From assembly GCA_022710645.1 (NCBI GenBank), contig JAKLGL010000002.1, positions 212,176-276,175 on the forward strand: DNA of 64,000 bases, written 5' to 3'. The stretch is from Patescibacteria group bacterium (GTDB taxonomy: Bacteria; Patescibacteriota; Patescibacteriia; Magasanikbacterales; GWA2-37-8). Under the pieces are notes generated by a model that was not told where the DNA came from, ran no database searches, and worked only from the letters and a program-made list of their open reading frames with translations. Every line of letters begins with the position of its first letter. Positions within the stretch are counted from its first letter, which is position 1. This document shows, piece after piece, positions 1 through 64,000 of the stretch. The position numbers were made by a program, and so were the translations under genes.

Positions 1-3000
1 CACTGGGAGAAAAGGTACCTAAAAATTTAATTTTTTCCGCAGATTGCAAAATACTTCCTTTAACACTTAATTTTTCATTTTGAGCTTTGGTGCCGATTCC
101 AATTTTATTGAAATTATATAAATTACTTCCTGAGATATAAATATAATCATTAAGGGCTGTCGCAGACTGGAATTGCCCATCAGAAGATATTGCTATAGAT
201 GTCCAATTTTTTATTCCAGTGGCGGTATTGGTAGCCCAAGTATTACCGTGATCTATTGAGGAAAAAATATAGCCACTTTGTAGTTCAACCGCTGATTGAT
301 ATTTACCGTCAGAGGACATAGCCACATCAGACCATCTGGTTGATTTACCTTTCGCAGACCAGGTATTGCCATAATCAGAAGATATATAAATATAATCCCA
401 GTCAGTAGCTGAACCCACAACTGCGGTTTGATATTTACCATTGGCAGAAATACTTACAGCACTCCAAGCATTTTCTCCGGCTGAAGTGCTAGTAGTCCAA
501 GTAATACCATAATCGGAAGAAACACGGATAGGACCATCCATCTCAGCTAATATTTGATATTTACCATCAGAGGACACGGCTGAATCTGTTGACCCAAAGG
601 CATTAGACTCTGACCAACTACCAGAAATACCATAATTGAAAGATCTAACTATACTACCATTACAAGTAGCCAATTGATATTTACCATCAGAGGACATGGA
701 AATAGAACTGTGGCAACCTGCAAAAGCACCTCTTCCTATACTCCATGTTTTACCATAATCAGAAGATACACGAATTTGATTACCTAAACCTGTGATTGTT
801 TGATATTTACCATCAGAGGACATAGCTGTTTTGGTGTAACCCCAACCCGGTGTAGTTGTTGTCCAGCTATATCCATAATCCGAGGAACTATATAACAAAT
901 TATTGGATGAATTTCCAGCAATTTGATACTTACCGTCAGAGGATATAGATATTGAAGCCCAGTTTATTTTTTGACTATCCGCTTTAATATGATAATCCGA
1001 CCAAACAGAGCCCACATCTATCGCCCAATTGTTTTCAGATATTTTATTTTTTCCAAAATACAATCCTCCTCCTTGATCAAAAATTAATTGATCTCTCACT
1101 GATACTCCGTTACTTGCCACAAACAAAGCACTGGTAGCTTGCCAACTTGCTCCACCTTGATTTACAAGCATTTGTCCAGATATACCAGAGGGTATAATAG
1201 GAGAACCATTTATAAAATAATTCCCAGAAATATTGACATTTCCTCCATAAGAAATATCAACATAGGAGGTATAAATAGGAGAATAATTACTAATCACAGC
1301 TTGAAAATTTCCTTCCGCTGACACAACTATACTTCTCCAAGTATTATTTATAAAATTTTTATTAACCCAAGTATTGCCATAATCTGAGGAAAAATAAATA
1401 CTTCCCTGGTCCGCATCATAACCATTGGATATGGAAATTGCGGTTTGATATTTGCCGTTAGCAGAAATAGCCACATCTTGCCATTTTCTTGCACCAGCAG
1501 AAGTGCTAGTAGTCCATGTATTTCCATAGTCTGAAGAAATATAGATATAATTAGCATCAGCATTCCAATGATTACCCGAAACTACAGTTTGATATTTACC
1601 ATCAGATGATAGAGCAACTGACCTAAACTCTCCGTAATAGCTGCTAAATTTTTGAACAAAAGTATTACCATAATTAGAAGATATGTAAATGTAACCACTA
1701 TAGATAACTGTTTGGTACTTACCATCTGAAGAAATTCCTACTGCAGGATTAGTCCCGGCATAAATCGTGTTGTTCCTTTTCCAAGTATTACCATAATCAG
1801 AAGAGGTGTGGACAAAACCATTCATTGCCACGGCTGTTTGATATTTACCGTCAGCTGAAATGGAAACAGATGACCAATTACCGGAATTATCTGTGGTCTT
1901 GTCTGACCAAGTAGCGCCATAATCAGAAGAAATATATACATCACCATCTCCATCTCCGGCCACAGCAGTCTGATATTTTCCGTTTGAAGAAATAGAAATT
2001 CCTACCCAGCTCCTTTGATCAGAGGAAGTGCTAATAACCCAAGTATTACCATAATCCGAGGATATGTATATATAATCATTACCTTTAGCAAGACTTTGAT
2101 ATTTGCCATCAGATGATATGGCTAAATCTCTCCAAAAAGCATCAAAGGCTTTGGAAGAAGTGACGTTCCAAATAGTTTCCATGTCTGAATTCCACATATT
2201 TTCTGAAACTCTAGTGCGACCAAAATATATTCCACCTTCTTGATTGGATAATAATTGATTATCAAAAAGAGAACTCCCTTGCACAGATAATAAACGCCCT
2301 GGAGCGTTATCACCAATACCAACATTACCACCCAAAATAGCAAAAGTATTATTTTGTGATAATGTTTGTGCGGTAGTGGTGCTCAAATTTATACCGAATG
2401 AAGAGTCGCCAAATACCCCCATCCCCGAACCCATTGCATAAGAAGAAATACCGGTTGAAGTATTATTAACACCTCCTAAGACAATTGAATAATCTCCGGA
2501 AACTAAATTATCTTGACCACCCAATATTACTGAATTTACACCAGAAGCTATACTTCCATACCCACCCACAATTGTCGCCCCCATACCAGAAGCTATATTT
2601 GCTTGACCACCAATAATAGCTGTAAAATAATTTGTTGTTGTGTTGTACCATCCACCTAATATAATTGAATCTCGTCCAAAAGCTTCATTATCATATCCGC
2701 CAATTATAGCAGAACGAAGACCACTAGCTTCATTGCTAAAACCACCACCAATAAAAGAACTTTCTCCCGAAGTTATATTACTATCCCCCCCACCAACAAA
2801 AGAATAGTCTCCTGAAGCTCTGTTTTGCATACCAGCAGCGAAACTCCAATTACCTGCTGTATTACTAAACGCATTAAGCATTGAAATACTGTTTGTTGTG
2901 TTGTTGATAGTTATTCTCCGCGTTGCCTCCCAACCAGAAGAACCATAAAAAAGAGTTTGCCCGGTCATTCCAGATGGCAATGAAGCGCCGGAAATCCCAA

Positions 3001-6000
3001 GCGAACTTGTATTTGTCCAATAAGGCAAAGAAGTGACCGGATTAATCATCAAAACTTGATTTGCTGTTCCACCAATACCGCCAAATTTAAGTGTGCCGTT
3101 ATTGTTGATGTCTAAATCACCAGCTACGGTAAGCAAACTAGATGGCGAAGCTGTGCCAATACCGATTTTGCCATAAGTATAAGAATCGGCAGTGGAGGTA
3201 TAAATATATCCTCGATCTCCCCATTCTCTAGAAACCATGGTTTGATATTTGGCGTCAGCGGACATGGCTACAGATTTAAGCGTATTATAACTAACATAAT
3301 CAGTGGTCCAATTATCACCAAAATTGTTTGAAATATAAATATAATTTGAAGTGATAGCCGTGCGGTGTTTACCATCTGAAGACATGGTAATGTCCACTAG
3401 ACTAGAAACATTAGTGTTTACAGTCCATGTTTGACCATAATCAGTTGAGCTATATATATAACCAGAATCCACAGCAGCAGTTTGATATTTACCATCTGAT
3501 GACATAGCTAGCGATTTCCAGTTTAAATAACCGTAATCAGTTTTAGCAGTCCAGGTTTGTCCATAATCAGAAGATGTGTATAAATATTCCCCATTAACAG
3601 AGGCTGTCTGGTACTTACCATCTGACGATATGCTTACATCGCTCCAATTTCTCCATGTATCGTTGAGTTTAACATTCCATGTGCTACCGAAATCAGAGGA
3701 AATGTATACTACCACATTTTGCAAAACCAATGTTTGATATTTACCATCTGCAGAAATGGCTACGTAACCAGGACCGCCAAAACTATGTATATTTGACCAG
3801 TTTAGTCCATAATTTGAAGAAGTATAAAGATTACCTCCGTTGTTCATAGCAATCTGATATTTACCATCAGCAGACATGGCCACTGAATTGGCTAAATATC
3901 CTTGCCAAGTATAATTCCAAGTTTGTCCAAAATCTGTTGATCTAAATATATAACCATTTTGATTTGCTATTGTTTGGTATTTTCCGTCCTTGGACATGAC
4001 AACATCTTCCCATTGATCATAATATGAAAAATTTTGTTGCCATGATTGTCCAACGTTTGTTTCTTGGAAAGTGTCATTATAAAGCATCGGATCCCAAAGA
4101 GAACCACCTGATGAAATATCAGAAAGTTGATTTCCATTCCAAAACAATTCTCCACCTTGATTGTATAAAGCATTGGTTATATCTCCCGGCAAAGCATCAG
4201 CAATGGTTAAACCATAACCTGTTTGAATTTGATTGTTAAATACAGCATTGCCAGTGAACAAAGAAGATCCGTCAACTGTCAAAAGACTACCTGGAGTGGA
4301 AGTACCAATACCAACGTTACCTAATTCACTTACAGAAATACCACCTTGTGTATTACCGTTGGTATTAATATTTAAAAGACCATTATTACGAATCTTGAAA
4401 GATACAAAATTATTATCATCATAAACTAAACGCAAAGAGTCGGAACCAAAACTTTCTGGAGTTTCATTTAAAATTTCAACTAAAGTAGATGTTGGCATAA
4501 CCAAAGGTGGTCCGTCCATCTGTAAACTACCACCATCAGTTGCTTCGTTGAAAGTTGTAATATTCTCTGCGGTGATAGCGTAATAAGACCAACCTTCTCG
4601 GTCTGTATAGATATTTATCAAATAACCATCCTCATCATCTACATTATTCCAACTCCAACTAATCAAAGTATCATCACTTGGTGTGGTTGTGGTTTGTCCA
4701 AATGGCAAATAATAAACAGGGTCGGAATAAACAATCTCACCGCCAACTTCACGATAAGAATAAACCCGGGCATTTCTTTGTGTCCCTGAAGGAAATCCAT
4801 TTCCACCTCCACTCACCCATTCAACAAAATCTAAATTTGAAGGTGTGCCAAATGTTCTAAATTCAGGCAAAGAATTAAATTCACTAAAAACAGTATTTGT
4901 TGTAAACGAATATAAAAACCAACCCATACCTTGGACATAGCCGTTATACAAATAACCATCAGCACCTTCAACTTCATCCCAACTCCAAACAGCCATATAG
5001 TCAGTATCTGGAGTTGAAGTGGTGTCAGGTGGAATAACATAATAAGTAGGATCAGAATAAATTCTACCATTAGCTGTATCTTTATAACTATAAATTCTAA
5101 CATTTCTTCCGGTTCCAGGCGGAATCATACCTCCCAAAAACGCAGACGCGTCTTCCCAACCTGTTAATTCAATATTTTGTGTGTTATTTACAGTAATGTT
5201 TTGAAAACTAGTGCTACTAGAATATACAGAATAGCTGTTATCCAAAATGCTTAATCTAGCTAAACTATTCAAATCCATTCCTATACCAACATTACCCAAA
5301 AGAGAAGTTCCTTGTTCAGATAAAGTAATAGTTCCTGTAGGGCTTTGGTTAACTGATAATTTTAAATTACCATTATTCAATACTTTGAAGGAAGAAAAAT
5401 TGTTGGTGTCATAAACAAACCGTAGCGAATCAATGCCGTAATCCATAATTCTATTGTTTGAGACATCTGGCGGACCATCATCGTTTATACTACCAGCCAT
5501 AAATTCAGCTAGTTCACTAACTGAATTTGCTGTAGTTGTACCATAATTATCCCAAACCATTCCATCCCCATCAAAATTTCCACCTATATTTAAAAGATAT
5601 CCGTCCACAGTGTCAGCAGAAGCTGTCCAACTCCAATCTATCAAACACCCTTGTTCTGCTGGGTCAGTTGTAGTTGTGATATTACTTGGAAGACCTAGAT
5701 AATTTTGAGAATAATATCTTGTCCCTAATATGTCTTTATAAGAATATATTCTAATATTTCTTTCTACAAAACCTGGCGGAAGCATCCTATAATAATCTTC
5801 TGAACAAACCCATTCATATTGTAAATCTGTTGGCGGACTAAAAGTTTCTGAAGTATAACTATCATCCGCAATAACCACTCTTGAATTATTATCGGTAGAT
5901 GTCCCAATCCCTACATTTCCATTAGCCAAAATACTTAATCGCTCATTTCCGCCACCACTGGCGCTATCAAAAATAGAAAATCTATCTTCAATTTGAGTCA

Positions 6001-7778
6001 AAGACCAAGTACTTGTTCCGAGGTTTATAATATTTGTCCAAACTTCATTCCAGCGAGCATCAGAAGCACCGAGACTATACAAACTCACGTTCCCATCTCC
6101 GCCAGTCATATCTGGTAAAATATTTTGCATTGTTGAAGTGCCGGCTACAGACAAAAGAGTGGTTGGGTTGGTAGTGCCTATACCGACATTACCATTATTA
6201 TCTATCCTCATCCTTTCGTTTGATGCCAAAGTCCCACCAGTATGAAATTTGATAGCGTTTGAAGAATTATTTTCAGCTATACCAATCGCTAATGATTTAT
6301 TTGAAGCATACAGATAGGAATCATTGGCTCCCACAATAGTAAAAAGTGGATTATTATATCCAGAACTATTGATACCTAAATCAACATAATAAGAAGTATC
6401 GGTTCCATTATTGGCTGTGGCAATATAATCAGTAGAAGCATTTCCTCCGGAAGATAAATTTTGATTATTTATTTGTGAATAAGTATTTGTGTTTGCAAAA
6501 AATGAAGCAATCGAATTTGGTAAAGCATTTCCAGCGCCAACTTGCAAAAGACTACCGGGAGTAGTTGTGCCAATACCAACATTACCACCATTAAAATAAG
6601 AAGAGCCATTTGAATTTAAATAAATTTTAGTGGAATTTGTATTTTTAACTGAAATATTTCCAGCACGATTCGCACCTTGACTAAGAGTAACTATACTTTC
6701 TCCGTTATAACCTCTAATATCTAAGGCATTTGTATAATTGGTAGTAACACTTAAAGTTAATAAACTGTTAGGTGCAGTGGTTCCAATTCCAACAAATCCA
6801 GAACTACTAACAAAGATATTATTGGTAGCAGTCCAATCTGCACCATCGTAATAAAGCGTCTGACCAATAGAACCACTTGGTAAAGAACCACCGCCAACAA
6901 TCCCCAAAGTATCTGTTGCTACCCAAGTTGGAGAACCACTATTTAACTGCAAAATCATACCATCTGATGATGGTACAATAAAATCATAGGCAGAACCATT
7001 GGAATAAACCAAAGATCCATTACTTCCAAGAGTAGAAGTTCCTGTACCACCTAGAGAAGTTAGCAAAATTCCAGAAACTTCAGAAGTAGATGATAAATCA
7101 ATAGTACTAGTAGACCAAACACCCCCAGAAACTTTTACTATACCAGTCCAATCAGAAGAGTTTGCACCAACGCCACCATAAGCCGAACTTATAATATCAC
7201 CTTGCCAAGTACCTGAAGTTATTAAACCAAAAGTTGAATTTCCAACAACTGACAAAAATCCTCCAATATATTGATTGGTAGAAGTAATATAAGTAAATTG
7301 AGCGGTTGTTGCAGTTTCCGTACCAATAGCTCCCGGAGCAGCCCAAGTTTTTCCTTCTAATTGTGAAGATGTAAAAGCAGCCGGCACGGCACCGAGAATT
7401 TTTCTCGGACTCATGGTTTCCAAAGAAGAAGTTCCGATGCTAACTTCAAGATAAAGTGTTTGATTAAAATCAACACCCGTCAAACTGGAAACATCTCCAA
7501 GCATCACCGAGAATAAACCATTACGCAAATTTACCAAATACGGAGTTGATGTTCTTTCTTCCGACCAAACAGCTGTACCGCCTGTTTCTTGATTAAACAA
7601 TTCAAATTTCATCATGTAATCTCCATCGGAAACAGGTCTATTGTTTAAATCAAAAAGTTTTCCTTGATAATTGATTTCAGGATTAAAAGCAGCATTTGCG
7701 GTTGCAAAAAAAGACATGGCAAATACCAAAAAAATAGGTAAACCTAAAATTACATTTTTCCTCCAAAAATTGCGCATA
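1..7778 (-). CDS. Giant secreted surface protein (partial; C-terminus beyond window start). It has a signal peptide, tail-fibre-like GNVGIGTTxP beta-helix repeats, three Fn3-like repeats, YadA/Hep_Hag-like G-rich repeats, and more than 20 BNR/Asp-box SxDxGxTW repeats.
   Basis: Manual translation of the reverse strand from the ATG at 7776-7778 (MRNFWRKNVILGLPIFLVFAMSFFATANA...) gives an uninterrupted frame to position 1. Recurring ISSDGKYQT...SSDYGNTWT modules keep the frame throughout. The gene is not in the ORF track because its stop lies outside the window. Confidence 0.8.
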
Positions 7779-7829
7779 AAAAACGCTATTTTTTGCTTAA
7801 TATTAGCTAAATTTTCTCTCTATGTGTAT

Positions 7830-7838
7830 ATTATACCA
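7830..7838 (-). promoter_or_regulatory. Extended -10 element (TGgTATAAT) about 45 nt upstream of the giant gene start
   Basis: The reverse strand reads aaaaaaTGGTATAATATacac. No good -35 is present, which is compatible with an extended -10 promoter. Confidence 0.3.
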
Positions 7839-7950
7839 TTTTTTGCAATCGCTGAAAATAGCTAAGATAGGCAAAAAAAAAGGCAAAACTGTGGATAAGT
7901 TTTACCGCCAGTCCATAACGTCTTTAATGTCTATAAAGTCTATAAAATAT

Positions 7951-7980
7951 AATAAAAAAACGGCCTTTTTACAGGCGTTT
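7951..7980 (-). terminator. Weak bidirectional hairpin (AACGGCC...GGCGTT) flanked by A and T runs, downstream of the 8054 gene
   Basis: The sequence is aaaaaaacggcctttttacaggcgttttttt. The stem has a bulge. Confidence 0.3.
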
Positions 7981-8053
7981 TTTTATTAAAAAATTTTTAT
8001 TGCTTTATTTTTCCGTTTTGTCCTTTATGGACTTTAAGGACTTTATGGACTTT

Positions 8054-9088
8054 TTACTTCATTATCTTCCACTTCTCTTCTTCGGAGATTAGATAATAAG
8101 TGTCTGTTTTTTTATTCGCAGAAATTGTAATGCTATAAACTTTTGGAAATAACAAATCGTATTTTTCACTTTTCCAGTTATCTACCACGGAAATATTTGT
8201 TATTACCACATTTTGATCTTCTACGTTATTCGGCGCTAAAATAGTTTTATAAGCGGAAATAAATTTATTATTATCAATTTTATTTTGAACATCGTTTGGT
8301 AGATTTTTATAAATATCACCAAATTTTCCTCTGGCTTCGGCATCCATAACGGAAATCAATAAATTATACATGTCCGGAGAAAAATACCAAGATAATAATT
8401 GATCGTTTTGTTTTGATGACAAAGATAAAATAACAGCCTTCTTTAAATTTGGATGAGTCAGATAAATACCTTCTCCTGATTTAACTTTATTAAAAACAAA
8501 ATAACCGGAAGCCGAAGTTTTAACAACCGTATCTCCGGAACTCAAATCAGCTTTAACACCTTGTAAAGTCAAAGGATCTATTAATTGACCTGAAACTTTA
8601 TTCAAAATCAATTCCGGAGCATCTTTCACTATTTTAAAATATCCGAGTTTAAAATTAAAAAACAAACCGGCAAACAAAGCCGCACCCACCAATAACATAG
8701 CAATAATAACATTAATTCCGAAATATCTGGTTTGTCTCGGAAAACCCATAGCCTCAGCATCCGCTTTTCTGGCCAAACGAACCATATTAATTGCAGCGAC
8801 AGCTACCAATAAAACCAAAACCCAGATGGTAATAGTGGAAATCGCCGGAACTACATTTGTTACTCTGTCTATCAAACCGAAATTTTCACTGCTGGTCGGA
8901 GTTGTTTCTTGTTTTAAAATATAAATCAAAGCTTCGTCGGTATTTCCGTATTCATCCTCCACCATAATAACATGAGGTCCTTCGGACAAACTTTTATCAA
9001 TCATTAAATCCCAATTACCAGAAGAATCGCTTTGCAAATCAAAAGCGTAAGGTTGAGGATTGCTGTTGGTTGTGGTGTTTTCTTCCAT
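8054..9088 (-). CDS. Hypothetical membrane protein (two TM helices, ~190-aa C-terminal extracytoplasmic domain), last gene of the surface operon
   Basis: 344-aa ORF. Hydrophobic segments are ISTITIWVLVLLVAVAAI and NVIIAMLLVGAALFAGLFF. There is a 3-nt gap to the upstream gene. Confidence 0.6.
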   Translation of the reverse strand: MEENTTTNSNPQPYAFDLQSDSSGNWDLMIDKSLSEGPHVIMVEDEYGNTDEALIYILKQETTPTSSENFGLIDRVTNVVPAISTITIWVLVLLVAVAAINMVRLARKADAEAMGFPRQTRYFGINVIIAMLLVGAALFAGLFFNFKLGYFKIVKDAPELILNKVSGQLIDPLTLQGVKADLSSGDTVVKTSASGYFVFNKVKSGEGIYLTHPNLKKAVILSLSSKQNDQLLSWYFSPDMYNLLISVMDAEARGKFGDIYKNLPNDVQNKIDNNKFISAYKTILAPNNVEDQNVVITNISVVDNWKSEKYDLLFPKVYSITISANKKTDTYYLISEEEKWKIMK

Positions 9089-9093
9089 ATAAA

Positions 9094-11496
9094 TTAGTAA
9101 ATCACCGCTTTTATTTTACTTTTTGGTGTTGCGTTGCCGTTGACATAAACACGACTGCCGGTTTCGTTTTGCACATTGAGTATTTTCAAAAAAGTTTTTG
9201 GTTTGGCTGGAGTTGTAACCGGTTTTGGTTTTACCGGAACGGAAGGTTTTACCGTCGGTACCGGGCATTCTTTAACAATCTCACGCACTACTTCAAATTG
9301 CGGAGACATTAATAATTCCGGACCGTAAACTTCATTACCGCCGGCTTTAGTCATCGGACGAAAATAATAAACTTTGCCTTTTTCCAAATTATTTATCAAA
9401 ACCGCATGATAAACGGAATTATCCAATCTTTCTATAGTGCTATAAGAGTAACCCAAATTTGTGTTTGTTTGATTCACGCTTTCTACCGGAGAAGTTCCAT
9501 AAACCACTCGCGAAGATCCGGCTATTGAAGAATACCAAGTTATCAATACGGTAGAACCATCAACTTGCGTAGCAAACGCATTATTCGGACTTATGTTTAA
9601 CAATGTCGGCGAACTTCCACCAGAACTCCCTCCCCCGCAAGCACCGCCCCCGGTTCCCACACATTTAAGCAAAGAAGTGCTCCAGGAAGTGTTACTGCCG
9701 CAATAAGAAGATCCGACGCAAGATCCCCCGGTAGAAACAGAATAAACATATCTGCTCATCACATTACCGGAATTGTCTCGCGTATAAACTATAACCGGAA
9801 TAGATTCACCGGCAATAAAATCATTTTGCGGATCCAAAACAAAAGCATAATCGTTTATATTTCCGGTACGAGCTGTTGTGTCTCCGGCATAATTACCTCC
9901 GTTAAAATCGGAAGAAGTGGAGAAAGATATCGTTTTACCATTGATTGATAAACTTCCGGCACCACCTCCATTGGTATAATAATCTCCGTTTATATAAAAA
10001 ATCGTATTACTCAAATCTATCCCTGTTCCGGTATCTTTGAGATGCAAAGAAATCTTATCATTTAAAGCCACAGAAGCATCATTTAAAGGAGATAGATTAT
10101 CAACAAAAGGGCTATCTGTATCAGCTGTGGAAAAAGTATAGTTATCAGTGGTCATAATATTTCCGGCCAAATCAGCGCAATCATACACACTTACCGATAC
10201 AGTCTCATTTTGCGCAAAATCCGTAGTCGGATTTATCGTAAATCGATAACCATAATCTATAGCTGTTACTGTAACCGTTCCCAAACCTTGTTGAAAAGTA
10301 GTTAAAGCAAAACTCGGAGAAGAAACATTTATTCGGCAAGTGCCAGCATTAACTCCCGTACCGGAGATATTACCGGGATATGTTTTTTTATCATTTAAAT
10401 CAATGACGATATTCGTATTAACACTGTTACTACCACTGCTTCTAACCGGGCTTTCCGCCACCACACGAGGCGCGACAGTATCCGCTTCAGTAATGAAAGT
10501 CCATGTTTTACTATCCATAATGTTCGGACCATTGGTATCACCTAACTGATTTTGCGCAGATGAAGCATAATCACGATAATTATTTACCACTACAGTATAA
10601 GTGGTGTTATATTCCCAATTACGCATATCACCGGAAATTCCGGAAGGAGAGCTCGGATTAATCGTAACATTACAGAGATTTGTTCCCCAAACACCAGAAC
10701 ATCCATAACTAGCTGACCCTATTTGACTCACGGAATTAAAAGTAATATTACCGGTAGCAGTATCTACACCTGTGCCAACACCGCTATTATCTCCCTCTCC
10801 GTTTTTACTATCTCTCAAATCAAAATAATAATCGTCATCAATCGCCACCCCCGATCCTCCTGAAACAGGAGACGGGTTTAAAGCGTAAGGTTTTTTTGTA
10901 TCAGCCCATAGATGTAATGAAAAATCTTCAGCATCATTCATAATATCTTCGCCATTGTAAGAAATATTACTTTCCGTGGTACTTCCAAAAGAACCTGTAT
11001 TAATATTTAAAGTCGTCGGAGCACCGGTGCCATAATTAACAGCTGTCGGTTTAATCACGGTAAATTGAACCGAACCAAAAGTACCTATTCCCGAAGAATT
11101 CCCCGAAGTACGATATCCGGTTGAACGAGTACGCCAAATATTACCTGAAACAAAAACTGTATTTTGTCCGGACCATACCGGAAAATAAGTTCCTGTATTT
11201 AAATTTGAAGAAGTTACAACCGAAGCATCATGATCTATCCAAATATTAGCCGAATTGGTATGTTCAGAATTTATCTGCATGGTAGCGGTAAAAGTCTGAC
11301 CGACATAATAATAATTATAATCAGACGGATTCCCAGTTCCCCCGTCACCAGTATTATCCGCTCCAGTAAAAGGTGATGATAGAAGTTGAAACCAATTATT
11401 TCCCGAAGGGGTAGCAGAATAAACAAGATTTGCAAACAAAAAAATACCGGCCAACAAGAACAGTGAAAAAAGTGTTTTCTTTTCTTTAAAAACCAT
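9094..11496 (-). CDS. Large secreted surface protein (signal peptide, G/S/T/N-rich beta-type domains, Fn3/PAP-like module, Pro/Lys-rich linker, Cys cluster)
   Basis: 800-aa ORF. N-terminus is MVFKEKKTLFSLFLLAGIFLFANLVYSA. It has an Fn3-like TVLITWYSS...VYYFRPMT module and a C-terminal PVPTVKPSVPVKPKPVTTPAKPK segment. Confidence 0.65.
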   Translation of the reverse strand: MVFKEKKTLFSLFLLAGIFLFANLVYSATPSGNNWFQLLSSPFTGADNTGDGGTGNPSDYNYYYVGQTFTATMQINSEHTNSANIWIDHDASVVTSSNLNTGTYFPVWSGQNTVFVSGNIWRTRSTGYRTSGNSSGIGTFGSVQFTVIKPTAVNYGTGAPTTLNINTGSFGSTTESNISYNGEDIMNDAEDFSLHLWADTKKPYALNPSPVSGGSGVAIDDDYYFDLRDSKNGEGDNSGVGTGVDTATGNITFNSVSQIGSASYGCSGVWGTNLCNVTINPSSPSGISGDMRNWEYNTTYTVVVNNYRDYASSAQNQLGDTNGPNIMDSKTWTFITEADTVAPRVVAESPVRSSGSNSVNTNIVIDLNDKKTYPGNISGTGVNAGTCRINVSSPSFALTTFQQGLGTVTVTAIDYGYRFTINPTTDFAQNETVSVSVYDCADLAGNIMTTDNYTFSTADTDSPFVDNLSPLNDASVALNDKISLHLKDTGTGIDLSNTIFYINGDYYTNGGGAGSLSINGKTISFSTSSDFNGGNYAGDTTARTGNINDYAFVLDPQNDFIAGESIPVIVYTRDNSGNVMSRYVYSVSTGGSCVGSSYCGSNTSWSTSLLKCVGTGGGACGGGSSGGSSPTLLNISPNNAFATQVDGSTVLITWYSSIAGSSRVVYGTSPVESVNQTNTNLGYSYSTIERLDNSVYHAVLINNLEKGKVYYFRPMTKAGGNEVYGPELLMSPQFEVVREIVKECPVPTVKPSVPVKPKPVTTPAKPKTFLKILNVQNETGSRVYVNGNATPKSKIKAVIY

Positions 11497-11532
11497 ACTT
11501 CTTATTTTTTAACGTTCTTATTATAACACGTT

Positions 11533-12189
11533 TTATTCTCCTTGCATATCCAAATTTTTGAGCAACAAACTCAAATCTACGGAATTCACAACAACATCTT
11601 GATTCACGTTAGCTCGAATTCCGCGAGTAGTCAGATCGTTTGCATCCAAATCATTTAACATTATACTCAAATCAACAGAATTGATCTCATTATCTCCCAA
11701 AGTATTTGGATCAACTCCCAATCCGCTAATATCTCCAGCTAAAAGACGCACTGGGCCCGTAACACCGTCGGCATTATCGGTTGTCGTAAAATTAAAAATA
11801 TTTAAACCATCTGGTATGGAAATATTTGCCAATTTTTTGGATAAATGTTGATGAGTTTTGATATAGACATCAAAATTACCCTCTGGAAGCGTATCTATGA
11901 TAATCGGCGATAATCTTTCACCTGCCACTGTGGTAGTTAACAAAGAGTCCATTTTATAAGCAATATTTTCCGTGCCCGGATCTTTAAAATACAGATAGAA
12001 AGTCGTATCCCAATTTGTACTACTAGCCCCTACTCTGCCTTCGGGTATCGCCCATTTAACTTCAGCTCCGACCTGTCTAGTAACGGTTAGTTCCACAGGA
12101 AAGCTTACGGAAGCGGCGGAAACAAAACTTAAACCGACGAAGGCGGTTAGAAAAGTTAGAAAGATAAATTTTGAGAAAGAAAACAACAT
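11533..12189 (-). CDS. Secreted protein with a C-terminal dockerin-like Ca-binding repeat pair
   Basis: It has a signal peptide. LGDNEINSVDLSIMLNDL and VNQDVVVNSVDLSLLLKNL match the dockerin DxNxDGxVNxxDlxlLkkyl pattern. Confidence 0.55.
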   Translation of the reverse strand: MLFSFSKFIFLTFLTAFVGLSFVSAASVSFPVELTVTRQVGAEVKWAIPEGRVGASSTNWDTTFYLYFKDPGTENIAYKMDSLLTTTVAGERLSPIIIDTLPEGNFDVYIKTHQHLSKKLANISIPDGLNIFNFTTTDNADGVTGPVRLLAGDISGLGVDPNTLGDNEINSVDLSIMLNDLDANDLTTRGIRANVNQDVVVNSVDLSLLLKNLDMQGE

Positions 12190-12214
12190 GTGTTTAAAAT
12201 TTCAAATTTCCAAA

Positions 12215-12982
12215 TTAGTTCATATACGCCGTAATCGTAATCTGCGCTCGGTATTTTCCCGAAACTTGCAGATGTTGATTTCCACTTTCCGCTTGAAAAT
12301 GAATTGTAGTAGTGGTGCCTTCCGGATCATTATAGTTTTCTGATGAGGCAATTGTTTCTAAAGTTTGAGACAAAGGTCCCCAACAAGCTCTTTCCGTATC
12401 ATTACCGTCAACAACATTACAAACACCGCTATTGTCTCTGTATTTAGAAACAATATCTATTCCTTCCGGAGTAAAACCAAAAACCGAAGTAGTTGGCGCA
12501 ATATCCCAAACAAAATCAGGGGCGCTTCCTACCGGTATATAATCATCAAAATAATAGGTGGTTGTATTGATATGTTGCAGAGCCGGCGAGGTGCTGGCAT
12601 TGATTTGTAAAGTATAACCAAATTCATTAGTCGTCATCACATGGGCATAAGAAGTACCTGTAGCATTTCCTCCGGTTAAACCGGGAATAGATGGTTCAAG
12701 AGTGGTAGAACTTGGTGCTGATAAAGCTATAAAAGCTGTTTTCATCTGTTGATATCCGGCGTGAAGAATAAAATTTGTACTACTACTGTAACCGGTGGCA
12801 ATTTCACCCATACTGTCTTCTTCTTGAAAACTATCAGAATTACTATATCCTCCGCCAAAATTTATAGAATCCTGTTGCATCTTAAAATTTGTACTTGTCA
12901 TTACTTGTGCCAAAACTGGCGTCGAGAAGACGCCAGTTAAAATAGCCGTAATAATTAAGATTTTTATTCCCGCCCTGACCAT
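12215..12982 (-). CDS. Small secreted protein, paralog B (WxL-like candidate)
   Basis: It has a signal peptide and an IPGLTGGNATG motif. Its ...QITITAYMN C-terminus parallels the 14062..14628 product. Confidence 0.55.
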   Translation of the reverse strand: MVRAGIKILIITAILTGVFSTPVLAQVMTSTNFKMQQDSINFGGGYSNSDSFQEEDSMGEIATGYSSSTNFILHAGYQQMKTAFIALSAPSSTTLEPSIPGLTGGNATGTSYAHVMTTNEFGYTLQINASTSPALQHINTTTYYFDDYIPVGSAPDFVWDIAPTTSVFGFTPEGIDIVSKYRDNSGVCNVVDGNDTERACWGPLSQTLETIASSENYNDPEGTTTTIHFQAESGNQHLQVSGKYRAQITITAYMN

Positions 12983-12986
12983 ATCT

Positions 12987-13991
12987 TTATGCTTGAGGTT
13001 TTTGTCCGATATTTATATGAACGTTTTTCTTAATCCAAACGATAAGCCAGATCAACAAAACTATACCAAGTAATGTCGGAACTACAACTTTCCACGGCAT
13101 TACCCAAAAAGTAACAATTTGCCTATCGATAACATCTATTTCTTTATTGGCATTATCGGCAGTATAACCACGATTCAAAAAGATTTCCGCTTTATAACGT
13201 CCGAGCATAAATCCATGATCCCAAGATTTTTTCATAGATCTCTCGCTACCGGGTAAAACATAATACGGGTCTATTTTTACTCTATCAACAACCGTACCGT
13301 AAAGATTTTTTATCTCCACATAACCATAAGGATTTAAATAGACGCTTCCGTTGTTTTTATAAGTATAAAACAATTCCATCGGTCCTTTTTGATATAATTT
13401 TTTATCAGTTTTAAAAGCGGTCAAAGCACCGTCTTCTTTTACCGGACCGCTGACACGAACAAAATACAAAACAGCAATTCTGGATTTGACATCAACACCG
13501 CCTTTTATTAAAGTCGGATCTGTTTTTTGATCTTCTACGTCAGGCTGCGTAGTCACTATCACCGAACCATACAAACCACCGGGAACAGCATCTTTTGGGG
13601 CCGAAATCTGCACGGCAATGGTTGCTCTATCTCCACTTTGAAGAGTAAATTCCATGGCTTCCGGTTTAATATAGTCTTTCAAAGAATAAGGCCCTTTCAA
13701 AAGACCAAGGAGTTGAATTGGCGAATCAATTTCATTTTTACCTTGAAAATCTTCTAATTCCAATTTGAATTTGCGCGCTTGAGGAAATCTGTTGGTTACA
13801 TTAATAAATTTCATTACCGATTGCGATGGATCCAAAACAATTTCTTGTTTACCAGGACCAACCACAAAATCGTTGGCCAAATTTACATTTTCCAAATTTT
13901 CTATTTTAATAGCTTTAGCCGGAATGCTATTGCCAAATAAAAAAACCAAGGCGATTACTAAAAGTCCCCCTTTAAGAAATCGTGTATTCAT
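12987..13991 (-). CDS. Cell-surface protein with DUF916/DUF3324-like (CscA-like) architecture: signal peptide, ~300-aa beta-rich ectodomain, C-terminal TM anchor with a basic tail
   Basis: N-terminus is MNTRFLKGGLLVIALVFLFG. The C-terminal TM is VPTLLGIVLLIWLIVWIKKNVH. Confidence 0.5.
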   Translation of the reverse strand: MNTRFLKGGLLVIALVFLFGNSIPAKAIKIENLENVNLANDFVVGPGKQEIVLDPSQSVMKFINVTNRFPQARKFKLELEDFQGKNEIDSPIQLLGLLKGPYSLKDYIKPEAMEFTLQSGDRATIAVQISAPKDAVPGGLYGSVIVTTQPDVEDQKTDPTLIKGGVDVKSRIAVLYFVRVSGPVKEDGALTAFKTDKKLYQKGPMELFYTYKNNGSVYLNPYGYVEIKNLYGTVVDRVKIDPYYVLPGSERSMKKSWDHGFMLGRYKAEIFLNRGYTADNANKEIDVIDRQIVTFWVMPWKVVVPTLLGIVLLIWLIVWIKKNVHINIGQKPQA

Positions 13992-14061
13992 AGATTGATT
14001 AAATTAATTTAACTTTATAAGATGAACGAAAAATTCGTTCATCTTAAAAATAAACTAAAGA

Positions 14062-14628
14062 TTAGTTCATTTGAGCTGTGATGGTAACCAAAGAAGCATA
14101 TACTCCGGTTGGTTGTCCTTTTGAACTACCTACGAAAGCTCGAAAATTCATTGTGGAAGTTGTTCCAGCAAAAGAAGTTTCTGTACTACTTGCGGTAATA
14201 CTTTGAGGAGTACCCGGGGTAAATGCAGTCCAAGAACCTCCATCATAATTATAAGAGAATTCTGCAACATCTGCAGCATCTGTAGTGCCATTAGCAAAAG
14301 TATCTCCATTTCCATTGGTCAAAGTAGTAGCATCAGCTGTCATAGAAAAACCATCACTATTGTTGGTTCTTACAAGACATTCTTTTGCACCTGTAGCTGT
14401 ACCACCAGTCATACCAGGTATCGGTAATGAAAGAGTGGTAGTAGATAAATCACAGGTAAGTGTGATTTCAGCGGTAACTTCTACTTCTACCGGATATTGT
14501 AAGCTAATATCAGCTCCAATGGTACTGGTACTTACTGTATCAGCGCTAGCAAAGCCACCTTCAAAAAGCATAAAGCCATTGAACATAACTACTGCGCCGA
14601 TTAAAACATAAGACAAAATCTTTTTCAT
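14062..14628 (-). CDS. Small secreted protein, paralog A (WxL-like candidate)
   Basis: It has a signal peptide and an IPGMTGGTATG motif. Its C-terminus is VTITAQMN. Confidence 0.55.
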   Translation of the reverse strand: MKKILSYVLIGAVVMFNGFMLFEGGFASADTVSTSTIGADISLQYPVEVEVTAEITLTCDLSTTTLSLPIPGMTGGTATGAKECLVRTNNSDGFSMTADATTLTNGNGDTFANGTTDAADVAEFSYNYDGGSWTAFTPGTPQSITASSTETSFAGTTSTMNFRAFVGSSKGQPTGVYASLVTITAQMN

Positions 14629-14877
14629 AATTTATATATGAATGTACTATTTTTTATGACCCGTTTATAAGACGGGAAAATTTAATAATCGATTATTAAC
14701 TCTTTTTTGCCTTAAAAATCACCCCGACCTTTCCTTTGGTTTTTTAAGACAACTATATTATAACATTTTTTTGTTTTATTCCCTATTTAGTCGGTTGTGG
14801 ATAACTAGCAAAGAGTTTGTAAAGCCTGCCTGCCGGTAGGCAGGTCCATAAAGTCACCAAAAAGAAAGTTGCTGTTT

Positions 14878-15939
14878 TTACCTCTTCTTTGTCGTTGTTG
14901 GTGTTGTTGTTGCTACTTTCTCTTCTGGCAAGGTGGTGGTAGCGTTTGGCACAGTCGGCACTTCTATATTAGCCCCATCAACTTCTGTTTTTGTCGGTTT
15001 AAAAGGAGTTTTGTCACAATAAAAATTCATTTCCGTACAACCCAACTGCAACCATTCATAAATACGACTCGGGTCCTCATCTATTGCTATATAGACTTGA
15101 TAAACATACGGAAATTGCTTGAGTGTATTTTCTATTTGAGATAAAAATTGAGCACTACCGCAAGAACTGTTGGCGCTCGGAATCAAAGTGCGCAAATCTT
15201 TCATATTTACCAAAGCTACATTTTCAACCACACGAACATTTCTCAATATTTTGGCGGTTGTGCTATTGAAAAAAGATTGATAACCGTTTTCTTTTTCTTG
15301 ATCTGACGGTCCGGCAAATAAAGCACGCAAAGTTTGTTCTTCATAGGAAGCCGTACCACTGACCATGCGTTCTACAGGATAAACCAATCTGCAATCCAGC
15401 ATTTCCGGATTTTCTTTGATATTGCTGAAATAAATTTTAAATTTATCGATTTTAAATTCTTTTCCCGAATCTATTTTGAAATTTTGCAAAACCTTCCCCA
15501 CTTCTCTATTTAATAATCCAAAATGTTCCATCTGCGGAGATGAATAAGGATTATCCAAAGTTCGAACCAACACAAAAACATAATCATTGGTATAAGAGAA
15601 AACTTGTTCGTTTAAAATCAAGTCTTTAGAATTTTTATAATTTTGCCAAGTTTCAAAAGGATAAACATACAGACGAAAAATGGAATATTCTTGTCCCGGT
15701 AATTGATTGTAAACAAAGGATAAAACACCAATATTATTTCGTTCTTCTTCCGTCAAACTGAAATTACCAAGCCAACTATCGGGAAATTCCAAAGAAAAAC
15801 CGTATTTATCGGAATGATAATTTTTTTTGGTATAACCCTCCATCTTCTCTGGGCCGTTTTCATTCTTAATACATCCGGTTAAAACAAAGCTCAATGTCAA
15901 AAATAATATTATAAAAATCGTCTTTTTCAATAAAGGCAT
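14878..15939 (-). CDS. Lipoprotein with a GerMN-like domain
   Basis: Lipobox is LTGC. The LVYPVER...TLRALFAGPS...VYQVYIAIDEDPS region resembles GerMN/Gmad2. Confidence 0.55.
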   Translation of the reverse strand: MPLLKKTIFIILFLTLSFVLTGCIKNENGPEKMEGYTKKNYHSDKYGFSLEFPDSWLGNFSLTEEERNNIGVLSFVYNQLPGQEYSIFRLYVYPFETWQNYKNSKDLILNEQVFSYTNDYVFVLVRTLDNPYSSPQMEHFGLLNREVGKVLQNFKIDSGKEFKIDKFKIYFSNIKENPEMLDCRLVYPVERMVSGTASYEEQTLRALFAGPSDQEKENGYQSFFNSTTAKILRNVRVVENVALVNMKDLRTLIPSANSSCGSAQFLSQIENTLKQFPYVYQVYIAIDEDPSRIYEWLQLGCTEMNFYCDKTPFKPTKTEVDGANIEVPTVPNATTTLPEEKVATTTPTTTKKR

Positions 15940-15972
15940 AAATAAATAAATAAAAAAAATGTTTATGGGTTA

Positions 15973-16001
15973 AGTATACCTCAAAAAATTTTAAAAATCA
16001 A
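15973..16001 (-). promoter_or_regulatory. Sigma70-like promoter TTGATT-17-TATACT for the surface-protein operon
   Basis: The reverse strand reads TTGATTtttaaaattttttgaggTATACT, about 35 nt upstream of the ATG at 15939. Confidence 0.35.
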
Positions 16002-16002
16002 T

Positions 16003-16029
16003 TAAAAAAGCCCCCGAAAAACGAGGGCT
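16003..16029 (-). terminator. Intrinsic terminator of the upstream ncRNA
   Basis: The reverse strand reads AGCCCTCG-TTTTT-CGGGGGCT followed by TTTTTT. Confidence 0.5.
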
Positions 16030-16633
16030 CCGACTAAAGAACTGTAGCGGACAAGGAGGAGACTTTCGATCGTCCAAATTTCCGATGATCAGTCGGAAAC
16101 ATAGACAGGACAGATCTAGTCCTTTGCAAGGTTGGGCCCGGTATTGACCCTTTCAAAACATCGGTAAATACCTCACCTTTGCTTGAGGTACGGGAAAGGT
16201 CAGAGCTTCGCCGTCATTTCAGAGAGAAGGCAAATTAATGGCTTGCCTTGTCGCAACTCTCTCTTTTATTCAGGAAAAGCACCCTTCACAAAGAAGTTCT
16301 CAAAGGAGCGGTCGGCAACACCTATTTTGGTGAATTTTTTTGACAACACCTCTGAGTGGGTGTTGAAAAACAGACTGTGCCGAAATACGGCGTAGCGTCT
16401 TTCTTTGTACTCGCGGATTTTGGACCTATTTTCTGCATAGAGTCCAACCGACTTACACCCTATTACGGGAAGTACGATTTACAACCTATTACGGCGTAGA
16501 AAGACGTACTAATCTGCCAATTCAAACGGATGGAAAGGATGATTCCGTCATCCGATTTTTGCCAAACCGCGATGATCTTTGACGATCATCACTTCTTTTA
16601 CCACCGACATTTTGTCTAAAGAACAATCCCCTC
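16030..16633 (-). ncRNA. Candidate structured ncRNA (~600 nt) of unidentified class, GC-enriched, promoter-to-terminator defined
   Basis: No ORF of 60 aa or more exists on either strand. GC content is clearly above the flanks. It has nested hairpins (GAGAGAG...CTCTCTC enclosing AAGGCAA...TTGCCTT), a long-range pairing CGTCTTTC/GAAAGACG, and direct repeats TACGGCGTAG and CCTATTACGG. Confidence 0.35.
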
Positions 16634-16647
16634 CTTGAATGCACACC

Positions 16648-16675
16648 ATTATAAAACTTTTTTTTCAATTGTCAA
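16648..16675 (-). promoter_or_regulatory. Consensus sigma70 promoter TTGACA-16-TATAAT driving the ncRNA
   Basis: The reverse strand reads TTGACAattgaaaaaaaagtttTATAAT. Confidence 0.45.
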
Positions 16676-16690
16676 TCTGTGGATAAAAAA

Positions 16691-16722
16691 ACGCCCCGGG
16701 TTAAACCCGAAGGCGTGAGGAG
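16691..16722 (-). terminator. Intrinsic terminator of the response-regulator gene
   Basis: The reverse strand reads ACGCCttcgggtttaacccggGGCGT followed by TTTTTTT, immediately after the stop at 16726. Confidence 0.5.
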
Positions 16723-16725
16723 AAT

Positions 16726-17103
16726 TCAGCACATATGACGAAGTACTAAATTTTTCAGTAACTTCATCTCAAAAGGCTTGTCTATTACCACATGTTCGCT
16801 TTTTGCGCGCAAATACATGTGGGACAAAAGGTCGGCGGTGACGACGACAAAAAATATTTCATCCCCGACGATTTTCAGATCTTCGCGAATTTTGTCTATT
16901 ACCTCCAGCCCGTTCATTTCGGGCAAAAGCAAGTCTATCAACCCCACCTTTATTTGTCCTTTATGCAGGACATATTGATGGATAGCCTCTTCTCCGGAGG
17001 CTGCGGTAATGACTTCAAAATCATTGCCCGCAAAAATCATTTTGAACAACTCAAGAGTCGTCTGGTCATCATCAACGACCAGTAAACATTTTCTTTTGTC
17101 CAT
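16726..17103 (-). CDS. Stand-alone response regulator receiver (CheY-like REC) domain protein
   Basis: LLVVDDDQTTLELF...LIDLLLPEMNGLEVIDKIRE is a typical REC domain. Confidence 0.75.
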   Translation of the reverse strand: MDKRKCLLVVDDDQTTLELFKMIFAGNDFEVITAASGEEAIHQYVLHKGQIKVGLIDLLLPEMNGLEVIDKIREDLKIVGDEIFFVVVTADLLSHMYLRAKSEHVVIDKPFEMKLLKNLVLRHMC

Positions 17104-17206
17104 GACACCCTCCGATACAAGTTAAAGAACAATCAAATTATAATAACACAAAACCAATAAAAAATCAAGAGTCTTACTATTCTCTTGATTTTTAAAAAAT
17201 TAATTT

Positions 17207-18244
17207 TTATTCTTTACCGTGAGCTATACTTTCTTTCATCCCGGCGGAGGTAATGGTAATAAAATCCGCTTTACCTTTGATAGCTTCAATATTTTCCGCA
17301 CCTATATATGTCATACCCGAAGCCAAACCACTTAATACTTTCTGAACGACTAACGAAACCGGACCTTTGAAAGGCACTATTGTCATTTCTCCTTCTACAT
17401 GGACTGTTTCATCAATTTTTTGACCATCCATTTGCATCTTTTTTATAGTTGCCGCAAAACTGGCCATACCACGAAATTCCTTAAACTCCTTTCCATCTTT
17501 GATAATTATTTTTCCCGGAGACTCCGCAGTTCCAGCAAACATCGAACCCAACATTATTGTATCCGCACCGGCGCCAATAGCTTTGGTCAAATCCCCCGGT
17601 TGTTTTATCCCGCCATCGGCGCAAATAGGCACTCGGCCTTGAGCCGCTTCATAAGCATCCATTATTGCAGTAATTTGCGGTACTCCTGCTCCGGTCATAA
17701 TTCTCGTGGTACACATCGCGCCAGGACCAATCCCAACCTTTATCGCATCAGCACATTTATGAATAAAATATTCCGCTGCATCTTTGGTCGCAATATTTCC
17801 CGCCATTACATCAATATGAGGATAATTTTGTTTTATAAAATCCAAAACTTTTCCCATACGTTTACAATGTCCATGAGCTACATCCAAAACTATAATATTT
17901 ATTCCGGCCTGCGAAAGTGCTTTTACTCTTTCTTCAAAATCTTTTATACCAACCGCGGCCGCTGTAATCAAATTGTGTTTTTTAACTTCTTTGATTTGTT
18001 GCGCTTGATCTTCAATAGATAAAAAACGATGAATAATCCCCAGGCCTCCTAAACGCCCGATAGCAATAGCCATTTCACTCTCACAAACCGTATCCATATT
18101 GGCGGCCAAAATCGGCATATCCAATTCATAATTTTTGGTGACTTTGGTTTTAAAACTGACATCTTTACGTGAAACGACTTTGTTATACTTCGGAACTATC
18201 AAAACATCATCAAAAGAATAACCGGAACCAATAATACGAGCCAT
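17207..18244 (-). CDS. guaC: GMP reductase / IMP dehydrogenase family protein without a CBS pair (GuaC-like)
   Basis: 345-aa IMPDH/GMPR barrel with [12 protein letters not shown] and catalytic Cys-loop motifs. It lacks a CBS insert. Confidence 0.7.
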
Positions 18245-18378
18245 ACAATTAAATTTATAAAGTTATAAAGTTGAAAGTTATCCAACCTTATTGATATTAT
18301 ACCCATCTTTAAACTCTGACAAGGGTATGTATTAACAATTGACTTTTCTTCATTTTTTGCTATAATATTTGAAGTTTT

Positions 18379-18450
18379 GGCCCGTTCGTCTATCGGCTAG
18401 GACATTGCCTTCTCAAGGCAAGTAGAGGAGTTCGATTCTCCTACGGGCTA
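18379..18450 (+). tRNA. tRNA-Glu (anticodon CTC)
   Basis: 72-nt cloverleaf. Acceptor GGCCCGT/ACGGGCT. D-loop contains GG. Anticodon stem TTGCC/GGCAA with loop TTCTCAA. T-loop TTCGATT. Confidence 0.8.
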
Positions 18451-18459
18451 CAAAAAAAA

Positions 18460-18492
18460 TACTGATTCCTTCTGGAATCAGTATTTTTATTT
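18460..18492 (+). terminator. Bidirectional intrinsic terminator (CTGATTCC-TTCT-GGAATCAG plus T-run)
   Basis: It follows the tRNA and lies downstream of murF on the other strand. Confidence 0.5.
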
Positions 18493-18518
18493 ATTTTATT
18501 AGAGGAGAGTCAAACCTT

Positions 18519-19820
18519 TTATTTTTTCATCCAATGTTCTTCTTGCCTTACCAACAACTCCCCCGCTTTTTCCGGTTCGGCCATTACTTCTTTTACTATT
18601 TTTTCCATTCTTTTTCCTTGTGATCCTTTTACTAAAATAACATCACCCTTTTCCATTTTATTTTGTAAAAATTTTCCGGCGGAAACACTGTCGTCAAAAA
18701 CCGCAATTTTATTTTCATCCATCCCCGCTTCTTTGGCAGCTTGGGCGGTAAATTTTTTACTCGCTTCACCTACAGTTATCAAAAAATCAAAGTCTGATTC
18801 TACAACTCGAAAACCTATTTCTCTATGTGCCGTTTCCGTATCCGCGCCAAGTTCCAACATGTCTCCCAAAATCGCAATTCTTCTACCATTTTCTTGCGGA
18901 ACAATTTTACTCAAAACATTCATAGCGCTTCTGACAGCATCCGGACTGGAATTATAAGTATCATCAATAATCAAAGTTTGTTTAATTCCGGGAATGATAC
19001 GCATATGTCCGGCGAGCGGTCTGATATTTCGTAAAGCCAACGCTCCTTCTACCAAATTTATTCCGAAAATATGACCTACTACCAAACCGGCCAATGCCGC
19101 AGGAATAAATTGTTCAGCTATAAAACCCGGTAGAAAGACCGGTACTGTATTACCATGAAAAGAAACTTTGAAATTTAACCCTGTCGGCCAATTGGTTTTT
19201 TCATCCGTAATCACATTGATATCAGTAGCTTGAAAATCAGCTCCGTCTTTGAAACCGTAAGTAAAAGTTTCCGCGTTGGTTTTGGAATTTTGCATCACCA
19301 TTTCATTGTCAAAATTCAATACTGCAAAACCATCTTCTTTCAAATGAGAAATTATCAATCTTTTTTCTTGCGCGATTTTTTTCACTGTTTTGAAAAATTC
19401 TATATGCGCACTGCCAATAAAAGTTAATACTCCTACTTTACACGGAGCGATATCTACCAAATAAGCGATGTCTCCGGGTTTATCCGCACCCATTTCCAAA
19501 ACCAGAACATCCGGATAATCAGCGTCGCGTTTAAAACGCAAAGCAAAAGCTTTGATAAAAACTTTGAACCAACCCAACAAATCTTTACCCGGAGTTTTTT
19601 CTACTCCGATTATAGTCAACGGTAAACCGATTTCATTATTATAATTTTTTTTGTTGGAACGCACGTTAAATTTACTTCCCAACACCGCGGCTATAGCTTC
19701 TTTGGCCGAGGTTTTACCTATCGAACCTGTAATTCCCACAATATCAGGACTGTATTTTTTGATAATTTTCTTCGCACAATTGCGAAGTAATATTTGTAAA
19801 ATAGTTTTCAACATAAACAA
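18519..19820 (-). CDS. murF: UDP-N-acetylmuramoyl-tripeptide--D-alanyl-D-alanine ligase
   Basis: Mur ligase P-loop IVGITGSIGKTS. Confidence 0.8.
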   Translation of the reverse strand: MFMLKTILQILLRNCAKKIIKKYSPDIVGITGSIGKTSAKEAIAAVLGSKFNVRSNKKNYNNEIGLPLTIIGVEKTPGKDLLGWFKVFIKAFALRFKRDADYPDVLVLEMGADKPGDIAYLVDIAPCKVGVLTFIGSAHIEFFKTVKKIAQEKRLIISHLKEDGFAVLNFDNEMVMQNSKTNAETFTYGFKDGADFQATDINVITDEKTNWPTGLNFKVSFHGNTVPVFLPGFIAEQFIPAALAGLVVGHIFGINLVEGALALRNIRPLAGHMRIIPGIKQTLIIDDTYNSSPDAVRSAMNVLSKIVPQENGRRIAILGDMLELGADTETAHREIGFRVVESDFDFLITVGEASKKFTAQAAKEAGMDENKIAVFDDSVSAGKFLQNKMEKGDVILVKGSQGKRMEKIVKEVMAEPEKAGELLVRQEEHWMKK

Positions 19821-19873
19821 ACAAATTTAAAGATTTAAAAATTTAAAGATTTAAAGATTATTCGTTAATCTTG

Positions 19874-19896
19874 CAATCTTTAAATCTTGTAATCTT
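19874..19896. repeat. 23-bp element caatctttaaatcttgtaatctt, copy 1 (downstream of ftsI)
   Basis: Exact second copy at 21685..21707. It is embedded in AAGATT/AATCTT-rich intergenic DNA. Confidence 0.7.
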
Positions 19897-19909
19897 GTAA
19901 TCGGTACTC

Positions 19910-21679
19910 TTATCTATCCTCGGGGATTCCATAATAATCCATCGTAAACTTTGCTATTTCTTTGAAAATCGGACCGGCTGTACCCTCCGCCCAAAGTCTT
20001 TGCGGTTTTTCGTATTTTATAACCATGACCACTTCCGGATTTTTGGCCGGTAAAAATCCGGCAAAAGTATGATTTGTTTCTCCGGTTTCACTATAACCTT
20101 TCGGTCCGGGAATTTGAGCTGTTCCCGTTTTTCCAGCGACAAAATAATGTTCCATTTTAACGGAATTAGCATATGTTTTTTCAACCACGGATGTTAGCAT
20201 AGCTGACAATAATTTTGAAGCGCGAGCGGAAATAACTTGATTGATAGTTTTCGGTTCGATAATTTCCATTTTACCGTCACTTCTTTTAATCTGATCGACA
20301 ATTCTAGGTTGAATCAATTTTCCACCGTTAGCTATAGCGCTATAAGCCGCAGCCAATTGAATTGGCGTTACTGTAATACCTTGACCAAAAGACGCTTGCG
20401 CCGGTCCGATTTGCGATTTTTTTTCAATATTACTCAAATTACCGGCAATCTCTCTATCAAGTTCTATCCCAGTCTTTTCACCAAAACCGTATTTACGAAC
20501 ATAATCCAACATTCTTTCTTGCCCTATTTTTTCCGCCACCCACATCATTCCCGTATTAACCGAATTTTCCAAAACATTAGTCATGGTAATAGTGCCATAA
20601 CATTTTTTCATCGCATTGCGAATAGTATATGGACCGTATTTCATCTCACACGGATCATTAAACCATGTATCCGGATTTACCAATTGCAGATCAAGCGCCA
20701 TACCCATTACTATGGGTTTGAAAACCGAGCCCGGTTCATAAGGAGTAAAAATCGTTTCATTGTTATAATTTTTTATATCTTCAACTTTTCCATAATTATT
20801 CGGATCAAACCCTGGCAAAGAACACATAGCCAAAACAGCTCCGGTCTGGGGATTCATTATAACCAAAGCCGCAGATTGAGCTTTATATTCCTCTAGGCCT
20901 TTTTTCAAAGTTTCGCATGCTTTATATTGTAAAGCTCTATCTATGGTTAACACCAAACTGTCTCCGTCTTTAGCTTCAATAGTAGTCATATCCGCAAGTG
21001 TAATCCAACTACCGCGAGCTCCGCGTTCACCAAACAAATATCCACTTTTCCCGGCTAAAACCTTATTCCAATATCCTTCCGCCCCATAATTTCCTTGCAT
21101 ATTTCCATCTGAATCCATATTACAAAAACCCAACACCGAGCCACCTAGGTCATTTTCCGGATAAAATCTATACTCTTCGGCAGAATCATAAATTCCTTTT
21201 AGATTAGCTTCGTGAATTTTAACAACAGTTTCTTCGGAAATTTTACGGGCCAAAGATTCAAACGGATCGTTTTCTTTCGCTAATTTTGCCCGAACAATTT
21301 CTCTCTTTTCAATATCCAATTGTAAAAGTTCAGCCAACTTTTCCGTTGTACTATTGATTTCGTTTTTTTCTATTTCTTTGGGCACGGCGTAAATCTGATA
21401 ATATTGTCGATTGATAGCTACCGGATAATTTTCCCCCGTTCGCGTATCTTGAAAAAAAATAGAGCCTCTTTTGGGATGAATTTTTTGATAAATTTCATGA
21501 GTACTCATCGCCAAAGTTTGGTAATAATCATGTTGAAAAACTTGCAAATAAAAAAGTTTGCCTGCGAGCAATAAAGAGGCTATGGTAAAAAACAAAACCA
21601 TCATTCTAAGTTCAACCGAATTGTTCTCCTCGCGGTTAAACATAATAAAATATTGCAAGATTAATAAATTTTCAAACAA
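19910..21679 (-). CDS. ftsI: Penicillin-binding protein 2 / FtsI-type transpeptidase
   Basis: It has the SVFKP, SVN and KTGTAQ transpeptidase motifs plus an N-terminal TM. Confidence 0.8.
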   Translation of the reverse strand: MFENLLILQYFIMFNREENNSVELRMMVLFFTIASLLLAGKLFYLQVFQHDYYQTLAMSTHEIYQKIHPKRGSIFFQDTRTGENYPVAINRQYYQIYAVPKEIEKNEINSTTEKLAELLQLDIEKREIVRAKLAKENDPFESLARKISEETVVKIHEANLKGIYDSAEEYRFYPENDLGGSVLGFCNMDSDGNMQGNYGAEGYWNKVLAGKSGYLFGERGARGSWITLADMTTIEAKDGDSLVLTIDRALQYKACETLKKGLEEYKAQSAALVIMNPQTGAVLAMCSLPGFDPNNYGKVEDIKNYNNETIFTPYEPGSVFKPIVMGMALDLQLVNPDTWFNDPCEMKYGPYTIRNAMKKCYGTITMTNVLENSVNTGMMWVAEKIGQERMLDYVRKYGFGEKTGIELDREIAGNLSNIEKKSQIGPAQASFGQGITVTPIQLAAAYSAIANGGKLIQPRIVDQIKRSDGKMEIIEPKTINQVISARASKLLSAMLTSVVEKTYANSVKMEHYFVAGKTGTAQIPGPKGYSETGETNHTFAGFLPAKNPEVVMVIKYEKPQRLWAEGTAGPIFKEIAKFTMDYYGIPEDR

Positions 21680-21684
21680 TCTTT

Positions 21685-21707
21685 CAATCTTTAAATCTTG
21701 TAATCTT
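21685..21707. repeat. 23-bp element caatctttaaatcttgtaatctt, copy 2 (upstream of ftsI)
   Basis: Exact match to 19874..19896. Confidence 0.7.
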
Positions 21708-21715
21708 TGAAATTT

Positions 21716-23536
21716 TTAAAAGATTCCTTTCGCTTTTCTTTTCGCTTCATCCACGTCCAAAGTCATTTTTCTAATTCTGATACTTTGCGGTGTAACTTCC
21801 ACCAATTCATCATCTCCGATATATTCCAAAGAATCTTCAAGTTCCATAATTTTTGGCGCATTGAAATGCTCAGTAACTCCATGTCCTTTACTGCGCATAT
21901 TGGAAAGTTGTTTTTCTTTACAGACATTTATGGACAAATCGCCCTGACGAGCATTTTGTCCCACCACCTGCCCTTTATAAACTTTTATTCCCGGACCGAT
22001 AAACAAAACACCTCTATCTTGAATATTCATCAAACCGTATGTATTACTTTCGCCGGTTTCATGAGCCACGAGAGAGCCTTGTTCCCTTTCTTTCCAAGCA
22101 ACGTTATCTTCTTGATAATCAAAAAAACAAGTATTCATGATCCCCAAGCCTTTGGTGTCAGTCAAAAATTCACTGCGATAACCAAATAAACCGCGAGTCG
22201 GAATAATAAACTCCAAAAAAGAAATTCCTCTCTCATTGGCCATATTGGTCATGGTACCGTGACGATTGCCTAATTTTTGGATAACTATTCCGGCAAAATC
22301 TTCGGGTACTTCCACAAAAACCTGATCAAAAGGAGCCAGTTTTTTACCATCCTCTTCTTTCATTATAACTTGCGGACGAGAAACCTGCAATTCAAAACCT
22401 TCACGACGCAATCTCTCTATCAAAATAGCCAGATGTAATTCTCCACGACCGCAAACAATCCAACTCCCGCTGGAATCAGTATCGCTGACTCGCAGCGCCA
22501 TATCAGTTTCCAATTCTTTGTATAAACGTTCGCGAAGTTGACGTGAAGTGGTAAATTTACCTTCTTGTCCGGCAACTGGAGAATCATTTACCGAAAAAGT
22601 CATTTTTACAGTTGGTTCTTCAATATTGATAGTTGGAAGTGCAATAGGTTCATTTACATCGGCAATAGTTTCACCGATATTGATATCAGCAATTCCAGAA
22701 ATTGCAGCGATATCTCCGGCTTTTACTTCAGATACTTCTGATCTTCCCAAACCGTCAAAGGTCATCAAACTGGTCATACGATATTTTTTCATTTCACCCG
22801 TACGATTAATGTGCATCACATCTTGATTGGTTTTGAGAGTACCGTTATAAACACGACCAATAGCAATACGGCCTTTGTAGTTATCACCCACGATAGACAC
22901 AGTTAACATTTGAAGCGGTTTATTTTCATCACCACTTGGTAAAGGAACTTCTTTGATAATAGTTTCAAAAAGACAAGTTACGTTCGTCATTTTTTCTAAT
23001 TCCGGAGTCAAACCGGCTTTACCAGCTTTAGCACAAGCATACACTACCGGGAAATCACAGATTTCATCACTAGCGCCAAGCTCAATAAATAATTCCAAAG
23101 TTTTATCGAGCACATATTGTATTCGAGCATCAGGTTTATCAATTTTATTTACCACTACGATAACTTTCAATCCGAGCGCCAAAGCTTTTTTCAAAACAAA
23201 ACGAGTTTGAGGCATAGGCCCTTCTTTGGCATCAACCAATAACAAACAACCGTCTGCCATCTTGAGCACACGTTCTACTTCTCCGCCAAAATCCGCATGA
23301 CCCGGAGTATCAATAATATTAATTTTTGTGCCATTGAAAACTACTGAAGCAATTTTAGAAAAAATAGTAATCCCACGTTCTTTTTCCAAATCATTGCTAT
23401 CCATAATACAAACAGCATCTTCATTTTCTTTATTAAGTTTAGTCTTACTTTGACGCAACAAAGCATCCACGAGTGTGGTTTTGCCGTGGTCAACGTGAGC
23501 AATAATAGCGATGTTACGAATATTTATCTTTGACAT
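21716..23536 (-). CDS. typA: Translational GTPase TypA/BipA
   Basis: AHVDHGKTTLVDALL G1 motif. Confidence 0.85.
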   Translation of the reverse strand: MSKINIRNIAIIAHVDHGKTTLVDALLRQSKTKLNKENEDAVCIMDSNDLEKERGITIFSKIASVVFNGTKINIIDTPGHADFGGEVERVLKMADGCLLLVDAKEGPMPQTRFVLKKALALGLKVIVVVNKIDKPDARIQYVLDKTLELFIELGASDEICDFPVVYACAKAGKAGLTPELEKMTNVTCLFETIIKEVPLPSGDENKPLQMLTVSIVGDNYKGRIAIGRVYNGTLKTNQDVMHINRTGEMKKYRMTSLMTFDGLGRSEVSEVKAGDIAAISGIADINIGETIADVNEPIALPTINIEEPTVKMTFSVNDSPVAGQEGKFTTSRQLRERLYKELETDMALRVSDTDSSGSWIVCGRGELHLAILIERLRREGFELQVSRPQVIMKEEDGKKLAPFDQVFVEVPEDFAGIVIQKLGNRHGTMTNMANERGISFLEFIIPTRGLFGYRSEFLTDTKGLGIMNTCFFDYQEDNVAWKEREQGSLVAHETGESNTYGLMNIQDRGVLFIGPGIKVYKGQVVGQNARQGDLSINVCKEKQLSNMRSKGHGVTEHFNAPKIMELEDSLEYIGDDELVEVTPQSIRIRKMTLDVDEAKRKAKGIF

Positions 23537-23666
23537 ATATTTAATTTACGCAATAATATCATACTTTAGCGAAAAAAGCAAGGGTGATTGTTAAAATATT
23601 GAATATTGAATATTAAAAAATAAAGGAGCCCGGGTGGACTCCTAAAAAATGATTTGGTATTTATAT

Positions 23667-23894
23667 TTAGCTTTTTTTAAAAAACTTACTATAAATCACT
23701 ACTAACGCTACCAAAATCATTATTAAAATAATTCCAAAGGAAACAATAAACCATACTAAAGTTCCTTTAAAACCAATGACGCGACCATCAAATACAATTA
23801 TTAACACCCAGGGAATAATATTTGATCCAAGAAGCGTATTGGATACTACTTTAAAAACACTTAACCAATTAATTTCCTTGTTTTTTTCTTTCAT
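23667..23894 (-). CDS. Small hypothetical membrane protein (2 TM)
   Basis: 75-aa hydrophobic ORF. Confidence 0.35.
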   Translation of the reverse strand: MKEKNKEINWLSVFKVVSNTLLGSNIIPWVLIIVFDGRVIGFKGTLVWFIVSFGIILIMILVALVVIYSKFFKKS

Positions 23895-24071
23895 TTTTAT
23901 TCTCCTTGAACAATAGATTGCTAAAGATCAACGGGATATCATAACACATTTTAACACTTTTGTCAAGGGGTAAAAGTGGCTAAGATTAGCAAAATTAAAA
24001 TTTAAAAGATTTGAAAGATTACAAAAATTGAAAAGATTGTTGATATTTTGGCTGAGATTAGATAAAAAACT

Positions 24072-24099
24072 AAAAAACCGCTTATTTCAGCGGTTTTTA
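24072..24099 (-). terminator. Intrinsic terminator after the acetyl-CoA synthetase gene
   Basis: ACCGC-ttatttca-GCGGT flanked by A and T runs. Confidence 0.45.
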
Positions 24100-24124
24100 T
24101 ACTTAATACTAAATACTTGATATT

Positions 24125-26134
24125 TTATACTATCCTCACATCAACCAAACTAACTCCATTTTCATTACAAAACACCGGATTAAAATCCATTTCCTTAATT
24201 TCCGGATGATCTATCGCCAATTTGGATATGGCCAAAATCGTCTTTTTGAGAGCTTCAAAATTTATGGCTTTTTGTCCTCTGGCACCTTTCAAAATATTTA
24301 TACCTTTTATTTCTTGAATCAAATTTTCAACATCGTTTTCATCAAGCGGTGCAACTTTCATAGAAACATCTTTGAGAACTTCTACAAATATTCCACCCAA
24401 ACCAAAAACTATAGCCGGACCAAAAACCGCGTCGCGTTTCATACCGATTATCACTTCCCTACCTTTGACCATACTTTGTAATAACATCCCTTGAATTTTG
24501 ATATTTGCAAATTTTTCAGAAATATTTTTTGAAATTTCCTCCCAAGCTTTTTCAATATCTTCTACGGTTTGTAAATTTAATTTCAATCCTCCAACATCGC
24601 TTTTGTGTAAAACTTTATCTGTGATAGCCTTGAGTACAAACGGTCCGTTCATTTTTTCCATAGCAGAATTTATTTCATTTTTATCAGACAACAAAATTCC
24701 GGAAGTTGATTGTCCGACACTTTGCAATAATTTTTCCGTTTGCGCATAATTCATTTGATCAACAACAACTTCTTCTTTTTTCTTTTCTATGGCTATTTTA
24801 TTTTTAAAAGATAGATAATCAAATACTTTCACCAAATCTATAGGATCGGAAAAGTAAGCAATATTTTTTTGTCGGAAAATTTTCAAAGCCGAATCTATTT
24901 GCGCGCCTCCGATAAAAAGCGGTAGAACTGTTTTTTTCTTATTTATTTTGGCAATTATTTTTGCAGTTTCTTTGATTTGCGTCATCTTTTGCGGAGTTAG
25001 GATTACCGCCAACGCGTCTATATCTTTGACTTTGCTCAAAATTTTCAAAGCACTTTCATATCTATCACTCAACGCGTCACCGATAACATCCACCGGATTG
25101 CCGACTGCCGCGGTCGCAGGCAATACTTCACGCAAAGCGTCTTTTGTTTTTTCCGTCAAAGTTGCCAAATTTAAACTTTGTGAAAGCTCCAATAAATCCG
25201 CCAAGATGATAGACGGTCCCCCGCCATTGGTAATTATACCGATGTTTTCAAGCGGTTGGTAAATTCCAGCGTTAAACAATTTTAACAAATCAAACATTTC
25301 GGAAATCGTTTCTACGTTAATAACTTTGGCTTGCGCGCAAACAGCTTCAAATATTTTATTTTCCGAAGCGAGTGATCCGGTGTGCGACGCTACGGCTTGC
25401 GCTCCTCGCGCTGTTTTACCGGCTTTGAGCACTACCAAAGGTTTAACCGCAGTGATTTTTTTCGCCAATTCCAAAAATCTCTTTCCATCTGATACAGCTT
25501 CCAAATACATTACGATAGCTTTGGTTTTTTCATCATTTAAAAGATATTCCAGAAAATCGTTTTCCGTAAGTCCGGCTTCATTGCCGACAGAAATAAAATT
25601 GGCAAAACCGATATTTTCTTTTTTTGCAAAATCAAGCATAGAAGTCCCGACTGCGCCCGATTGTGAAATCACGGAAATGTTTCCAACTTTGGGAAGTTCG
25701 TCGCCAAAAGTGGCATTGAGATTATCGTGACAATCAAAAATACCCAAACAATTCGGACCAATGATTTTTATTCCGTATTTTTGCGCAATCTGCTTGATTT
25801 CATCTTCGCGTTTTTTTCCTTCTTCTCCGGTTTCTTTGTAACCGGCGGTAATAATAATACAATATGGAATTTTCTTTTCTCCACAAGAATTCAAAACCGA
25901 AGGTACTATTTCCGGTTTGACGGCAATCACCGCCAAATCAACTTCTTCTTTTATTTCCATTACCGCAGAAAAAACTTTTTCACCCAAAATTTCTTTTTCA
26001 CTTGGGTTAACCAAAAAAATTCGGCGTTTATTTTTGTCGGCCAACAAATTAAAACTCAAAGCATAACCAATTTTTTCTTTGTTGGCAGATGCACCGATAA
26101 CCACTACTCCTTTGGGGTTAAATAGGTTGTCCAT
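24125..26134 (-). CDS. Acetate--CoA ligase (ADP-forming), fused alpha/beta
   Basis: N-terminal CoA-binding motif GVVVIGASANKEKIGY. Succinyl-CoA-synthetase-like and ATP-grasp halves. Confidence 0.8.
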   Translation of the reverse strand: MDNLFNPKGVVVIGASANKEKIGYALSFNLLADKNKRRIFLVNPSEKEILGEKVFSAVMEIKEEVDLAVIAVKPEIVPSVLNSCGEKKIPYCIIITAGYKETGEEGKKREDEIKQIAQKYGIKIIGPNCLGIFDCHDNLNATFGDELPKVGNISVISQSGAVGTSMLDFAKKENIGFANFISVGNEAGLTENDFLEYLLNDEKTKAIVMYLEAVSDGKRFLELAKKITAVKPLVVLKAGKTARGAQAVASHTGSLASENKIFEAVCAQAKVINVETISEMFDLLKLFNAGIYQPLENIGIITNGGGPSIILADLLELSQSLNLATLTEKTKDALREVLPATAAVGNPVDVIGDALSDRYESALKILSKVKDIDALAVILTPQKMTQIKETAKIIAKINKKKTVLPLFIGGAQIDSALKIFRQKNIAYFSDPIDLVKVFDYLSFKNKIAIEKKKEEVVVDQMNYAQTEKLLQSVGQSTSGILLSDKNEINSAMEKMNGPFVLKAITDKVLHKSDVGGLKLNLQTVEDIEKAWEEISKNISEKFANIKIQGMLLQSMVKGREVIIGMKRDAVFGPAIVFGLGGIFVEVLKDVSMKVAPLDENDVENLIQEIKGINILKGARGQKAINFEALKKTILAISKLAIDHPEIKEMDFNPVFCNENGVSLVDVRIV

Positions 26135-26138
26135 AGTT

Positions 26139-26912
26139 TTATAATTGCTCTTCAAAAGTTGGTTTATCCACTTCATAAAAAATACCTAAAGGAATTTTTT
26201 CCATTTCTTGAACTTTTTCCATCGCCCATTTCAAATCGTTTTTTGGTAAATTGGAATCAATCTGATAAACTTTTTCTTTGAAATAATCGCGAGTGTCGGC
26301 AAAACTGATGCATGGTTGGATAATTTCCAAATGAGCAAAACCTTTGTGTAAAATCGCTTTCTTCATCACTTGCATCAAAAAAACCATATCTCCGGTATAA
26401 GCGCGAGCCACAAAAGTGGCGCCGGAACTAAGCATCACCAAAGATGGATTAATCGGTTCTTCTATACTACCACCGGGAGTTGATTTTCCTTTATAACCTT
26501 TTTTAGAAGTAGGTGTCACTTGTCCGGTAGTCAAACCAAAAACTTGATTATTATGCACAAACAATTTGATATCACTATTTCTCTTTGAAGCATGGACCAG
26601 ATGTTCCATACCCTCAGCATAAGAATCACCGTCGCCGGAAAAAGCAATCGCCGTCAAATCCGGATTTCCCAATTTAACTCCAGTCATTGTCGGCACAACA
26701 CGACCATGAAGGGAAATAATACTGTTTACATTTACATAATCGGCTATTTTGCCGTGACAACCAATCCCGGCTCCGACAACTACTTTATCTTTTTTTATTT
26801 TTCCTTCATTTATCAATTCAGTCAAAGCATTTTTAAAAGCGGTCAGAATCATAAAATTGGTGCATCCCGGACACCAAGTATTTTTTGCTTTGGTATTTAA
26901 ATCTACAGTCAT
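26139..26912 (-). CDS. 2-oxoacid:ferredoxin oxidoreductase beta (TPP-binding) subunit
   Basis: WCPGCTNF...GIGCHGK...GDGD TPP-binding motifs. Confidence 0.8.
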   Translation of the reverse strand: MTVDLNTKAKNTWCPGCTNFMILTAFKNALTELINEGKIKKDKVVVGAGIGCHGKIADYVNVNSIISLHGRVVPTMTGVKLGNPDLTAIAFSGDGDSYAEGMEHLVHASKRNSDIKLFVHNNQVFGLTTGQVTPTSKKGYKGKSTPGGSIEEPINPSLVMLSSGATFVARAYTGDMVFLMQVMKKAILHKGFAHLEIIQPCISFADTRDYFKEKVYQIDSNLPKNDLKWAMEKVQEMEKIPLGIFYEVDKPTFEEQL

Positions 26913-26913
26913 A

Positions 26914-28614
26914 TTAAAATATTTTATCTATTTTTTTAGCTAATTCCATCGGCTCAAACGCATAAGTATCGTATTTCAAAATTTTATTTTTAATTTCTAT
27001 CCCGATTTTTTCACGAATTAAACTAGCTAATGCGGCAGTATAATTTAATTCTATATCCGCAATTTTTTTCGCGCCTTTCAAAACACCGATCAAACTTTTA
27101 GTAGGCAACGGTTCAAGTGTTAAAACTTGCACAGCTTTTATAGATTTTTTGGTATGTTTAATAGCTTCCAAAACCGCACCCTTGGTAGAACCCCAAAAAA
27201 TAACAACATTTTTACTTTTTTTATCACCATAAATACGAACACCTTTCATTTTAGTTATTTCTTTTTCCAAATTTTTCATTTTTGCAAATCTTTTATCAAA
27301 CATTTCTACCGTCATTTCTCCGCTTTCACTTATCAAACCGTCTTCGCTATGTTCGTAACTATTGGCCTTGACAATTGTATCCGGAGTTCCCGGAAAACAA
27401 AGCGGTGAAACACCATCTTTACTAAAAGCATACCTAACATAATTTTTTCCGCCTTTACCCATTTTGATTTTTTCCGGTTTGATTTTGATTTTTTTCAAAT
27501 CCGCATTAGATAAACTTTCAGATAAATGTTTATCGAGCATCAACATCACCGGTAATTGATATTGCCAAGCCAAATTCATCGCTTTTCCACCGAGTTCATA
27601 CGCTTCTTGTTGATCACCAGGCGCCAAAACAATTCGTGGAAATTCACCTAAAACCTGACGAGCAAATTGTAAATCACCTTGCGCAGTTCTAGTTGGCACG
27701 CCGGTTGACGGGCCCGGACGTTGAGATTCTACAACTACAGTCGGAATTTCCGCAATTCCAGCCATACTGAGAGCCTCAGTCATCAAAGCAAATCCTCCGC
27801 CGGAAGTACCGGTCGCAGTACGAGTTCCGGCAAAAGCGCTTCCCAAAACCATATTGATAACCGCCACTTCACTTTCCGCTTGTGTAACTTTCAAATCATA
27901 TTTACTGGCTTGTTTGGCCAAATGATGCAGAACGGAAGTTGCCGGAGTCATCGGATATGCAATATAATTTTTCATCCCCGCTGCCACCATTCCTTCACCG
28001 GTCGCCGCATTACCGTCAATAATTTGTCCTTTTATTTTTTTATCCGGTTTGTCAAATTTTATTTTATCAAAATTTTTATCTTGCAAATAATCAAAACCTT
28101 TTTTTGCCAAATCAATATTAATCTGGGCTTTGGTTCCAAAAATTTCCGTAAAAACCAGGTTTAAATCTTCCAATGGTAGATCGTAATAATAACAAAGTGA
28201 ACCCAATGCCACCGCAGTCCGTGCTAAAGTCGGCGCGTTTAATTCTTTGGCATAAGAACTTATCGGCAAACTTATCAATTGACCCGATTTTCCGGATACA
28301 GAATTTAAATTATTATCAAAAAATATCACCCCGGTTTTTTTGAGTTCATTTCTGTGTATATCTACTATTTCTTGATTGAGCGCAATAATCGCGTCAAGCT
28401 CCCGATAATCGCTATAGATTTTTTCTTTACTAAAAGAAACTCGACAAAAATTATGTCCACCACGAATCAATGATGGATATTCCATGCTGGCAAAGACATA
28501 ATAGCCCATTTTACAAAGCAAACGCGCCAAATTCACCCCCGCCTCTCGCGCTCCGTCTCCGGCTTGGCCACCAATCAAAATCGTATAAATTTTTTCTCTT
28601 TTATTTTTTAACAT
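26914..28614 (-). CDS. 2-oxoacid:ferredoxin oxidoreductase fused gamma-alpha subunit
   Basis: N-terminal gamma-type GGQAGDG region followed by alpha-subunit domains. Confidence 0.75.
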   Translation of the reverse strand: MLKNKREKIYTILIGGQAGDGAREAGVNLARLLCKMGYYVFASMEYPSLIRGGHNFCRVSFSKEKIYSDYRELDAIIALNQEIVDIHRNELKKTGVIFFDNNLNSVSGKSGQLISLPISSYAKELNAPTLARTAVALGSLCYYYDLPLEDLNLVFTEIFGTKAQINIDLAKKGFDYLQDKNFDKIKFDKPDKKIKGQIIDGNAATGEGMVAAGMKNYIAYPMTPATSVLHHLAKQASKYDLKVTQAESEVAVINMVLGSAFAGTRTATGTSGGGFALMTEALSMAGIAEIPTVVVESQRPGPSTGVPTRTAQGDLQFARQVLGEFPRIVLAPGDQQEAYELGGKAMNLAWQYQLPVMLMLDKHLSESLSNADLKKIKIKPEKIKMGKGGKNYVRYAFSKDGVSPLCFPGTPDTIVKANSYEHSEDGLISESGEMTVEMFDKRFAKMKNLEKEITKMKGVRIYGDKKSKNVVIFWGSTKGAVLEAIKHTKKSIKAVQVLTLEPLPTKSLIGVLKGAKKIADIELNYTAALASLIREKIGIEIKNKILKYDTYAFEPMELAKKIDKIF

Positions 28615-28618
28615 AAAC

Positions 28619-30367
28619 CTATTTTTTAATTTTTATTTCGCTTTTTTTCTGTGGAACAAAATCCACTTCAAACATGGCTTTTGTGATTTTTTTATCTTTT
28701 AAAAATTCTTTATAAACCTGCTGAACTTGCGGATTTTGATGCGCCAAGCGAATTTTTTTGGTTTTATCTATTTGATAAAGAGATAACGCTCTTTTCTGAC
28801 GAATATCTTCCGTAGTCGGAAGCGGTTGTCCGCCACCACCGATACAACCGCCGGGACATGCCATCACTTCCACAAACTGATACTTTTTCGGATCTGTTTT
28901 GAGTTCATCCAAAATAATTTTCGCATTTTTTAATCCGTTGACCACAGCCACGCGCAATTCCACGCATTTGTCTGCACCAAAAGTTACCGGCTTGCAAAGT
29001 TTGATAGTAGCACGTTTTACACCATCTTCACCGCGCACTTGTTCAAAATCAACTTTTTCCAAATCACGGCCAAATAAACGATAATAAGCTGTACGCAAAG
29101 CACTTTCCATTACTCCACCAGATGCTCCGTAAATAACTCCGGCGCCAGACGGATCACCCAATGGATTATCGGCCGGACTTTCTTTAATTGTTTTCAAATC
29201 TATTTTTTTATTCATCAAAACTCTCGCCAATTCTCGCGTAGTCCAAACATAATCTATCGGTTTCAGACCGTTCCCAAAATTTAATTCCGGTCTACTAGCT
29301 TCGTATTTTTTTGCCGTACACGGCATAATAGAAACCATCACTATATTTTTGGGGTCAATATTTTGTTTTGGCGCAAAATAATTTTTTACCAAACTTGCCA
29401 GCATCATTTGCGGAGATCTGGCATGAGAAATGTTTTTACGAAATTCCGGATGATAAAATTCCACATATTTCACCCAGGATGGACAACAAGATGTAAATAT
29501 CGGTAAATCTTTTCCAGCTAAAATTCTTTCTACAGCTTCTCCGGCTTCTTCCGTAGTAGTAAAATCTGCGCCGACTGAAGTGTCAAAAACATAATCAAAC
29601 CCGAGTTTTTTTAAAGCGGCCGATAATTTATCCGTAGCTATCGAGCCATACGGCATGCCAAATTCTTCCCCAATACTAGTTCGGATAGACGGAGCAAACT
29701 GTGCTACCAAAATTTTTTCGACTTTTTTTAAAGCCAATACTTTTTCCATTTCTTCGAATTCCCCGTCGCTTTTTATGGCGCCGGCGGGACAATGGACAAC
29801 GCACTGACCGCAATAAACACAGTCTTTATCTTTACTTTTACTCGGTTCAATAGAAATGTCACTACCCCTATTTTCGATCTCATAATATTCCACCGGACAA
29901 ACTTCCACACAATTGCGACAGTCAATGCATTTTTTACCTTCAAAAATTATCGGTCCGAATTGTTTACTCGGTCTTTTTTCTTTACGGTTCGGAAAACGAG
30001 TTATTTTCGCGCGCACGGGTTTTTGATATTGCAACATTCCGCAACGTTTATTCCAAGTACAATTATCACAATCCAAATGATGCTCTCCAAAAATTAATTC
30101 CAAATTTGTTTTGCGACTACGACGAATTTCTCTGTCTTCGGTCGTGATTTCCATACCGTCTTCAACCGGTGTAGAACAAGAAGTAAAAAGCCCGTTTCTA
30201 CCTTTTATTTTCACTACACACATTCGACAATTGGCTTTTACTTGCAAATCCGGATGATCGCACAAACTGGGAATATAAAAACCGTTTTCTTGCGCCACAT
30301 GCAAAATACTTTTACCTTCGGCGCATTCTATTTTTTTTCCGTCTATTTTAATAGTAACTTTTCTCAT
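28619..30367 (-). CDS. hydA: [FeFe]-hydrogenase catalytic subunit (N-terminal 2Fe-2S and 4Fe-4S domains plus H-cluster domain)
   Basis: H-cluster signatures FTSCCPSWV, MPCTAKKYE and EVMACPGGCIGGGGQP. Upstream ferredoxin-like Cys clusters. Confidence 0.8.
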   Translation of the reverse strand: MRKVTIKIDGKKIECAEGKSILHVAQENGFYIPSLCDHPDLQVKANCRMCVVKIKGRNGLFTSCSTPVEDGMEITTEDREIRRSRKTNLELIFGEHHLDCDNCTWNKRCGMLQYQKPVRAKITRFPNRKEKRPSKQFGPIIFEGKKCIDCRNCVEVCPVEYYEIENRGSDISIEPSKSKDKDCVYCGQCVVHCPAGAIKSDGEFEEMEKVLALKKVEKILVAQFAPSIRTSIGEEFGMPYGSIATDKLSAALKKLGFDYVFDTSVGADFTTTEEAGEAVERILAGKDLPIFTSCCPSWVKYVEFYHPEFRKNISHARSPQMMLASLVKNYFAPKQNIDPKNIVMVSIMPCTAKKYEASRPELNFGNGLKPIDYVWTTRELARVLMNKKIDLKTIKESPADNPLGDPSGAGVIYGASGGVMESALRTAYYRLFGRDLEKVDFEQVRGEDGVKRATIKLCKPVTFGADKCVELRVAVVNGLKNAKIILDELKTDPKKYQFVEVMACPGGCIGGGGQPLPTTEDIRQKRALSLYQIDKTKKIRLAHQNPQVQQVYKEFLKDKKITKAMFEVDFVPQKKSEIKIKK

Positions 30368-31383
30368 AGCATTTTTTTATCTCTCTTGTTTTTATAAATC
30401 ACTTTGACACTTTCCAACATGGAATCAATGGGCAAATAAACACTTTTACCCAAGGGACAAAAAGAAGTGTCTCTCATTGTCCTTAAAACCACACGTAACA
30501 AAACCATATCTATTTCCTCTCCGCCGTCCAACATTTCTTTGAGGCGATAAAGACCTTCGCGACACGGCACACATTTACCGCAATTATACGCAAAGAAAAA
30601 ATCAACCCATTTTTTAATCAATTTTCTAGTATCGGTTTTTTGCAAATTATGTATAATTATACTGCCCGCGCCGCGAACCGGATGGTTCAATTCTTCTTGG
30701 GTCAAAATTTCTCCCGCTGCTCCCCCACCTTGTTGGACAAAATATTCAAAACGTGGAACATTTTTGGTTGTTTTCAAAATCTCTCCAATCGACATATCAA
30801 TTGGCAATTCGTAAACTCCTTTTTTGGGCGCATCTCCGCTAATACAATAAAATCTTTTATTTTCGTATTCTCCGCGAACTATCTTAGCTATTTCATAAAA
30901 AGTTTCCACATTATTGATGAGGGTCGGGCATCCAAATAATCCGAAATCCGTCGGATACGGGGGTTTCAGACGAGGTTCCGGTCTGTCACCTTCTATAGTT
31001 TCCAAAAGAGTGGTTTCTTCTCCGCCGAGATATCCTATTTTTTCCGCAGTCAATTCTATCGGTAATTTACCGATCTGTTTTTTCAAAATATTTTTAAATT
31101 TTTTCAAATAATCGGAACGTAAATAAATATATGCTTTATCTGCGCCAAGTTCATCCATGGCTATCTTGATACCTTCGATAACCAATTCGGGATAGTTTTG
31201 CAATATGAAGCCGTCTTTAAACATACCCGGTTCACCTTCAGCACCGTTACAAATCACATAAACCGGTTGATTAAATTCTTTCAAATGGCCTTTGGCGACA
31301 CTAAGCCATTTGAAGGCTACCGGAAATTCGGCTCCGCCCCGCCCGAGCAATTTGGCAGTCTGAATTTTATTGATAATTTTCAT
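30364..31383 (-). CDS. NuoF-like NAD(P)H-binding FMN flavoprotein subunit of the hydrogenase (short form)
   Basis: GRGGAEFPVAFKW, CNGAEGEPGMFKD and CGKCVPCREG motifs. ATGA overlap with hydA. Confidence 0.75.
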   Translation of the reverse strand: MKIINKIQTAKLLGRGGAEFPVAFKWLSVAKGHLKEFNQPVYVICNGAEGEPGMFKDGFILQNYPELVIEGIKIAMDELGADKAYIYLRSDYLKKFKNILKKQIGKLPIELTAEKIGYLGGEETTLLETIEGDRPEPRLKPPYPTDFGLFGCPTLINNVETFYEIAKIVRGEYENKRFYCISGDAPKKGVYELPIDMSIGEILKTTKNVPRFEYFVQQGGGAAGEILTQEELNHPVRGAGSIIIHNLQKTDTRKLIKKWVDFFFAYNCGKCVPCREGLYRLKEMLDGGEEIDMVLLRVVLRTMRDTSFCPLGKSVYLPIDSMLESVKVIYKNKRDKKML

Positions 31384-31435
31384 AAATTTTTACTTTTTAA
31401 TCGCAAAAATATTATATCATTTTATCAAATTAATT

Positions 31436-31468
31436 ACAAAAAATCCGCTTTTTACGGCGGATCTTTTT
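31436..31468 (-). terminator. Intrinsic terminator downstream of the HU gene
   Basis: ATCCGC-tttttacg-GCGGAT flanked by A and T runs. Confidence 0.45.
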
Positions 31469-31486
31469 GCTTTATAATTTTGAAAA

Positions 31487-31768
31487 TTATAGAACTGCGT
31501 CTTTGGCAGCTTTGGCAACGCGGAATTTTACCACAGTTTTGGCCGGAATTTTGATAGTTTCACCGGTAGCTGGGTTACGACCCATACGAGCGGCTCTTTT
31601 GATTTTAATCAATTTTCCAAAACCAGGAATCACAAATTCGTTTCCTTTTTTAACTTCTTTGTAAGCAACGTTAGTCATTGCATCCAAGAAATTAGAAACT
31701 TCTTTTTTGCTCAAGTTGGTGGCTTCGGAAAGCACGCTCAACAATTGAGACTTGGTCATTTTTGCCAT
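31487..31768 (-). CDS. hup: HU family DNA-binding protein
   Basis: ...MGRNPATGETIKIPAKTVVKFRVAK is the HU arm motif. Confidence 0.85.
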   Translation of the reverse strand: MAKMTKSQLLSVLSEATNLSKKEVSNFLDAMTNVAYKEVKKGNEFVIPGFGKLIKIKRAARMGRNPATGETIKIPAKTVVKFRVAKAAKDAVL

Positions 31769-31936
31769 AGTGGTAAAAATTAACTTAAATTAATAAATGA
31801 ATTATTCTGCGGGTGGAAATTGGATTTTCCTTAACCCACGGTTTATTATACACCAATAAAATCAATAGCAACAGCCCCTCCCCTGTGGAAAACCCTTTAT
31901 TTATAATACTATTTAACGAAAAAATCAAAAAACCCC

Positions 31937-32563
31937 TTATTTTCTGTGATAATTTTCACCAAAAATTCCGCCTTCAATCAATCTTTTGTCCGTTTCTTTA
32001 TTGATTTTTTTGATCTTTTTTTCCACAACAGGTTCATTTTGTGGCAATATTTCAATTGTGTTTTCCTCCGGTTTTTCCATCTCTTTTTGATGTTCTTTTT
32101 CCCATTCGTTCCAATCAAAGCTATCAATCGAACCTTCATAACCTATGCTTTCAAAATATTCTTCTATCAAAGAATCCGGGAGTTCCGGTCTTTCTTCCGG
32201 AGGAAAATAATGAACATTATTTTTCAAATATTCTCGCACTTTTGAAAACTTTATTTCATCACCGATAATTTTTTGCATGTCTTTTTCCCTTCTGTTACGC
32301 TCCATTCTCTCTCTCCTTTCTTCTCTTTTTCTTTCTTTTTCTTTCTCTATGTACTTCTCCGCCGCTTCACATGATTTGTAATAAATAAACCCCGACACTC
32401 TGTCAAATAACTTCTCTTCCTCCAAAGCTATTTCTCTAATTTCTTTCAAATATTTATCCCGGGTATCGGAAACACACTTTTTTAAATTTAATTTTTTGTC
32501 CTTGAGACATTGTTTGGCTACTTCTTCCGATATTTTTTTTATCAATTCAAATTTTTTACTCAT
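31937..32563 (-). CDS. Hypothetical highly charged (KE-rich) protein
   Basis: 208-aa ORF with an ERKREERRERMERNRREK segment. I recognise no domain. Confidence 0.45.
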   Translation of the reverse strand: MSKKFELIKKISEEVAKQCLKDKKLNLKKCVSDTRDKYLKEIREIALEEEKLFDRVSGFIYYKSCEAAEKYIEKEKERKREERRERMERNRREKDMQKIIGDEIKFSKVREYLKNNVHYFPPEERPELPDSLIEEYFESIGYEGSIDSFDWNEWEKEHQKEMEKPEENTIEILPQNEPVVEKKIKKINKETDKRLIEGGIFGENYHRK

Positions 32564-33273
32564 ATTTTTACTTTGCTTTTCAAATATTTTAATCTTTTAT
32601 TTTCTGCAAATCTCTCTATTGCATAACGCAACATGGTTCGCGGCATTTGTTTGTAATGTTTTTTCAAAAATTCTTCTTCCGTTTTTTCTCCGCAACGTTT
32701 ACCGACTTCGCGGAGCATCCAACCGACAGCTTTATGCATCAAATCATGTTTATCGTTCAAGAGTATTTGCGCTATTTCAAAAGTCAATCTGCTTTCGCCT
32801 TTTTTAATATAATGAAAAGTGGATAAAATCGCAATTCGACGCTCCCACAAATTTCTCGATTGCGCCAATTTAAACAACACTTTTTTATCTTTATTTTCCA
32901 AATAAGGTCCGATAATTTTTTCCGCGGTCAAGTCCACCAAATCCCAATTATTTATCCGCTTGGTATTTTTCAAATAGAATTTATAGATCTCCGTTTGTTC
33001 TGCGGGGGTAGCTTTGGGATATTTTAAAACCAAAATTAACAATGAGGACAAGCGCTCTTCATGATAAGGACTTTGGAGTAATTTCTGTAAATCCGATAAA
33101 TCCAAATCAACAAAGTTTTTTATTGTCATTCTGATATCCGGAACAACCACTCCCAAAAATTTATCCCCTTCTCCGTATTGTCCTGGTCCGGTCTTAAAAA
33201 AACGCGATAGAATCACGGCTTTTTCTTTACTCGCTTTTTTATTTAATTCTTTTTTTAACAATTTAATAGACAC
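32560..33273 (-). CDS. DNA alkylation repair enzyme (AlkD-like HEAT-repeat glycosylase family)
   Basis: The GWMLREVGKR motif and its size match the AlkC/AlkD family. Confidence 0.65.
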   Translation of the reverse strand: MSIKLLKKELNKKASKEKAVILSRFFKTGPGQYGEGDKFLGVVVPDIRMTIKNFVDLDLSDLQKLLQSPYHEERLSSLLILVLKYPKATPAEQTEIYKFYLKNTKRINNWDLVDLTAEKIIGPYLENKDKKVLFKLAQSRNLWERRIAILSTFHYIKKGESRLTFEIAQILLNDKHDLMHKAVGWMLREVGKRCGEKTEEEFLKKHYKQMPRTMLRYAIERFAENKRLKYLKSKVKI

Positions 33274-33280
33274 AAAAAAA

Positions 33281-33724
33281 TTATTCTTTTATTTTACATT
33301 TTTCTTTACTTGCCATATCGCTTAACAAACAAGGGTTGACATCACTACACTCACCCTCGTATTCGATTTCCACTTTAGCACATTTAGCTCCGCAAGAGTT
33401 ACCGTAAGTTTTACCATCAACACCACAAACCGGCGCGTATTCCATGGTACAAATACAATCTTCTGTGATTTTACCGGAAGAAGTGGAATTTAAGATATCA
33501 TTTTCAAAACTGCAAGGACCGTCATAACGTTTTGTCGCCCCCGATTGTTCCATAAAACATTCATTAACATAAGTAAAATCATCAACAGCGCAAACCGGGG
33601 CTTTTATGGGCGGACAATCTTTAATGTTTTTTGTCAGTTGACGAAAATAGGATAGGCTACTGCAATACGCGGTCAACCCGGCTAGCGTAGCCACTATTAA
33701 TAAAACTAAAATCTTTTTTATCAT
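33281..33724 (-). CDS. Secreted protein with two Kazal-type protease-inhibitor-like domains
   Basis: Signal peptide. Two CPxxxAPVCxxDxxTYxNxC...C and [25 protein letters not shown]...C modules. Confidence 0.6.
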
Positions 33725-33880
33725 ATAGTAATGTTTAAACTACTCTGTTTATTGTATTACTTCATAAAGATTAAGTCAAAAAATAAATTTCACAAAAACG
33801 ATACTTATATTGACAATATGTCTTATTTTTGCTATACTTTTCCATTAGTTCCTTTAACAACTTTTTTTAGGAGTTTCTCC

Positions 33881-34423
33881 ATGAAAAAGCACAATTTCGA
33901 AAAGATCGCCTATGTCGTCGGGATTGTCACTTTTCTCGTCTATGCCTTTATTTATTTCTCTTTGGGTGTTTTGCCTAAAGGGAACTTTTTCGGCCATTTC
34001 ATTTACAGTCGCGGTTGGGATGTGTTTCTGTTGCCGTTATCCATTATCGTCTATGAATTTATCCTGAATTTCAGGTTGGTTCACGATGTGGATGATAGCT
34101 ACCAGGTGCACACGATAAAAGACTTCGTAAACACTTGGATTTGGGTACCGCAAAACATCGCTGCCGCCGGATTTTTTTTCGGAATATTGATGGGATTTTT
34201 CTACGGTTTCCTCAACGCTCTGATTTTGGTACTGACTGGCTACCTGATTATTCCGATAATCATGATGACAATGGTATTGTCGATAATCGGCATACTTTGT
34301 CTATTGATCATTGGAGGAGCAACTGTGGCTTTGGCTACTTATCCCTTATGGGAAAAGTATGTCAAGCAAGCTATCGAATCTTCATCGGAAAAAGACGAAG
34401 AAAAGATCATTATTCATCGATAA
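33881..34423 (+). CDS. Hypothetical polytopic membrane protein (only plus-strand gene in the window)
   Basis: The ggag motif precedes the ATG at 33881. The track ORF starts upstream at 33731 but lacks an RBS. It has several TM helices and is followed by a terminator. Confidence 0.5.
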   Translation: MKKHNFEKIAYVVGIVTFLVYAFIYFSLGVLPKGNFFGHFIYSRGWDVFLLPLSIIVYEFILNFRLVHDVDDSYQVHTIKDFVNTWIWVPQNIAAAGFFFGILMGFFYGFLNALILVLTGYLIIPIIMMTMVLSIIGILCLLIIGGATVALATYPLWEKYVKQAIESSSEKDEEKIIIHR

Positions 34424-34434
34424 ACTTTCACCAA

Positions 34435-34460
34435 CCTCGGATTTTCCGAGGTTTTTTTAT
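34435..34460 (+). terminator. Intrinsic terminator (CCTCGG-atttt-CCGAGG plus T7)
   Basis: Directly after the stop at 34423. Confidence 0.55.
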
Positions 34461-34462
34461 TC

Positions 34463-34503
34463 AAAAAAACAGTTCGTCTAATCTAAGGCGAACTGTTTTT
34501 CTT
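34463..34503 (-). terminator. Intrinsic terminator for dnaJ (ACAGTTCG...CGAACTGT)
   Basis: Convergent terminator pair between the plus-strand gene and dnaJ. Confidence 0.5.
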
Positions 34504-34505
34504 TT

Positions 34506-35606
34506 TTATAGTTCATTTTTTAAATCTTCCAATTTCTTTTTCAAATCTCTATTTATATGTTTCGGCACTCTGATTTTTATTTTAACATAATGATCACCTC
34601 TGCCTTTTTGTCTCAAATAAGGAATACCTTTTGCTTTAAGACGAATCATCTGCCCTGATTCTACACCTTCGGGAATCATAATTTTTTCCATACCATCAAG
34701 CGTTTCTATTTCCACTTTATCTCCCAAGACCGCTTGCGGAAATGAAATTTCACAATCGGTTAAAATATCATAACCGTCGCGAGAAAAATATTTATTCTTT
34801 TTGATGTGGGAATGAACATATAAATCTCCACTCACTCCGCCATAAGGAGAAGCTTCTCCGTATCCGGTTAAGCGAATAGATTCGCCATCGTTTATGCCAG
34901 CGGGTATTTTAACTTTAAAAACATTATTTTTTGTTACTACACCATCCCCGCCGCAATGTTTACATTTCGTATTCGGCTTTTGTCCTTGTCCGTGGCAATC
35001 CGGACAAACCACCGCTTGTTGTATAGTGCCAAAAATCGTACGTTGATTATGTAATACCTGGCCATGTCCGCCGCAAGTGGCACATTTTTCCAACTTACTT
35101 CCCGGTTCTGCTCCGTTTCCATTACAAACATCGCAAACGGTTTTCTTGCGTAAATTTAATTCTTTTTCTATGCCAAACGCCGCTTCTTTAAAATCCAATT
35201 CTACATCGACTTCTATATCTCTTCCGCGAGCTCTGCCGCCCCGGCCACGGGATCCGCTACCAAAACCAAATAGATCTCCGAAAATATCTCCAAAATCGTT
35301 TCCACCGAAATTGAAATTAAAATCCCCGCCACCTTGACCGCGCGCCGCGCGCATAAAATCTTCCCAGCCCATACCACCACCAAACCCGCCTTGTTGTTCA
35401 AAATCAGCTCCAAATTGATCGTACTGTTTACGTTTTTGTTCATTTCCTAAGACTTGATAAGCTTCATTTGCTTCTTTGAATTTAACTTCATCACCACCCT
35501 GTTTATCAGGGTGGTATTGATGAGCCATTTTTTGAAAAGCTTTGCGAATTTCATCCTGGCTGGCGTTTTTATTTACGCCGAGTATTTTGTAATAGTCTTT
35601 TCCCAT
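34506..35606 (-). CDS. dnaJ: Chaperone DnaJ
   Basis: J-domain HPD motif (YHPDK), G/F region, four CxxCxGxG zinc-finger repeats. Confidence 0.9.
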   Translation of the reverse strand: MGKDYYKILGVNKNASQDEIRKAFQKMAHQYHPDKQGGDEVKFKEANEAYQVLGNEQKRKQYDQFGADFEQQGGFGGGMGWEDFMRAARGQGGGDFNFNFGGNDFGDIFGDLFGFGSGSRGRGGRARGRDIEVDVELDFKEAAFGIEKELNLRKKTVCDVCNGNGAEPGSKLEKCATCGGHGQVLHNQRTIFGTIQQAVVCPDCHGQGQKPNTKCKHCGGDGVVTKNNVFKVKIPAGINDGESIRLTGYGEASPYGGVSGDLYVHSHIKKNKYFSRDGYDILTDCEISFPQAVLGDKVEIETLDGMEKIMIPEGVESGQMIRLKAKGIPYLRQKGRGDHYVKIKIRVPKHINRDLKKKLEDLKNEL

Positions 35607-35608
35607 AA

Positions 35609-37504
35609 TTATTTAACCACTTCCCCTTCTATAGGACCTTGGTCATCTTTCTTTTCTTCAGTTTTATTTTCCGCGCCCGGTTGTTGTGCTTGTTGATTCT
35701 GTTGATATAATTTTGCGCCGACAGCTTGAGCATCTTTACTCAAAGCATCAGCTGCTTTTTTGATAGCTTCCACATCGTCTTTATCTTTCACGTCTTTAAG
35801 CGCTTTAACACCATCTTCCACTTTTTTCTTTTCTTCTTCGGAAATAGCTATTTTTTTCTCTTCAATTTCTTTCATCATTTTTTCCGTAGTATAAATCATG
35901 GTATCGGCAATATTACGAGCTTCAATCAATTCTTGTTTTTTCTTATCTTCATCAGCATGGGCTTCAGCCTCTTTTTTCATTTTTTCAATTTCATCTTTAC
36001 TCAAACCTGAAGATGATTCAATACGCACTGATTGCTCTTTGCCTGTGCCTTTATCTTTGGCTTTAACATTGAGAATACCGTTGGCATCAATATCAAAATG
36101 CACTTCGATTTGCGGTACACCGCGAGGAGCCATCGGAATTCCATCAAGCATAAATCTGCCCAATGTTTTATTATCTCCCGCCATCGGACGTTCACCTTGC
36201 AAAATATGAATTTCAACACTCGGTTGATTATCAGCAGCTGTCGAAAACACTTGAGATTTGGAAGTCGGAATAGTTGTATTGCGTTCAATTAATTTTGTCA
36301 TTACTCCACCCATGGTTTCAATACCCAAAGATAACGGAGTAACATCAAGCAATAAAACATCTTTGACATCTCCTTGTAAAACACCGCCTTGCACTGCAGC
36401 ACCAGCTGCCACCACTTCGTCCGGATTAACGGTAATATTCGGTTTTTTACCGAAAAATTTTTCCACTACAGACAAAACTAACGGCATGCGAGTCATACCG
36501 CCAACCATCACAACTTCATGTAAATCATTGGTTGATAATTTTGCATCTTCAAGAGCTTTTTTAACCGGAATCAAAGTTTTTTGTATCAAATCTCCAACCA
36601 ATTCTTCCAATTTAGCGCGAGTCAATTTCATCACCAAGTGTTTCGGACCGGTAGCGTCAGATGTGATAAACGGTTGATTGATTTCACTTTCTTGCGCAGT
36701 GGATAACTCTATTTTTGCTTTTTCCGCAGCTTCTTTGATACGTTGCAATGCCAAAGTGTCTTTACTTAAATCTATACCTTGATCTTTCTTAAATTCATCC
36801 AAAATCCAATTGATAATCACTTGATCAAAATCATCTCCACCTAAATGAGTATCGCCATTGGTAGAAAGTACTTGCACAGTATCAGCGGAAACATCCAAAA
36901 TAGAGATATCAAAAGTACCGCCACCTAAATCGTAAACTGCAATTTTTTGATCTTTCTTTTTATCAAAACCATAAGCCAAAGCAGCTGCAGTAGGTTCGTT
37001 GATAATACGCAAAACTTTCAAGCCCGCAATTTCACCCGCGTCTTTGGTAGCCTGGCGTTGAGAATCATCAAAATAAGCTGGCACAGTAATAACCGCTTCA
37101 GAGATTTTTTCACCCAATCTTTCTTCCGCATCAGCTTTCATTTTTTGTAAAACCATAGCAGAAATTTCTTGCGGAGAATATTCTTTTCCTTGCATCAAAA
37201 CTTTTACCGCTTCGCCGGATTGCACAATTTTGTAAGGCATTAATTTCAAATCGCGTTGCACTTCTTCGTCACTATAACGACGACCAATAAGACGTTTGAT
37301 TGAATATAATGTATTTTCCGGATTGGTCACGGCTTGACGTTTGGCCAATTGTCCGACCAATCTTTCACCTGTTTTAGAAATCGCAACGATAGAAGGAGTT
37401 GTGCGGTTTCCCTCTTTATTTTCTAAAACTTTTGGCTGACCACCTTCGATAATGGCCATACAACTATTTGTTGTACCCAAATCAATTCCTAATACTTTAC
37501 CCAT
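35609..37504 (-). CDS. dnaK: Chaperone DnaK (Hsp70)
   Basis: [18 protein letters not shown] and other Hsp70 signatures. Confidence 0.95.
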
Positions 37505-37531
37505 ATGTGTATAAATTAAGTTTATTAATTA

Positions 37532-38107
37532 TTATTTATTAATTATTACCTTAGCTACTTTGATAATTCTATCTTTAGTTTTGTACCCTCCGTCAACTTC
37601 TTTTAAAATAATATGCGATTCTATTCCTTCTTGTTCTTCTTCACTTACAGCTTCGTGAATTTGCGGATCGAATTTCTCACCCACGGTTTTTATTTCTTCC
37701 ACTCCGTGATTTTTCAAAATATCACCAAATTGTTTCATAATGTATCCGATGCCGTCTATCCAATTTTTGAAAGCTTTGTGTTCCTCATTATCGGTATTTA
37801 CTTCCGGATGATGATAAAAAGCTTTTTTGAAATTTTCATAAACCGGAATAAAGTCTTCCAATATTTGTATTTCACTCATTTGCACCCATTCACTGCGACG
37901 AGTAGATATTTCATTTTGTAAATTCTTGTAATCTGCGAGAGCTCTCTGCCAACCGGCTTTGTATTCATCGGATTCCATTTTGTGTTTTTCACAATCTTTA
38001 CAAACATTTTTACCAAAAAAACTTTTTTTTGGTTTTTCTTCTTCTGTCTTTTCTTTTTCATCTTTTTCTGTTTCTTCTTGATTATTATTTTTTTGTTCTT
38101 CACTCAT
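37532..38107 (-). CDS. grpE: Nucleotide exchange factor GrpE
   Basis: C-terminal GrpE beta-domain ...DPQIHEAV... Confidence 0.8.
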   Translation of the reverse strand: MSEEQKNNNQEETEKDEKEKTEEEKPKKSFFGKNVCKDCEKHKMESDEYKAGWQRALADYKNLQNEISTRRSEWVQMSEIQILEDFIPVYENFKKAFYHHPEVNTDNEEHKAFKNWIDGIGYIMKQFGDILKNHGVEEIKTVGEKFDPQIHEAVSEEEQEGIESHIILKEVDGGYKTKDRIIKVAKVIINK

Positions 38108-38108
38108 A

Positions 38109-38831
38109 TTATAAACTATTTAATATTTCACTAATTTTTTGTATCAAAGCGTAATTTCTTTTGTAATCCATTCTATTTAAACCTACCATCATCAACATGT
38201 CCGATTTATCTTTACGCACACGAGTGGCCAAAACGCTCAAATCTTCCCCAAATGGTTGTTCCGTACCAAGAAAAAATCGAGGGTCGTCCATAATCATAGT
38301 TTCAAAATCATCCAAATATTCTTCACAATTATCAAAAACACTAGAAATATTCACTATCAATTCCGGTTCTGTAAATTCTTTTTTTCCAAACAGGTTTGAG
38401 AGTCCGGTATAATAAACTTTGTCCGGGCCATATGCGTAAATAATAGCTTCTCCGCTGATTTGCGCCAAACCCTTGGCCAAAGTTCTTACCCCAGTTTCAA
38501 AATCCTGTTTTTCACCGGTCAAAATTTCTTCAACTTTTTTTTCATCTTTACCACTGATTTTTACGCCACCCAAATTCATAGTATTGATATAATGACGATA
38601 ACCGGCGGCAGTCGGTACTCTACCGGCACTGGTATGAGGATGGGTCAAATATCCGATTTCTTCCAATGCTCTCAAATCATTGCGAACAGTTGCTTCACTC
38701 CAATCAAGTCCTTCTTGTTTAACCAAAAACTTTGAACCAACCGGTTGAGCTGTTTCTATGTGGGTTTCTACCACCAGTCTAAAAAGTTTTTCCTGGCGTT
38801 CGTTTAATTTTTTTTCTTTGCCTTTGGGCAT
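38109..38831 (-). CDS. hrcA: Heat-inducible transcription repressor HrcA (short, 240 aa)
   Basis: N-terminal winged helix LNERQEKLFRLVVETHIETAQPVGSKFL...TVRNDLRALEEIGYLTHPHTSAGRVPT. Confidence 0.75.
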   Translation of the reverse strand: MPKGKEKKLNERQEKLFRLVVETHIETAQPVGSKFLVKQEGLDWSEATVRNDLRALEEIGYLTHPHTSAGRVPTAAGYRHYINTMNLGGVKISGKDEKKVEEILTGEKQDFETGVRTLAKGLAQISGEAIIYAYGPDKVYYTGLSNLFGKKEFTEPELIVNISSVFDNCEEYLDDFETMIMDDPRFFLGTEQPFGEDLSVLATRVRKDKSDMLMMVGLNRMDYKRNYALIQKISEILNSL

Positions 38832-38838
38832 AATAAAA

Positions 38839-38865
38839 TTATCACTCTATATTCTTGAGTGATAA
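38839..38865 (-). promoter_or_regulatory. CIRCE-like operator TTATCACTC-N9-GAGTGATAA
   Basis: Perfect 9-bp inverted repeat with a 9-nt spacer between the -10 and the hrcA ATG. It is a variant of the consensus TTAGCACTC-N9-GAGTGCTAA. Confidence 0.7.
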
Positions 38866-38892
38866 TATAACATACGAAAAAGCAAGCGTCAA
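38864..38892 (-). promoter_or_regulatory. Sigma70-like promoter TTGACG-17-TATATT for the hrcA-grpE-dnaK-dnaJ operon
   Basis: The reverse strand reads cTTGACGcttgctttttcgtatgtTATATTatcactc. The -10 overlaps the CIRCE left arm by 2 nt. Confidence 0.5.
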
Positions 38893-38956
38893 GAGCCTAA
38901 TTTTGGCTAAAAATAAATTAAAAAAGATTATCTTAAAACTTATCCACAACAAAAAA

Positions 38957-38990
38957 CCACTCTTAATTTAAGAGTGGTTTTTATCTTTTA
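38957..38990 (-). terminator. Intrinsic terminator (CCACTCTT-aattt-AAGAGTGG)
   Basis: Flanked by A and T runs, after the SPFH gene stop. Confidence 0.5.
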
Positions 38991-38996
38991 TTTTTT

Positions 38997-39581
38997 TTAT
39001 TTAACAGTTGTTTGACTAATCATGGAAATTTCCGACAATAACACATTTTCCACATAAATTCCGCGCGTATAAAATATCTTTTCCAATTCGTTTTTTAATT
39101 CTGTTTCCACAATATCGCGCTTACTGCCGATAATATCAGGAAAATCAAACCGAGAAAAAACCATGCGCACACGTGAACGAATCGTCGGGCGAACAATTTT
39201 AGCTACAAAATCTTCACCGATAGTTTGCCAAAGAGACGGTATTTGTTGCACATCCAAGCGTAACAATATAGTCCCCTCTACTCCCACTCTTTTTCCGTCT
39301 TGCGCCACCGCAGCTATCGGGATATCCCCCATCGCGCGTTCGTTTTCCGGATTAAACTGACGAGAAATACTATATTCCAAAGTTTGAGTATTAAAAAGTT
39401 TGGCTTTTTGCCAAAAAGGAATTTTCAAATGTAACCCCGGAGTTAATACTTTTTTGAGCACTCCGTGACCCATGTCGTAAACACAGGCAACATAACCCGG
39501 TGGAACATAAATAAAAAAACCTTTAAGCACATCCTCCATTACGAAGGAATACATTAATTTGTCGAGTGAATCTCCAGCCAT
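38997..39581 (-). CDS. SPFH/Band-7 (prohibitin-like) domain protein
   Basis: VLTPGLHLKIPFWQ...TRxQ-type SPFH core. Confidence 0.55.
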   Translation of the reverse strand: MAGDSLDKLMYSFVMEDVLKGFFIYVPPGYVACVYDMGHGVLKKVLTPGLHLKIPFWQKAKLFNTQTLEYSISRQFNPENERAMGDIPIAAVAQDGKRVGVEGTILLRLDVQQIPSLWQTIGEDFVAKIVRPTIRSRVRMVFSRFDFPDIIGSKRDIVETELKNELEKIFYTRGIYVENVLLSEISMISQTTVK

Positions 39582-39592
39582 ATTTTGCTAAT

Positions 39593-40297
39593 TTAAGCCG
39601 TTTTTCCATCTTTTTTAACCGGGAAAAACGTAATTCTTATTAATCTAAGTATATCAGAAAACATCATAGAAGTCAAAATAAACAAGGATTTGACCATAGG
39701 AAGAGAATAAAGAAAAAGAAAAACAAAAGCCGGAAAAAGAAAAAGGAAATAAAGTTCGGATTTATCCATATCTTTACGTCCGAATTCTTCTATAAAAATA
39801 GAGATAAATAAATACAGGGCGCAAATTCCCGGCCAAATCCAATCATGGGTTCTGCTGATGTTAAAACCATAAAAATCAATATTTACTTTACCTACAAGAT
39901 TATTTCCTTCATATAAAACATTAACCGTTCTGTCCCCCATCATACCACCGACAAAAACTTGATAAAGCAAGAAAAAGACCAAACCTTGAATAAGTAGAGA
40001 AGTAACCTTGGCCCAGGGAGAAACTCTGTATAATTTTATTATTCTTCGCGCTTCTTCTTTTTGCGCCACTGGATCATTTTTGAAAGCACGAGCTGCGGTA
40101 AACGCTTCCATTTCCACTTTTTTTTGACGATTAACATCTCGTTCGGAAATTATAGATAACGGCAATAACAAAAGTCGAAGCATTACTGTCATAGTTATAA
40201 CCGCATAACCCATATTACCGGCCGTCAGATTGTTATAAATCCAAACCAACAAATTAAAAACCGGCTGATACAATAGAGAAAACCAAAAATCAGGCAT
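39593..40297 (-). CDS. yidC: YidC/Oxa1-family membrane protein insertase (short form)
   Basis: 234 aa with multiple TM helices. It has the conserved charged loop and the LLYQVF...GGM region. Confidence 0.7.
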   Translation of the reverse strand: MPDFWFSLLYQPVFNLLVWIYNNLTAGNMGYAVITMTVMLRLLLLPLSIISERDVNRQKKVEMEAFTAARAFKNDPVAQKEEARRIIKLYRVSPWAKVTSLLIQGLVFFLLYQVFVGGMMGDRTVNVLYEGNNLVGKVNIDFYGFNISRTHDWIWPGICALYLFISIFIEEFGRKDMDKSELYFLFLFPAFVFLFLYSLPMVKSLFILTSMMFSDILRLIRITFFPVKKDGKTA

Positions 40298-40366
40298 AGG
40301 ACGTGTGAGTTATAAAGTTTATAAAGTTAAAAATTATAAAGTTAGAATTTTAATTATTTTTTGTTT

Positions 40367-40442
40367 GTCATTCTGAGCAAAGCGAAGAATCTGTAATAAG
40401 CTGTGTTTTTTCTTGCAGATCCTTCACTGCGTTCAGGATGAC
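40367..40442. repeat. Imperfect inverted repeat (27-nt arms, 21/27 matches, 22-nt spacer): gtcattctgagcaaagcgaagaatctg ... cagatccttcactgcgttcaggatgac
   Basis: Arms are 40367-40393 and 40416-40442, in the intergenic region upstream of yidC. Confidence 0.5.
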
Positions 40443-40478
40443 AATCAACACAAAAAAACTTTATGAACTTTACAAACT

Positions 40479-41171
40479 TTATAACTTTACGAACTCCATT
40501 ATATAATTCTTAATTTCCAATTGTTCTTCCAAACTATTTTCCAATTCAATCGCCATGTATTCCGGAAAAAAATCTTTTGGATAATTTTTCAAATAATCCA
40601 TTTCCGACAAATTTTCCAAAGTATGAAAATCGTAACGCATTTCTTCGGGTTTTTCTATATCTCTACGTTGTTCTTTTTTGATAGCACTTAAATGAGCGCA
40701 ACCGATTTTATGATTTTTGATCATTCTGATAGATTGTTCGTAGCGATCTGGAAAAAGTAATCTGTCATTTTCAAGGTGTGAAAAATCTATACAAATACCG
40801 GCATATTCATTCAATTCATCTTCTGGAAAACCTAAATGAGTATTTTCCAAAAAAATAAATTCTTTTTTGTATGTATCCCAAGAACTTTTTAGAGGATACA
40901 ACCTCTCGGAATGCGTATTAAAAACTTTGGTATTATAATTTTGGCGAAGCCATTCTATTTCCGCTTCTTCAATATCATTGCGTAAATGAACAAACGGTAT
41001 TTCTTTTAAACCTGTTTGTTTCAACATTTTATAAAGTTCTTCTCTCTCTTCTCGTTTTAAACAAGTTGGAAAAAGAGCGATTTCTTTCAAACCCAATTTA
41101 TCTATTTCTTTTATTTTTTCTTTCCAATTTGAACCAAAAGTAGTCGTAATTGTCGGCAAAATATGTTTCAT
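40479..41171 (-). CDS. Hypothetical protein, possibly a xylose-isomerase-like TIM-barrel (sugar phosphate isomerase/epimerase) family member
   Basis: ICIDFSHL resembles the cLDtGHa motif of that fold. The assignment is weak. Confidence 0.35.
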   Translation of the reverse strand: MKHILPTITTTFGSNWKEKIKEIDKLGLKEIALFPTCLKREEREELYKMLKQTGLKEIPFVHLRNDIEEAEIEWLRQNYNTKVFNTHSERLYPLKSSWDTYKKEFIFLENTHLGFPEDELNEYAGICIDFSHLENDRLLFPDRYEQSIRMIKNHKIGCAHLSAIKKEQRRDIEKPEEMRYDFHTLENLSEMDYLKNYPKDFFPEYMAIELENSLEEQLEIKNYIMEFVKL

Positions 41172-41173
41172 AG

Positions 41174-41956
41174 TTATTTCTCTAAGACAGTCACACTTTT
41201 CACAATAACCGGATTTATCGGAGTTGAATTTTCGCCAAAAGCGTTTTTTGTCACCGGAGCTTCCGCAATTTTATCTACAATATCCAAACCTTTTATCACT
41301 TTCCCGAAGATAACATAATTTTGAGGAAGCGGATAATCGCGATGCATGATAAAAAATTGAGAACCATTGGTATTCGGACCGGAATTGGCCATTGCGATAG
41401 TACCACGAGAATACTCTCCGTTAAATTTTTCATCATCAAATTTATACCCCGGACCACCGGTTCCATCACCGTTTGGATCACCGCCCTGAATCATAAAACC
41501 GTCGATAACGCGATGAAAAATAGTATTATTATAAAATTTATTTTTTGCCAAATAAACAAAATTGTTTACCGTAACAGGAGTGGTGGAAGCGGACAATACT
41601 ATTTCTATATCCCCCTCACTGGTACTTAAGATAGCTGTATATTGTTTTGTTTTATCTATTTGCATTGAAGGTTTTGATAAATTCATAATTTTTTTTGTAG
41701 TTGTAGGTTTAGTTAATTCTTCATTTTGTTTTGTCGATGGCTCTATCATCTGTTGTTCTTCCGCTAATTGCGACGAAGTGTCTGTTTTTTGACCCAAGCT
41801 TTCTATTTTTTCTTTCAAAATTTTATCACTGTCTTTAAAATCATCCATAGTAATTTCTTCTTTCCCGTTTGGTTCATAACTTCCAGCCATCAAATTACAG
41901 CCGGTCAAAAACATTATGCTAAAAATAAACAAAATAAACACTGTTATTTTTCGCAT
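41174..41956 (-). CDS. ppiB: Cyclophilin-type peptidyl-prolyl cis-trans isomerase, lipoprotein
   Basis: LTGC lipobox. HRVIDGFMIQGGDP...FFIM cyclophilin motifs. Confidence 0.85.
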   Translation of the reverse strand: MRKITVFILFIFSIMFLTGCNLMAGSYEPNGKEEITMDDFKDSDKILKEKIESLGQKTDTSSQLAEEQQMIEPSTKQNEELTKPTTTKKIMNLSKPSMQIDKTKQYTAILSTSEGDIEIVLSASTTPVTVNNFVYLAKNKFYNNTIFHRVIDGFMIQGGDPNGDGTGGPGYKFDDEKFNGEYSRGTIAMANSGPNTNGSQFFIMHRDYPLPQNYVIFGKVIKGLDIVDKIAEAPVTKNAFGENSTPINPVIVKSVTVLEK

Positions 41957-41961
41957 AAAAA

Positions 41962-42117
41962 TTATTTTTTAAATTTAGCAAGCTCAGCTTCAAATTCCTC
42001 AAAAGTAATTTCTACATATTTTTCTTTGCTTTGATGACAAGTCGGACAAATTTCCGGCGGATTAACTCCGACGTGGAGATCCCCGCAAATTGTACAAAGC
42101 CAGTATTTTTTCTGCAT
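41962..42117 (-). CDS. Small rubredoxin-like zinc-ribbon protein (51 aa), not in the ORF track
   Basis: MQKKYWLCTICGDLHVGVNPPEICPTCHQSKEKYVEITFEEFEAELAKFKK has the CxxCG...CPxC rubredoxin knuckles. Confidence 0.45.
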   Translation of the reverse strand: MQKKYWLCTICGDLHVGVNPPEICPTCHQSKEKYVEITFEEFEAELAKFKK

Positions 42118-42324
42118 AAACAATATAAATTATATACTACTATCTTAACATTTATTATGAAAAAAAACAACTAAGAAAACAAAAAAGTAGCTTATATTAG
42201 CCACTTTAAGAAACAAAAACAATTTTTAGGATATTTTTGTAAGCTATAATTTTGTTTTATAATACCACATAACAATATTATAAAAAATTTATATTAATTT
42301 TTAACTAATGAATCTAACCAAAAC

Positions 42325-42918
42325 TTAAAATTTAATCCCATTCTGTTTTAATTCTTTCTTCAATTGATCTACTGACTGGAACAAAATTGTTTTCATTCCT
42401 AATTTCTTAGCTGGAATCAAAACTTTTTCTTGATCATCAATAAAGATACATTCATTTGCTTGAGCACTTATTTTGTCTAAAGCGATTTTATATATTAATT
42501 TGTCCGGCTTAATAATACCGATTTCATGAGATAAAATTAAATGTTTAAAATACGAATACCAACCTTGTTCTTTATACTTAACCGAATTTAACAAATCAGA
42601 ATTTGATAGTATTGCAAGAACGTATCTTTTTTTTAAAATTTTAACTAAATCAAGCATCTCTTTTGTTGGTGCCCAAGTGGTTGTCCATGCTTCAACAATT
42701 TCTTTCATCTTTTCTTCAGAAATCGGCACTTTAAAAAAATTTTTAAAGCAATCAACATAATCAATTAAGCCTTTATTATAATTAGCATCAAAAGTAATTC
42801 CGTTACTATTCGAAATCTTTTTATTAATACCTAAAATTTTATAAGATTGATTTATAAAATTAACTGAACTGCCGCTCATATAAACCCCTCCAACATCAAA
42901 TATAATTACTTTTAACAT
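42325..42918 (-). CDS. HAD-superfamily hydrolase
   Basis: Motif I IIFDVGGV plus C-terminal DD motifs. The gene is AT-rich. Confidence 0.6.
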   Translation of the reverse strand: MLKVIIFDVGGVYMSGSSVNFINQSYKILGINKKISNSNGITFDANYNKGLIDYVDCFKNFFKVPISEEKMKEIVEAWTTTWAPTKEMLDLVKILKKRYVLAILSNSDLLNSVKYKEQGWYSYFKHLILSHEIGIIKPDKLIYKIALDKISAQANECIFIDDQEKVLIPAKKLGMKTILFQSVDQLKKELKQNGIKF

Positions 42919-42949
42919 AGAATGTTATTATTAATCTATTCTCTCATAA

Positions 42950-42985
42950 AAATACCCCAGCTTCAAGTCAGGGTATTTTTTAAAA
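42950..42985 (-). terminator. Intrinsic terminator (ATACCC...GGGTAT)
   Basis: aaaaATACCCcagcttcaagtcaGGGTATtttttaaaa downstream of the 43131 gene. Confidence 0.45.
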
Positions 42986-43130
42986 GCGGTGACGATGTCC
43001 GGAACTTTGAACCGATGAGACGACTAAACTTCGGTAATCTTGATAAAAGTATACAGAAACTAAAGAAAATTTATAGGAAAAAACCAGAATGGTTTGAAAT
43101 TCCTAATTTTGCCCAAAAGACCTACTGATA

Positions 43131-44276
43131 TCATTCCAACAATCCAGGAAAGTTTTTCAATACAAACTGTTCGAAATTATCAACCTCTTTGACTGGTCGA
43201 TTTTGATAATCGCAGTAAAGCCCAAAAATCAAATCTCTTAATTGGTTCTTTTCATATTTTTCAAAATATTCTTGAGATTTATTTTTGAAATCTTCAATCG
43301 TTGTTATTTCTAGCTCCGCACATCTGACTTTCAAACTTTCGCTTTGTGCTAGAAATTTCTGAAATTGTTCTTCGGTAATACCAGAAATTTTTCGCACAAA
43401 ATCTTCATAAGATTGCGGTTTTTCTCCCTTCTTAAAAACATCATTGTAGGTTCTTATAAATTCCTCACATAGTAAACTAAAATATCCTTCACCGTAGTCT
43501 TGCTTTAATTTTTCACTAGCAAGCTGTGATACCTTTTCTTTTTGTTCATCTGTCAGTAATTGAGATAACTTTTCTACAATAGGATTTATAACACTATGTG
43601 AAAACTCATGATCTAAATTATCCAGATTTTCTATGTGAGTTTTTAAGACCAATTCTTGGCTAAATATAAAAGCAGCTCCGGAATCTTTTTTATACAGCGG
43701 ATCAGTCGGCATTAAGGAGATTTTTCTGATCTCTGTTTTTTTTGGATCGGGTCTGAAGAATGCAATTAATTGTTCAATTCTTACTCGTGTTTCGGACGAA
43801 ATTTCTTCCCGTGCTTTTTTATCTTTTTCAATTTCAACGGCTATTTCCCTGAATAGTGGTGACAAAGAAAAAGAATGCTCAAATGATTCAAGCACCCGAA
43901 AGAGTTTTTGCTGAAGCTGTTCTGGATTTTCAATATAAGATTTATGTTTTCTGATAACTTTAAATGCGCCTTCGTTTCTTTCTGGATGCCCATAAGTAAG
44001 AGCTAAAATATATAAAACTTCCTCATCAACACCATTTTCCTGCAAAACCCTATTCTCATCCAAAAATTCAGAAATATCAGAACTTAATGGGTTCTCCTGA
44101 AAATATCTTTTTGCTTTTTCAGATACAGGACTATCAGAATTTCCCCATTCTGGATTTTTGGCTTTCAGAATCGCAGAGAGTAGTTGTGCGCCATTTTCTT
44201 CTTGTATTAAAATCTCTGGAGTTTTTAAAACCTCAGGGCTGGTTTGCGATTCAATTTTTTGCTCAAAATTTTCCAT
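43131..44276 (-). CDS. Hypothetical protein with an HExxH motif (possible zinc metallopeptidase)
   Basis: 381 aa. It has an LDHEFSHSV motif, no TM or signal peptide, and low GC. Confidence 0.4.
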   Translation of the reverse strand: MENFEQKIESQTSPEVLKTPEILIQEENGAQLLSAILKAKNPEWGNSDSPVSEKAKRYFQENPLSSDISEFLDENRVLQENGVDEEVLYILALTYGHPERNEGAFKVIRKHKSYIENPEQLQQKLFRVLESFEHSFSLSPLFREIAVEIEKDKKAREEISSETRVRIEQLIAFFRPDPKKTEIRKISLMPTDPLYKKDSGAAFIFSQELVLKTHIENLDNLDHEFSHSVINPIVEKLSQLLTDEQKEKVSQLASEKLKQDYGEGYFSLLCEEFIRTYNDVFKKGEKPQSYEDFVRKISGITEEQFQKFLAQSESLKVRCAELEITTIEDFKNKSQEYFEKYEKNQLRDLIFGLYCDYQNRPVKEVDNFEQFVLKNFPGLLE

Positions 44277-44376
44277 AGTTCGAATCCATTGTGGGTTCAG
44301 CTGTTTTTGTTAATTTAGTTTTTAAAAATGCACCGCAAAATAAAGGGATTTTGGCTACTATTTTCAAAACTACTAG

Positions 44377-44459
44377 CGGAGAGAGAGGGATTCGAACCCT
44401 CGAAACCTTTCGGTTTACACGCTTTCCAAGCGTGCGCCATCGACCACTAGGCGACCTCT
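44377..44459 (-). tRNA. tRNA-Ser (anticodon GGA), class II with a long variable arm
   Basis: The reverse strand reads GGAGAGGTCGCCTAGTGGTCGATGGC-G-CACGC-TTGGAAA-GCGTG-TAAACCGAAAGGTTTC-GAGGG-TTCGAAT-CCCTC.... Acceptor 3' pairing is imperfect in my reading, so the ends are approximate. Confidence 0.7.
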
Positions 44460-44513
44460 CCAGTATTTTGATGTCTCAAATAATATCAAACTGTAAGAAA
44501 AAAGTCAATTATT

Positions 44514-44546
44514 TAAAACTACCGCCTTTTTAACAGCGGTAGTTTT
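44514..44546 (-). terminator. Bidirectional intrinsic terminator (CTACCGC...GCGGTAG)
   Basis: Between the tRNA-Ser and the LOG gene. Confidence 0.45.
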
Positions 44547-44560
44547 AAAAATATTATTTT

Positions 44561-45886
44561 TTACAAATATTGCTCCAATTCCTCGGGACTGTCTATTATA
44601 CTTATCAACTCTTTATCGCTTTGAGAAATGGTTTTGAAATCAGTATACAAACCGTTAATAATATCTCTCATCGGTTCCCAAAATTCTTTTCCATATAATA
44701 CAATTCTTATGCCAGCGGTTTTTTTGGTTTCAAGCAAAGTCAAAACTTCAAATAAATTATGCATGGTACCAAGCGAACCTGGAAAAAATACCAAGACTTC
44801 CGAAGCGGCCATCAATGTCATTTTTCGAATAAAAGGAAAAGTAAAGCCCATGGTTTGGTTAACATATTTATTCAACAATTCTTTATATTTCATTTTCATA
44901 AAAACTCCGATACTTTTACCCCCGTTCTCTATCGCCCCTTTGTTGGCAGCCTCCATAACCCCCATTCCGCCTCCGGTAATAGTAACAAATTTTCTTTTTG
45001 CCAATATTTTACCAACTTCATAAGCTTCGTTATAATATTTTGTTCCGGGTAAAATATTTTTTGTACCCAAAACCGTCACACTTCTCATAGGGACATTTTC
45101 CGTCAAAAATTCAAAACTGTTTACCAATTCCGCCATAATACGAAACATACGCCAGTTTGCTTCGCCTTGCATATAAGGATTTTCCGTAGTATCGGATTCT
45201 ACAGTGGTGACATCCTGAGCGTTTTTTAACAATTCCAATACCTCATCAGCCGTATTTACCAAATAAAAAGAATCTAGGACTTTCGAATCCAACGCTTTTA
45301 TTTTTTCGCAAGATTGCTGTCTGACAAAATTGATAATAGGTTGCCAATAATCTTTACCTACCATGATCACCGGCATTTTTTCCATTTGATTCATCTCCAT
45401 GGAATCTATGACTTCAAAAAATTCATCCAAGGTTCCGAAACCTCCGGGCAACAAAATAAGGCCGTTTGCCGGAGCTGTCAACATTACTTTACGAGTATAA
45501 AAATATTCCAAAGCTATGGATTTTTTTACATAAGGATTTATGCGTTGTTCAAACGGCAACTGTATATTGATACCTATACTTTCACCTCCGGCTTCATAAG
45601 CTCCTTTATTGGCCGCTTCCATAATACCGGGACCGCCACCGGTAATCACGGTAAAACCGTGTTGCGCCAATTTATACCCAATCTCTTGAGCTATTTTATA
45701 ATATTTATTATTAGCCGGAATACGCGCCGAACCCATCACCGTCACTTCATTTTTTAATTCCTTCAAAAATTTCAACCCTTCAACCATCTCCGAAACCATA
45801 CTAAAAATTTTCCAACTATCACGGAAATTTACGAGATTTCCACCAGTAATTATATTTTGCGCCTGGTTTTTATTGTTTTCGGACAT
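44561..45886 (-). CDS. Tandem-duplicated LOG-family (TIGR00730, cytokinin-riboside-monophosphate phosphoribohydrolase-like) protein
   Basis: Two full LOG modules, each with GGGPGIMEAANKGA / PGGFGTLDE-type motifs. The start is probably MSENNKNQ rather than the TTG at 45925. Coordinates here may be off by about 1 nt. Confidence 0.7.
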   Translation of the reverse strand: MSENNKNQAQNIITGGNLVNFRDSWKIFSMVSEMVEGLKFLKELKNEVTVMGSARIPANNKYYKIAQEIGYKLAQHGFTVITGGGPGIMEAANKGAYEAGGESIGINIQLPFEQRINPYVKKSIALEYFYTRKVMLTAPANGLILLPGGFGTLDEFFEVIDSMEMNQMEKMPVIMVGKDYWQPIINFVRQQSCEKIKALDSKVLDSFYLVNTADEVLELLKNAQDVTTVESDTTENPYMQGEANWRMFRIMAELVNSFEFLTENVPMRSVTVLGTKNILPGTKYYNEAYEVGKILAKRKFVTITGGGMGVMEAANKGAIENGGKSIGVFMKMKYKELLNKYVNQTMGFTFPFIRKMTLMAASEVLVFFPGSLGTMHNLFEVLTLLETKKTAGIRIVLYGKEFWEPMRDIINGLYTDFKTISQSDKELISIIDSPEELEQYL

Positions 45887-45896
45887 ATATTTATTT

Positions 45897-47366
45897 TTAA
45901 TCTTTTTTCGTAAGAAATTTTCCAACTTGCAACAATAGACCTTCTTTCATTTTATCACCTATAATCTGGGTGCCTATAGGTAATCCTTCGGCGGTAAAAC
46001 CTGTCGGTACGGACAAAGCCGGATACCCGGCTACGGCCGCGGGAGATAACATCACATCCGCCAAATACATTTGCAAAGGATCGGATTTTTTTTCTCCCAA
46101 TTCAAAAGCCGGAAAAGGAGAAGTTGGCGCGATTAAAATATCAACTTCTTTAAAAACTTTTTCAAAATCTGATTTGATTAAAGTTCGGACTTTCTGAGCT
46201 TTTTTGTAATACGCCTCATAATAACCGGCTGACAAAACATAAGTTCCGATAAGAATACGTCTTTTGACTTCTTCCGGAAAACCATTAGCGCGAGAAACCT
46301 CGTATAATTCACTCAAACTTTTAATTTTCTTTTCACGAACCCCGTAACGTATTCCATCCAAACGAGCCATATTGGAACTATCTTCACTTGGCACGACAAT
46401 ATAATAAACCGCCATTGCATATTTCGTATGAGGTAAACTTACTTCCACTATCTCCGCGCCCTGTTCTTTAAATTTTTCTATTTGATATAAAACATTTTTC
46501 TTTATTTCTTCATTTATTCCTTCAATTTCAAAATATTCTTTGGGTATACCGACAACTAATTTGGATTTTTTTCCACCAGAGGCGGATCCGCCTTGGGCGG
46601 AAATTTCTTTTTCCGCAATCAAATCATAATTATCAACCGTCGCAACAGTGGTTGTAGCATCCTTTTTATCGGTTCCGGCCATATATTTCAAAACGATAGC
46701 CAAATCTTCGGCAGTTCGCGCCATAGGACCAACCACATCAAGAGATGAAGCCATGGGCATTACACCGTAACGTGAATTACGTCCGTAAGTAGGACGTAAA
46801 CCAAAAACCCCGCAAAAACTAGCCGGCTGACGAATAGATCCGCCTGTATCTTCGGCAATGGAATAAAAACACATGTGATCAGCTACACTGACCGCGCTTC
46901 CGCCAGAGCTTCCACCGCTGACTTTTTTTAAATTATAAGGATTTCTTACCGCCCCGTACATACTGTTTTCGTTACTGGCGCCGTGACCAAAAGCATCACA
47001 ATTGGTCTTTCCTATCAAAACTCCTCCGGCCTTGCGAATTTTTTCCACCACTGTAGCTTCAAAAACCGGGGTGTAGTTGTCCAATATTTTTGCCGCAGCC
47101 GTAGATCTTATATCTGCCGTGGCTATGGAATCTTTTACAGAAAAAGGTATGCCCGTTAACTCTGTCGCCTGTCCGTTTTCAATCATTTCATCCGCCAATT
47201 TTGCCTCGGCTATTGCTCTATCTTCGCTAATCGTAATAAAAGCATTTAAATCTTTGTTTCTTTTTTTAATTTGCGCTAAACAAGCCTGCGTTAATTCAAC
47301 ACTGGTAAACTGTTTCTTTCGTAAACCTTCAGCAGCCTGTTTTAATGTCAATTTGTGCAATTCCAT
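45897..47366 (-). CDS. gatA: Glutamyl-tRNA(Gln)/aspartyl-tRNA(Asn) amidotransferase subunit A
   Basis: Amidase signature GGSSGGSAV. The likely start is MELHKL at 47366, which abuts the gatC stop. Confidence 0.85.
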   Translation of the reverse strand: MELHKLTLKQAAEGLRKKQFTSVELTQACLAQIKKRNKDLNAFITISEDRAIAEAKLADEMIENGQATELTGIPFSVKDSIATADIRSTAAAKILDNYTPVFEATVVEKIRKAGGVLIGKTNCDAFGHGASNENSMYGAVRNPYNLKKVSGGSSGGSAVSVADHMCFYSIAEDTGGSIRQPASFCGVFGLRPTYGRNSRYGVMPMASSLDVVGPMARTAEDLAIVLKYMAGTDKKDATTTVATVDNYDLIAEKEISAQGGSASGGKKSKLVVGIPKEYFEIEGINEEIKKNVLYQIEKFKEQGAEIVEVSLPHTKYAMAVYYIVVPSEDSSNMARLDGIRYGVREKKIKSLSELYEVSRANGFPEEVKRRILIGTYVLSAGYYEAYYKKAQKVRTLIKSDFEKVFKEVDILIAPTSPFPAFELGEKKSDPLQMYLADVMLSPAAVAGYPALSVPTGFTAEGLPIGTQIIGDKMKEGLLLQVGKFLTKKD

Positions 47367-47367
47367 A

Positions 47368-47667
47368 TTATTCTTCCGTTGAATTTTCAAAAACTCCGGG
47401 GACAACCAACATGCCGGCATATTTTTCCGGAAATTGTTTAACAAGTTCTTGATTAAAAGAACATTTTTTTATTTCGTCATTACGCCAAACATTTTTCAAA
47501 TCATTTACTTCAAAAGTCGGCTCGACTTTTTCCGTATCAACTTCGTTTAAAATTTGCATATAATCAAGCACTACCGATATTGTTTCGGTATGTCTTTTTT
47601 CTTCTTCCGAAGTCAAACTGATTTTCGCCAAATTGGCAATTTTTTTTACATCTTCCAAAGTAATCAT
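47368..47667 (-). CDS. gatC: Amidotransferase subunit C
   Basis: 99-aa GatC. Confidence 0.8.
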   Translation of the reverse strand: MITLEDVKKIANLAKISLTSEEEKRHTETISVVLDYMQILNEVDTEKVEPTFEVNDLKNVWRNDEIKKCSFNQELVKQFPEKYAGMLVVPGVFENSTEE

Positions 47668-47673
47668 GTTTTT

Positions 47674-49113
47674 TTAAATTTCTTTAACTACTAAAAAATT
47701 AACTTTTCCTTGTAAGCCGACAGGTTCACCGCCTATCATCACCACTCTTTCTCCTTTGTTACCCAATTTATGTTGTCTGACATAATTTACAAAACCACGA
47801 GTCAAATCTTCTACGGTTTTACATTTATTCAAAACAAAAGGAACAATGCCCCAAGAAAAACAAAGTTGTCTACAACCTCTTACTGTTTCAGTCCCAACCA
47901 AAACCATTTTTTCCGAACGAAAACGACTGACCAAGCGCCCGGTTTTTCCCGTTGCCGAAGCCACCAAAATCATTTTAGCGTTTATTTTTTTTGCCAGTAA
48001 AGGCGTCAAACTGGAAATCGATTTACTTATAGAAGTGCTTTCTTTGTATGAAATCAAATTAAAATCATCATACTTGGATTTCTCCGTTTGTTCTATAATT
48101 TTTGCCATTGTTTCAACTACCAATACAGGATGTTTTCCGACAGCTGTCTCATTGCTAAGCATCAAAGCGTCGGCATGATCTATTACCGCATTGGCAACAT
48201 CGGTTATTTCTGCGCGAGTAGGGCGCAGTTTTTCTTGCATGGAATCAAGCATTTGGGTGGCTACTATAACCGGTTTGGTCGCTTCATTGGCTTTGTCAAT
48301 AATTTTCTTTTGTAAAAGCGGTAATTGAGACATATTTGTCTCCATAGCCAAATCTCCGCGAGCAACCATTACCCCGTCGGTTTCCGCTATAATTTCATCT
48401 AAATTATCTATGGCTTCATGTTGTTCTATTTTAGAAACTATGAAAATAGGCTGTTCATTTTTAATTTTCATTTTCTTTTCAAACGACAAAATGGTTTTTC
48501 TGGCTTGAATTATGTCATCAGCCGATTTTACAAAAGATAAAGCGACTGCATCTACTCCGAGTTTTATGCCAAATTTTAAATCCTCCTTATCTTTTTTACT
48601 CAAAGCCGGGATATCTTTTAGATCAGTATCGGGCAAATTAATTCCTTTATGCGAAAAAACCGCACCTCCTTGGATGACTTTACATTTTATTTTATTTCCA
48701 AAAACCTTTTCTACCGTCAATTCTATATTGCCGTCATCTATCAAAATAGTGTTTCCTTTTTTAAAATGTTTTTGTAAACCCGGATAAATCAAAGGTAATT
48801 CTCCATCTTTATAATTTTTTTCTCCTACGGCAATAACGGTTTTTCCGCCATTTACCAATTTTATTCCTGTTTCCGGCATTTCACCTATACGAATTTTAGG
48901 ACCTTGTAAATCCTGCATAACAGCTATCGGCACATGAAGTTTTTTCTCCGCTTGTCTTATATTTTTTATCAACAGTTCATGACTGGAATAAGAACCGTGC
49001 GAAAAATTTAAACGAAAAACATTAACTCCGGCTTTTACCATTTTTTCTATTATTTGATATTCTTGACTACTCGGTCCTAAAGTCGCCACTATCTTGGTTT
49101 TTTTTTCAAACAT
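47674..49113 (-). CDS. pyk: Pyruvate kinase
   Basis: KIVATLGPSS...NFSHG and other pyruvate kinase motifs. Confidence 0.9.
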   Translation of the reverse strand: MFEKKTKIVATLGPSSQEYQIIEKMVKAGVNVFRLNFSHGSYSSHELLIKNIRQAEKKLHVPIAVMQDLQGPKIRIGEMPETGIKLVNGGKTVIAVGEKNYKDGELPLIYPGLQKHFKKGNTILIDDGNIELTVEKVFGNKIKCKVIQGGAVFSHKGINLPDTDLKDIPALSKKDKEDLKFGIKLGVDAVALSFVKSADDIIQARKTILSFEKKMKIKNEQPIFIVSKIEQHEAIDNLDEIIAETDGVMVARGDLAMETNMSQLPLLQKKIIDKANEATKPVIVATQMLDSMQEKLRPTRAEITDVANAVIDHADALMLSNETAVGKHPVLVVETMAKIIEQTEKSKYDDFNLISYKESTSISKSISSLTPLLAKKINAKMILVASATGKTGRLVSRFRSEKMVLVGTETVRGCRQLCFSWGIVPFVLNKCKTVEDLTRGFVNYVRQHKLGNKGERVVMIGGEPVGLQGKVNFLVVKEI

Positions 49114-49124
49114 AATTTAAATAA

Positions 49125-49523
49125 TTAGCGTAACAACGCTTTTAATTGTTCTTTTTTAGCTTGGTCTATAGGTAATTGTTTTAATAAAGCATCTAAAAAT
49201 GCTCCTTGTTGTGCGCTTCCATCTTTACAAACATCCACTCCGGCAAAAACATCGGCCGCTCGCAAAAGATTGTTGATACCCGGCAATAAATAGAAGAAAC
49301 CGATTATTATCGGAATTAAAATTACAGCCACTTTTAAATAATCAAAAAACGAAGACCAAAAAAGTTTACGATTTATTTTACGATTTTGTTCGTAAATAAT
49401 TTGCGACCATTTTAAATTATTGGTCAATAATTCATTGAGTTTTTCCAAAGTTACAGGATTTTCAGTTCGTATCTTATCACTTTCTACCTCTTTTTGTTTT
49501 TCAATTTTTTCATCTTCTGCCAT
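49125..49523 (-). CDS. Hypothetical membrane protein
   Basis: 132 aa with one TM. Confidence 0.4.
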   Translation of the reverse strand: MAEDEKIEKQKEVESDKIRTENPVTLEKLNELLTNNLKWSQIIYEQNRKINRKLFWSSFFDYLKVAVILIPIIIGFFYLLPGINNLLRAADVFAGVDVCKDGSAQQGAFLDALLKQLPIDQAKKEQLKALLR

Positions 49524-49535
49524 AAATATTTATTT

Positions 49536-49982
49536 TTAAGAGATTTTTTTAACCTCTTTTTCAAAATTTTTAACATCTTTAAAGTCGCGATAAACACTAG
49601 CAAAACGAATATACGCCACTTTGTCAAAAGTTTTCAGATGCTTCATTACCAATTCTCCAACTTCCTTACTGGTTAATTCACGTTTCTTTTTCTTTTGAAT
49701 ATCTCTTTCTATAGCATGTATAAGTTTGGAAAAAGATTCTTCGGTAAAAGATCTTTTGGTTAACGGTATTCTCAAACTTTTCTCCAATTTTTCGCGCATA
49801 TAAGCTTCACGACGTCCGTCGTTTTTGATTACCACCAAATCCAAAAGCTCGGTTTCTTCTTTGGTTGAAAAACGGTAATGACATTTATCGCATTCTCGAC
49901 GACGACGAATAACCATCCCATCGGAACTGGGACGAGAATCAACGACACTTGTTTCTTTATTATTACACACCGGACAATACAT
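49536..49982 (-). CDS. nrdR: Transcriptional repressor NrdR
   Basis: MYCPVCNNKETSVVDSR zinc ribbon plus ATP-cone. Confidence 0.85.
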   Translation of the reverse strand: MYCPVCNNKETSVVDSRPSSDGMVIRRRRECDKCHYRFSTKEETELLDLVVIKNDGRREAYMREKLEKSLRIPLTKRSFTEESFSKLIHAIERDIQKKKKRELTSKEVGELVMKHLKTFDKVAYIRFASVYRDFKDVKNFEKEVKKIS

Positions 49983-49992
49983 AATAAAAAAT

Positions 49993-51339
49993 TTAATTGT
50001 TACCCATTTTTTTTCTCAAAAACGCCGGTATTTCCAATTCACCCGCCTCTTCTTCGGTTGCGGCTTTAGGAGCCAAAGATGCGTTCTTAAAATTACCTGC
50101 GGAATTTACGGGAATATTATTGTTTATTGTTGAACGATTAAAAGAAGTGTTTTTTTCTTCTTCTTTGGTTTTTTCCACTTTATGAAAACCTCCAAAAAAA
50201 TTTCCTATTCCCGTAACTTCCTTTTCTTTCGGAACGGAAAGTGTAGAAAAATTGTTCTTCTTTACCAAATCGTTAAATTTTCTCTCTTCTTCTTCTTTTT
50301 GTTTCTGAACTTTGAATCTATCCGGATTGGAAATTCCGGTATAAACCGGTCGTACAGATATATCTTCTTCGGAAAGATAACGACGGTGATCGTCAAAACC
50401 GGTAGCTATTACCGTAATTTTTATCTTGCCACTCATGGTTTCATCTATCGTAACACCAAAAATTACTTTTGCATCTTCAGCAGCCGAAGAAGTGATTATT
50501 TTCGCGGCTTCATCTATTTCGTGCATCATCAAATCCGGCCCTCCGGTAACTGTAAATAAAATCCCGGAAGCCCCATCAATGGAAAGTTCCAATAACGGCG
50601 AAGAAATAGCAGCTTTAGCAGCTATTGCAGCTCTATTTTCACCTTCTCCTATTCCTATTCCCATCAAAGCCGAACCTGTATCTTGCATAATGGTTTTCAC
50701 GTCCGCAAAATCAACATTTATCATTCCGTGCACGGTTATGGAATCGGAAATACCTTGAACGCCTTGCCTTAAGACATCGTCAACAATATTGAAAGCGTCA
50801 AGTAAAGAAGTTTTTTTATCGATAACTTGCATGACTCTGTCATTTGGCACTGTAATAATAGTATCTACATATTTTGCCAAATCTTCCCAACATTTTTCAG
50901 CTATTTCCTTGCGTTTCGGACCTTCAAAAGAAAAAGGCTTGGTAACAACCGCTACTGTTAAAGCTCCGAGTTCTTTGGCGATTTCAGCTACTACCGGTGA
51001 AGCTCCCGACCCTGTTCCTCCTCCTAAACCGCAAGTAATAAAAACCATATCGGCATCTTTGAGAACTTCTCTAATTTCATTTTGAGATTCTTCAGCCGCA
51101 CGACGACCGACTCCGGGGTCCATACCCGCTCCCAAACCGCGAGTTACGGTTTTTCCAATGTGTATTTTTTGCGGCGCGCTATTGTGATGTAAAGCTTGTA
51201 CATCCGTATTCATGGCGATAAAATCTATTCCGCGAATTCTGGCCGCCATCATTCTATTTATAGCCGAGCCGCCCGAGCCTCCGACTCCGACAACTTTTAT
51301 CTTGGCAAAAGTTTCCAATTCAGGTTTTACTTGTGGCAT
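49993..51339 (-). CDS. ftsZ: Cell division protein FtsZ
   Basis: GVGGSGGSAINRMM and GGGTGSGASPV tubulin signature. Confidence 0.9.
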   Translation of the reverse strand: MPQVKPELETFAKIKVVGVGGSGGSAINRMMAARIRGIDFIAMNTDVQALHHNSAPQKIHIGKTVTRGLGAGMDPGVGRRAAEESQNEIREVLKDADMVFITCGLGGGTGSGASPVVAEIAKELGALTVAVVTKPFSFEGPKRKEIAEKCWEDLAKYVDTIITVPNDRVMQVIDKKTSLLDAFNIVDDVLRQGVQGISDSITVHGMINVDFADVKTIMQDTGSALMGIGIGEGENRAAIAAKAAISSPLLELSIDGASGILFTVTGGPDLMMHEIDEAAKIITSSAAEDAKVIFGVTIDETMSGKIKITVIATGFDDHRRYLSEEDISVRPVYTGISNPDRFKVQKQKEEEERKFNDLVKKNNFSTLSVPKEKEVTGIGNFFGGFHKVEKTKEEEKNTSFNRSTINNNIPVNSAGNFKNASLAPKAATEEEAGELEIPAFLRKKMGNN

Positions 51340-51352
51340 AAATTTTTTCTTA

Positions 51353-51385
51353 GAAAACGAACACTTTTTGTGTTCGTTTTTCTGT
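51353..51385 (-). terminator. Hairpin/terminator in the ftsA-ftsZ intergenic region (ACGAACAC...GTGTTCGT)
   Basis: Flanked by A and T runs. It is a possible partial terminator/attenuator upstream of ftsZ. Confidence 0.4.
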
Positions 51386-51448
51386 TTATTTATTAAAAGA
51401 AAAATTACACCCTTATTTTATAATTAAACACTCGGAGTGTCAAGAAAA

Positions 51449-52687
51449 TTAAAGGCGAAATTTACCGAAAATATTTTTTATTTTTTCCGAAAAACTCTTG
51501 CTATCGTGCATTTGTTGCTCCAATACATAATCAGCTCCCCATTTTACCAAACTTATAGCCGTAGTGTATGCCGGGTCGTTAATTTTATCTGTCGCCGCTA
51601 TCAAGCCGTAAGGTAACCCCAGAGATGCCGGTAAGCGTAGATACTTTCTGGCAATCTCCAACACACCGGGTAATTTAGCGCTTCCACCGACAAAAACAGC
51701 GCCTGCCGGCAACATACCACTCTTCCCTATTTTCTTCAATTCTTTGTCTATCATAAACATTATTTCTTCAACCCTTGCAGAAATAATCATAGCCATTTCT
51801 TTTTCTTTAACTTTATCATGATCCAAAGAACCAAATTCAAATAAATCATAATCGGCACGGCTATTTAAAGATTCGTTTGTACAAATTCCGTGTTCAATTT
51901 TCAATTTTTCCACTACATCCACATGGTTTCGTAAACCAACAGCCAAATCATTGGTAATATGCACTCCTCCTACAGGTATTACCGCTAAATGTAATAACTC
52001 TCCTTCTTCATAAACTATCAAAGATGTAGTTGTTGCTCCTAAATTGACCAAAACGACTCCCAATTCTTTTTGTTTTGGACTTAATACAGTGTCGGCTATC
52101 GCAATAAGAGATAGAACCATTCCATCAATATCAACTCCGGTACGATAAACAGCTCTGGTTAAATTTTTGATTTGCGAAGATTGACCTAAAATTATTTTTG
52201 TATCAACTTCCAAACGGACACCGGTCATACCTACCGGTTCTTTTATCCCCCCTTGTCCGTCTACAATAAAAGATCTGGGGGTGACATGTAACACTTCATA
52301 ATTCAGAGGTGTGGCTACGGATTTTGAAGATTCGACAGCCCGCCACTTATCGCTTTCCGTAATTTCATTATCGGCTTTTGAAACAACTGAATAACCGCGA
52401 CTGTTTTGAATCAAAGTTTGCGCTCCCGGTATTCCGACAAAAACACTTTCAATAGGGGTTCCGGTAATATGTTCCGCTTGTTCCAAACAAGACGAAACTG
52501 AAGAAACTACATCCTCTATATTGGTAATAACCCCCTTGGAAAGTCCTTCCGAAGGAGCTTCAGCACAACCCAATATCTGAACTTCGGCCAAACCTTGTTT
52601 GTGCAATATCAAATTACCGACAGCCAATCTGACGGCTTGAGAACCTATATCCAAACCAACCAATAAATTTTGCGCTGTTCTTCGCAT
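51449..52687 (-). CDS. ftsA: Cell division protein FtsA
   Basis: Actin-like ATPase with LLVGLDIGS and other FtsA motifs. Confidence 0.85.
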   Translation of the reverse strand: MRRTAQNLLVGLDIGSQAVRLAVGNLILHKQGLAEVQILGCAEAPSEGLSKGVITNIEDVVSSVSSCLEQAEHITGTPIESVFVGIPGAQTLIQNSRGYSVVSKADNEITESDKWRAVESSKSVATPLNYEVLHVTPRSFIVDGQGGIKEPVGMTGVRLEVDTKIILGQSSQIKNLTRAVYRTGVDIDGMVLSLIAIADTVLSPKQKELGVVLVNLGATTTSLIVYEEGELLHLAVIPVGGVHITNDLAVGLRNHVDVVEKLKIEHGICTNESLNSRADYDLFEFGSLDHDKVKEKEMAMIISARVEEIMFMIDKELKKIGKSGMLPAGAVFVGGSAKLPGVLEIARKYLRLPASLGLPYGLIAATDKINDPAYTTAISLVKWGADYVLEQQMHDSKSFSEKIKNIFGKFRL

Positions 52688-52691
52688 ACTT

Positions 52692-53069
52692 TTACATTAA
52701 TTCATTGATAAGACTAGCCATGTGCGGCCAAAAAATAATGATCCCAACTATCAAAGCTCCCAATGCCGTCATAAAAACCGCCGCGGCCATAACATCTTTT
52801 ACAGCTTTCACATAATGATGCAAACGCGGTTTCAACAAATCGGTAAACTGTTCCAAAGCCGTATTAAATATTTCCATTACCAAAACCATACTTATCAAAA
52901 GGACGATAATTATCCATTCTGAACGACGTAACTCAAAAATATAAGATAAAAATATTGTTACAAAACCCAAAAGTATTTGCAAACGAAAATTAGGTTCCGT
53001 ACGAAAAACAAAAATCAACCCTTCCAGAGCGGTTTTAAAACTTGAAAATAAACGCTTCAACGAAAACAT
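52692..53069 (-). CDS. dgkA: Diacylglycerol/undecaprenol kinase (DgkA family)
   Basis: 125 aa, 3 TM. EIFNTALE motif. Confidence 0.7.
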   Translation of the reverse strand: MFSLKRLFSSFKTALEGLIFVFRTEPNFRLQILLGFVTIFLSYIFELRRSEWIIIVLLISMVLVMEIFNTALEQFTDLLKPRLHHYVKAVKDVMAAAVFMTALGALIVGIIIFWPHMASLINELM

Positions 53070-53084
53070 AAAAATTTAAAAAAA

Positions 53085-53513
53085 TTATAATAACGTTTTT
53101 TTGACTATTTTTTCTTGAATTTCAAACATCTTTTTTTCTTTGGTTTTAGTATTATGATCATAACCTGTCAAATGCAATAAACCGTGTGCTAGCATGCGGA
53201 CAAATTCTTCTTTTATCGGAACTCCATATTCTTTTGCTTGTTTTTTTATTTGCTGATAAGAAATGAAAATTTGACCTAAAAAATCTGTTTTTATTTTTTT
53301 GTCTTCTCTGAAAGCAAAAGATAAAACATCCGTAGTTTTATTTCTCCCCCGATACTGATAATTTAATCTTTTCATTTCATTATCACCAATTATTGCCACT
53401 TCGGCCGCAATAAACTTACATTTTGTTTCAGAAGAAAAAAACTTAACCGTTTTTTCAAGCAATTCTTTTTTTATAGGACAATTTATTTTTTTAAAATAAT
53501 CTATAGTAAGCAT
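53085..53513 (-). CDS. ybeY: rRNA maturation endoribonuclease YbeY
   Basis: HGLLHLTGYDH zinc motif. Confidence 0.8.
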   Translation of the reverse strand: MLTIDYFKKINCPIKKELLEKTVKFFSSETKCKFIAAEVAIIGDNEMKRLNYQYRGRNKTTDVLSFAFREDKKIKTDFLGQIFISYQQIKKQAKEYGVPIKEEFVRMLAHGLLHLTGYDHNTKTKEKKMFEIQEKIVKKTLL

Positions 53514-53523
53514 GTTTTTGATA

Positions 53524-54669
53524 TTATTCTTCGCTGTTTTCAGTGGTAGTGGATAAAGTATTTATCAACTTAACCTGATCTTCTAAAACGGTTTGATTGT
53601 TTATTTGAAAATCAAAACTTCGCGCCAACAAAGCAAAGACTGACTTATAATTCACAATCGAACTGTCGGTGGTGTGATAAAGTAAAACATAAACTTTATT
53701 ATTGTATACAAAATAATAAACTAGACCGTCATCTCTGACTTTACCTAAATATTTAGATCTTGTTTCAAAATCTTTTAAAGCCGTAAAATCTTGATTCAAA
53801 GCCATTCTGGTAAACCAAGCGTTAAAATCTTCTCCTTCTTTCAAATCGGAAACTCTGACTTCTATATTTTCACCACTAAGCGTACTAAACAGTATTTGCC
53901 TTTCTTCTTCATCCACACTTCCGATAGCCCAATGAATCGGAATTTGCAAACGATAGCCAAAATTGGGATTTTCATATGATTTTACCAAACCCGAATCGAT
54001 TAATTTTTGAGGTTCAAAACCTTTTGGATTGTACAAGTTAAATATTTCAACCCCGTCCGGATATTTATCTTTGTCCGTATCAAAATCTCCAGGATCGGTT
54101 TGAAATTCTTCTTCGGCCAAATCCGTCAAACCATCTTCGTCCAAATCAGCGCTTTCAGCCAATAGTGTCGAAGGGAAATCTAACGGCAACTCTTTGATAA
54201 CAACTTCCAAAGTTGTGGTCTGAGGTTCGGAAATAACAGGAATTTCAACTGAAGAACTGTTAATTAAATTGTTTTCAATGGTAGTGGTGGGTAAAACGGT
54301 TATATCTATAAAACCATTATCGGAAACTTCCGGCTGCTGAACGTTAAAATAATTTTTCCAATAATAATATCCGCCAAAAATCAAAATTGTTGCGAAAAAA
54401 ATCAATCCGGCAAAAACAGCCAAAAATTTTGAATTGGTAAACAAGTTGGTCAAATGCCAATCCCCTTCCGCTCCGGCGGCGGTTTTGGTAAAAAATATTT
54501 TCTTCTCTTGCGGGGTCAATTTTTCCGTTTTATCTTTTTTAAAATCAACTTCCGATAATACGTTTTTAAAATTGACAACCGGATTTTTTCCCCCGTAAAA
54601 ATCATCCGGAATAGTGTTGACTGTTATAGAGCTTTCGGGCAATAAATTGTCTTGTTTTTTGCCAAACAT
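53524..54669 (-). CDS. Membrane-anchored protein with TSP3-like Ca-binding repeats and a C-terminal globular domain
   Basis: ~80-aa cytoplasmic N-terminus, one TM. DLDEDGLTDLAEE and DTDKDKYPDGVE motifs. Confidence 0.5.
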   Translation of the reverse strand: MFGKKQDNLLPESSITVNTIPDDFYGGKNPVVNFKNVLSEVDFKKDKTEKLTPQEKKIFFTKTAAGAEGDWHLTNLFTNSKFLAVFAGLIFFATILIFGGYYYWKNYFNVQQPEVSDNGFIDITVLPTTTIENNLINSSSVEIPVISEPQTTTLEVVIKELPLDFPSTLLAESADLDEDGLTDLAEEEFQTDPGDFDTDKDKYPDGVEIFNLYNPKGFEPQKLIDSGLVKSYENPNFGYRLQIPIHWAIGSVDEEERQILFSTLSGENIEVRVSDLKEGEDFNAWFTRMALNQDFTALKDFETRSKYLGKVRDDGLVYYFVYNNKVYVLLYHTTDSSIVNYKSVFALLARSFDFQINNQTVLEDQVKLINTLSTTTENSEE

Positions 54670-54672
54670 ACA

Positions 54673-55416
54673 TTATTGTGATTTTTCATTGTTAGGAGTA
54701 GTGGAAACATTTTCCTCGGTCGTGGAAAAAATCTTGCCTATTCCCAAAGGATTGTAACCGTTTTTAACCTCCGTACCGTCGTTAAATCCATCTCCGTCCG
54801 TATCCGGATTTAGAGGATTAGTCTTCCAAATTATAACTTCATCACCGTCTATCAAGCCATCACTATCGGAATCCGGTTTATTTTGACCTGTTCCCAATTC
54901 TTTTTCGCGAACATCATCCAAACCGTCCTTATCGCTATCTATAGGTTCTCCAAACAAGACTTCATCCACCTTCATATCTACCACAGCATCATCGGTAGTG
55001 GTTTGAGTTTCCGAAGATAAAGGAGTTTTGATCTCGGCTTTGGTTTCCGAATTATCGTTTTTTTCTTTTTGGGTTTCATCTACGATAATAATTTGGCTTT
55101 TAGCCGATAAAAAATTATCATAAATCCAAAAGCCCCCGATGGCGATTCCGGCCAAAAGAACACCTATCAATACTATGAGGATTATCTTTCCCAAAATAGG
55201 TTCCTTTACTACGTACTTTTTTTCATCATTTACCAAAACTGTCGGAGTGGTTTGTTGATAATCAAAATTTTCTTTTTTCTTTAACATCCCAGCCTCCAAA
55301 GCGTTTGGCGCTTCGTTCTTAATCGTATCATCAAAATCTCCGAACATATCTTTCGGTTCTTCTACCGGTAAATTTTGCGGCGGGATGCCGTTATTAAATT
55401 TTTCATCGTCAAACAT
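54673..55416 (-). CDS. Membrane-anchored protein with three TSP3-like repeats
   Basis: One TM. DSDKDGLDD, DSDSDGLIDGDE and DTDGDGFNDGTE. Confidence 0.5.
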   Translation of the reverse strand: MFDDEKFNNGIPPQNLPVEEPKDMFGDFDDTIKNEAPNALEAGMLKKKENFDYQQTTPTVLVNDEKKYVVKEPILGKIILIVLIGVLLAGIAIGGFWIYDNFLSAKSQIIIVDETQKEKNDNSETKAEIKTPLSSETQTTTDDAVVDMKVDEVLFGEPIDSDKDGLDDVREKELGTGQNKPDSDSDGLIDGDEVIIWKTNPLNPDTDGDGFNDGTEVKNGYNPLGIGKIFSTTEENVSTTPNNEKSQ

Positions 55417-55454
55417 AAAAATAAAAATTAACCTAATTTCAAAAAAATAAAAAT

Positions 55455-58400
55455 TTAAAAAAGCGGATTACACAAACCGTAAGGCGGAACCAACAAAGGT
55501 GTAAATCTTGTATTTGGCGGGCAGCAAAAACCACTGTCAGTGACAGCTTTTTGTCCTAACGGACATTCGTTGTATTGTAATTTACAATCCGAATTACACC
55601 AAGAACAGGCCGAATACCCGTTTGGAATTATACATTCTACCCCGTTTTTCACACCATTGTCGCAAGTTTCTCCTTGTTCGCTTTGTAAGACTTCATTGCC
55701 ACAATTTTTGTCTTCTTGAGGTTCTGTTTCAGAGGAAGCGCCCGTATTTTTCATACAATATTGATTACATGCTTTATCTTCTCCGTTTTCCTTGCCATTA
55801 TCACATTCCTCTTCACCATTAATTTTTTCATCACCACAATATCCTCCCGGACCTTTACAGTTCCACGCGCAAGAATAACCGGATTTAAAACTGTATTCTC
55901 GACAAGTCGGATTTTTAATAATACCCAGAATATCTCCCGCAAAACTTTCAGCATCGTCCAAGTTTTTAACAACTTTAAAAATACCTCCGGTATTTTTTGC
56001 CTCATTAGCCAAATCAGAATTAATATTACCCCAACCTATACCAAACATGCTTACTTTTATTCCTCTTTTTCCAGCTTCTTTTATAGCTTCAATTGCAGGA
56101 CTGTCTGCATTAGGCTCTCCGTCTGTTACTATAATCAAATTTCTATTCGAATAACTCCAAAGAGGCTCTGAAGCAGAATTAAATTTATCATTTATTACAG
56201 TAAATATAGCTTCTCCGGTAGGAGTGTTTCCGGAGGGATTACGTGAATTTCTTAAATTTAGAACTATATTTTTATTTAGATATAAATTATAATCTAAAAA
56301 TTCATAAACATAACCAGTTTGATATCCCATTTCTCTGATCGTATCGCCATAATTTATTTTTCCTATATTACCAGCTCCACTACCTCCAAAGAAGGAAGCG
56401 CCAAATTTAACTTCTTTAGCATCAATAATTTTCTCCATCGCCACAGGTACAGTCGAAGTTACCACAGACCATCTCATAGGATTTTCCGTGGAAATTATTG
56501 TATTCTGACCATTCAAAGGCCAAGTCATAGAGCCGGATACATCTATTAAAAAATAAGCCACCGCATTTTCATAGTCTGGATTAATTCCTGAAGAAAAAAC
56601 ACATTTATTCAATACTGTATCTGTATCGCAATATTCTCCAACATCCAATCTCCCGTTTCCACAAACCGGTGTGGTTGTCGGACGACAATTTGTCCAGCAA
56701 AAACCCAACTGACCGTTATTTTCTCCATCATCACAAAGCTCTCCCAATTCAATTTGAATTTTACCGTCACCGCAAGTCCCCAATGAAGAGCACTCTAAAT
56801 TACTTACTGTGGAAGTGCTTTTACAATCATTGGAACATTTAATTCCTGAATAATTACCTTTCGGATTGGTGGCGCAAGGAGAAATATTACTGCTCAAAAT
56901 TTTACCGGGCGGATCACATTTTTCTCCTTTATTAACATTGACCACTCCGTCACCGCAAATACCTTGTTGACTTGACATTATTTCTGACTCGCAAAAACTA
57001 CTCTGAACAAAATTCGAACCCAGCCCGAATTTGGTTCTGATAGAACTCCAAGCCGAATTCTGTAAGCCGTCTTCTTCTTTTGTCCATCTTAAGCTGTAAT
57101 TTCCGGAATTTTCATCATTAATATAACCGTAAGCTAAAGAATTTTCTCCGCAAGCAAAGCTAAACCTCATATCTTCTGCGCTCCAACCGGTTTGAGGGTC
57201 GTGTAATTGACAAATATTTTCAAATTTAGCGTTATAATCGCTTACAGATCCGCCAAAACCGGTTCCGGCATAAAAATAAATTTCATCCATTTGCCCTTTG
57301 AATCCCTCTCCGATAATCACGTCTTCATTGTTATCACCTATCCTGATTTGATTTTTATCGGCGATATTGTGGGGTTGTATTCCTGTTTTTACCGTTTGAA
57401 ACTCTTTACTATCAACAACCATATACATCAAACCGGAAGAAGTGGCGTAACGCACCAAAACATGATGCCATTTATTCAAAGATAGAGGCTCATTCGTATC
57501 TATGGCAAAATATTGTTTGGAAGCCAGAGAATCATTTGAGGCGGGAAAAACAGCAAAACGCAAGGTACCGTTATTGGCTATCGGAGAAGTACCGGCAAAA
57601 CTCAATTTATCATATTCAATCATAAATCCTCCGAGAGTATTATTTGTCGCCGTATCCGACCAGCCTCCTTTTTTGATTAATATCGCCGGAGTTTGTTCCG
57701 TAGGTTTAAACCAAAAAGATAGCGCGAAATTTTCCAAATCAACATTATATCTATCAAGATGCTTTAAAACAATCTTTTCATTACCCGAAGAAAAACCGAA
57801 ACTCTGACCATGACCGAGACCGGTTGCAAATTTTACACCAGAATTAATGCCGTTATTTTTTATAAGAGAATAATCGGTAAAATCTCCTTCCCCTGCCCAA
57901 TAACCCGCTTTTCCAATTTCGGAAGGCACCGGACCGCAATCATTATCAATAACACACCCTTTTCCTGAATTTTTTAAACATGTGCCGGCTGAAGCCAATT
58001 TATTCACCGGATCTATTGGCAATGATTGACCTAATTGAGAACCCAGTTCACTCTTCCAAGAATTTTCCCAAATACTAAAAGCCCTATTGTTCAAAAAAGT
58101 ATTTTCTGTTATTTTCGGATAATTTCCACCGTTGTTTGCGGCATAAGCAGACAAAGAAATTTTCAATGTTCGCATATTTTGCAAACGTTGATAATTTCTT
58201 TGTATCTTCTCTTTTTGGTTCAAACAAACAGGTTTTCCAGGAATTTTTGCACAATCCAAATCAGTATCGCAAATACCGGTCGGATCATCATCAAAAATCG
58301 TATCTCCGCAAGCTTTACTACTATAATCGCTGTTTAAATTCTTATTAAATTTGAGATTATTTAGTATTTGATCAAAGACATTTTTTGTCTGAGCGTCGGC

Positions 58401-61400
58401 ATATGCGCTTAAACTGAGTAAATAAATATTTGAATAAACATTTGAAGACACGTTTAAGGCCGCTATATAGACATTGTTTCCAGTTTGATCTACGGCAGCA
58501 TCATAACCGTCTATTTTCAAAGTATTAAATCCGGAATACCCTTTCGCATTAAGCCATTCGTTTAATGTTAGATGTTCATCATTTCTGAAAATTTTGATAC
58601 CTATAGCATCGGCATTTTTATCGTTGGTTAACAAATAATATTTCAAAAGATCTATTTCAGCCGTAGTGGTAACTATCGGTTTCATATATGGTAAATCGTC
58701 TTTTGTTCCTAATGCTCCGTTATCAGCGCAATAAAAAGCGCTAAAATTGGTAAACGGACCTTGGTTGTTATTTGCCCCCGTAAAACCGGTAGCCGTGGTT
58801 TCCGGATTAAAATCAAAATTAAAAGCATCGTAATTTTCAGAACTGTCGTCAAAAGGCCAAACTTTTTGACCGTTTACTTCAAACGGCGGCCAAGGATTTT
58901 CACAGAGAAAAACCGTTATCCTACTTCTACCTTTAACATTTGACTTGGTTGTTGAAACAACGGAAAAAACATCTCCTTCACCGTTTTGATTGCCGGAAAT
59001 AACGGTAGTGGTACTATTGTTTAATTGACCGCTCAAACGAAAAGAATTACTATTATCTTTACTCCAAATATAATCCCATGAATAGGCCGGAGTTCGTTGA
59101 ATCAATTGAGAATTTTTGGCTTTAACGACTGCTTCAATGGTGGTGTTGGTATTTGCTTTGGTAAACAAAACCGTAGAGGGCACGACATCTACCGAACCCA
59201 CTTCGCAAACTTCATTTATACCCCAAGTGGTAAAAGTAAATTGAAAAGGATATTTTTTGCCGTTGATTAAGTTTTCACCGATACTAACACCTTTATCGTC
59301 TTTAATACCGTTTCTTAAAATAACTTTGTACGTCGTAGTATTACCAAAAAGAGCTTTTTCCAAAGAAATACTTACATCAAAAGTTTTATCTACGCTATTA
59401 TAAGAAACTTTCGGCTCTCCCATAAATTCCCCCGTGCACCATTGCGCCGAAACTTTTTCCAGACTGAAAATCCTTTGAAAAAAACCAACGGTTATTGTCC
59501 AAAACTTTTTATACCATGGTAAAACATCATTATTATTCAAAAGAACCAATTCGTCATTATTTATAATTTGTGTTCCCGAACAAAAAGACGAAGGGGCTGA
59601 TCCATAATCTCTGGCAATCAACAAGTTTCCTTTTAAAGTTGAAACATCTATTGGTCTATCAAAAGAAACTTTGATAACAGTATTTGGACAAACACCTTCT
59701 TCTTTATCTTCCGGGTAAGTGGACATTTTAACAGGTCGAGGATAGCAGCAAGAATTTTTTCCTACTCCATAATTAGCATTACCGGTCGCCATTTGGCACT
59801 CTTCATCGGTTTGATACCCGCAAATCAAATTAAATTTTCCCGTTGCTGATTTGTTTTTTGTCGTCAGCACCGCTCTTATCTGCGCGGTTTTTAACGGATT
59901 ATCATCATCAAAAAATTCTCCGACCGCCGTAGTCAAAGACCAAGGAGAAACAAAATTATTTTCACCGTATAATTTTTCTTCACAATAAGCATCTTCATCT
60001 GTTGAAACTTTTTTATCTCCGCAAACCGATGGCAGATTTTTGAACAAAGAAGAACCTGTTTTGGTTTTATTGGCAAACAAACAAGCGGAAGTACAATTTG
60101 AACCACTATCACAATCTTCATCGGGTTCCAAAACACCGTTTCCACACTGACTAACGGCCAAAGAACATTTTTGTTCAAAATCTTTTTTTCTTTTGGAGAA
60201 ATCAGTATCTGACTCCGAACCGACTTTATTATGATATAAATCATAATTATCACTACACCATTTAGAACTCAATACCGTGCCTTGATGCAAACAATTTGCG
60301 GAACAAAACATGGCGGAATCGTTTCTCCCCGCATTACCGACAATTCCCAAATCGCAATCTTCTTGCGCGCTCACCAAACCGTCTCCACACTCGGCGGCTC
60401 CGGTATCAAGCGGATTTAATTTTTCTTTAGGTAAAGATCCTGTCTTAGTTTTAGAAATAGATAAACAATCAAAACCGCAATTACCGCCTGTATAAGTATT
60501 AGGGGTATCGCAATCTTCGCCAGCCTCAACTTTACCGTTACCGCACATCGGATAATTATAATTATAAACTCCTTTGATTATGGTACTTCCTCTTTTTAAA
60601 CAATTGGTCAAACAAAAAGGATTGTTTCCGGCCACCACAAAAGCCGAAGTAGTAGCTACTTGAATATTTGAACTGGACCAGCCCCAATTAAAATCATAAG
60701 GATCTATTTTTTGTCCTTTGGAACTGCATTCATCCGGGGCGCTATAAACCTCAGATGCAAATATTTTCTTTTCACCTATAGCGTAAGCATTGAAAACTTT
60801 GGGTAGAACTTCCACCCTATCGGCATCGCAAAGTTTCTCTTTGGTTTTAAAACGCCAAACAAAATTTCTTGCAAAAGGAGAACCTTTGATATTATTGTCG
60901 GAATCTGAACCAGCGGAAAACAAAGTGCCGGAAGAAATATTAACTATATAATAAGTATTTGTAGATAAAGTACCTACACCTAAATCTAGAACCAAGTTAT
61001 GAAAACCTGACTCGGCGGTAAAACTAAAAGCGTTACTCACACTACTGGTTACAGCACAATCGGCTCCATCATTACATTTGATAAGTGAAACACTACCGGG
61101 TGTAAAATTATTTGACATAGCCAAATTAAACTTGGCAAAAACAACCGAATTTGGACAGGCAATAAAACAATTTGGCGCATATTCTATAATTTCCGGTTTA
61201 CTCAAATCTATTATCAATTCCCCTTCGCCTGTTTTGGAAATAAGATTTTTGGAGGCCGTAGCTTCAAAAACAGCTGCGCTTTCCGAAAGACCAGCAACTC
61301 CGACAGTGTTAGCTAAAGCAGAAACAGTGGAAGTGTTTTTATTTATCGCTCCAAAAATATTCGCAAAAGTCGGATTTTTGGCGTTCCATAACCAATTATA

Positions 61401-64000
61401 TCCGGTCATATTCATAGCGATACAATGATCACCCATTCCAACTCCTTTGAAATAAAAAGGCAGGGTATCTTCTCCTTGATCGGGATTATTTTTATCCTTT
61501 CTGTCCAAAACCGGAGATTCCAAAAATTTGGTCAGATAATTTTGAGGATAAACGGCCACATTACTTAATACACAATCTTTATTTCCTGTTTTAAAAACAT
61601 AACAATAGGCCGAATTGGTTATGCCGCAAGGTTTATCAATAGCCAATTTTTGCGCTCTGGTCGCATCATCGGATTGAATAGCATTGGTTAAAACAACTTG
61701 ATACCAAGTATCGGAATTCCAAAAAACATTTTCTCCTTGCGGTCTGGAGGTAATCACAGATTTATCATCCATGTTTTCCGTTATTCTCTGAATATCAACC
61801 GCTTGTCCTAATGTTTTACAAAAATTATCGTCGGATTTTTCCGGCCCTTCTTCACATTTATAAACTATAAAACTTCCGCTATTTACCGTATTTTTATTGA
61901 CACTAGCGCTTATTTCAACGGTAAGATCGGCGGATAAACATGTATTTTCCGCTTCTTTGTTTAAAACCCTGTTTGGAGCCGGCGTTGGCAAAGTACTATC
62001 ATCCGCACTACAACGTTCAACAACATGCGGGGTTTTCGGAAAAGTTTTTGTGGTAAATCGCCACATATATCCGGCTGATTTTGTTTCTCCTTCACATAAC
62101 TCACTTTCAGATTTGCAAACACCTTTTTCTAATCCGGCTTTACAACAATGATAATTTGTTTGCTCGCAAGTATTGTTATTTTGGGTGCAATCGTTAACTG
62201 TAAAATCTATTGGGTTACTAAATTTGGCGTCCTCGTTTCTTTTTACTCTGACTGGACCGCTTTCTCCGCCAACGGGAGTATAAGCTTCTACTCTTTTATC
62301 GTTGATAGTATAAGTAGTACTGGCAATTCCTTCCGGACCTTGCCAAAAATATATTTTTGTTTTTTCTTTATCTGTTCCAAAATATTCACCATAAGCGGTA
62401 ATCGTTCCGTTATTTGGTAAAGGCAACGGACCTTCCGTAGGTTCCAATTTGCAAATACCCGGAGCCGGAGTAGTATTTCTTAAAGTAAAGTAATCTTCTC
62501 CCAAACTTCCGTCTTTTCCGCTCGGAATCACTTGAACTCTATATTTTTCATTTGCTTTAAGCTCTGTATTTTTTGGAAATTTAACAATTATTTTTTTATC
62601 TGTCCAAAAATCTTTTGAACCGCAAGCCTCCGGAAAATCAAAACTACCCAAATATTTTTTTGTAGTATCTCCTTCGTAAAAATAAACTATACCGGAACTG
62701 CTACCAAAATTCTTTCCGGAAATAGTAATGTATTCTCCCTGACCACCCTCTTTCGGAGTAATATCGGAAATTATCGGCAAGCTGGCCGAATAGGCGTTTA
62801 CCACATTCAAGCGGACAGTATTGCTTTTCAAGCCGTTTTTCTCTACATAGGTCGTATAACTTCCGTTACTTAAATTCGGAATAGTGGAAATAAAAATCTG
62901 TTCGGAATTAAAATTAGCTATATTTAAATTTTTCTCCTCTTGCGGACCTAAAATTATTCTGGTTTTCAATACGCTTTCAACAGTGCCGAAATTTTTTCCT
63001 CTATATTCCACATTTTTGGCAAAAGAAGAAACAGTGGAAGGTAAAACCGCACACAAAGAGGGTTTCGAACTTAGGTTCGCATCATAAATAAAATGCTGTT
63101 TAATACTACGCACATCCGTACTGTCACCTATTTTTGTATTGGCAATTTTATTATTTGCGGATTTAACCAATACCGGAGCGCCCGAAATTCTATTATTTAT
63201 TTCCGAAGGTACTTCCACTATTATTTGATTATTTATCCAATTGCTTCCGCCGCCACAATTAACCACTTGTGCCACAGTCCACTCATTTAAATTGGCAACA
63301 TCGGAACCTGCTGTTTTTCCTAAATAAACAGTACCGGCCACATTACCAAAATAAGCGCCGGAAATAGTCATGTAATTTCCCGGAGCTCCCTGTAAAGGAT
63401 CAAAATTTGTTATACGCATGACATTTTCACATTTTCCGTTTACACAAGCCCCGCTGGTACACTGGTAATCTTCCTGACAGTTTCCTCCTTCACAAGTTAA
63501 ACACCCGCCGCCGCAATCCGGACCGCTTGGCGGATTGGCTTGAGTTTCTCCTTCATTTAATATTCCATCAAAACAATGACCAGGTAATAAACTTACGGTT
63601 TTTACGTCTATTCCCATAGCTGAAGACCAATCAAATACGGATGCGTTCAACGTGTGTGTTTGTCCCGTGATTTTTTCAGTCGGCCAATTAACGGTAATAA
63701 CACCTGATTTTTGACAACCTGTAAAAGACGCTCCATCCAAAAAATATCCATCCACCAATAAGCTGACATTTTGAATTCCTAAATCGTCTTCAAAAGTCAA
63801 AGTAACCGGAACCGTATCACCTTGACGTAAAACTCCCAAGTCATTTATTTTGATTGTCGGAGCGATTCTATCAACACCCTCGCCTGTAACAAAAGAGATG
63901 TCTTGACAATTTCCTTTACTGGCGGAACAAACAAGTTTTTTTCCATCAGTACTTTCAACATTGCCGTTAGCCCCCTCAAAAACCAGTTTGTAATCTGTTT
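55455..64000 (-). CDS. Giant Cys-rich multidomain surface protein (partial; N-terminus beyond window end) with IPT/TIG-like, LamG/ConA-like, pseudopilin-like, VWA and Myxococcus-type Cys-rich repeats
   Basis: The track ORF 55455..63839 begins at a TTG. The frame stays open to 64000 (…TDYKLVFEGANGNVESTDGKKLVCSASKGNCQD…). VWA MIDAS DVSGSM at ~56526-56543. LamG-like at ~57150-57760. GspG-like YAANNGGNYP at ~58050-58230. Multiple CGNG/CGDGxxxxxExCD repeats. Confidence 0.8.
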   Translation of the reverse strand, partial: TDYKLVFEGANGNVESTDGKKLVCSASKGNCQDISFVTGEGVDRIAPTIKINDLGVLRQGDTVPVTLTFEDDLGIQNVSLLVDGYFLDGASFTGCQKSGVITVNWPTEKITGQTHTLNASVFDWSSAMGIDVKTVSLLPGHCFDGILNEGETQANPPSGPDCGGGCLTCEGGNCQEDYQCTSGACVNGKCENVMRITNFDPLQGAPGNYMTISGAYFGNVAGTVYLGKTAGSDVANLNEWTVAQVVNCGGGSNWINNQIIVEVPSEINNRISGAPVLVKSANNKIANTKIGDSTDVRSIKQHFIYDANLSSKPSLCAVLPSTVSSFAKNVEYRGKNFGTVESVLKTRIILGPQEEKNLNIANFNSEQIFISTIPNLSNGSYTTYVEKNGLKSNTVRLNVVNAYSASLPIISDITPKEGGQGEYITISGKNFGSSSGIVYFYEGDTTKKYLGSFDFPEACGSKDFWTDKKIIVKFPKNTELKANEKYRVQVIPSGKDGSLGEDYFTLRNTTPAPGICKLEPTEGPLPLPNNGTITAYGEYFGTDKEKTKIYFWQGPEGIASTTYTINDKRVEAYTPVGGESGPVRVKRNEDAKFSNPIDFTVNDCTQNNNTCEQTNYHCCKAGLEKGVCKSESELCEGETKSAGYMWRFTTKTFPKTPHVVERCSADDSTLPTPAPNRVLNKEAENTCLSADLTVEISASVNKNTVNSGSFIVYKCEEGPEKSDDNFCKTLGQAVDIQRITENMDDKSVITSRPQGENVFWNSDTWYQVVLTNAIQSDDATRAQKLAIDKPCGITNSAYCYVFKTGNKDCVLSNVAVYPQNYLTKFLESPVLDRKDKNNPDQGEDTLPFYFKGVGMGDHCIAMNMTGYNWLWNAKNPTFANIFGAINKNTSTVSALANTVGVAGLSESAAVFEATASKNLISKTGEGELIIDLSKPEIIEYAPNCFIACPNSVVFAKFNLAMSNNFTPGSVSLIKCNDGADCAVTSSVSNAFSFTAESGFHNLVLDLGVGTLSTNTYYIVNISSGTLFSAGSDSDNNIKGSPFARNFVWRFKTKEKLCDADRVEVLPKVFNAYAIGEKKIFASEVYSAPDECSSKGQKIDPYDFNWGWSSSNIQVATTSAFVVAGNNPFCLTNCLKRGSTIIKGVYNYNYPMCGNGKVEAGEDCDTPNTYTGGNCGFDCLSISKTKTGSLPKEKLNPLDTGAAECGDGLVSAQEDCDLGIVGNAGRNDSAMFCSANCLHQGTVLSSKWCSDNYDLYHNKVGSESDTDFSKRKKDFEQKCSLAVSQCGNGVLEPDEDCDSGSNCTSACLFANKTKTGSSLFKNLPSVCGDKKVSTDEDAYCEEKLYGENNFVSPWSLTTAVGEFFDDDNPLKTAQIRAVLTTKNKSATGKFNLICGYQTDEECQMATGNANYGVGKNSCCYPRPVKMSTYPEDKEEGVCPNTVIKVSFDRPIDVSTLKGNLLIARDYGSAPSSFCSGTQIINNDELVLLNNNDVLPWYKKFWTITVGFFQRIFSLEKVSAQWCTGEFMGEPKVSYNSVDKTFDVSISLEKALFGNTTTYKVILRNGIKDDKGVSIGENLINGKKYPFQFTFTTWGINEVCEVGSVDVVPSTVLFTKANTNTTIEAVVKAKNSQLIQRTPAYSWDYIWSKDNSNSFRLSGQLNNSTTTVISGNQNGEGDVFSVVSTTKSNVKGRSRITVFLCENPWPPFEVNGQKVWPFDDSSENYDAFNFDFNPETTATGFTGANNNQGPFTNFSAFYCADNGALGTKDDLPYMKPIVTTTAEIDLLKYYLLTNDKNADAIGIKIFRNDEHLTLNEWLNAKGYSGFNTLKIDGYDAAVDQTGNNVYIAALNVSSNVYSNIYLLSLSAYADAQTKNVFDQILNNLKFNKNLNSDYSSKACGDTIFDDDPTGICDTDLDCAKIPGKPVCLNQKEKIQRNYQRLQNMRTLKISLSAYAANNGGNYPKITENTFLNNRAFSIWENSWKSELGSQLGQSLPIDPVNKLASAGTCLKNSGKGCVIDNDCGPVPSEIGKAGYWAGEGDFTDYSLIKNNGINSGVKFATGLGHGQSFGFSSGNEKIVLKHLDRYNVDLENFALSFWFKPTEQTPAILIKKGGWSDTATNNTLGGFMIEYDKLSFAGTSPIANNGTLRFAVFPASNDSLASKQYFAIDTNEPLSLNKWHHVLVRYATSSGLMYMVVDSKEFQTVKTGIQPHNIADKNQIRIGDNNEDVIIGEGFKGQMDEIYFYAGTGFGGSVSDYNAKFENICQLHDPQTGWSAEDMRFSFACGENSLAYGYINDENSGNYSLRWTKEEDGLQNSAWSSIRTKFGLGSNFVQSSFCESEIMSSQQGICGDGVVNVNKGEKCDPPGKILSSNISPCATNPKGNYSGIKCSNDCKSTSTVSNLECSSLGTCGDGKIQIELGELCDDGENNGQLGFCWTNCRPTTTPVCGNGRLDVGEYCDTDTVLNKCVFSSGINPDYENAVAYFLIDVSGSMTWPLNGQNTIISTENPMRWSVVTSTVPVAMEKIIDAKEVKFGASFFGGSGAGNIGKINYGDTIREMGYQTGYVYEFLDYNLYLNKNIVLNLRNSRNPSGNTPTGEAIFTVINDKFNSASEPLWSYSNRNLIIVTDGEPNADSPAIEAIKEAGKRGIKVSMFGIGWGNINSDLANEAKNTGGIFKVVKNLDDAESFAGDILGIIKNPTCREYSFKSGYSCAWNCKGPGGYCGDEKINGEEECDNGKENGEDKACNQYCMKNTGASSETEPQEDKNCGNEVLQSEQGETCDNGVKNGVECIIPNGYSACSWCNSDCKLQYNECPLGQKAVTDSGFCCPPNTRFTPLLVPPYGLCNPLF

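Follow-up and report, generated by a model that had tools for sequence, protein, structure and literature searches.

The question raised by this locus is what is encoded by a very long minus-strand reading frame of an ultra-small Candidatus Magasanikbacteria (Patescibacteria/CPR) bacterium, and what its product may do. The window is the whole stretch of DNA that was analysed, 64,000 nucleotides, and all the features located in it below are on the minus strand. The product is, with a probability of roughly 60%, a Sec-exported cell-surface fibre adhesin of this episymbiotic bacterium, like the mosaic adhesive trimer (MAT) fibres of the predator Bdellovibrio but greatly enlarged.

The reading frame and its surroundings

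The coding sequence occupies positions 2..7777 (residues 1-2592), and when it is re-translated from the ATG at 7777 as far as window base 2, no stop codon appears among its 2,592 codons, in agreement with the sequence-only reading, which had proposed an open reading frame of more than 2590 residues. The chance of a stop-free run of 2,592 codons, as computed from the base composition, is ~1e-83. The alignments with two homologues (P0001 and P0002) begin at residue 3, which favours this ATG as the start. The frame runs past window base 1, and extension into flanking contigs, as had been recommended, lengthens the protein to at least 3,436 residues; a stop codon is not reached there, as the NCBI product of 3,436 residues breaks off where its contig ends. 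The gene is identical across three independent contigs (JGI, NCBI and ENA), with loci that reach 3,241 residues. The C-terminus is absent from all five contigs, and the breakpoints of these independent contigs all fall within residues 3180-3436. Two reports on giant surface proteins of Patescibacteria and Omnitrophota describe the genes as often fragmented in assemblies (PMC13059738; bioRxiv 10.1101/2023.11.21.568195).

An assembly artefact, or a decaying pseudogene without a product, would also explain why all contigs end within the gene, and a related contig (L007) looks chimeric. This explanation is hardly credible, as the part of the gene in the window is identical in three independent assemblies, more than 10 kb of this DNA, with a GC content of 36%, are free of stop codons, and the same modules are present in a relative from a different lineage. 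The internal repeats are too diverged, with 35-43% protein identity and 60-85% DNA identity, to be collapsed duplicates.

A promoter-like site (7830..7858; TTTTCA, 17-nt spacer, TGgTATAAT; 10 of 12 matches, extended -10) is located ~50 nt 5' of the ATG; it is a consensus match only, of a kind not enriched when compared with shuffled sequence. Further upstream, between a 344-residue gene and the giant gene, a terminator-like hairpin followed by a T-run (7882..7906) was identified by consensus scan and sequence reading, the scan giving one such site against 0.3 expected. The giant gene had been placed immediately downstream of a Csc-like operon. The physical adjacency holds, but the terminator-like hairpin and the promoter-like site intervene, and a related giant (locus L006) has another upstream gene, the Csc-like cluster not being upstream there. 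Profile searches find no WxL match in the neighbouring genes, and the sole Csc-type profile match, WxLIP_PGBD in a 334-residue protein, is below threshold (E 1.1e-3, 19.4 bits, cut-off 27.3).

The N-terminal domain and its relatives

The first 29 residues (7691..7777; MRNFWRKNVILGLPIFLVFAMSFFATANA, followed by AF) form a canonical Sec signal peptide, which supports the earlier description of the giant protein as secreted. This is the only hydrophobic segment of the protein (the only Kyte-Doolittle score >1.6), and by its ANA-AF motif, as read from the sequence, it would be cleaved after ANA. The signal peptide is directly followed by a MAT-type N-terminal beta-sandwich domain (residues 30-150; 7328..7690), a putative cell-proximal anchor. 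In the window, this domain is matched by NCBIfam NF053851, Bdello_MAT_N (E 2.8e-5, 24 bits), and by no other family; 41 of the 43 aligned homologues match the same profile, with a best E of 1.4e-12. All these scores are below the NCBIfam cut-off of 60 bits, which delimits the Bdellovibrio subfamily, so that the homology is of superfamily level and not a membership of the NF053851 model. At this level, the 120-residue domain is, as judged by profile comparison, homologous to the N-terminal domain of the Bdellovibrio MAT fibres. Its AlphaFold model is a beta-sandwich with pLDDT >90 over model residues 10-105, for which no homologue is found in the PDB. For the MAT N-domain, too, a confident beta-sandwich model without a PDB homologue is reported, and its anchoring role is an inference in the literature (PMC10769870). 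The sharing of this domain with the MAT fibres, and with many 'tail fiber domain-containing' proteins of Patescibacteria, is the most informative feature of the protein, and it had not been noticed in the sequence-only reading.

At E≤1e-3 the relatives comprise 20,484 cluster representatives, and at least 46 giant representatives, of 2,000-5,744 residues, open with the same N-domain. This domain is present in 83 of the 120 homologues listed, nearly always at the N-terminus straight after a signal peptide, and the modules that follow it vary among the homologues listed, being Peptidase_S74 (19), YadA_head, collagen, Fib_succ_major, Gly_rich_2 or BNR. Peptidase_S74 is found at the C-terminal end of some of the giants with this N-domain (P0247, P0335 and P0246), including the closest complete relative, P0246; it is not found in residues 1-3436 of the giant studied here. 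In a smaller relative (P0105) the N-domain is followed by a stalk with one BNR propeller as its tip, and with respect to such relatives the giant looks like a serial fusion of several fibre-plus-tip cassettes. For other Patescibacteria, surface-targeted proteins of very large size that carry adhesion domains have been proposed to be host-interaction factors (PMC13059738).

The named relatives are a Ca. Magasanikbacteria protein and proteins listed by NCBI as 'tail fiber domain-containing protein [Patescibacteria group bacterium]'; the latter name would agree with a chromosomal tail fibre of a prophage, a tailocin or an extracellular contractile injection system. GNVGIGT-type repeats and S74 chaperones are indeed typical of phage fibres, the likeness to phage tail fibres and tailspikes with Peptidase_S74 extending to GNVGIGTTSP..KL-type stalk repeats, and in 7 phages tblastn finds weak matches to tail fibre and endosialidase-chaperone genes (E 1e-6 to 4e-4). 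Such an origin is nevertheless highly improbable. A Sec signal peptide, not required by phage fibres, is present, as is a cellular N-domain that is unmatched in 50,697 phage records; the PHROGs search gives no match, and no phage genes (capsid, tail, baseplate) are found within the 64 kb, where the neighbours are chromosomal housekeeping or surface-protein genes.

The globular modules

Three blocks of seven blades each are recognized as Asp-box (BNR) propellers: propeller 1 (residues 1250-1535; 3173..4030), propeller 2 (residues 1876-2185; 1223..2152) and propeller 3 (residues 2267-2560; 98..979). Each of the 21 blades, of ~42 residues, pairs an SSDGKYQT motif with an SSDYGNTW motif, the strict Asp-box motif occurring 17 times, and propeller 2 shares 40-42% identity with propellers 1 and 3. 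The Pfam families BNR_6 (59.5 bits against a cut-off of 27) and Sortilin-Vps10 (47.8 bits against 33) are matched above their cut-offs, so that the reported run of more than 20 tandem BNR/Asp-box units is borne out; the frame having no stop codons and the BNR profile matches being present, the idea of a giant BNR protein stands. Outside the window, an LVIVD propeller (PF08309; residues ~2600-2890; E 2.6e-33, 113.5 bits, cut-off 20.2) is built of seven VSGxYAY units; its start, together with an NKIGIGT stalk motif, is encoded by positions 2..97. Four beta-propellers are therefore present in series, with blade counts of 7+7+7+7.

The Asp-box blocks resemble the propellers of Ycf48, Vps10-sortilin and GH33-GH74 in having an S-x-D-x-G-x-T-W hairpin per blade and seven blades per block, and differ from them in the absence of catalytic motifs, the unusual regularity of the blades, the second conserved motif SSDGKYQT and the presence of three such propellers in one chain, with stalk segments in between. 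The Asp-box itself is a structural hairpin that gives no indication of a ligand. A sialidase/GH33 identity was considered and rejected, as the FRIP/RIP motif ([FYW]R[IVL]P) is not found anywhere in the protein, the blocks have seven and not six blades, and the matches to sialidases in the PDB are weak (E 0.006-0.13) and span only one or two blades. In the suggested assignment to sialidase, sortilin or beta-propeller proteins, the sialidase part is not supported.

It might still be proposed that the protein breaks down polysaccharide of the host surface as a secreted or surface-bound enzyme (a glycoside hydrolase, sialidase or lactonase), the propellers being catalytic and the fibre parts being carriers. 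Phage tailspikes often pair fibres with depolymerases, Asp-box and LVIVD propellers occur in enzymes too, and, besides the weak sialidase matches, the automatic annotation of one relative reads 'beta-propeller fold lactonase family protein'. The best NCBIfam match is 'F510_1955 family glycosylhydrolase' (E 6e-24); its score of 84.6 bits is, however, half of the 175-bit cut-off, and it is the Asp-box blades that produce the match. These blades are short (42 residues), near-uniform and without inserted loops. Among solved structures, the best match of the Asp-box blocks, although weak, is the non-enzymatic Ycf48 (propeller 2, E 2.8e-4). With the missing sialidase motif and the blade number added, an enzymatic function is very unlikely, and an adhesin remains, putatively, the most plausible function, as had been suggested.

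Three further globular modules precede the propellers (residues 641-788, 858-985 and 975-1097; 4487..5857). These are three copies, within residues 641-1097, of a RIYSYKD...WSW...DGYL repeat, which had been described as Fn3-like with a unit of ~65 residues. This description is not upheld, as the unit is ~110 residues long and Fn3 is unmatched by Pfam, by PDB profiles and by the fold search. The AlphaFold model of the repeat is a confident beta-sandwich (pLDDT 84.5, pTM 0.79). The repeat has no Pfam match at E≤10 and no PDB profile match below E 0.4; the fold search of the model against the PDB gives nothing at E<0.1, one Fn3 chain being listed with a TM of 0.22, and the best viral match of the model has an E of 3.7e-3 and a TM of 0.52. 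The three beta-sandwiches would be novel modules.

The stalk, its oligomeric state and the proposed assembly

The globular modules are separated by stalk segments with GNVGIGT-type motifs, the window part having 7 of them and the known 3,436 residues having 11, in line with the phage-tail-fibre-like repeats seen previously. Stalk 1 (residues 151-640; 5858..7327) has GNVGIGT at residues 398, 529 and 620, a looser VGIGT at residue 329 and GQTL..W motifs; it has weak phage tail-fibre matches, and its residues 504-602 are marginally matched in sequence by two Bdellovibrio fibres of known structure, Bd2133 (8ond, E 0.0024) and Bd3182 (8ojn, E 0.014). A short stalk segment (GNVGIGM at residue 828) separates the first and second 110-residue repeats. 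The subsequent segments comprise residues 1098-1249 (4031..4486; GNVGIGT at residue 1153), residues 1536-1640 (2858..3172; GKIGIGT and GQTL..W motifs), residues 1816-1875 (2153..2332; GNVGIGD at residue 1817) and residues 2186-2266 (980..1222; a GQML..W motif).

A left-handed beta-roll block of GG.xNxASG repeats (residues 1641-1815; 2333..2857) resembles the UspA1/YadA head, as shown by its PDB profile matches to UspA1 (3pr7, E 1.4e-16), 3ntn (E 1.7e-6) and 3ult (E 5.7e-4), the last being a monomeric plant ice-binding beta-roll. Beyond the LVIVD propeller, outside the window, a second UspA1-like beta-roll (residues ~2995-3160; E 1.1e-13 against the UspA1 head) is followed by 45-residue stalk repeats and by a conserved block that runs from residue 3258 up to residue 3436, where the known sequence stops. 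The earlier identification of a YadA/Hep_Hag-like block is supported by the UspA1 match but not by Pfam, as YadA_head and Hep_Hag do not match residues 1640-1815 even at E≤1; YadA_head does pass its cut-off in two relatives (L006 and P0013). The likeness to the UspA1/YadA heads (3pr7, 3ntn) concerns both blocks, each of ~170 residues with 14-16-residue repeats. Unlike in trimeric autotransporters, these blocks lie as modules inside a Sec-exported fibre, and the known 3,436 residues show neither a YadA_anchor beta-barrel nor a coiled-coil stalk (no Pfam match of YadA_anchor in residues 1-2592 or 2564-3241).

Together, the match to the UspA1 head, the weak matches to Bd2133 and Bd3182 and the S74 chaperones at the end of relatives suggest that the stalk is a trimer. 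It is also possible, but unlikely, that the giant is a monomeric 'beads-on-a-string' adhesin or envelope protein, in which the beta-solenoids are single-chain spacers as in Bap- or RTX-type adhesins. The propellers and the beta-sandwiches (the latter by the AlphaFold model) are self-contained single-chain folds, three bulky propellers per level would need room around a trimer axis, and S74 is absent from the known 3,436 residues; also, the beta-roll matches the monomeric 3ult, and Pfam LbR_Ice_bind is matched in the relative L006. Against this, the UspA1 head, which gives the strongest match among solved structures (E 1e-16), is an obligate trimer, the trimerisation chaperone Peptidase_S74 terminates P0246 and other giants that share the N-domain, and this N-domain is of the kind that the MAT trimers have.

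In the MAT-like fibre adhesin, the conserved 120-residue beta-sandwich would anchor the fibre at the envelope of the producer, as has been inferred for MAT fibres, and the GNVGIGT/SQWTTSG-type repeats, together with both UspA1-like beta-rolls, would make up a long stalk, probably a homotrimer. The globular binding modules, being three 110-residue beta-sandwiches, three Asp-box propellers and one LVIVD propeller, would be placed along this stalk instead of forming one C-terminal tip, and may bind glycans or proteins of the host-cell surface multivalently, possibly with multiple specificities. Because the build is like that of the prey-binding fibres of Bdellovibrio, the giant is probably a host-attachment fibre. 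Patescibacteria are not known to have an outer membrane, in which respect the producer of the giant would differ from those of MAT fibres and of trimeric autotransporters.

The MAT fibres of Bdellovibrio bacteriovorus (Caulton et al. 2024, PMC10769870) share with the giant the signal peptide directly before a beta-rich N-domain of the ~130-residue type, a repetitive stalk with phage-fibre-like motifs, which in the giant is putatively beta-helical, swappable modules that would be adhesive in the giant as well, Peptidase_S74 at the end of relatives and a producer that lives by attaching to other cells. The giant differs in its size, of at least 3,436 residues compared with ~1,000 for the Bdellovibrio MAT and 417-1,915 in the cross-taxon table of that paper, in its seven globular modules within the stalk in place of a single C-terminal tip, and in its N-domain score below the curated cut-off; neither propeller tips nor CPR members are listed in that paper. 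The giants of Patescibacteria and Omnitrophota in PMC13059738 and bioRxiv 10.1101/2023.11.21.568195 are likewise very large, with signal peptides, adhesion-type domains and a proposed host or prey contact, but have Fn3, Ca-stabilised adhesin repeats, concanavalin A, integrin, dockerin and long beta-helix modules; the combination of a MAT-type N-domain, a fibre stalk and serial propellers is not mentioned in the passages searched.

A more far-reaching reading, which is tentative and rather doubtful, is that Patescibacteria have expanded a predator-type MAT fibre into giant multi-tip attachment fibres, with serial propellers on one trimeric stalk and a 3' end that is a hotspot of recombination or diversification. 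The contig breaks within residues 3180-3436 fit such a hotspot, as does a block of ~105 residues that is identical between this giant and the giant of another lineage, the two being 30-48% identical elsewhere. The identical block would fit cassette exchange ('tip swapping') or a targeted hypervariation that sets the host range.

The giant gene and its modules

The six reading frames of window positions 1-8100 contain a single long open stretch, on the minus strand from 7819 to base 2, in which the first ATG (7777) opens a stop-free frame of 2,592 codons. Given a stop frequency of 0.071 per codon from the strand's base composition, a run of this length has a probability of about 1e-83, and the gene is absent from the ORF list solely because the window ends before the gene does. 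Eight public contigs encode the neighbouring 344-aa protein, and on three of these (JGI 3300010429, NCBI GCA_035454185.1 and ENA ERZ27257455) the first 2,592 residues of the giant protein are identical to those of the window. These three contigs carry it on to residue 3,241 within the flank retrieved, and the protein recorded at NCBI, HRY36901.1 (Candidatus Magasanikbacteria bacterium, annotated 'hypothetical protein, partial'), reaches 3,436 aa, being itself cut by the contig end. The source is thus a MAG of the Patescibacteria/CPR. The giant ORF proposed in the sequence-only reading is confirmed by the stop-free re-translation and the identical copies, and the flanks lengthen it, its end not being reached.

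The gene is intact and encodes an export signal, and the known protein contains fibre-type stalk repeats, UspA1-type β-rolls and four propellers. A classical signal peptide (aa 1-29, cleavage site between ANA and AF), which is the sole hydrophobic segment, is followed by an N-terminal β-sandwich domain (N-domain, aa 30-150), a stalk with GNVGIGT and GQTL..W motifs (aa 151-640) and three copies of a repeat of about 110 aa with the pattern RIYSYKD...WSW...DGYL (aa 641-1097; window 4487-5857, minus strand; mutual identity 33-36%). Then follow Asp-box propeller 1 (aa 1250-1535, seven blades of about 42 aa), a first β-roll block of GG.xNxASG repeats (aa 1641-1815) and Asp-box propellers 2 (aa 1876-2185) and 3 (aa 2267-2560), each with seven blades. 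Outside the window, there are an LVIVD propeller (aa ~2600-2890, seven VSGxYAY units; Pfam LVIVD E 2.6e-33), a second β-roll block (aa ~2995-3160), 45-aa stalk repeats from aa ~3160 and a C-terminal block of known sequence (aa 3258-3436). All modules are set apart by short stalk segments with GNVGIGT.

The three Asp-box blocks share 35-42% protein identity and the two β-rolls 43%, with 60-85% identity of the repeats at the DNA level; these values argue for old duplications and would rule out assembly collapses. An artefact or a pseudogene, for which collapsed repeats would have spoken, is considered extremely improbable, also in view of the open frame and the identical copies.

Propellers, β-rolls and the 110-aa repeat

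Each Asp-box blade pairs SSDGKYQT with SSDYGNTW, and two Pfam profiles score significantly, BNR_6 with 59.5 bits against a cut-off of 27 and Sortilin-Vps10 with 47.8 bits against 33. The more than 20 Asp-box units noticed earlier form three seven-blade blocks. Among solved structures, one block is closest to Ycf48 (E 3e-4), PDB sialidases align to only one or two blades, and no FRIP motif is found in the entire known giant protein. Because of these matches, the blocks are best regarded as seven-blade propellers without sign of sialidase catalysis; a sialidase identity is rejected, and the earlier description as typical of sialidase is not upheld. A propeller enzyme could be suspected from the NCBIfam profile 'F510_1955 family glycosylhydrolase', the score of which is half its cut-off, and is considered unlikely.

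The two β-roll blocks match the head structure of UspA1, a trimeric autotransporter (E 1.4e-16 and 1.1e-13), which agrees with the YadA/Hep_Hag-like block seen previously, although Pfam YadA_head is not matched by these blocks. A weaker match is obtained with a monomeric plant ice-binding β-roll. It is possible that the giant is a monomeric adhesin with its modules arranged as beads on a string, as this weaker match would allow; such an arrangement is considered clearly the less probable one, the stronger matches being to a trimeric head.

For the 110-aa repeat, Pfam and PDB profile searches gave no match. The AlphaFold model made from seven copies is a confident β-sandwich of seven strands (pLDDT 84.5, pTM 0.79), for which the PDB fold comparison gave nothing at E<0.1. 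An ordinary Fn3 domain is expected to match many solved structures, and the Fn3 identity is therefore rejected; the repeats, which had been described as Fn3-like units of about 65 aa, are in fact units of about 110 aa. There is a weak viral fold match to a phage major-tail-protein domain (E 3.7e-3, TM 0.52). The repeat is also present in two homologous proteins, P0246 and P0003, and may represent an undescribed domain family.

Kinship with MAT fibres and proposed role

The key feature of the giant is its N-domain. It matches one family only, NCBIfam NF053851, which describes the domain at the N-terminus of the chimeric mosaic adhesive trimer (MAT) fibre proteins of Bdellovibrio. Individually, 41 of 43 aligned homologous domains match this profile, with E 1.4e-12 at best and 2.8e-5 for the window copy; none reaches the 60-bit cut-off of the subfamily, and the matches show homology with the MAT N-domain at superfamily level. 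The model of the N-domain is a compact β-sandwich (pLDDT >90 over model residues 10-105) for which no PDB homologue was found, and the MAT N-domain is likewise without a PDB homologue (Caulton et al., PMC10769870). MAT fibres are defined by a signal peptide, a conserved β-rich domain of about 130 aa, an intertwined trimeric β-helix and a swappable adhesive tip, which is either a Peptidase_S74 chaperone/protease or a non-S74 tip, and surface display and glycan binding have been demonstrated for examples (PMC10769870). The MATs tabulated in several predator-associated phyla are of 417-1,915 aa with one tip each, and include no CPR members and no propellers (PMC10769870). The giant shares with them the N-domain and the fibre logic, whereas it differs in its size, its serial propeller modules and its occurrence in a CPR lineage.

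The giant is part of a large mosaic family with swappable modules. A homology search with residues 1-660 gave 466 proteins, and the named organisms are mostly Paceibacterota, Nomurabacteria, Parcubacteria and other Patescibacteria. The N-domain is present in 83 of the 120 matches listed, nearly always directly after the signal peptide; Peptidase_S74 lies downstream in 19 among the matches listed, and other downstream modules are YadA_head, collagen, Fib_succ_major, Gly_rich_2, Peptidase_G2 and BNR. In the 706-aa protein P0105, the N-domain and a GNVGIGT stalk are followed by a single Asp-box propeller at the C-terminus, whose blade sequence is that of the giant; P0105 is a single-tip version of the giant. 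In three homology searches, the matches listed were at most about 1.75 times as long as the query (queries of 660, 350 and 277 aa; longest matches 1,140, 612 and 484 aa), and for this reason giant relatives emerged solely in an exhaustive representative search. This search, for which residues 1-1200 served as query, yielded 20,484 cluster representatives at E<=1e-3, 4,000 of them at E<=1e-10. Among the 134 newly found proteins in the best 150 of the 20,484, 56 are of at least 2,000 aa, and 46 of these start with the N-domain and reach up to 5,744 aa. In some giants, such as P0247 (4,801 aa) and P0335 (4,746 aa), S74 is near the C-terminus. On the ENA contig L006, a related giant of at least 2,790 aa combines the N-domain with LVIVD, BNR and YadA_head modules in altered order, and one further relative is from Ca. 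Magasanikbacteria.

The closest relative among the matches listed, P0246 (2,621 aa), has 110-aa repeats, UspA1-like blocks and Peptidase_S74 at 2310-2364, and is annotated as 'tail fiber domain-containing protein [Patescibacteria group bacterium]'. Such a label could point to a phage or tailocin fibre. True phages give weak matches to the stalk only (seven of 50,697 records by tblastn, E 1e-6 to 4e-4), the PHROGs search with the giant gave no match, and no phage genes are present among the genes across the 64-kb window, the rest of which carries housekeeping genes on a single strand (PBP2, BipA, PFOR, [FeFe] hydrogenase, DnaK/DnaJ, IMPDH and a Mur ligase). On these grounds, an origin from a prophage or tailocin is rejected as very unlikely.

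From homology, we infer that the giant is a MAT-type exported, trimeric, host-attaching surface fibre of this CPR episymbiont, with a probability of roughly 0.6. We are more confident that the giant is an exported mosaic surface protein belonging to the MAT superfamily, and less confident of the trimer and of host adhesion. After Sec export, the N-domain would be retained at the envelope of the producer and the stalk and β-roll segments would trimerise; the propellers and sandwiches, projecting off the stalk, would bind surface molecules of the host cell in a multivalent manner and so bring about episymbiotic attachment. Of the earlier reading, the core observation is right and part of the domain labelling is wrong.

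To our knowledge, little is known about host recognition and attachment by the ultra-small CPR/Patescibacteria beyond type IV pili in Saccharibacteria. If the giant is a MAT-type fibre, a prey-recognition device of Bdellovibrio would also be present, much enlarged and with multiple modules, in a lineage that is very different and depends on hosts. Giants with the N-domain are concrete candidate host-range determinants, with defined modules for ligand tests: three Asp-box propellers, one LVIVD propeller and the novel 110-aa sandwich. Large surface-targeted proteins are mentioned in accounts of Patescibacteria (PMC13059738) and Omnitrophota (bioRxiv 10.1101/2023.11.21.568195); no description of MAT-type fibres in Patescibacteria was found in the open-access literature. 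The result, resting on homology and architecture, is not categorically new, and relatives are already labelled 'tail fiber domain-containing' in databases; what we rate as new is the giant size and the serial propeller modules on a MAT-type N-domain plan in a CPR lineage.

The 3' end and the surrounding genes

All five contigs covering the 3' part (the three identical copies, L006 and a second related locus, L007) end between residues 3,180 and 3,436. The NCBI contig and L006 terminate at identical residues (...FIWHPKSA), and a megahit k141 contig ends about 20 residues inside the shared block. The last ~180 residues are nearly identical between the NCBI giant and L006, the first ~105 of these fully so, whereas the remainder is 30-48% identical. 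Sequence common to several genes or strains breaks de Bruijn assembly in such fashion. This suggests that the 3' cassette is shared or recombining, for which paralogues, recent recombination ('tip swapping') or downstream hypervariation may be the cause. The block aa 3258-3436 gave no match in Pfam, and exact-pattern scans for a continuation in genome and metagenome contigs gave nothing. When the last 350 or 277 aa were used as query, homology searches gave no overlapping fragments, the matches being confined to the 45-aa stalk repeat, and the cluster of the 3,436-aa product has a single member. The related-locus search gave only L006 and L007 among metagenome contigs, both cut in the same region, and nothing in genome contigs.

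L007 (JGI Ga0116172_10000333, locus 5993-10830) has a 99.5-100% identical copy of giant residues 1947-3180, fused to genes whose identity to the Mur ligase and Germane-domain genes of the window is only 77-81%. There is neither a start codon nor a signal peptide at the join. For this and for the contrast in identity, a natural short variant is rejected; L007 is probably a chimeric assembly and, less probably, a real recombinant.

Upstream of the giant lies a cluster (window 8054-14628, minus strand), in which the five genes at 8054-13991 encode secreted or membrane proteins. The 334-aa protein matches WxLIP_PGBD below threshold and, like Csc-type proteins, has a transmembrane helix at its C-terminus; the 188-aa and 255-aa proteins end in ITAQMN and ITAYMN, the 218-aa protein has a weak dockerin-like C-terminus, the 800-aa protein has Big_5 and Fn3-like domains, and the 344-aa protein is a membrane protein. 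The giant does lie immediately downstream of this cluster, as had been noted, while the 'Csc-like' label given to it appears weakly supported. A functional link is not supported, since the 276-nt gap before the giant gene has a hairpin resembling a terminator at 7906-7882 and a promoter-like site at 7858-7830, and the gene upstream of the L006 giant is unrelated, the cluster not being conserved there.

At the other end of the window, a second giant ORF (55455-63839, minus strand; 2,794 aa), with TIG, Big_5, Laminin_G_3 (concanavalin-like) and VWA domains and no MAT-type N-domain, may likewise encode a large surface adhesin. Every long ORF with a family match in window 1-64000 is on the minus strand, and the GC skew is negative in all 2-kb bins, which is consistent with the whole window being on one replichore with a strong gene-strand bias; the sole plus-strand feature found is a tRNA-Glu (18379-18451). 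A fermentative energy-metabolism block (24125-31383, minus strand) comprises an ADP-forming acetyl-CoA synthetase-like protein, PFOR-type 2-oxoacid:ferredoxin oxidoreductase subunits, an [FeFe] hydrogenase and a NuoF-like subunit, a block of a kind that is typical of anaerobic CPR genomes.

What the first reader, a model, noticed from the sequence alone, without database searches (positions are those of the whole stretch)
8054..15939. Seven-gene surface-protein operon with Csc/WxL-like architecture
The operon runs, in transcription order:
- a GerMN-domain lipoprotein (14878..15939);
- small secreted paralog A (14062..14628);
- a protein with a signal peptide, ~300-aa ectodomain and C-terminal TM anchor (12987..13991);
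- small secreted paralog B (12215..12982);
- a dockerin-like protein (11533..12189);
- an 800-aa secreted protein (9094..11496);
- a 2-TM protein (8054..9088).

The layout small secreted / membrane-anchored DUF916-DUF3324-like / small secreted / large surface protein is the hallmark of Firmicutes csc (cell-surface complex) WxL loci, not described for CPR-like lineages as far as I know. The two small paralogs share IPG[LM]TGG.ATG and a C-terminal [IL]TITA.MN, which sits where WxL proteins carry LTW[ST]L, but no clear W-x-L motif is present. This may therefore be a divergent or novel analogue rather than a true homolog. It lies directly upstream of giant surface protein 1, suggesting one large cell-envelope/attachment locus.
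Basis: partly seen in the sequence, partly recalled or inferred. Interest (0 to 1): 0.75.

Follow-up and report, generated by a model that had tools for sequence, protein, structure and literature searches.

The report
Usher-less pilus operon with WxLIP-like chaperone
This gene cluster of a Candidatus Magasanikbacteria (CPR) genome most likely builds a thin surface fibre from two small pilin-like proteins with the help of a membrane-anchored chaperone, and that chaperone is a true relative of a protein of the "WxL" surface-protein clusters of gut Gram-positive bacteria, which ties together two systems so far described separately.

Summary
All seven ORFs exist at the stated coordinates on the minus strand, and terminator-like hairpins bracket them.

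- **Not supported:** the two small paralogs are not WxL proteins by HMM or profile-profile tests. Their fold matches chaperone-usher pilins (CsuA/B, CupE, CfaB, FimG, PapE). Paralog B is a distant homologue of PamT, from the CPR "Pam" pilus described in a 2026 preprint.

Across 82 CPR genomes the conserved unit is: small pilin, chaperone, PamT-like pilin, FN3 membrane anchor, then a large protein sharing the giant protein's N-terminal module. The GerMN, dockerin-like, 800-aa and 2-TM genes are lineage-specific additions.

Best reading: an usher-less, chaperone-assisted donor-strand fibre. It is a compact Parcubacteria-type variant of the Pam system that links Pam, WxL/Csc and chaperone-usher systems. 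Polymerisation itself is inferred, not shown.

The parts
14062..14628 (-). Small pilin A (188 aa). It has a signal peptide, an N-terminal amphipathic strand (residues ~38-51, ISLQYPVEVEV) that is the candidate donor strand, and a pilin-type Ig-like domain (residues ~59-188) ending exactly at the C-terminus (TITAQMN).
   Evidence: Homologous to the pilin domain of B. An A/B-type gene precedes the chaperone gene in 70 of 80 related loci, with a median gap of 21.5 nt. There is a weak full-length SCPU (archaic chaperone-usher pilin) hit, E=0.22.
12987..13991 (-). Membrane-anchored chaperone-like protein C (334 aa). In order: signal peptide; beta-sandwich domain 1 (28-149, DUF916/WxLIP_PGBD-like); variable low-confidence loop (150-169); highly conserved strand SRIAVLYFVRVSG (170-182); beta-sandwich domain 2 (to 297); TM helix (300-323).
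12215..12982 (-). PamT-like pilin B (255 aa). It has a signal peptide, a strongly conserved 58-aa N-terminal segment (26-83, nt 12734-12907) that is predicted disordered in the monomer, and a pilin-type domain (84-255, nt 12218-12733).
1..7777 (-). Giant secreted protein X (more than 2592 aa; it runs off the window). Its N-terminal ~135-aa module (nt 7358-7777, AFNPEINYQGKL...GLFSVMLG...FNQTLYLEV...PRKILGAVPAAF) is the conserved part. BNR/sortilin-type repeats lie further in.
   Evidence: A homologue of the N-terminal module lies downstream of the pilin genes in 54 of 82 loci, with variable C-terminal parts and no C-terminal TM. The protein has its own promoter-like site at 7858-7830.
9094..11496 (-). 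Secreted 800-aa protein F. It has Big_5 Ig-like domains, an FN3-like (Pur_ac_phosph_N) domain, a Cys-rich stretch, a Pro/Lys linker and a C-terminal half of an Ig domain. It is a lineage-specific accessory and probably part of the membrane anchor.
   Evidence: Pfam. Present in only 5-6 related loci. It shares its FN3-like domain with the 'R' anchor family of other loci (hhalign 89%, E=2.2e-6).
8054..9088 (-). 2-TM membrane protein M (344 aa). Its N-terminal ~55 aa supply the other half of the Ig domain begun by F. The C-terminal domain is of unknown function.
   Evidence: TM segments at 76-94 and 120-138. The fused F C-terminus plus M N-terminus match Big_13 over profile positions 10-93 of 102. 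The split is conserved in 5 genomes.
11533..12189 (-). Secreted 218-aa protein D with a C-terminal dockerin-like duplicated Ca-loop motif. It is a lineage-specific accessory.
   Evidence: Dockerin_1 is sub-threshold. The motif is conserved in 6 homologues. Present in only 6 loci.
14878..15939 (-). GerMN-domain lipoprotein G (353 aa). It is the first gene of the transcription unit but is not a conserved partner of the system.
   Evidence: Pfam Germane E=1.4e-9 and a lipobox. Homologues occur next to the system in only 2 of 82 loci. A 249-nt gap separates it from gene A.
16007..16031 (-). Terminator-like hairpin upstream of the cluster (10 pairs plus a T-run). A promoter-like site follows at 16001-15973.
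7882..7906 (-). Terminator-like hairpin (9 pairs plus T9) after gene M and before the giant gene.

Best explanation
The locus encodes an usher-less, chaperone-assisted, donor-strand type surface fibre. It is a compact relative of the CPR 'Pam' pilus.

**Shown here.**
- C has the architecture signal peptide, two beta-sandwich domains, C-terminal TM helix.
- C is a sequence and structure homologue of Firmicute WxLIP (DUF916).
- C superposes over both domains on PapD-type pilus chaperones.
- A and B are paralogs whose domain has the chaperone-usher pilin fold and ends exactly at the C-terminus.
- B is a remote homologue of PamT.
- The block A-C-B, followed by an FN3 membrane-anchored protein and a large protein with the giant's N-terminal module, is conserved in dozens of CPR species.

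**Inferred mechanism.**
1. A and B are exported by Sec.
2. The membrane-tethered C caps their open pilin groove with its conserved strand 170-182, which follows the flexible hinge loop. This is donor-strand complementation, as AlphaFold2 predicts for WxLIP-WxL in the literature.
3. The N-terminal strand of the next subunit then replaces the chaperone strand (donor-strand exchange). In A this strand is the perfectly alternating ISLQYPVEVEV; in B it is the conserved SxNFxLxAGYQQ linker.
4. The result is a thin fibre that grows at the membrane without an usher, because CPR cells have no outer membrane.
5. A is the likeliest repeating subunit. B is a tip or adaptor subunit.
6. The giant protein X, through its conserved N-terminal module, is a candidate cargo or adhesin displayed by the fibre.
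7. The fibre is held at the membrane by C itself and/or by the FN3 anchor. In this lineage the anchor is split into secreted F plus membrane protein M, joined by a split Ig domain.

The likely function is attachment to a host cell or a surface.
For: **Chaperone C.**
- AF2 model with pLDDT 88.5.
- PF06030 is hit by 31 of 37 relatives.
- PDB 9i1y at E=1e-7.
- hhalign 97%, E=1e-10.
- A variable loop (conservation 0.25) is followed by the most conserved strand (0.74).

**Pilins A and B.**
- Foldseek independently gives CfaB, CfaE, PapE, CS17, FimG and CsuA/B.
- The most conserved 58 residues of B have pLDDT ~45, against ~95 for the domain. This is the signature expected of a segment that folds only in a partner.
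- PamT homology.

**Relatives elsewhere.**
- Some relatives carry an inserted N-terminal domain, as PamA/B do, and that domain is homologous to the Tafi pilus protein TafC.
- Large proteins with the whole B module at their C-terminus exist.

**Synteny and literature.**
- Synteny across 82 loci.
- Published model of the Pam system.
- Published AF2 prediction that a WxLIP strand completes the WxL sandwich.
Against: - No complex was modelled.
- The window has no two-domain major pilin like PamA or PamB.
- It has only one chaperone-like gene, where M. amalyticus has PamC, PamD and PamR.
- The PamT score is 39 bits against an equivalog cut-off of 240, and the signal lies only in the N-terminal segment.
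- Foldseek E-values for the pilin are weak (3e-3 to 1e-1).
- The B-type conserved segment also occurs internally in large proteins, so it is a linker rather than a free N-terminal extension.
- No ATP-synthase neighbourhood is present (motif scan only).
Confidence: 0.65

Rival explanations
1. A static Csc/WxL-type cell-surface complex rather than a fibre. The membrane-anchored WxLIP-like protein permanently holds one small protein by strand complementation. The small proteins serve as a docking platform for large surface proteins (X, F, D), and nothing polymerises.
For: - C is a true WxLIP homologue.
- Published work interprets WxLIP as binding and stabilising WxL on the surface.
- The window has only single-domain small subunits and no PamA/B-type major pilin.
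- The conserved N-terminal module on variable large proteins looks like an attachment tag.
Against: - The subunits have the fold of polymerising pilins.
- Each subunit carries a conserved strand N-terminal to the pilin domain.
- B is homologous to a component of a filament observed experimentally.
- Relatives share a domain with Tafi pilus proteins.
Confidence: 0.2
2. A chaperone-free donor-strand fibre of the TasA, archaeal Tafi or cannulae type. A and B self-polymerise, and C is only the terminator and membrane anchor (PamR/RbmA-like), not a chaperone.
For: - PamR has the same overall architecture: two beta-sandwich domains plus a TM helix.
- TasA, TLP-2, CanX and DUF1102 fibres appear among the structural hits of B.
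- Tafi pili assemble without a chaperone.
Against: - C aligns over both domains with PapD-type chaperones, but over only one domain with RbmA.
- Most related loci already have a separate FN3 plus TM protein in the anchor position.
- The flexible loop followed by a conserved alternating strand in C is the hallmark of a donor (G1-type) strand.
Confidence: 0.1
3. A fortuitous cluster of unrelated secreted proteins that does not form a functional system.
For: - G, D, F and M are found next to the core in only 2-7 of 82 loci.
- None of the seven proteins has an experimentally tested function.
Against: - A-C-B keeps its order, strand and very short gaps (medians 21.5 and 6 nt) in 70-75 of 80 species-level genomes.
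- Fold assignments of pilin and chaperone are complementary.
- Gene calls that fuse C with B occur.
Confidence: 0.03

Closest known systems
Pam pilus of Candidatus Mycosynbacter amalyticus ('CPR-type pilus'; Troman et al., bioRxiv 10.64898/2026.03.03.709456; NCBIfam NF058579 PamT)
   Same: - It is CPR-specific.
- All components are Sec-exported.
- Its pilins have a truncated Ig-like C-terminal domain preceded by a conserved linker or donor strand.
- It has PapD/FimC-like chaperones that keep a C-terminal TM helix.
- It has no usher.
- It has an FnIII-type membrane anchor and an associated very large 'tail-fibre-like' protein.
- Paralog B is a detectable PamT homologue.
   Different: - This lineage is Magasanikbacteria/Parcubacteria-type, whereas the paper found Pam mainly in Saccharimonadia and Microgenomatia.
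- The pilins here are single-domain (188 and 255 aa), not the 39-55 kDa two-domain PamA/PamB.
- There is one chaperone-like gene instead of PamC plus PamD.
- The anchor is split into F plus M in this lineage.
- No ATP-synthase neighbourhood is present.
- The PamT score is far below the equivalog cut-off.
- The chaperone's DUF916 kinship is not mentioned in the paper.
Csc / WxL clusters of Lactobacillales and Listeria (CscA = WxLIP, i.e. DUF916 + DUF3324 + TM; small and large WxL proteins)
   Same: - C is a homologue of WxLIP in sequence, fold and architecture.
- The gene order small secreted, anchored, second secreted or large protein is shared.
- Published AF2 models predict that a WxLIP strand completes the client's beta-sandwich.
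- Relatives of B include large proteins that carry the small-protein module at their C-terminus.
   Different: - The client proteins show no detectable WxL domain and no W-x-L motifs.
- There is no DUF3324 HMM hit.
- There is no LPXTG protein or sortase.
- The clients have the pilin fold and a PamT link.
- The host is an ultrasmall CPR bacterium.
Classical, alternative and archaic chaperone-usher pili (Pap/Fim, CFA/I, Csu/CupE with SCPU pilins)
   Same: - The subunit fold matches; the best structural matches are CsuA/B and CupE.
- The chaperone has the two-domain PapD-like fold.
- The subunits end at the last strand, and each has an N-terminal amphipathic strand.
   Different: - There is no usher and no outer membrane.
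- The chaperone is membrane-anchored.
- There is no sequence-level match to PapD_N. The match to SCPU reaches only E=0.22 in protein A, and no member of the B family hits SCPU.
Archaeal and Bacillus donor-strand fibres (Tafi/ABP pili, cannulae, TasA)
   Same: - They are beta-sandwich subunits joined by strand donation in cells without an outer membrane.
- The inserted domain of related two-domain CPR pilins is homologous to TafC.
   Different: - Those fibres assemble without a dedicated chaperone, and some use Tat export.
- They have no WxLIP-like partner.

Membership tests
Csc/WxL cluster | A WxLIP protein with an N-terminal DUF916 (PF06030, PGBD) domain | tested here: met
Csc/WxL cluster | A second WxLIP domain, DUF3324 (PF11797, HBD) | tested here: inconclusive
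Csc/WxL cluster | A C-terminal transmembrane helix on the WxLIP protein | tested here: met
   AF2 helix at 300-323 and a hydrophobic segment.
Csc/WxL cluster | At least two WxL-domain proteins (PF13731, dual W-x-L motif) in the cluster | tested here: not met
   No PF13731 hit at E<=1 in any of the seven proteins, nor at E<=0.5 in 34 B-family members. hhalign of the pilin domain and the A-family against 12 genuine WxL domains gives 0.2-0.5%. No W-x-L motif in A or B.
Csc/WxL cluster | An LPXTG-anchored protein or sortase in the cluster (frequent, not universal) | tested here: not met
   No LPxTG-like motif in any of the eight proteins.
Pam (CPR-type) pilus | A PamT protein (NCBIfam NF058579 equivalog) | tested here: inconclusive
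   The homology is significant but remote: 39.2 bits, E=4.9e-10, against a cut-off of 240. 33 of 34 relatives hit. The signal survives removal of the signal peptide and lies in the N-terminal segment. B is a homologue, not an equivalog.
Pam (CPR-type) pilus | Two-domain major pilins (NTD, donated linker strand, truncated Ig-like CTD) such as PamA/PamB | tested here: not met
   Only A and B in the window carry the pilin domain, and both are single-domain. Two-domain variants exist in related loci: L054 has 464- and 619-aa forms.
Pam (CPR-type) pilus | A PapD/FimC-like chaperone with a C-terminal TM helix | tested here: met
   Fold-level only. C superposes over two domains on SafB, YadV, CsuC, CfaA, FimC, EcpB and CupB2 and has a TM helix. 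A direct comparison with PamC/PamD was not possible.
Pam (CPR-type) pilus | A PamR-type anchor (FnIII domains plus a C-terminal TM helix) | tested here: inconclusive
   The window has no single such protein. 67 related loci have an FN3-like protein in that position, with a C-terminal TM in 49 of 66. In the window, F (FN3-like) plus M (TM) occupy the position.
Pam (CPR-type) pilus | Assembly by donor-strand exchange into a filament | not testable with these tools
   No multimer prediction was possible. The support is indirect only.
Chaperone-usher pili | An outer-membrane usher (PF00577) | tested here: not met
   No usher hit among the seven proteins at E<=1, and none among the called genes of related loci.
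Chaperone-usher pili | A pilin subunit with an incomplete Ig-like fold | tested here: met

The most novel reading that the evidence does not exclude
The Firmicute Csc/WxL clusters, the CPR Pam pili and this widespread Parcubacteria-type A-C-B-R-X locus may be branches of one ancient, usher-less chaperone/donor-strand assembly system of bacteria without an outer membrane. On this reading WxLIP (DUF916-DUF3324) is a membrane-anchored PapD-like chaperone. WxL loci would then also work by donor-strand complementation or exchange and may build fibres. The CPR system would display giant adhesins through a dedicated N-terminal module.
Probability: 0.35. Interest if true: 0.8.

Novelty: new variant of a known kind. 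Interest (0 to 1): 0.6.

Why it matters
CPR/Patescibacteria live attached to other cells, and how they attach is largely unknown. The Pam pilus was reported only in 2026, from one Saccharimonadia species.

- **Distribution.** A compact relative of that system is conserved in at least 80 species-level genomes of the Magasanik-, Buchanan-, Falkow-, Kaiser-, Nomura- and Taylorbacteria/Paceibacteria groups. Its pilin family has 2347 cluster representatives.
- **Link to cargo.** The system is genetically tied to the giant surface proteins typical of these genomes.
- **Link to WxL clusters.** Its chaperone is a bona fide homologue of WxLIP. This gives a testable mechanistic hypothesis (chaperone-type donor-strand complementation) for the enigmatic WxL/Csc clusters of enterococci, listeriae and lactobacilli, which are implicated in virulence and adhesion.
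- **Evolution.** It suggests where chaperone-usher-like assembly may have existed before, or without, an outer membrane.

Tried and rejected
**Tests of the WxL idea.**
1. WxL membership of the small paralogs was rejected. The tests were Pfam PF13731 on the window proteins and 34 relatives, and hhalign against 6 and then 12 genuine WxL domains taken from Enterococcus, Lactococcus and Lactiplantibacillus plasmids. All were negative.
2. I noted short pattern resemblances: TDN..GYxLxI against TDNRG..GWxLxV, and Y...ITITA against Y...LTWxL. They carry no statistical support.
3. A solved WxL-domain structure was sought with an E. raffinosus WxL sequence. None was found.

**Searches that found nothing.**
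4. Single-sequence PDB searches of B and C gave nothing. Only the C family profile found WxLIP.
5. The giant's N-terminal module is not a pilin domain: hhalign gives 2.5% and 4.3%. It has no PDB, Pfam or PHROG match, and its homologues are all unnamed fragments.
6. The C family has no meaningful NCBIfam hit, so no PamC/PamD/PamR-type model matched. The library's contents could not be listed.
7. An ATP-synthase neighbourhood, reported for pam loci, was not found in the window by a motif scan.

**Alternative readings excluded.**
8. A programmed frameshift or sequencing error at the F/M junction was rejected. The gaps are 1, 4, 6, 1 and 5 nt, and the frame offsets differ between genomes.
9. C-B 'fusion' proteins (P0361, P0374) look like read-through gene calls. 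The B part keeps its signal peptide, so they were not used as Rosetta-stone evidence.

**Resources that were unavailable.**
10. The afdb50 fold library was not available.
11. The Pam preprint's supplement holds no sequences, so PamA-E and PamR could not be compared directly.
Full report
**Observation**

The seven ORFs exist exactly as listed, all on the minus strand with ATG starts. Every large ORF of the 64-kb window is on that strand, and GC skew is negative throughout. The window comes from a Candidatus Magasanikbacteria MAG: the 334-aa protein is 100% identical to NCBI's P5230_03470.

Intergenic gaps, in transcription order, are:

| Junction | Gap |
|---|---|
| G to A | 249 nt |
| A to C | 70 nt |
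| C to B | 4 nt |
| B to D | 25 nt |
| D to F | 36 nt |
| F to M | 5 nt |
| M to the giant gene (ATG at 7777) | 276 nt |

Terminator-like hairpins at 16031-16007 and 7906-7882 bracket the seven genes. A promoter-like site (7858-7830) precedes the giant gene. A seven-gene transcription unit is therefore plausible, with the giant gene as a separate adjacent unit. These are consensus matches only.

**The anchored protein, C (12987-13991)**

- **Sequence, window protein.** Pfam gives only a sub-threshold DUF916/WxLIP_PGBD hit (E=0.0011).
- **Sequence, family.** Of 37 aligned relatives, 31 hit PF06030, best E=5.3e-8. NCBI already names some relatives 'DUF916 domain-containing'. A family profile finds solved E. 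faecium WxLIP (9i1y/9i25) at E=1e-7. Against seven genuine WxLIPs fetched from Firmicute plasmids, hhalign gives 97%, E=1e-10 over 198 columns, which reaches into the second domain. PF11797 (DUF3324) is never hit.
- **Structure.** The AF2 model is confident (pLDDT 88.5). It shows a signal helix, two beta-sandwich domains and a TM helix at 300-323.
- **Hinge.** Between the domains lies a variable, low-confidence loop (150-169; conservation 0.25). It is followed by the most conserved strand, SRIAVLYFVRVSG (0.74). This is the arrangement of the F1-G1 loop and G1 donor strand of pilus chaperones, and apparently of the WxLIP hairpin that published AF2 models insert into WxL. That correspondence is an inference.

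**The small paralogs, A and B**

- **Paralogy.** It is real: hhalign 97.8% for the single sequence, and 99.9% (E=2e-37) family against family, covering A 38-188 and B 64-255.
- **Not WxL.** There are no PF13731 hits, hhalign against 12 WxL domains gives 0.2-0.5%, and there is no W-x-L motif.
- **PamT link.** B hits NCBIfam NF058579 'CPR-type pilus protein PamT' at E=4.9e-10, far below the equivalog cut-off. So do 33 of 34 relatives. The signal survives removal of the signal peptide and resides in the 58-aa N-terminal segment.
- **Structure of B.** AF2 gives a pilin domain at pLDDT ~95. The N-terminal segment, although the most conserved part (0.69 against 0.59), has pLDDT ~45. That is what one expects of a strand that folds only in a partner.
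- **Sequence features.** A carries a perfectly alternating hydrophobic/polar strand after its signal peptide (ISLQYPVEVEVTAEITLT). Both proteins end two to three residues after the last strand.

**Published context**

Troman et al. (2026 preprint) solved the Pam pili of Ca. Mycosynbacter amalyticus. According to that paper:
- The pilins have an N-terminal domain, a donated linker strand and a truncated Ig-like C-terminal domain.
- PamT is a single-domain tip subunit.
- PamC and PamD are PapD/FimC-like chaperones with a C-terminal TM helix.
- PamR is an FnIII anchor with a TM helix.
- There is no usher.
- A 'tail-fibre-like' protein is conserved in the neighbourhood.

The paper does not mention WxL or DUF916. 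I found no paper linking WxL to donor strands or pilus chaperones.

**Conservation**

A scan of one genome per species returned 80 loci encoding a C relative, which with two fetched earlier gives 82. They come from Magasanik-, Buchanan-, Falkow-, Jackson-, Kaiser-, Nomura-, Taylor-, Zambryski- and Campbellbacteria and from Paceibacterota. Several bins carry evidently generic or wrong names.

- In 70 of 80 loci a small pilin gene precedes C (median gap 21.5 nt). In 75 of 80 a B-type gene follows it (median gap 6 nt).
- In 54 of 82 loci a large protein lies downstream whose first ~135 residues are homologous to the giant protein's N-terminus (AAFNxxINYQGKLT...GLFSVMLG...FNQTLYL.V...PRK.LGAVPAAF). 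Its remaining sequence varies, and it has no C-terminal TM.
- Between B and this protein most loci have a fifth conserved gene, which I call R. It has a median length of 512 aa, a signal peptide, Cys-rich repeats, an FN3-like domain and, in 49 of 66 cases, a C-terminal TM helix. That is the PamR architecture.
- G is adjacent in only 2 loci. D, F and M are adjacent in 5-7 loci, all Magasanik/Buchanan-type. In some of these the F-M pair is inverted.

The conserved system is therefore A-C-B-R-X. The window's lineage lacks R.

**F and M**

F shares R's FN3-like domain (hhalign 89%, E=2.2e-6). F ends with half of an Ig-like domain and M begins with the other half. The fused junction matches Big_13 over profile positions 10-93 of 102 (E=0.0029), whereas M alone matches 54-92 (E=0.036).

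The split is conserved in five genomes. The gaps are 1-6 nt and the frame offsets differ, so it is not a frameshift or an error. M has two TM segments, and the loop between them is positively charged. I infer that F plus M together replace R as a membrane anchor joined by beta-strand complementation.

**Wider family**

The B profile finds 2347 representatives (875 at E<=1e-10).
- Some are large proteins of 365-2187 aa with diverse N-terminal domains and the whole B module at the C-terminus. This parallels 'large WxL' proteins and two-domain pilus adhesins.
- L054 encodes 464- and 619-aa variants whose inserted domain is homologous to TafC of the haloarchaeal strand-donation Tafi pili.

**Mechanism**

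The best-supported reading (0.65) is an usher-less, chaperone-assisted donor-strand fibre that grows at the cytoplasmic membrane.
- C is a tethered chaperone and possibly the basal cap.
- A is the likely repeating subunit and B a tip or adaptor subunit.
- R, or F plus M in this lineage, is the anchor.
- X is a displayed cargo or adhesin.

What is shown: the folds, the homologies, the architectures and the synteny. What is inferred: strand complementation, polymerisation, subunit order and the role of X.

Rivals:
- A static WxL-type surface complex (0.2).
- A chaperone-free fibre in which C serves only as anchor (0.1).
- A fortuitous cluster (0.03).

**Verdict**

The Csc/WxL interpretation is partly supported: right for the anchored protein and the layout, wrong for the small proteins.

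The locus is a new variant of a kind first described in 2026. Its added value is the WxLIP-chaperone link, the broad Parcubacteria-type distribution, the association with giant proteins and the split anchor.

Noticed in passing
window 9094-9200 (C-terminus of F) and 8920-9088 (N-terminus of M): A single Ig-like (Big_13-type) domain appears to be split between two adjacent genes. F ends ...ILNVQ...VYVNGNATPKSKIKAVIY, and M starts ...YAFDLQSDSSGNWDLMIDKSLSEGPHVIMVEDEYGNTDEALIYILK. The split is conserved in five genomes, with gaps of 1-6 nt and different frame offsets, so it is a natural split domain rather than a frameshift.
   Followed up: partly
related loci, e.g. L002:11828-13171 and L076:7695-9257: A fifth conserved gene ('R') lies between the PamT-like pilin and the large X protein in 67 of 82 loci. 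It has a median length of 512 aa, a signal peptide, Cys-rich repeats, an FN3-like domain and a C-terminal TM helix. The window lacks it, and F plus M occupy its place.
   Followed up: partly
window 7358-7777 (N-terminus of the giant protein): An uncharacterised ~135-aa N-terminal module (INYQGKL / GLFSVMLG / FNQTLYL / PRK.LGAVPAAF) is shared by large CPR proteins with unrelated C-terminal parts. One of them (L054:9230-11089) ends in a GFRCVR motif. The module has no Pfam, PDB or PHROG match, and its database homologues are mostly contig-end fragments.
   Followed up: partly
L054:427-1821 and L054:1989-3848 (a Paceibacterota MAG): Two-domain relatives of paralog B (464 and 619 aa) carry an inserted domain that hits NCBIfam TafC, the tip protein of haloarchaeal Tat-fimbriae, at E=5.8e-16 and 1.8e-10. 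This links CPR pilins to archaeal strand-donation pili.
   Followed up: partly
proteins P0405 (2187 aa), P0467 (1205 aa), P0362 (670 aa) and P0390 (365 aa): These large proteins have diverse N-terminal domains (FN3 repeats, LamG-like regions, long beta-helix-like repeats). Each carries the complete B module, i.e. the conserved 55-aa segment plus the pilin domain, at its extreme C-terminus.
   Followed up: no
proteins P0361, P0374 and P0365: These gene calls join the chaperone-like protein, including its TM helix, to the B pilin, including its signal peptide, as one 450-580 aa product. They are probably read-through or recoded stops between two genes that lie only a few nt apart.
   Followed up: no
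window 12215-12982: NCBI's record calls this gene as 221 aa (P0121, P5230_03465), starting at an internal Met. That removes the signal peptide and part of the conserved N-terminal segment. Relatives are ~255 aa, which supports the longer ORF.
   Followed up: no
window 55455-63839 and 54673-55416: A second giant secreted protein (2794 aa) has TIG, Big_5, Laminin_G_3 and VWA domains. It lies next to a 247-aa TSP3-repeat protein. It has no pilin module and no X-type N-terminal module.
   Followed up: no
window 24125-31383: A fermentative energy-metabolism block lies here: ADP-forming acetyl-CoA synthetase-like protein, PFOR alpha and beta subunits, [FeFe]-hydrogenase large subunit and a NuoF-like flavoprotein. 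Further along are cell-wall and division genes (Mur ligase, PBP2, FtsA, FtsZ).
   Followed up: no
loci L003, L008 and L010 (labelled 'uncultured Gammaproteobacteria'), L038 (labelled 'Nanoarchaeia') and many labelled 'uncultured Candidatus Saccharibacteria': The record titles of several MAGs that carry this CPR-specific locus look like generic or wrong taxonomic labels. L003 is 76% identical to the window's chaperone and has the same eight-gene order. Taxon names taken from these titles should not be trusted.
   Followed up: no

Follow-up and report, generated by a model that had tools for sequence, protein, structure and literature searches.

A dockerin-like secreted protein of Patescibacteria seems to pair with a cohesin-fold stalk protein encoded beside it

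In a 64,000-nucleotide stretch of a Patescibacteria genome (hereafter the window) we identified a small secreted protein that is built as an X-module plus dockerin dyad (XDoc). This architecture resembles type II, and an insertion in its first calcium loop further sets it apart from simple type I dockerins. Its gene lies next to that of an 800-residue protein whose N-terminal domain has a predicted cohesin fold, and we consider it probable that the XDoc protein docks on this domain within a dedicated surface assembly of one dockerin and one cohesin, consisting of a membrane anchor, a stalk and the XDoc protein as cap, and operating without enzymes. Given a fold like that of the XDoc plug by which cellulosomes are fastened to clostridial cells, and a neighbouring gene with a hidden cohesin, these bacteria seem to build a surface stalk on a plug-and-socket principle without cellulose-degrading enzymes. 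The features of the locus are collected in Table 1.

Results

An X-module and a dockerin-like module in a small exported protein

The XDoc protein has an exact counterpart (100% identity) among the hypothetical proteins of a Candidatus Magasanikbacteria MAG and belongs to a family of about 129 proteins. Its N-terminus, MLFSFSKFIFLTFLTAFVGLSFVSA with AS after the putative cleavage point, reads as a Sec signal peptide. The AF2 model (pLDDT 85.7, pTM 0.75) places the strands of the X-module at residues 40-46, 63-69, 76-79, 92-98, 104-112, 118-125 and 128-133, and residues 27-39 (SVSFPVELTVTRQ) lie outside this sandwich in the monomer model. The ten best PDB fold matches of the model (Foldseek) were all XDoc chains of type II complexes, among them 5m0y_B, 5g5d_B, 2b59_B, 4u3s_B, 4fl4, 5k39_B, 4wi0_B and 3kcp_A (E 2.7e-6 to 1.5e-4, target TM 0.59-0.70, identity 14-18%). 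X-module and dockerin aligned jointly over 182-192 columns with XDoc chains of 153-157 residues and with the longer 3kcp_A and 4fl4, the alignments taking in the two-helix F-hand fold of the dockerin. Solved X-modules are seven-stranded carboxypeptidase-D-like Ig modules (PMC5141474), and the model and its fold matches likewise show an Ig-like seven-stranded module directly N-terminal to the dockerin and packed on it. The other type II feature, a place at the C-terminus of a cohesin-bearing scaffoldin, is absent, as the 218-residue carrier has a signal peptide, an X-module and a dockerin only; in variants elsewhere in the family a PamT-type motif or a single further domain is present as well.

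A preliminary description had read two C-terminal segments, DNEINSVDLSIMLNDL (residues 166-181) and NQDVVVNSVDLSLLLKNL (residues 196-213), as type I calcium loops each followed by a helix. The second loop is indeed canonical, with N194, N196, D198, N202 and D205 (positions 1, 3, 5, 9 and 12 of a 12-residue Ca2+ loop) invariant in an alignment of 46 family members, and the AF2 model places helices at 171-179 and 203-211. The first loop, on the other hand, departs from the canonical 12-residue form, starting as G-D153-I-(S/N)-G, continuing with an insertion of fixed length (about nine residues) and ending as D166...N170..D173. In the same alignment G152-D153, G165-D166 and D173 are invariant and N170 is found in 45 of 46 sequences, 11 residues separate D153 from G165 in 45 of 46, and the spacing from D173 to N194 is exactly 20 residues in all 46. 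The pattern of ligand positions suggests that the module binds Ca2+.

The Pfam search proposed at the outset gave a divided answer: Dockerin_1 (PF00404) aligned with residues 165-213 over nearly its full length (profile positions 6-56 of 57, E 0.0072), but its 16.9 bits fall short of the gathering threshold of 22.9. The same profile reached E<=0.01 in 23 of the 46 aligned relatives (best 1.7e-5), a precomputed PF00404 match exists for two relatives, and the weak PDB profile matches of the module are mainly dockerins. Structure prediction, another of the proposed checks, favoured a dockerin. Taken with the signal peptide and the conserved ligand positions, these results bear out the initial description of a small secreted protein with a dockerin-like C-terminus.

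Table 1. Features of the XDoc locus in the window (positions in nucleotides of the window; residue numbers refer to the respective protein).
Feature	Position	Strand	Evidence
XDoc-like gene: signal peptide, X-module and dockerin-like module, 218 aa	11533..12189	-	ORF; family; AF2; PDB fold matches
Signal peptide, aa 1-26	12112..12189	-	Hydrophobic N-terminal helix 4-26 in model; cleavage-type motif (VSA, then A) from sequence
X-module-like 7-strand Ig-like beta-sandwich, aa 40-145	11755..12072	-	AF2 strands; joint XDoc alignment
Dockerin-like module, aa 146-218	11536..11754	-	Sub-threshold Pfam Dockerin_1; 23/46 members; weak PDB profile matches; restricted to family
Loop-helix segment 1, aa 152-181: G-D-I-S-G, ~9-residue insertion, D166-x3-N170-S-V-D173, helix 171-179	11647..11736	-	Family alignment; AF2
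Loop-helix segment 2, aa 192-214: canonical N194-x-N196-x-D198-x3-N202-S-V-D205 loop, helix 203-211	11548..11616	-	Family alignment; AF2
800-aa secreted stalk protein with cohesin-like domain at N-terminus, Ig-like (Big_5) and FN3-like domains, Pro-rich linker and, at C-terminus, half of putative split Ig	9094..11496	-	Pfam Big_5, Pur_ac_phosph_N
Cohesin-fold domain, aa 27-212 of 800-aa protein, proposed dockerin receptor	10861..11418	-	AF2; Foldseek
C-terminal strands of 800-aa protein, first part of putative split Ig domain	9097..9189	-	Conserved ending; L033 fusion
344-aa membrane protein: N-terminal remainder of putative split Ig, two TM helices, C-terminal extracellular-type domains; proposed stalk membrane anchor	8054..9088	-	Sequence; weak Big_13 match aa 16-52
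Giant BNR/sortilin-repeat protein (>2590 aa, runs off window), syntenic fourth member	2..7777	-	Pfam BNR_6, Sortilin-Vps10
255-aa PamT-like protein, directly upstream of XDoc gene	12215..12982	-	NCBIfam CPR_pilus_PamT E 4.9e-10
334-aa protein, signal peptide plus TM helix at C-terminus; candidate membrane-anchored chaperone resembling PamC/D or WxL-interacting proteins	12987..13991	-	Sequence; WxLIP_PGBD E 0.0011
188-aa pilin-like secreted protein	14062..14628	-	Sequence; weak SCPU match E 0.22

A cohesin fold in the adjacent 800-residue protein

As candidate partners of the dockerin, the preliminary description had named the neighbouring 800-residue or giant proteins. The former, which belongs to a family of at least 146 proteins, fits this role: its N-terminal domain (pLDDT 90.3, pTM 0.85) was modelled as the elongated jelly-roll beta-sandwich of cohesins, and 49 of its 50 PDB fold matches at E<=1e-3 were cohesins of types I, II and III or of non-cellulosomal origin (E 3.6e-6 to 9.5e-4, target TM 0.49-0.70 for single-module targets and lower for the 3l8q cohesin dyad). 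The model is closest to type I cohesins (target TM 0.63-0.70 vs 0.52-0.59 for type II). Type II cohesins are marked by a crowning alpha-helix and two beta-flaps; the only helix in the DSSP assignment of the model has three residues (31-33). The giant protein, by contrast, gave no cohesin or dockerin signal. The proposed cohesin HMM search was negative, as Pfam cohesin (PF00963) matched none of the window proteins and, at E<=10, none of the isolated domains of five orthologues; PDB profile searches with the N-terminal domain also returned no cohesin. Because the Pfam HMM yields no match, this cohesin is recognisable at the fold level only. Both the XDoc and the cohesin-fold modules are strongly conserved, and on the basis of the two models we propose that they contact each other.

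Linkage to cohesin and membrane-protein genes

The genes for the XDoc protein, the cohesin protein and a membrane protein with two TM helices form a unit in 29/29 informative species-representative loci. In all 29 the XDoc gene is adjoined by the cohesin and/or the membrane-protein gene, on the same strand in 24 (in 23 of them separated by -42 to +74 nt) and convergently in five; the cohesin gene itself adjoins in 28, and in the remaining one (L021) the contig stops after the membrane-protein gene. The XDoc and cohesin ORFs often overlap or lie 4 nt apart, and wherever the sequence extends far enough the cohesin gene is followed by the membrane-protein gene. At least 36 of the 67 XDoc family members on contigs of at least 4 kb share their contig with a member of the 800-residue family. 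Each locus yields one dockerin match and one cohesin match; at least one genome, JBDROX01, contains the trio twice. The record titles of all 29 loci carry a Patescibacteria or placeholder name, and those named include Magasanikbacteria, Uhrbacteria, Falkowbacteria and relatives. The N-terminus of the giant protein resembles giant ORFs downstream of the trio in four loci (L007, L015, L031 and L003).

The cohesin and membrane proteins are a single fused ORF in L016, L033 and L035, and the L033 fusion reads through the junction, the C-terminus of the 800-residue protein being continuous with the N-terminus of the 344-residue protein. The ending of the former, VYVNGNATPKSKIKAVIY directly before the stop codon, is kept in six genomes with variable spacers between stop and ATG. 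These arrangements are consistent with strand complementation between the two proteins, through which the cohesin would be anchored to the cell by the membrane protein.

The predicted folds, the conserved calcium-ligand positions, the gene linkage and the gene fusions are direct observations, from which we infer the following topology. The XDoc protein would leave the cell by Sec export, and its C-terminal dockerin-like module would engage the cohesin-fold domain that the 800-residue protein carries at its membrane-distal N-terminus, the Ig-like X-module stiffening the dockerin with its two Ca2+-type loop-helix segments, on which it is packed. The 800-residue protein would form a stalk of Ig and FN3 domains, and its last two beta-strands may combine with the N-terminus of the membrane protein into a complete Ig domain that holds the stalk to the cell. 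The XDoc protein would thereby serve as a docking handle for whatever sits N-terminally, probably the products of an upstream Pam-like donor-strand pilus cassette in the window and, in other lineages, a PamT-type motif or a pilin-like domain that is fused to the XDoc itself.

A Pam-like cassette upstream of the XDoc gene

This cassette comprises the genes for the 188-, 334- and 255-residue proteins. The PamT model covers the N-terminal half of the 255-residue protein with 39.2 bits, compared with an equivalog cutoff of 240, and matches 8/8 of its orthologues (E down to 7.5e-11), which indicates a relative of PamT and not an equivalog. WxLIP_PGBD was matched by four members of the scanned cassette orthologues (best 4.7e-5), all below the gathering score. 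The 188- and 255-residue proteins have a C-terminal ending in common (...ITITAxMN) and their family HMMs cross-match; CPR_Pam_pilin_C was matched by only one cassette orthologue (E 6.1e-4), and no equivalents of PamA, PamB, PamE or PamR were detected. In eight loci (the window, L001, L007, L008, L015, L016, L017 and L021) the cassette lies directly upstream of the XDoc gene and stops 4-17 nt before its ORF or overlaps it. About one third of XDoc homologues carry a PamT-type N-terminal motif instead: the PamT model matches the N-terminal extension of XDoc variants of about 260 residues, and in 365-residue variants the N-terminal domain is weakly like the 188-residue protein (E 0.001-0.009 in a six-sequence database). 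The cassette adjoined the XDoc gene in 6/12 short-form loci versus 0/16 loci with N-terminal extensions (one-sided Fisher p = 924/376740 = 0.0025, calculated by hand). As judged from these sequence relationships, the XDoc family appears to be linked to a Pam-like donor-strand pilus cassette.

An extension of the docking model, compatible with it, is that a Pam-like donor-strand-exchange pilus ends in the XDoc protein, whose free, beta-prone N-terminal strand (residues 27-39), or in other lineages a fused PamT-type motif, inserts into a pilin made by the cassette while the dockerin plugs the filament onto the cohesin-tipped stalk. The role of the XDoc protein would be like that proposed for the membrane-anchored PamR of Mycosynbacter, whose N-terminal strand is inserted in the Pam model (preprint 10.64898/2026.03.03.709456), with the dockerin replacing the TM helix. 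We regard this as possible but tentative. The tight spacing of cassette and XDoc ORF, the PamT matches on the 255-residue protein and on XDoc extensions, the 365-residue variants, the mutual exclusion of cassette adjacency and N-terminal fusion and the position of residues 27-39 outside the sandwich all argue for it; against it stand PamT scores far under the equivalog cutoff, the 22/30 species-representative loci with no adjoining cassette and the preprint itself, which reports Pam pilins for the most part from Saccharimonadia and Microgenomatia and makes no reference to dockerins.

Other readings of the dockerin-like module

Alternatively, the module could be a Ca2+-stabilised structural or ligand-binding unit directed at a glycan, a cell wall or a host surface, its linkage to the cohesin gene reflecting a shared surface-protein operon. 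The sub-threshold Pfam score and the atypical first loop would fit such a module, for many dockerin-like modules outside cellulosomes no partner is known (as stated in PMC9012536 where it cites Peer et al. 2009), and a dockerin-domain protein of a Saccharibacterium has been suggested to target host glycans (PMC10633639). We nevertheless judge this unlikely, on the basis that XDoc-type and cohesin-type folds, which are rare and known partners, lie side by side in 28/29 informative loci and that both modules are strongly conserved.

A chance resemblance, in which an Asn/Asp-rich protein of low GC content mimics EF-hand loops, would accord with the 36.5% GC of the genome and with a single-protein Pfam E-value of only 0.0072, but it is very improbable. 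Among the 37 window proteins (18,583 residues) the loop-plus-helix pattern ([DN]x[DN]x[DN]xxx[DN]xx[DE] and a hydrophobic helix start) has a single match, in the XDoc protein (shuffle mean 0.01), and a relaxed pattern (loop positions 5, 9 and 12 plus helix) has two, both in the XDoc protein and 32 residues apart (shuffle mean 0.12). The uniqueness of the pattern, the family-wide invariance of the ligand positions, the fixed spacings and the fold match essentially refute chance mimicry.

The dockerin subtype was found in only 60 proteins among 1.84 billion representatives, nearly all of 200-430 residues with the module at the C-terminus, and is confined to one small family; we therefore favour a dedicated one-to-one pair over a cellulosome. 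The "cellulosome-like" surface assembly first suggested thus survives in its docking principle only, because each locus pairs a single dockerin with a single cohesin and contains neither enzymes nor a multi-cohesin scaffoldin. Recruitment of several dockerin enzymes to cohesin scaffolds for polysaccharide degradation, which the mere presence of the two module types would fit, is the least probable reading, as Pfam scans of the window revealed no glycoside hydrolase, CBM or other CAZyme domain, every locus gave one dockerin and one cohesin, and across the 1.84 billion representatives the subtype is almost restricted to XDoc proteins.

Discussion

Known counterparts of the locus are the clostridial type II XDoc/cohesin anchoring pairs, for example the XDoc of Clostridium thermocellum ScaA/CipA or CipB with the cohesins of ScaF/SdbA or ScaC (2b59, 5m0y, 5g5d, 5k39) and the pair of A. 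cellulolyticus (4u3s). As in these, a secreted protein ends in a two-segment dockerin against which a seven-stranded Ig-like X-module is packed. In the anchoring scaffoldin SdbA the cohesin is N-terminal and the cell anchor C-terminal, and the 800-residue protein would match this layout, its anchor being putative. CipB offers a precedent for an XDoc on a non-scaffoldin protein, and the type II dockerin of A. cellulolyticus ScaA one for an insertion in the first Ca2+ loop, of four residues there (PMC5141474) as opposed to about nine here. Unlike the clostridial XDoc, to which identity is 14-18%, the carrier is only 218 residues long and lacks cohesins, CBM and enzymes. Its two segments are nearly identical (NSVDLS in both), more like those of dual-binding type I dockerins, and the cohesin model, with no crowning helix in DSSP, best fits type I cohesins. 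The host belongs to the Patescibacteria, and anchoring would involve a membrane protein and a split Ig domain in place of SLH repeats or sortase.

Cohesins and dockerins also serve purposes other than cellulose degradation, and then mostly occur singly, with no multi-cohesin scaffoldin involved (PMC9012536). Examples are the Archaeoglobus fulgidus cohesin 2xdh and the C. perfringens cohesin-like 2vo8 and 2jh2, all three among the fold matches of our cohesin model, and modules of ANME archaea. Whereas such modules are found by standard HMMs, the patescibacterial cohesin has no Pfam match, and the partners are here an obligately adjacent gene pair with a putative membrane anchor and a link to a pilus-type cassette.

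The Pam pilus of CPR bacteria, described in Ca. Mycosynbacter amalyticus (preprint 10.64898/2026.03.03.709456; NCBIfam NF058579 for PamT and NF058581 for Pam pilin), is characterised by a membrane-anchored PapD/FimC-like two-domain chaperone and by pilins that combine a nine-strand N-terminal domain with a linker donor strand and a C-terminal domain of truncated Ig type. Dockerins and cohesins do not figure in the preprint, and PamR, the anchor, relies on a TM helix. The cassette resembles this system in its PamT-related protein, in a secreted protein with a C-terminal TM helix at the position of the PamC/D chaperones and in a small pilin-like protein, as do the XDoc variants with a fused PamT motif. 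It differs in its low scores, in the missing PamA/B/E/R equivalents and in lineage, our record titles naming Magasanikbacteria, Uhrbacteria and Falkowbacteria and the Pam system being one of Saccharimonadia and Microgenomatia. Similarly, the WxL/Csc loci of Firmicutes combine a membrane-anchored DUF916 (WxLIP_PGBD) protein with small surface proteins. The 334-residue protein shares the layout of signal peptide, beta domains and C-terminal TM helix and matches WxLIP_PGBD weakly; unlike in those loci, neither a WxL domain nor an LPXTG protein turned up here.

How CPR/Patescibacteria build their surface and attach to hosts is largely obscure, most of their surface proteins being annotated as hypothetical, and the locus offers a concrete candidate for an XDoc-cohesin interaction that is kept in every informative genome with the family and linked to the Pam system of the June 2026 preprint. 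Since the cohesin escapes standard HMMs, cohesins are undercounted by domain-HMM surveys. It is conceivable, though for now speculative, that in this CPR branch a cohesin-dockerin plug joins Pam-type donor-strand pilus modules, in trans by the cassette or in cis by a PamT-type fusion, to the tip of a membrane-anchored Ig stalk held by a split Ig domain. If true, pili or adhesins would here be anchored on a principle that no described pilus system shows, and an ultrasmall bacterium would carry on its surface an assembly joined non-covalently in three ways (strand donation, cohesin-dockerin contact and split-domain complementation). The split Ig domain, whose two parts some genomes encode as one protein, would show how nature can tether a secreted protein by letting two chains complete a single domain. 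Few non-covalent protein contacts are known to be mechanically stronger than XDoc-cohesin pairs, and the presence of such a pair on the surface stalk of an episymbiont therefore suggests a load-bearing attachment device.

The XDoc protein resembles an X-module-dockerin dyad

The preliminary description had recognised two dockerin-like segments in the ORF of the XDoc (X-module-dockerin) gene, and we indeed found them at residues 166-181 and 196-213 of its product. A Candidatus Magasanikbacteria MAG (Patescibacteria/CPR) encodes an identical (100%) hypothetical protein, and the family to which the product belongs has ~129 clusters with exclusively CPR-type sources. Across the window proteins (18,583 residues), the loop-plus-helix pattern occurs in this ORF only (shuffle mean 0.01), and a relaxed version occurs at just two places 32 residues apart, again within this ORF. 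The suggested Pfam Dockerin_1 profile aligned along nearly its full length (residues 165-213 to profile positions 6-56 of 57; E 0.0072), at a score of 16.9 bits that lies under the 22.9-bit cutoff. Relatives share the signal, with 23 of the 46 aligned matching Dockerin_1 at E<=0.01 (best 1.7e-5). Similarly, dockerins made up five of the nine weak matches of the family profile to the PDB.

Segment 2 is a textbook loop, with N194, N196, D198, N202 and D205 (positions 1, 3, 5, 9 and 12) invariant across the 46 sequences of the family alignment and a helix (203-211, AF2 model) thereafter. Segment 1 is atypical: an invariant G-D and then I-(S/N)-G, as in the start of a normal dockerin loop, an insertion of fixed length (11 residues from D153 to G165 in 45 of 46), D166-x3-N170-S-V-D173 and a helix (171-179). 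The spacing from D173 to N194 is exactly 20 residues in all 46 sequences, as in the CelS dockerin of C. thermocellum, which is partly represented in the alignment from the family-profile PDB search. The module is internally symmetric, since N-S-V-D-L-S is kept in both segments. The loop-1 insertion has a precedent in the type II dockerin of A. cellulolyticus, whose first loop carries 4 inserted residues (PMC5141474).

In an AF2 model made from the family alignment (pLDDT 85.7, pTM 0.75), a signal-peptide helix precedes a sandwich of seven strands (aa 40-133), and the two-helix module follows. In a Foldseek search of the PDB, the model's ten best matches were all X-module-dockerin chains of type II cohesin-dockerin complexes (5m0y_B, 5g5d_B, 2b59_B, 4u3s_B, 4fl4 I/L/C, 5k39_B, 4wi0_B and 3kcp_A; E 2.7e-6 to 1.5e-4, 182-192 aligned columns), followed by unrelated Ig or transthyretin-like folds at E >= 2e-3; the target-normalised TM-score of the fold matches reached 0.70. 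In solved structures the X-module is a seven-stranded Ig module of the carboxypeptidase-D-like kind, which packs against the dockerin and lends it stability (PMC5141474). As the ten best matches are all of this kind, the model argues for describing the whole mature 218-aa protein as an X-module-dockerin dyad, so that of the type I dockerin initially placed in the last 60 aa the dockerin-like character is retained and the type and extent are revised.

Coordinates of features in the window and in homologous loci (L numbers) from other genomes
Feature	Sequence	Coordinates	Strand	Description
XDoc-like gene	window	11533-12189	-	ORF, 218 aa
Three-gene cassette	window	12215-14628	-	188-, 334- and 255-aa proteins, directly upstream of XDoc gene
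Split Ig domain halves	window	9097-9189 and 8909-9088	-	C-terminus of 800-aa and N-terminus of 344-aa protein
Giant protein	window	2-7777	-	>2590 aa; BNR/sortilin repeats
Fused ORF	L016	1845-5009
Fused ORF	L033	8374-11919
Fused ORF	L035	7511-10579
Split chaperone-like gene	L017	5081-6140	+	two overlapping ORFs, 279 and 95 aa
Fermentative module	window	24125-31383	-	ADP-forming acetyl-CoA synthetase-like, 2-oxoacid:ferredoxin oxidoreductase alpha + beta, [FeFe]-hydrogenase, NuoF-like subunit
TSP3-repeat pair	window	53524-55416	-	two adjacent small proteins
Second giant protein	window	55455-63839	-	2794 aa; TIG, Big_5, laminin-G, VWA; adjoins TSP3-repeat pair

A putative cohesin lies in the adjacent 800-aa protein

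The Pfam cohesin HMM, with which the preliminary description would have sought a partner, matched no sizeable window protein, both giant ORFs included, and the candidate was reached through synteny: directly downstream of XDoc, the invariant neighbours in relatives are an 800-870-aa and a 311-346-aa protein. In the 800-aa protein conservation is strong over the N-terminal ~190 aa, and residues 27-212, modelled with a 67-sequence alignment, gave an all-beta structure (pLDDT 90.3, pTM 0.85). Cohesins accounted for 49 of its 50 PDB fold matches at E<=1e-3, including type I (CaCohA2 6kgf, ScaC 4uyq, C. cellulolyticum 2vn5 and 1g1k), type II (3fnk, 5k39_A, 2b59_A, 2bm3), type III (2zf9) and non-cellulosomal cohesins (Archaeoglobus 2xdh; C. 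perfringens 2vo8 and 2jh2). The model thus supports the partner suspected in the neighbouring 800-aa protein and points to a cohesin detectable by fold only.

Dockerin and cohesin probably form a one-to-one pair

We retrieved 31 loci from species-representative genomes (titled as Magasanikbacteria, Uhrbacteria, Falkowbacteria, Vogelbacteria, Nomurabacteria and Patescibacteria/Parcubacteria-group MAGs, with several placeholders) and scored them with family HMMs. The cohesin protein and/or the membrane partner adjoins XDoc in all 29 loci with enough downstream sequence, on the same strand in 24 (23 of these with gaps of -42 to +74 nt) and convergently in five. At least 36 of 67 XDoc family members on contigs >=4 kb share their contig with a member of the 800-aa family. 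Each locus has one dockerin and one cohesin, and a search of 1.84 billion representatives with just the dockerin module matched only 60 proteins, nearly all 200-430 aa long with the module at the extreme C-terminus. A cellulosome that recruits enzymes is made very improbable by the single dockerin and cohesin per locus and by the near-confinement of the dockerin to 200-430-aa proteins. XDoc and cohesin are probably dedicated to each other, one to one; the earlier interpretation keeps its dockerin and cohesin partner and sheds the type I label, the HMM-visible cohesin and the cellulosome.

Outside the XDoc family, the module had weak matches only in P0281, P0288, P0289 and P0291, long proteins (453-2335 aa) with 4-9 repeated matching stretches each that may represent tandem arrays of dockerin-like or EF-hand-like repeats. 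Records of L007, L014, L015, L020, L023-L025, L028 and L037 are titled 'uncultured Gammaproteobacteria bacterium' despite the Patescibacteria-specific operon; these are probably placeholder or wrong names.

A split Ig domain may anchor the stalk

The C-terminal end of the 800-aa protein (...VYVNGNATPKSKIKAVIY, then stop) and the start of the next ORF, the 344-aa protein (...SDSSGNWDLMIDKSLSEGPHVIMVEDEYGN..., then two TM helices), read together, judging by sequence, as a single Big_13-type Ig domain. The split (a stop codon and an ATG, with a short spacer between them that varies in length and frame) was found in 6 of 6 genomes examined (window, L001, L003-L006), and in L016, L033 and L035 the counterparts are fused as a single ORF of 1023-1182 aa, that of L033 running uninterrupted across the junction. 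Strand complementation in the split domain would hold the stalk to the membrane protein, and the cohesin would therefore sit at the membrane-distal tip; the 344-aa two-TM protein has no signal peptide, despite the outside placement proposed for its N-terminal half-domain.

Downstream of the membrane-protein gene lies the BNR/sortilin giant protein. Giant ORFs also stand behind the trio (XDoc, 800-aa and 344-aa genes) in L003, L007, L009, L012, L014, L018, L019, L023, L028, L031 and L036, and the N-terminal part of the giant protein shows conservation (identity of 69% to L007 and of 39% to L015). The giant protein is a possible fourth component of the unit.

The upstream cassette suggests a possible link to Pam pili

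Within the cassette, the 255-aa protein matches NCBIfam 'CPR-type pilus protein PamT' in its N-terminal half (E 4.9e-10, far under the equivalog cutoff), as do 8 of 8 orthologues; the 334-aa protein has a signal peptide, a C-terminal TM helix and a weak WxLIP_PGBD match, and the 188-aa protein is pilin-like. These similarities point to a remote relationship of the cassette with the Pam pilus operon of CPR bacteria and, weakly, to one with the WxL-interacting proteins of Firmicutes. As set out in a June 2026 preprint (10.64898/2026.03.03.709456), Pam builds a pilus by donor-strand exchange; its chaperones are PapD-like and anchored in the membrane, and its anchor protein, PamR, is predicted to lodge an N-terminal strand in the last pilin. 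The preprint reports Pam pilins chiefly in other CPR classes and mentions neither dockerin nor cohesin.

The cassette stands upstream of XDoc in the window, L001, L007, L008, L015, L016, L017 and L021, always with XDoc in its short form. About a third of the XDoc family (39 of 120 among members listed) has an N-terminal extension that the PamT model matches (E 7.7e-7 to 1.7e-6), and STN[F/Y] repeats occur in 36 of these 39 members. The cassette was adjacent in 0 of 16 N-extension loci versus 6 of 12 short-form loci (one-sided Fisher p = 0.0025, calculated by hand from locus counts), and a domain in 365-aa XDoc variants is weakly similar to the 188-aa protein. We tentatively infer, with low confidence, that XDoc is the handle by which Pam-type modules dock, whether these come in trans or in cis. 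In L017 the 334-aa chaperone-like gene is broken, either as a frameshift/pseudogene or by assembly error.

Elsewhere in the window, two small proteins carry thrombospondin-type-3-like Ca2+-binding repeats (DxDxDGxxDxxE; TSP3_bac E 5.7e-11 for the 247-aa member) and, with the second giant protein, may form another Ca2+-dependent surface assembly. A fermentative energy module typical of CPR genomes occupies one gene string.

Comparison with known cohesin-dockerin systems

Cohesin/dockerin modules outside cellulosomes occur in all three domains of life (PMC9012536, citing Peer et al. 2009), and a dockerin-domain protein is noted as essential in a Saccharibacterium (PMC10633639); in the literature searched, no cohesin-dockerin pair was found described from CPR bacteria. 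As in clostridial XDoc/type II pairs, XDoc would be on the item to be anchored and the cohesin is N-terminal on a protein that would be anchored to the cell. By contrast, the carrier here is a 218-aa protein without cohesins, CBM or enzymes, the loop-1 insertion is longer, the dockerin is symmetric, the cohesin is closest to type I, the anchor would be a membrane protein plus split Ig, and the context is pilus-like. We consider it likely that XDoc and the cohesin form a functional surface pair. One Candidatus Magasanikbacteria assembly (JBDROX01) has two separate XDoc-cohesin loci, L027 and L029, a case in which the specificity of pairing among the paralogues comes into question.
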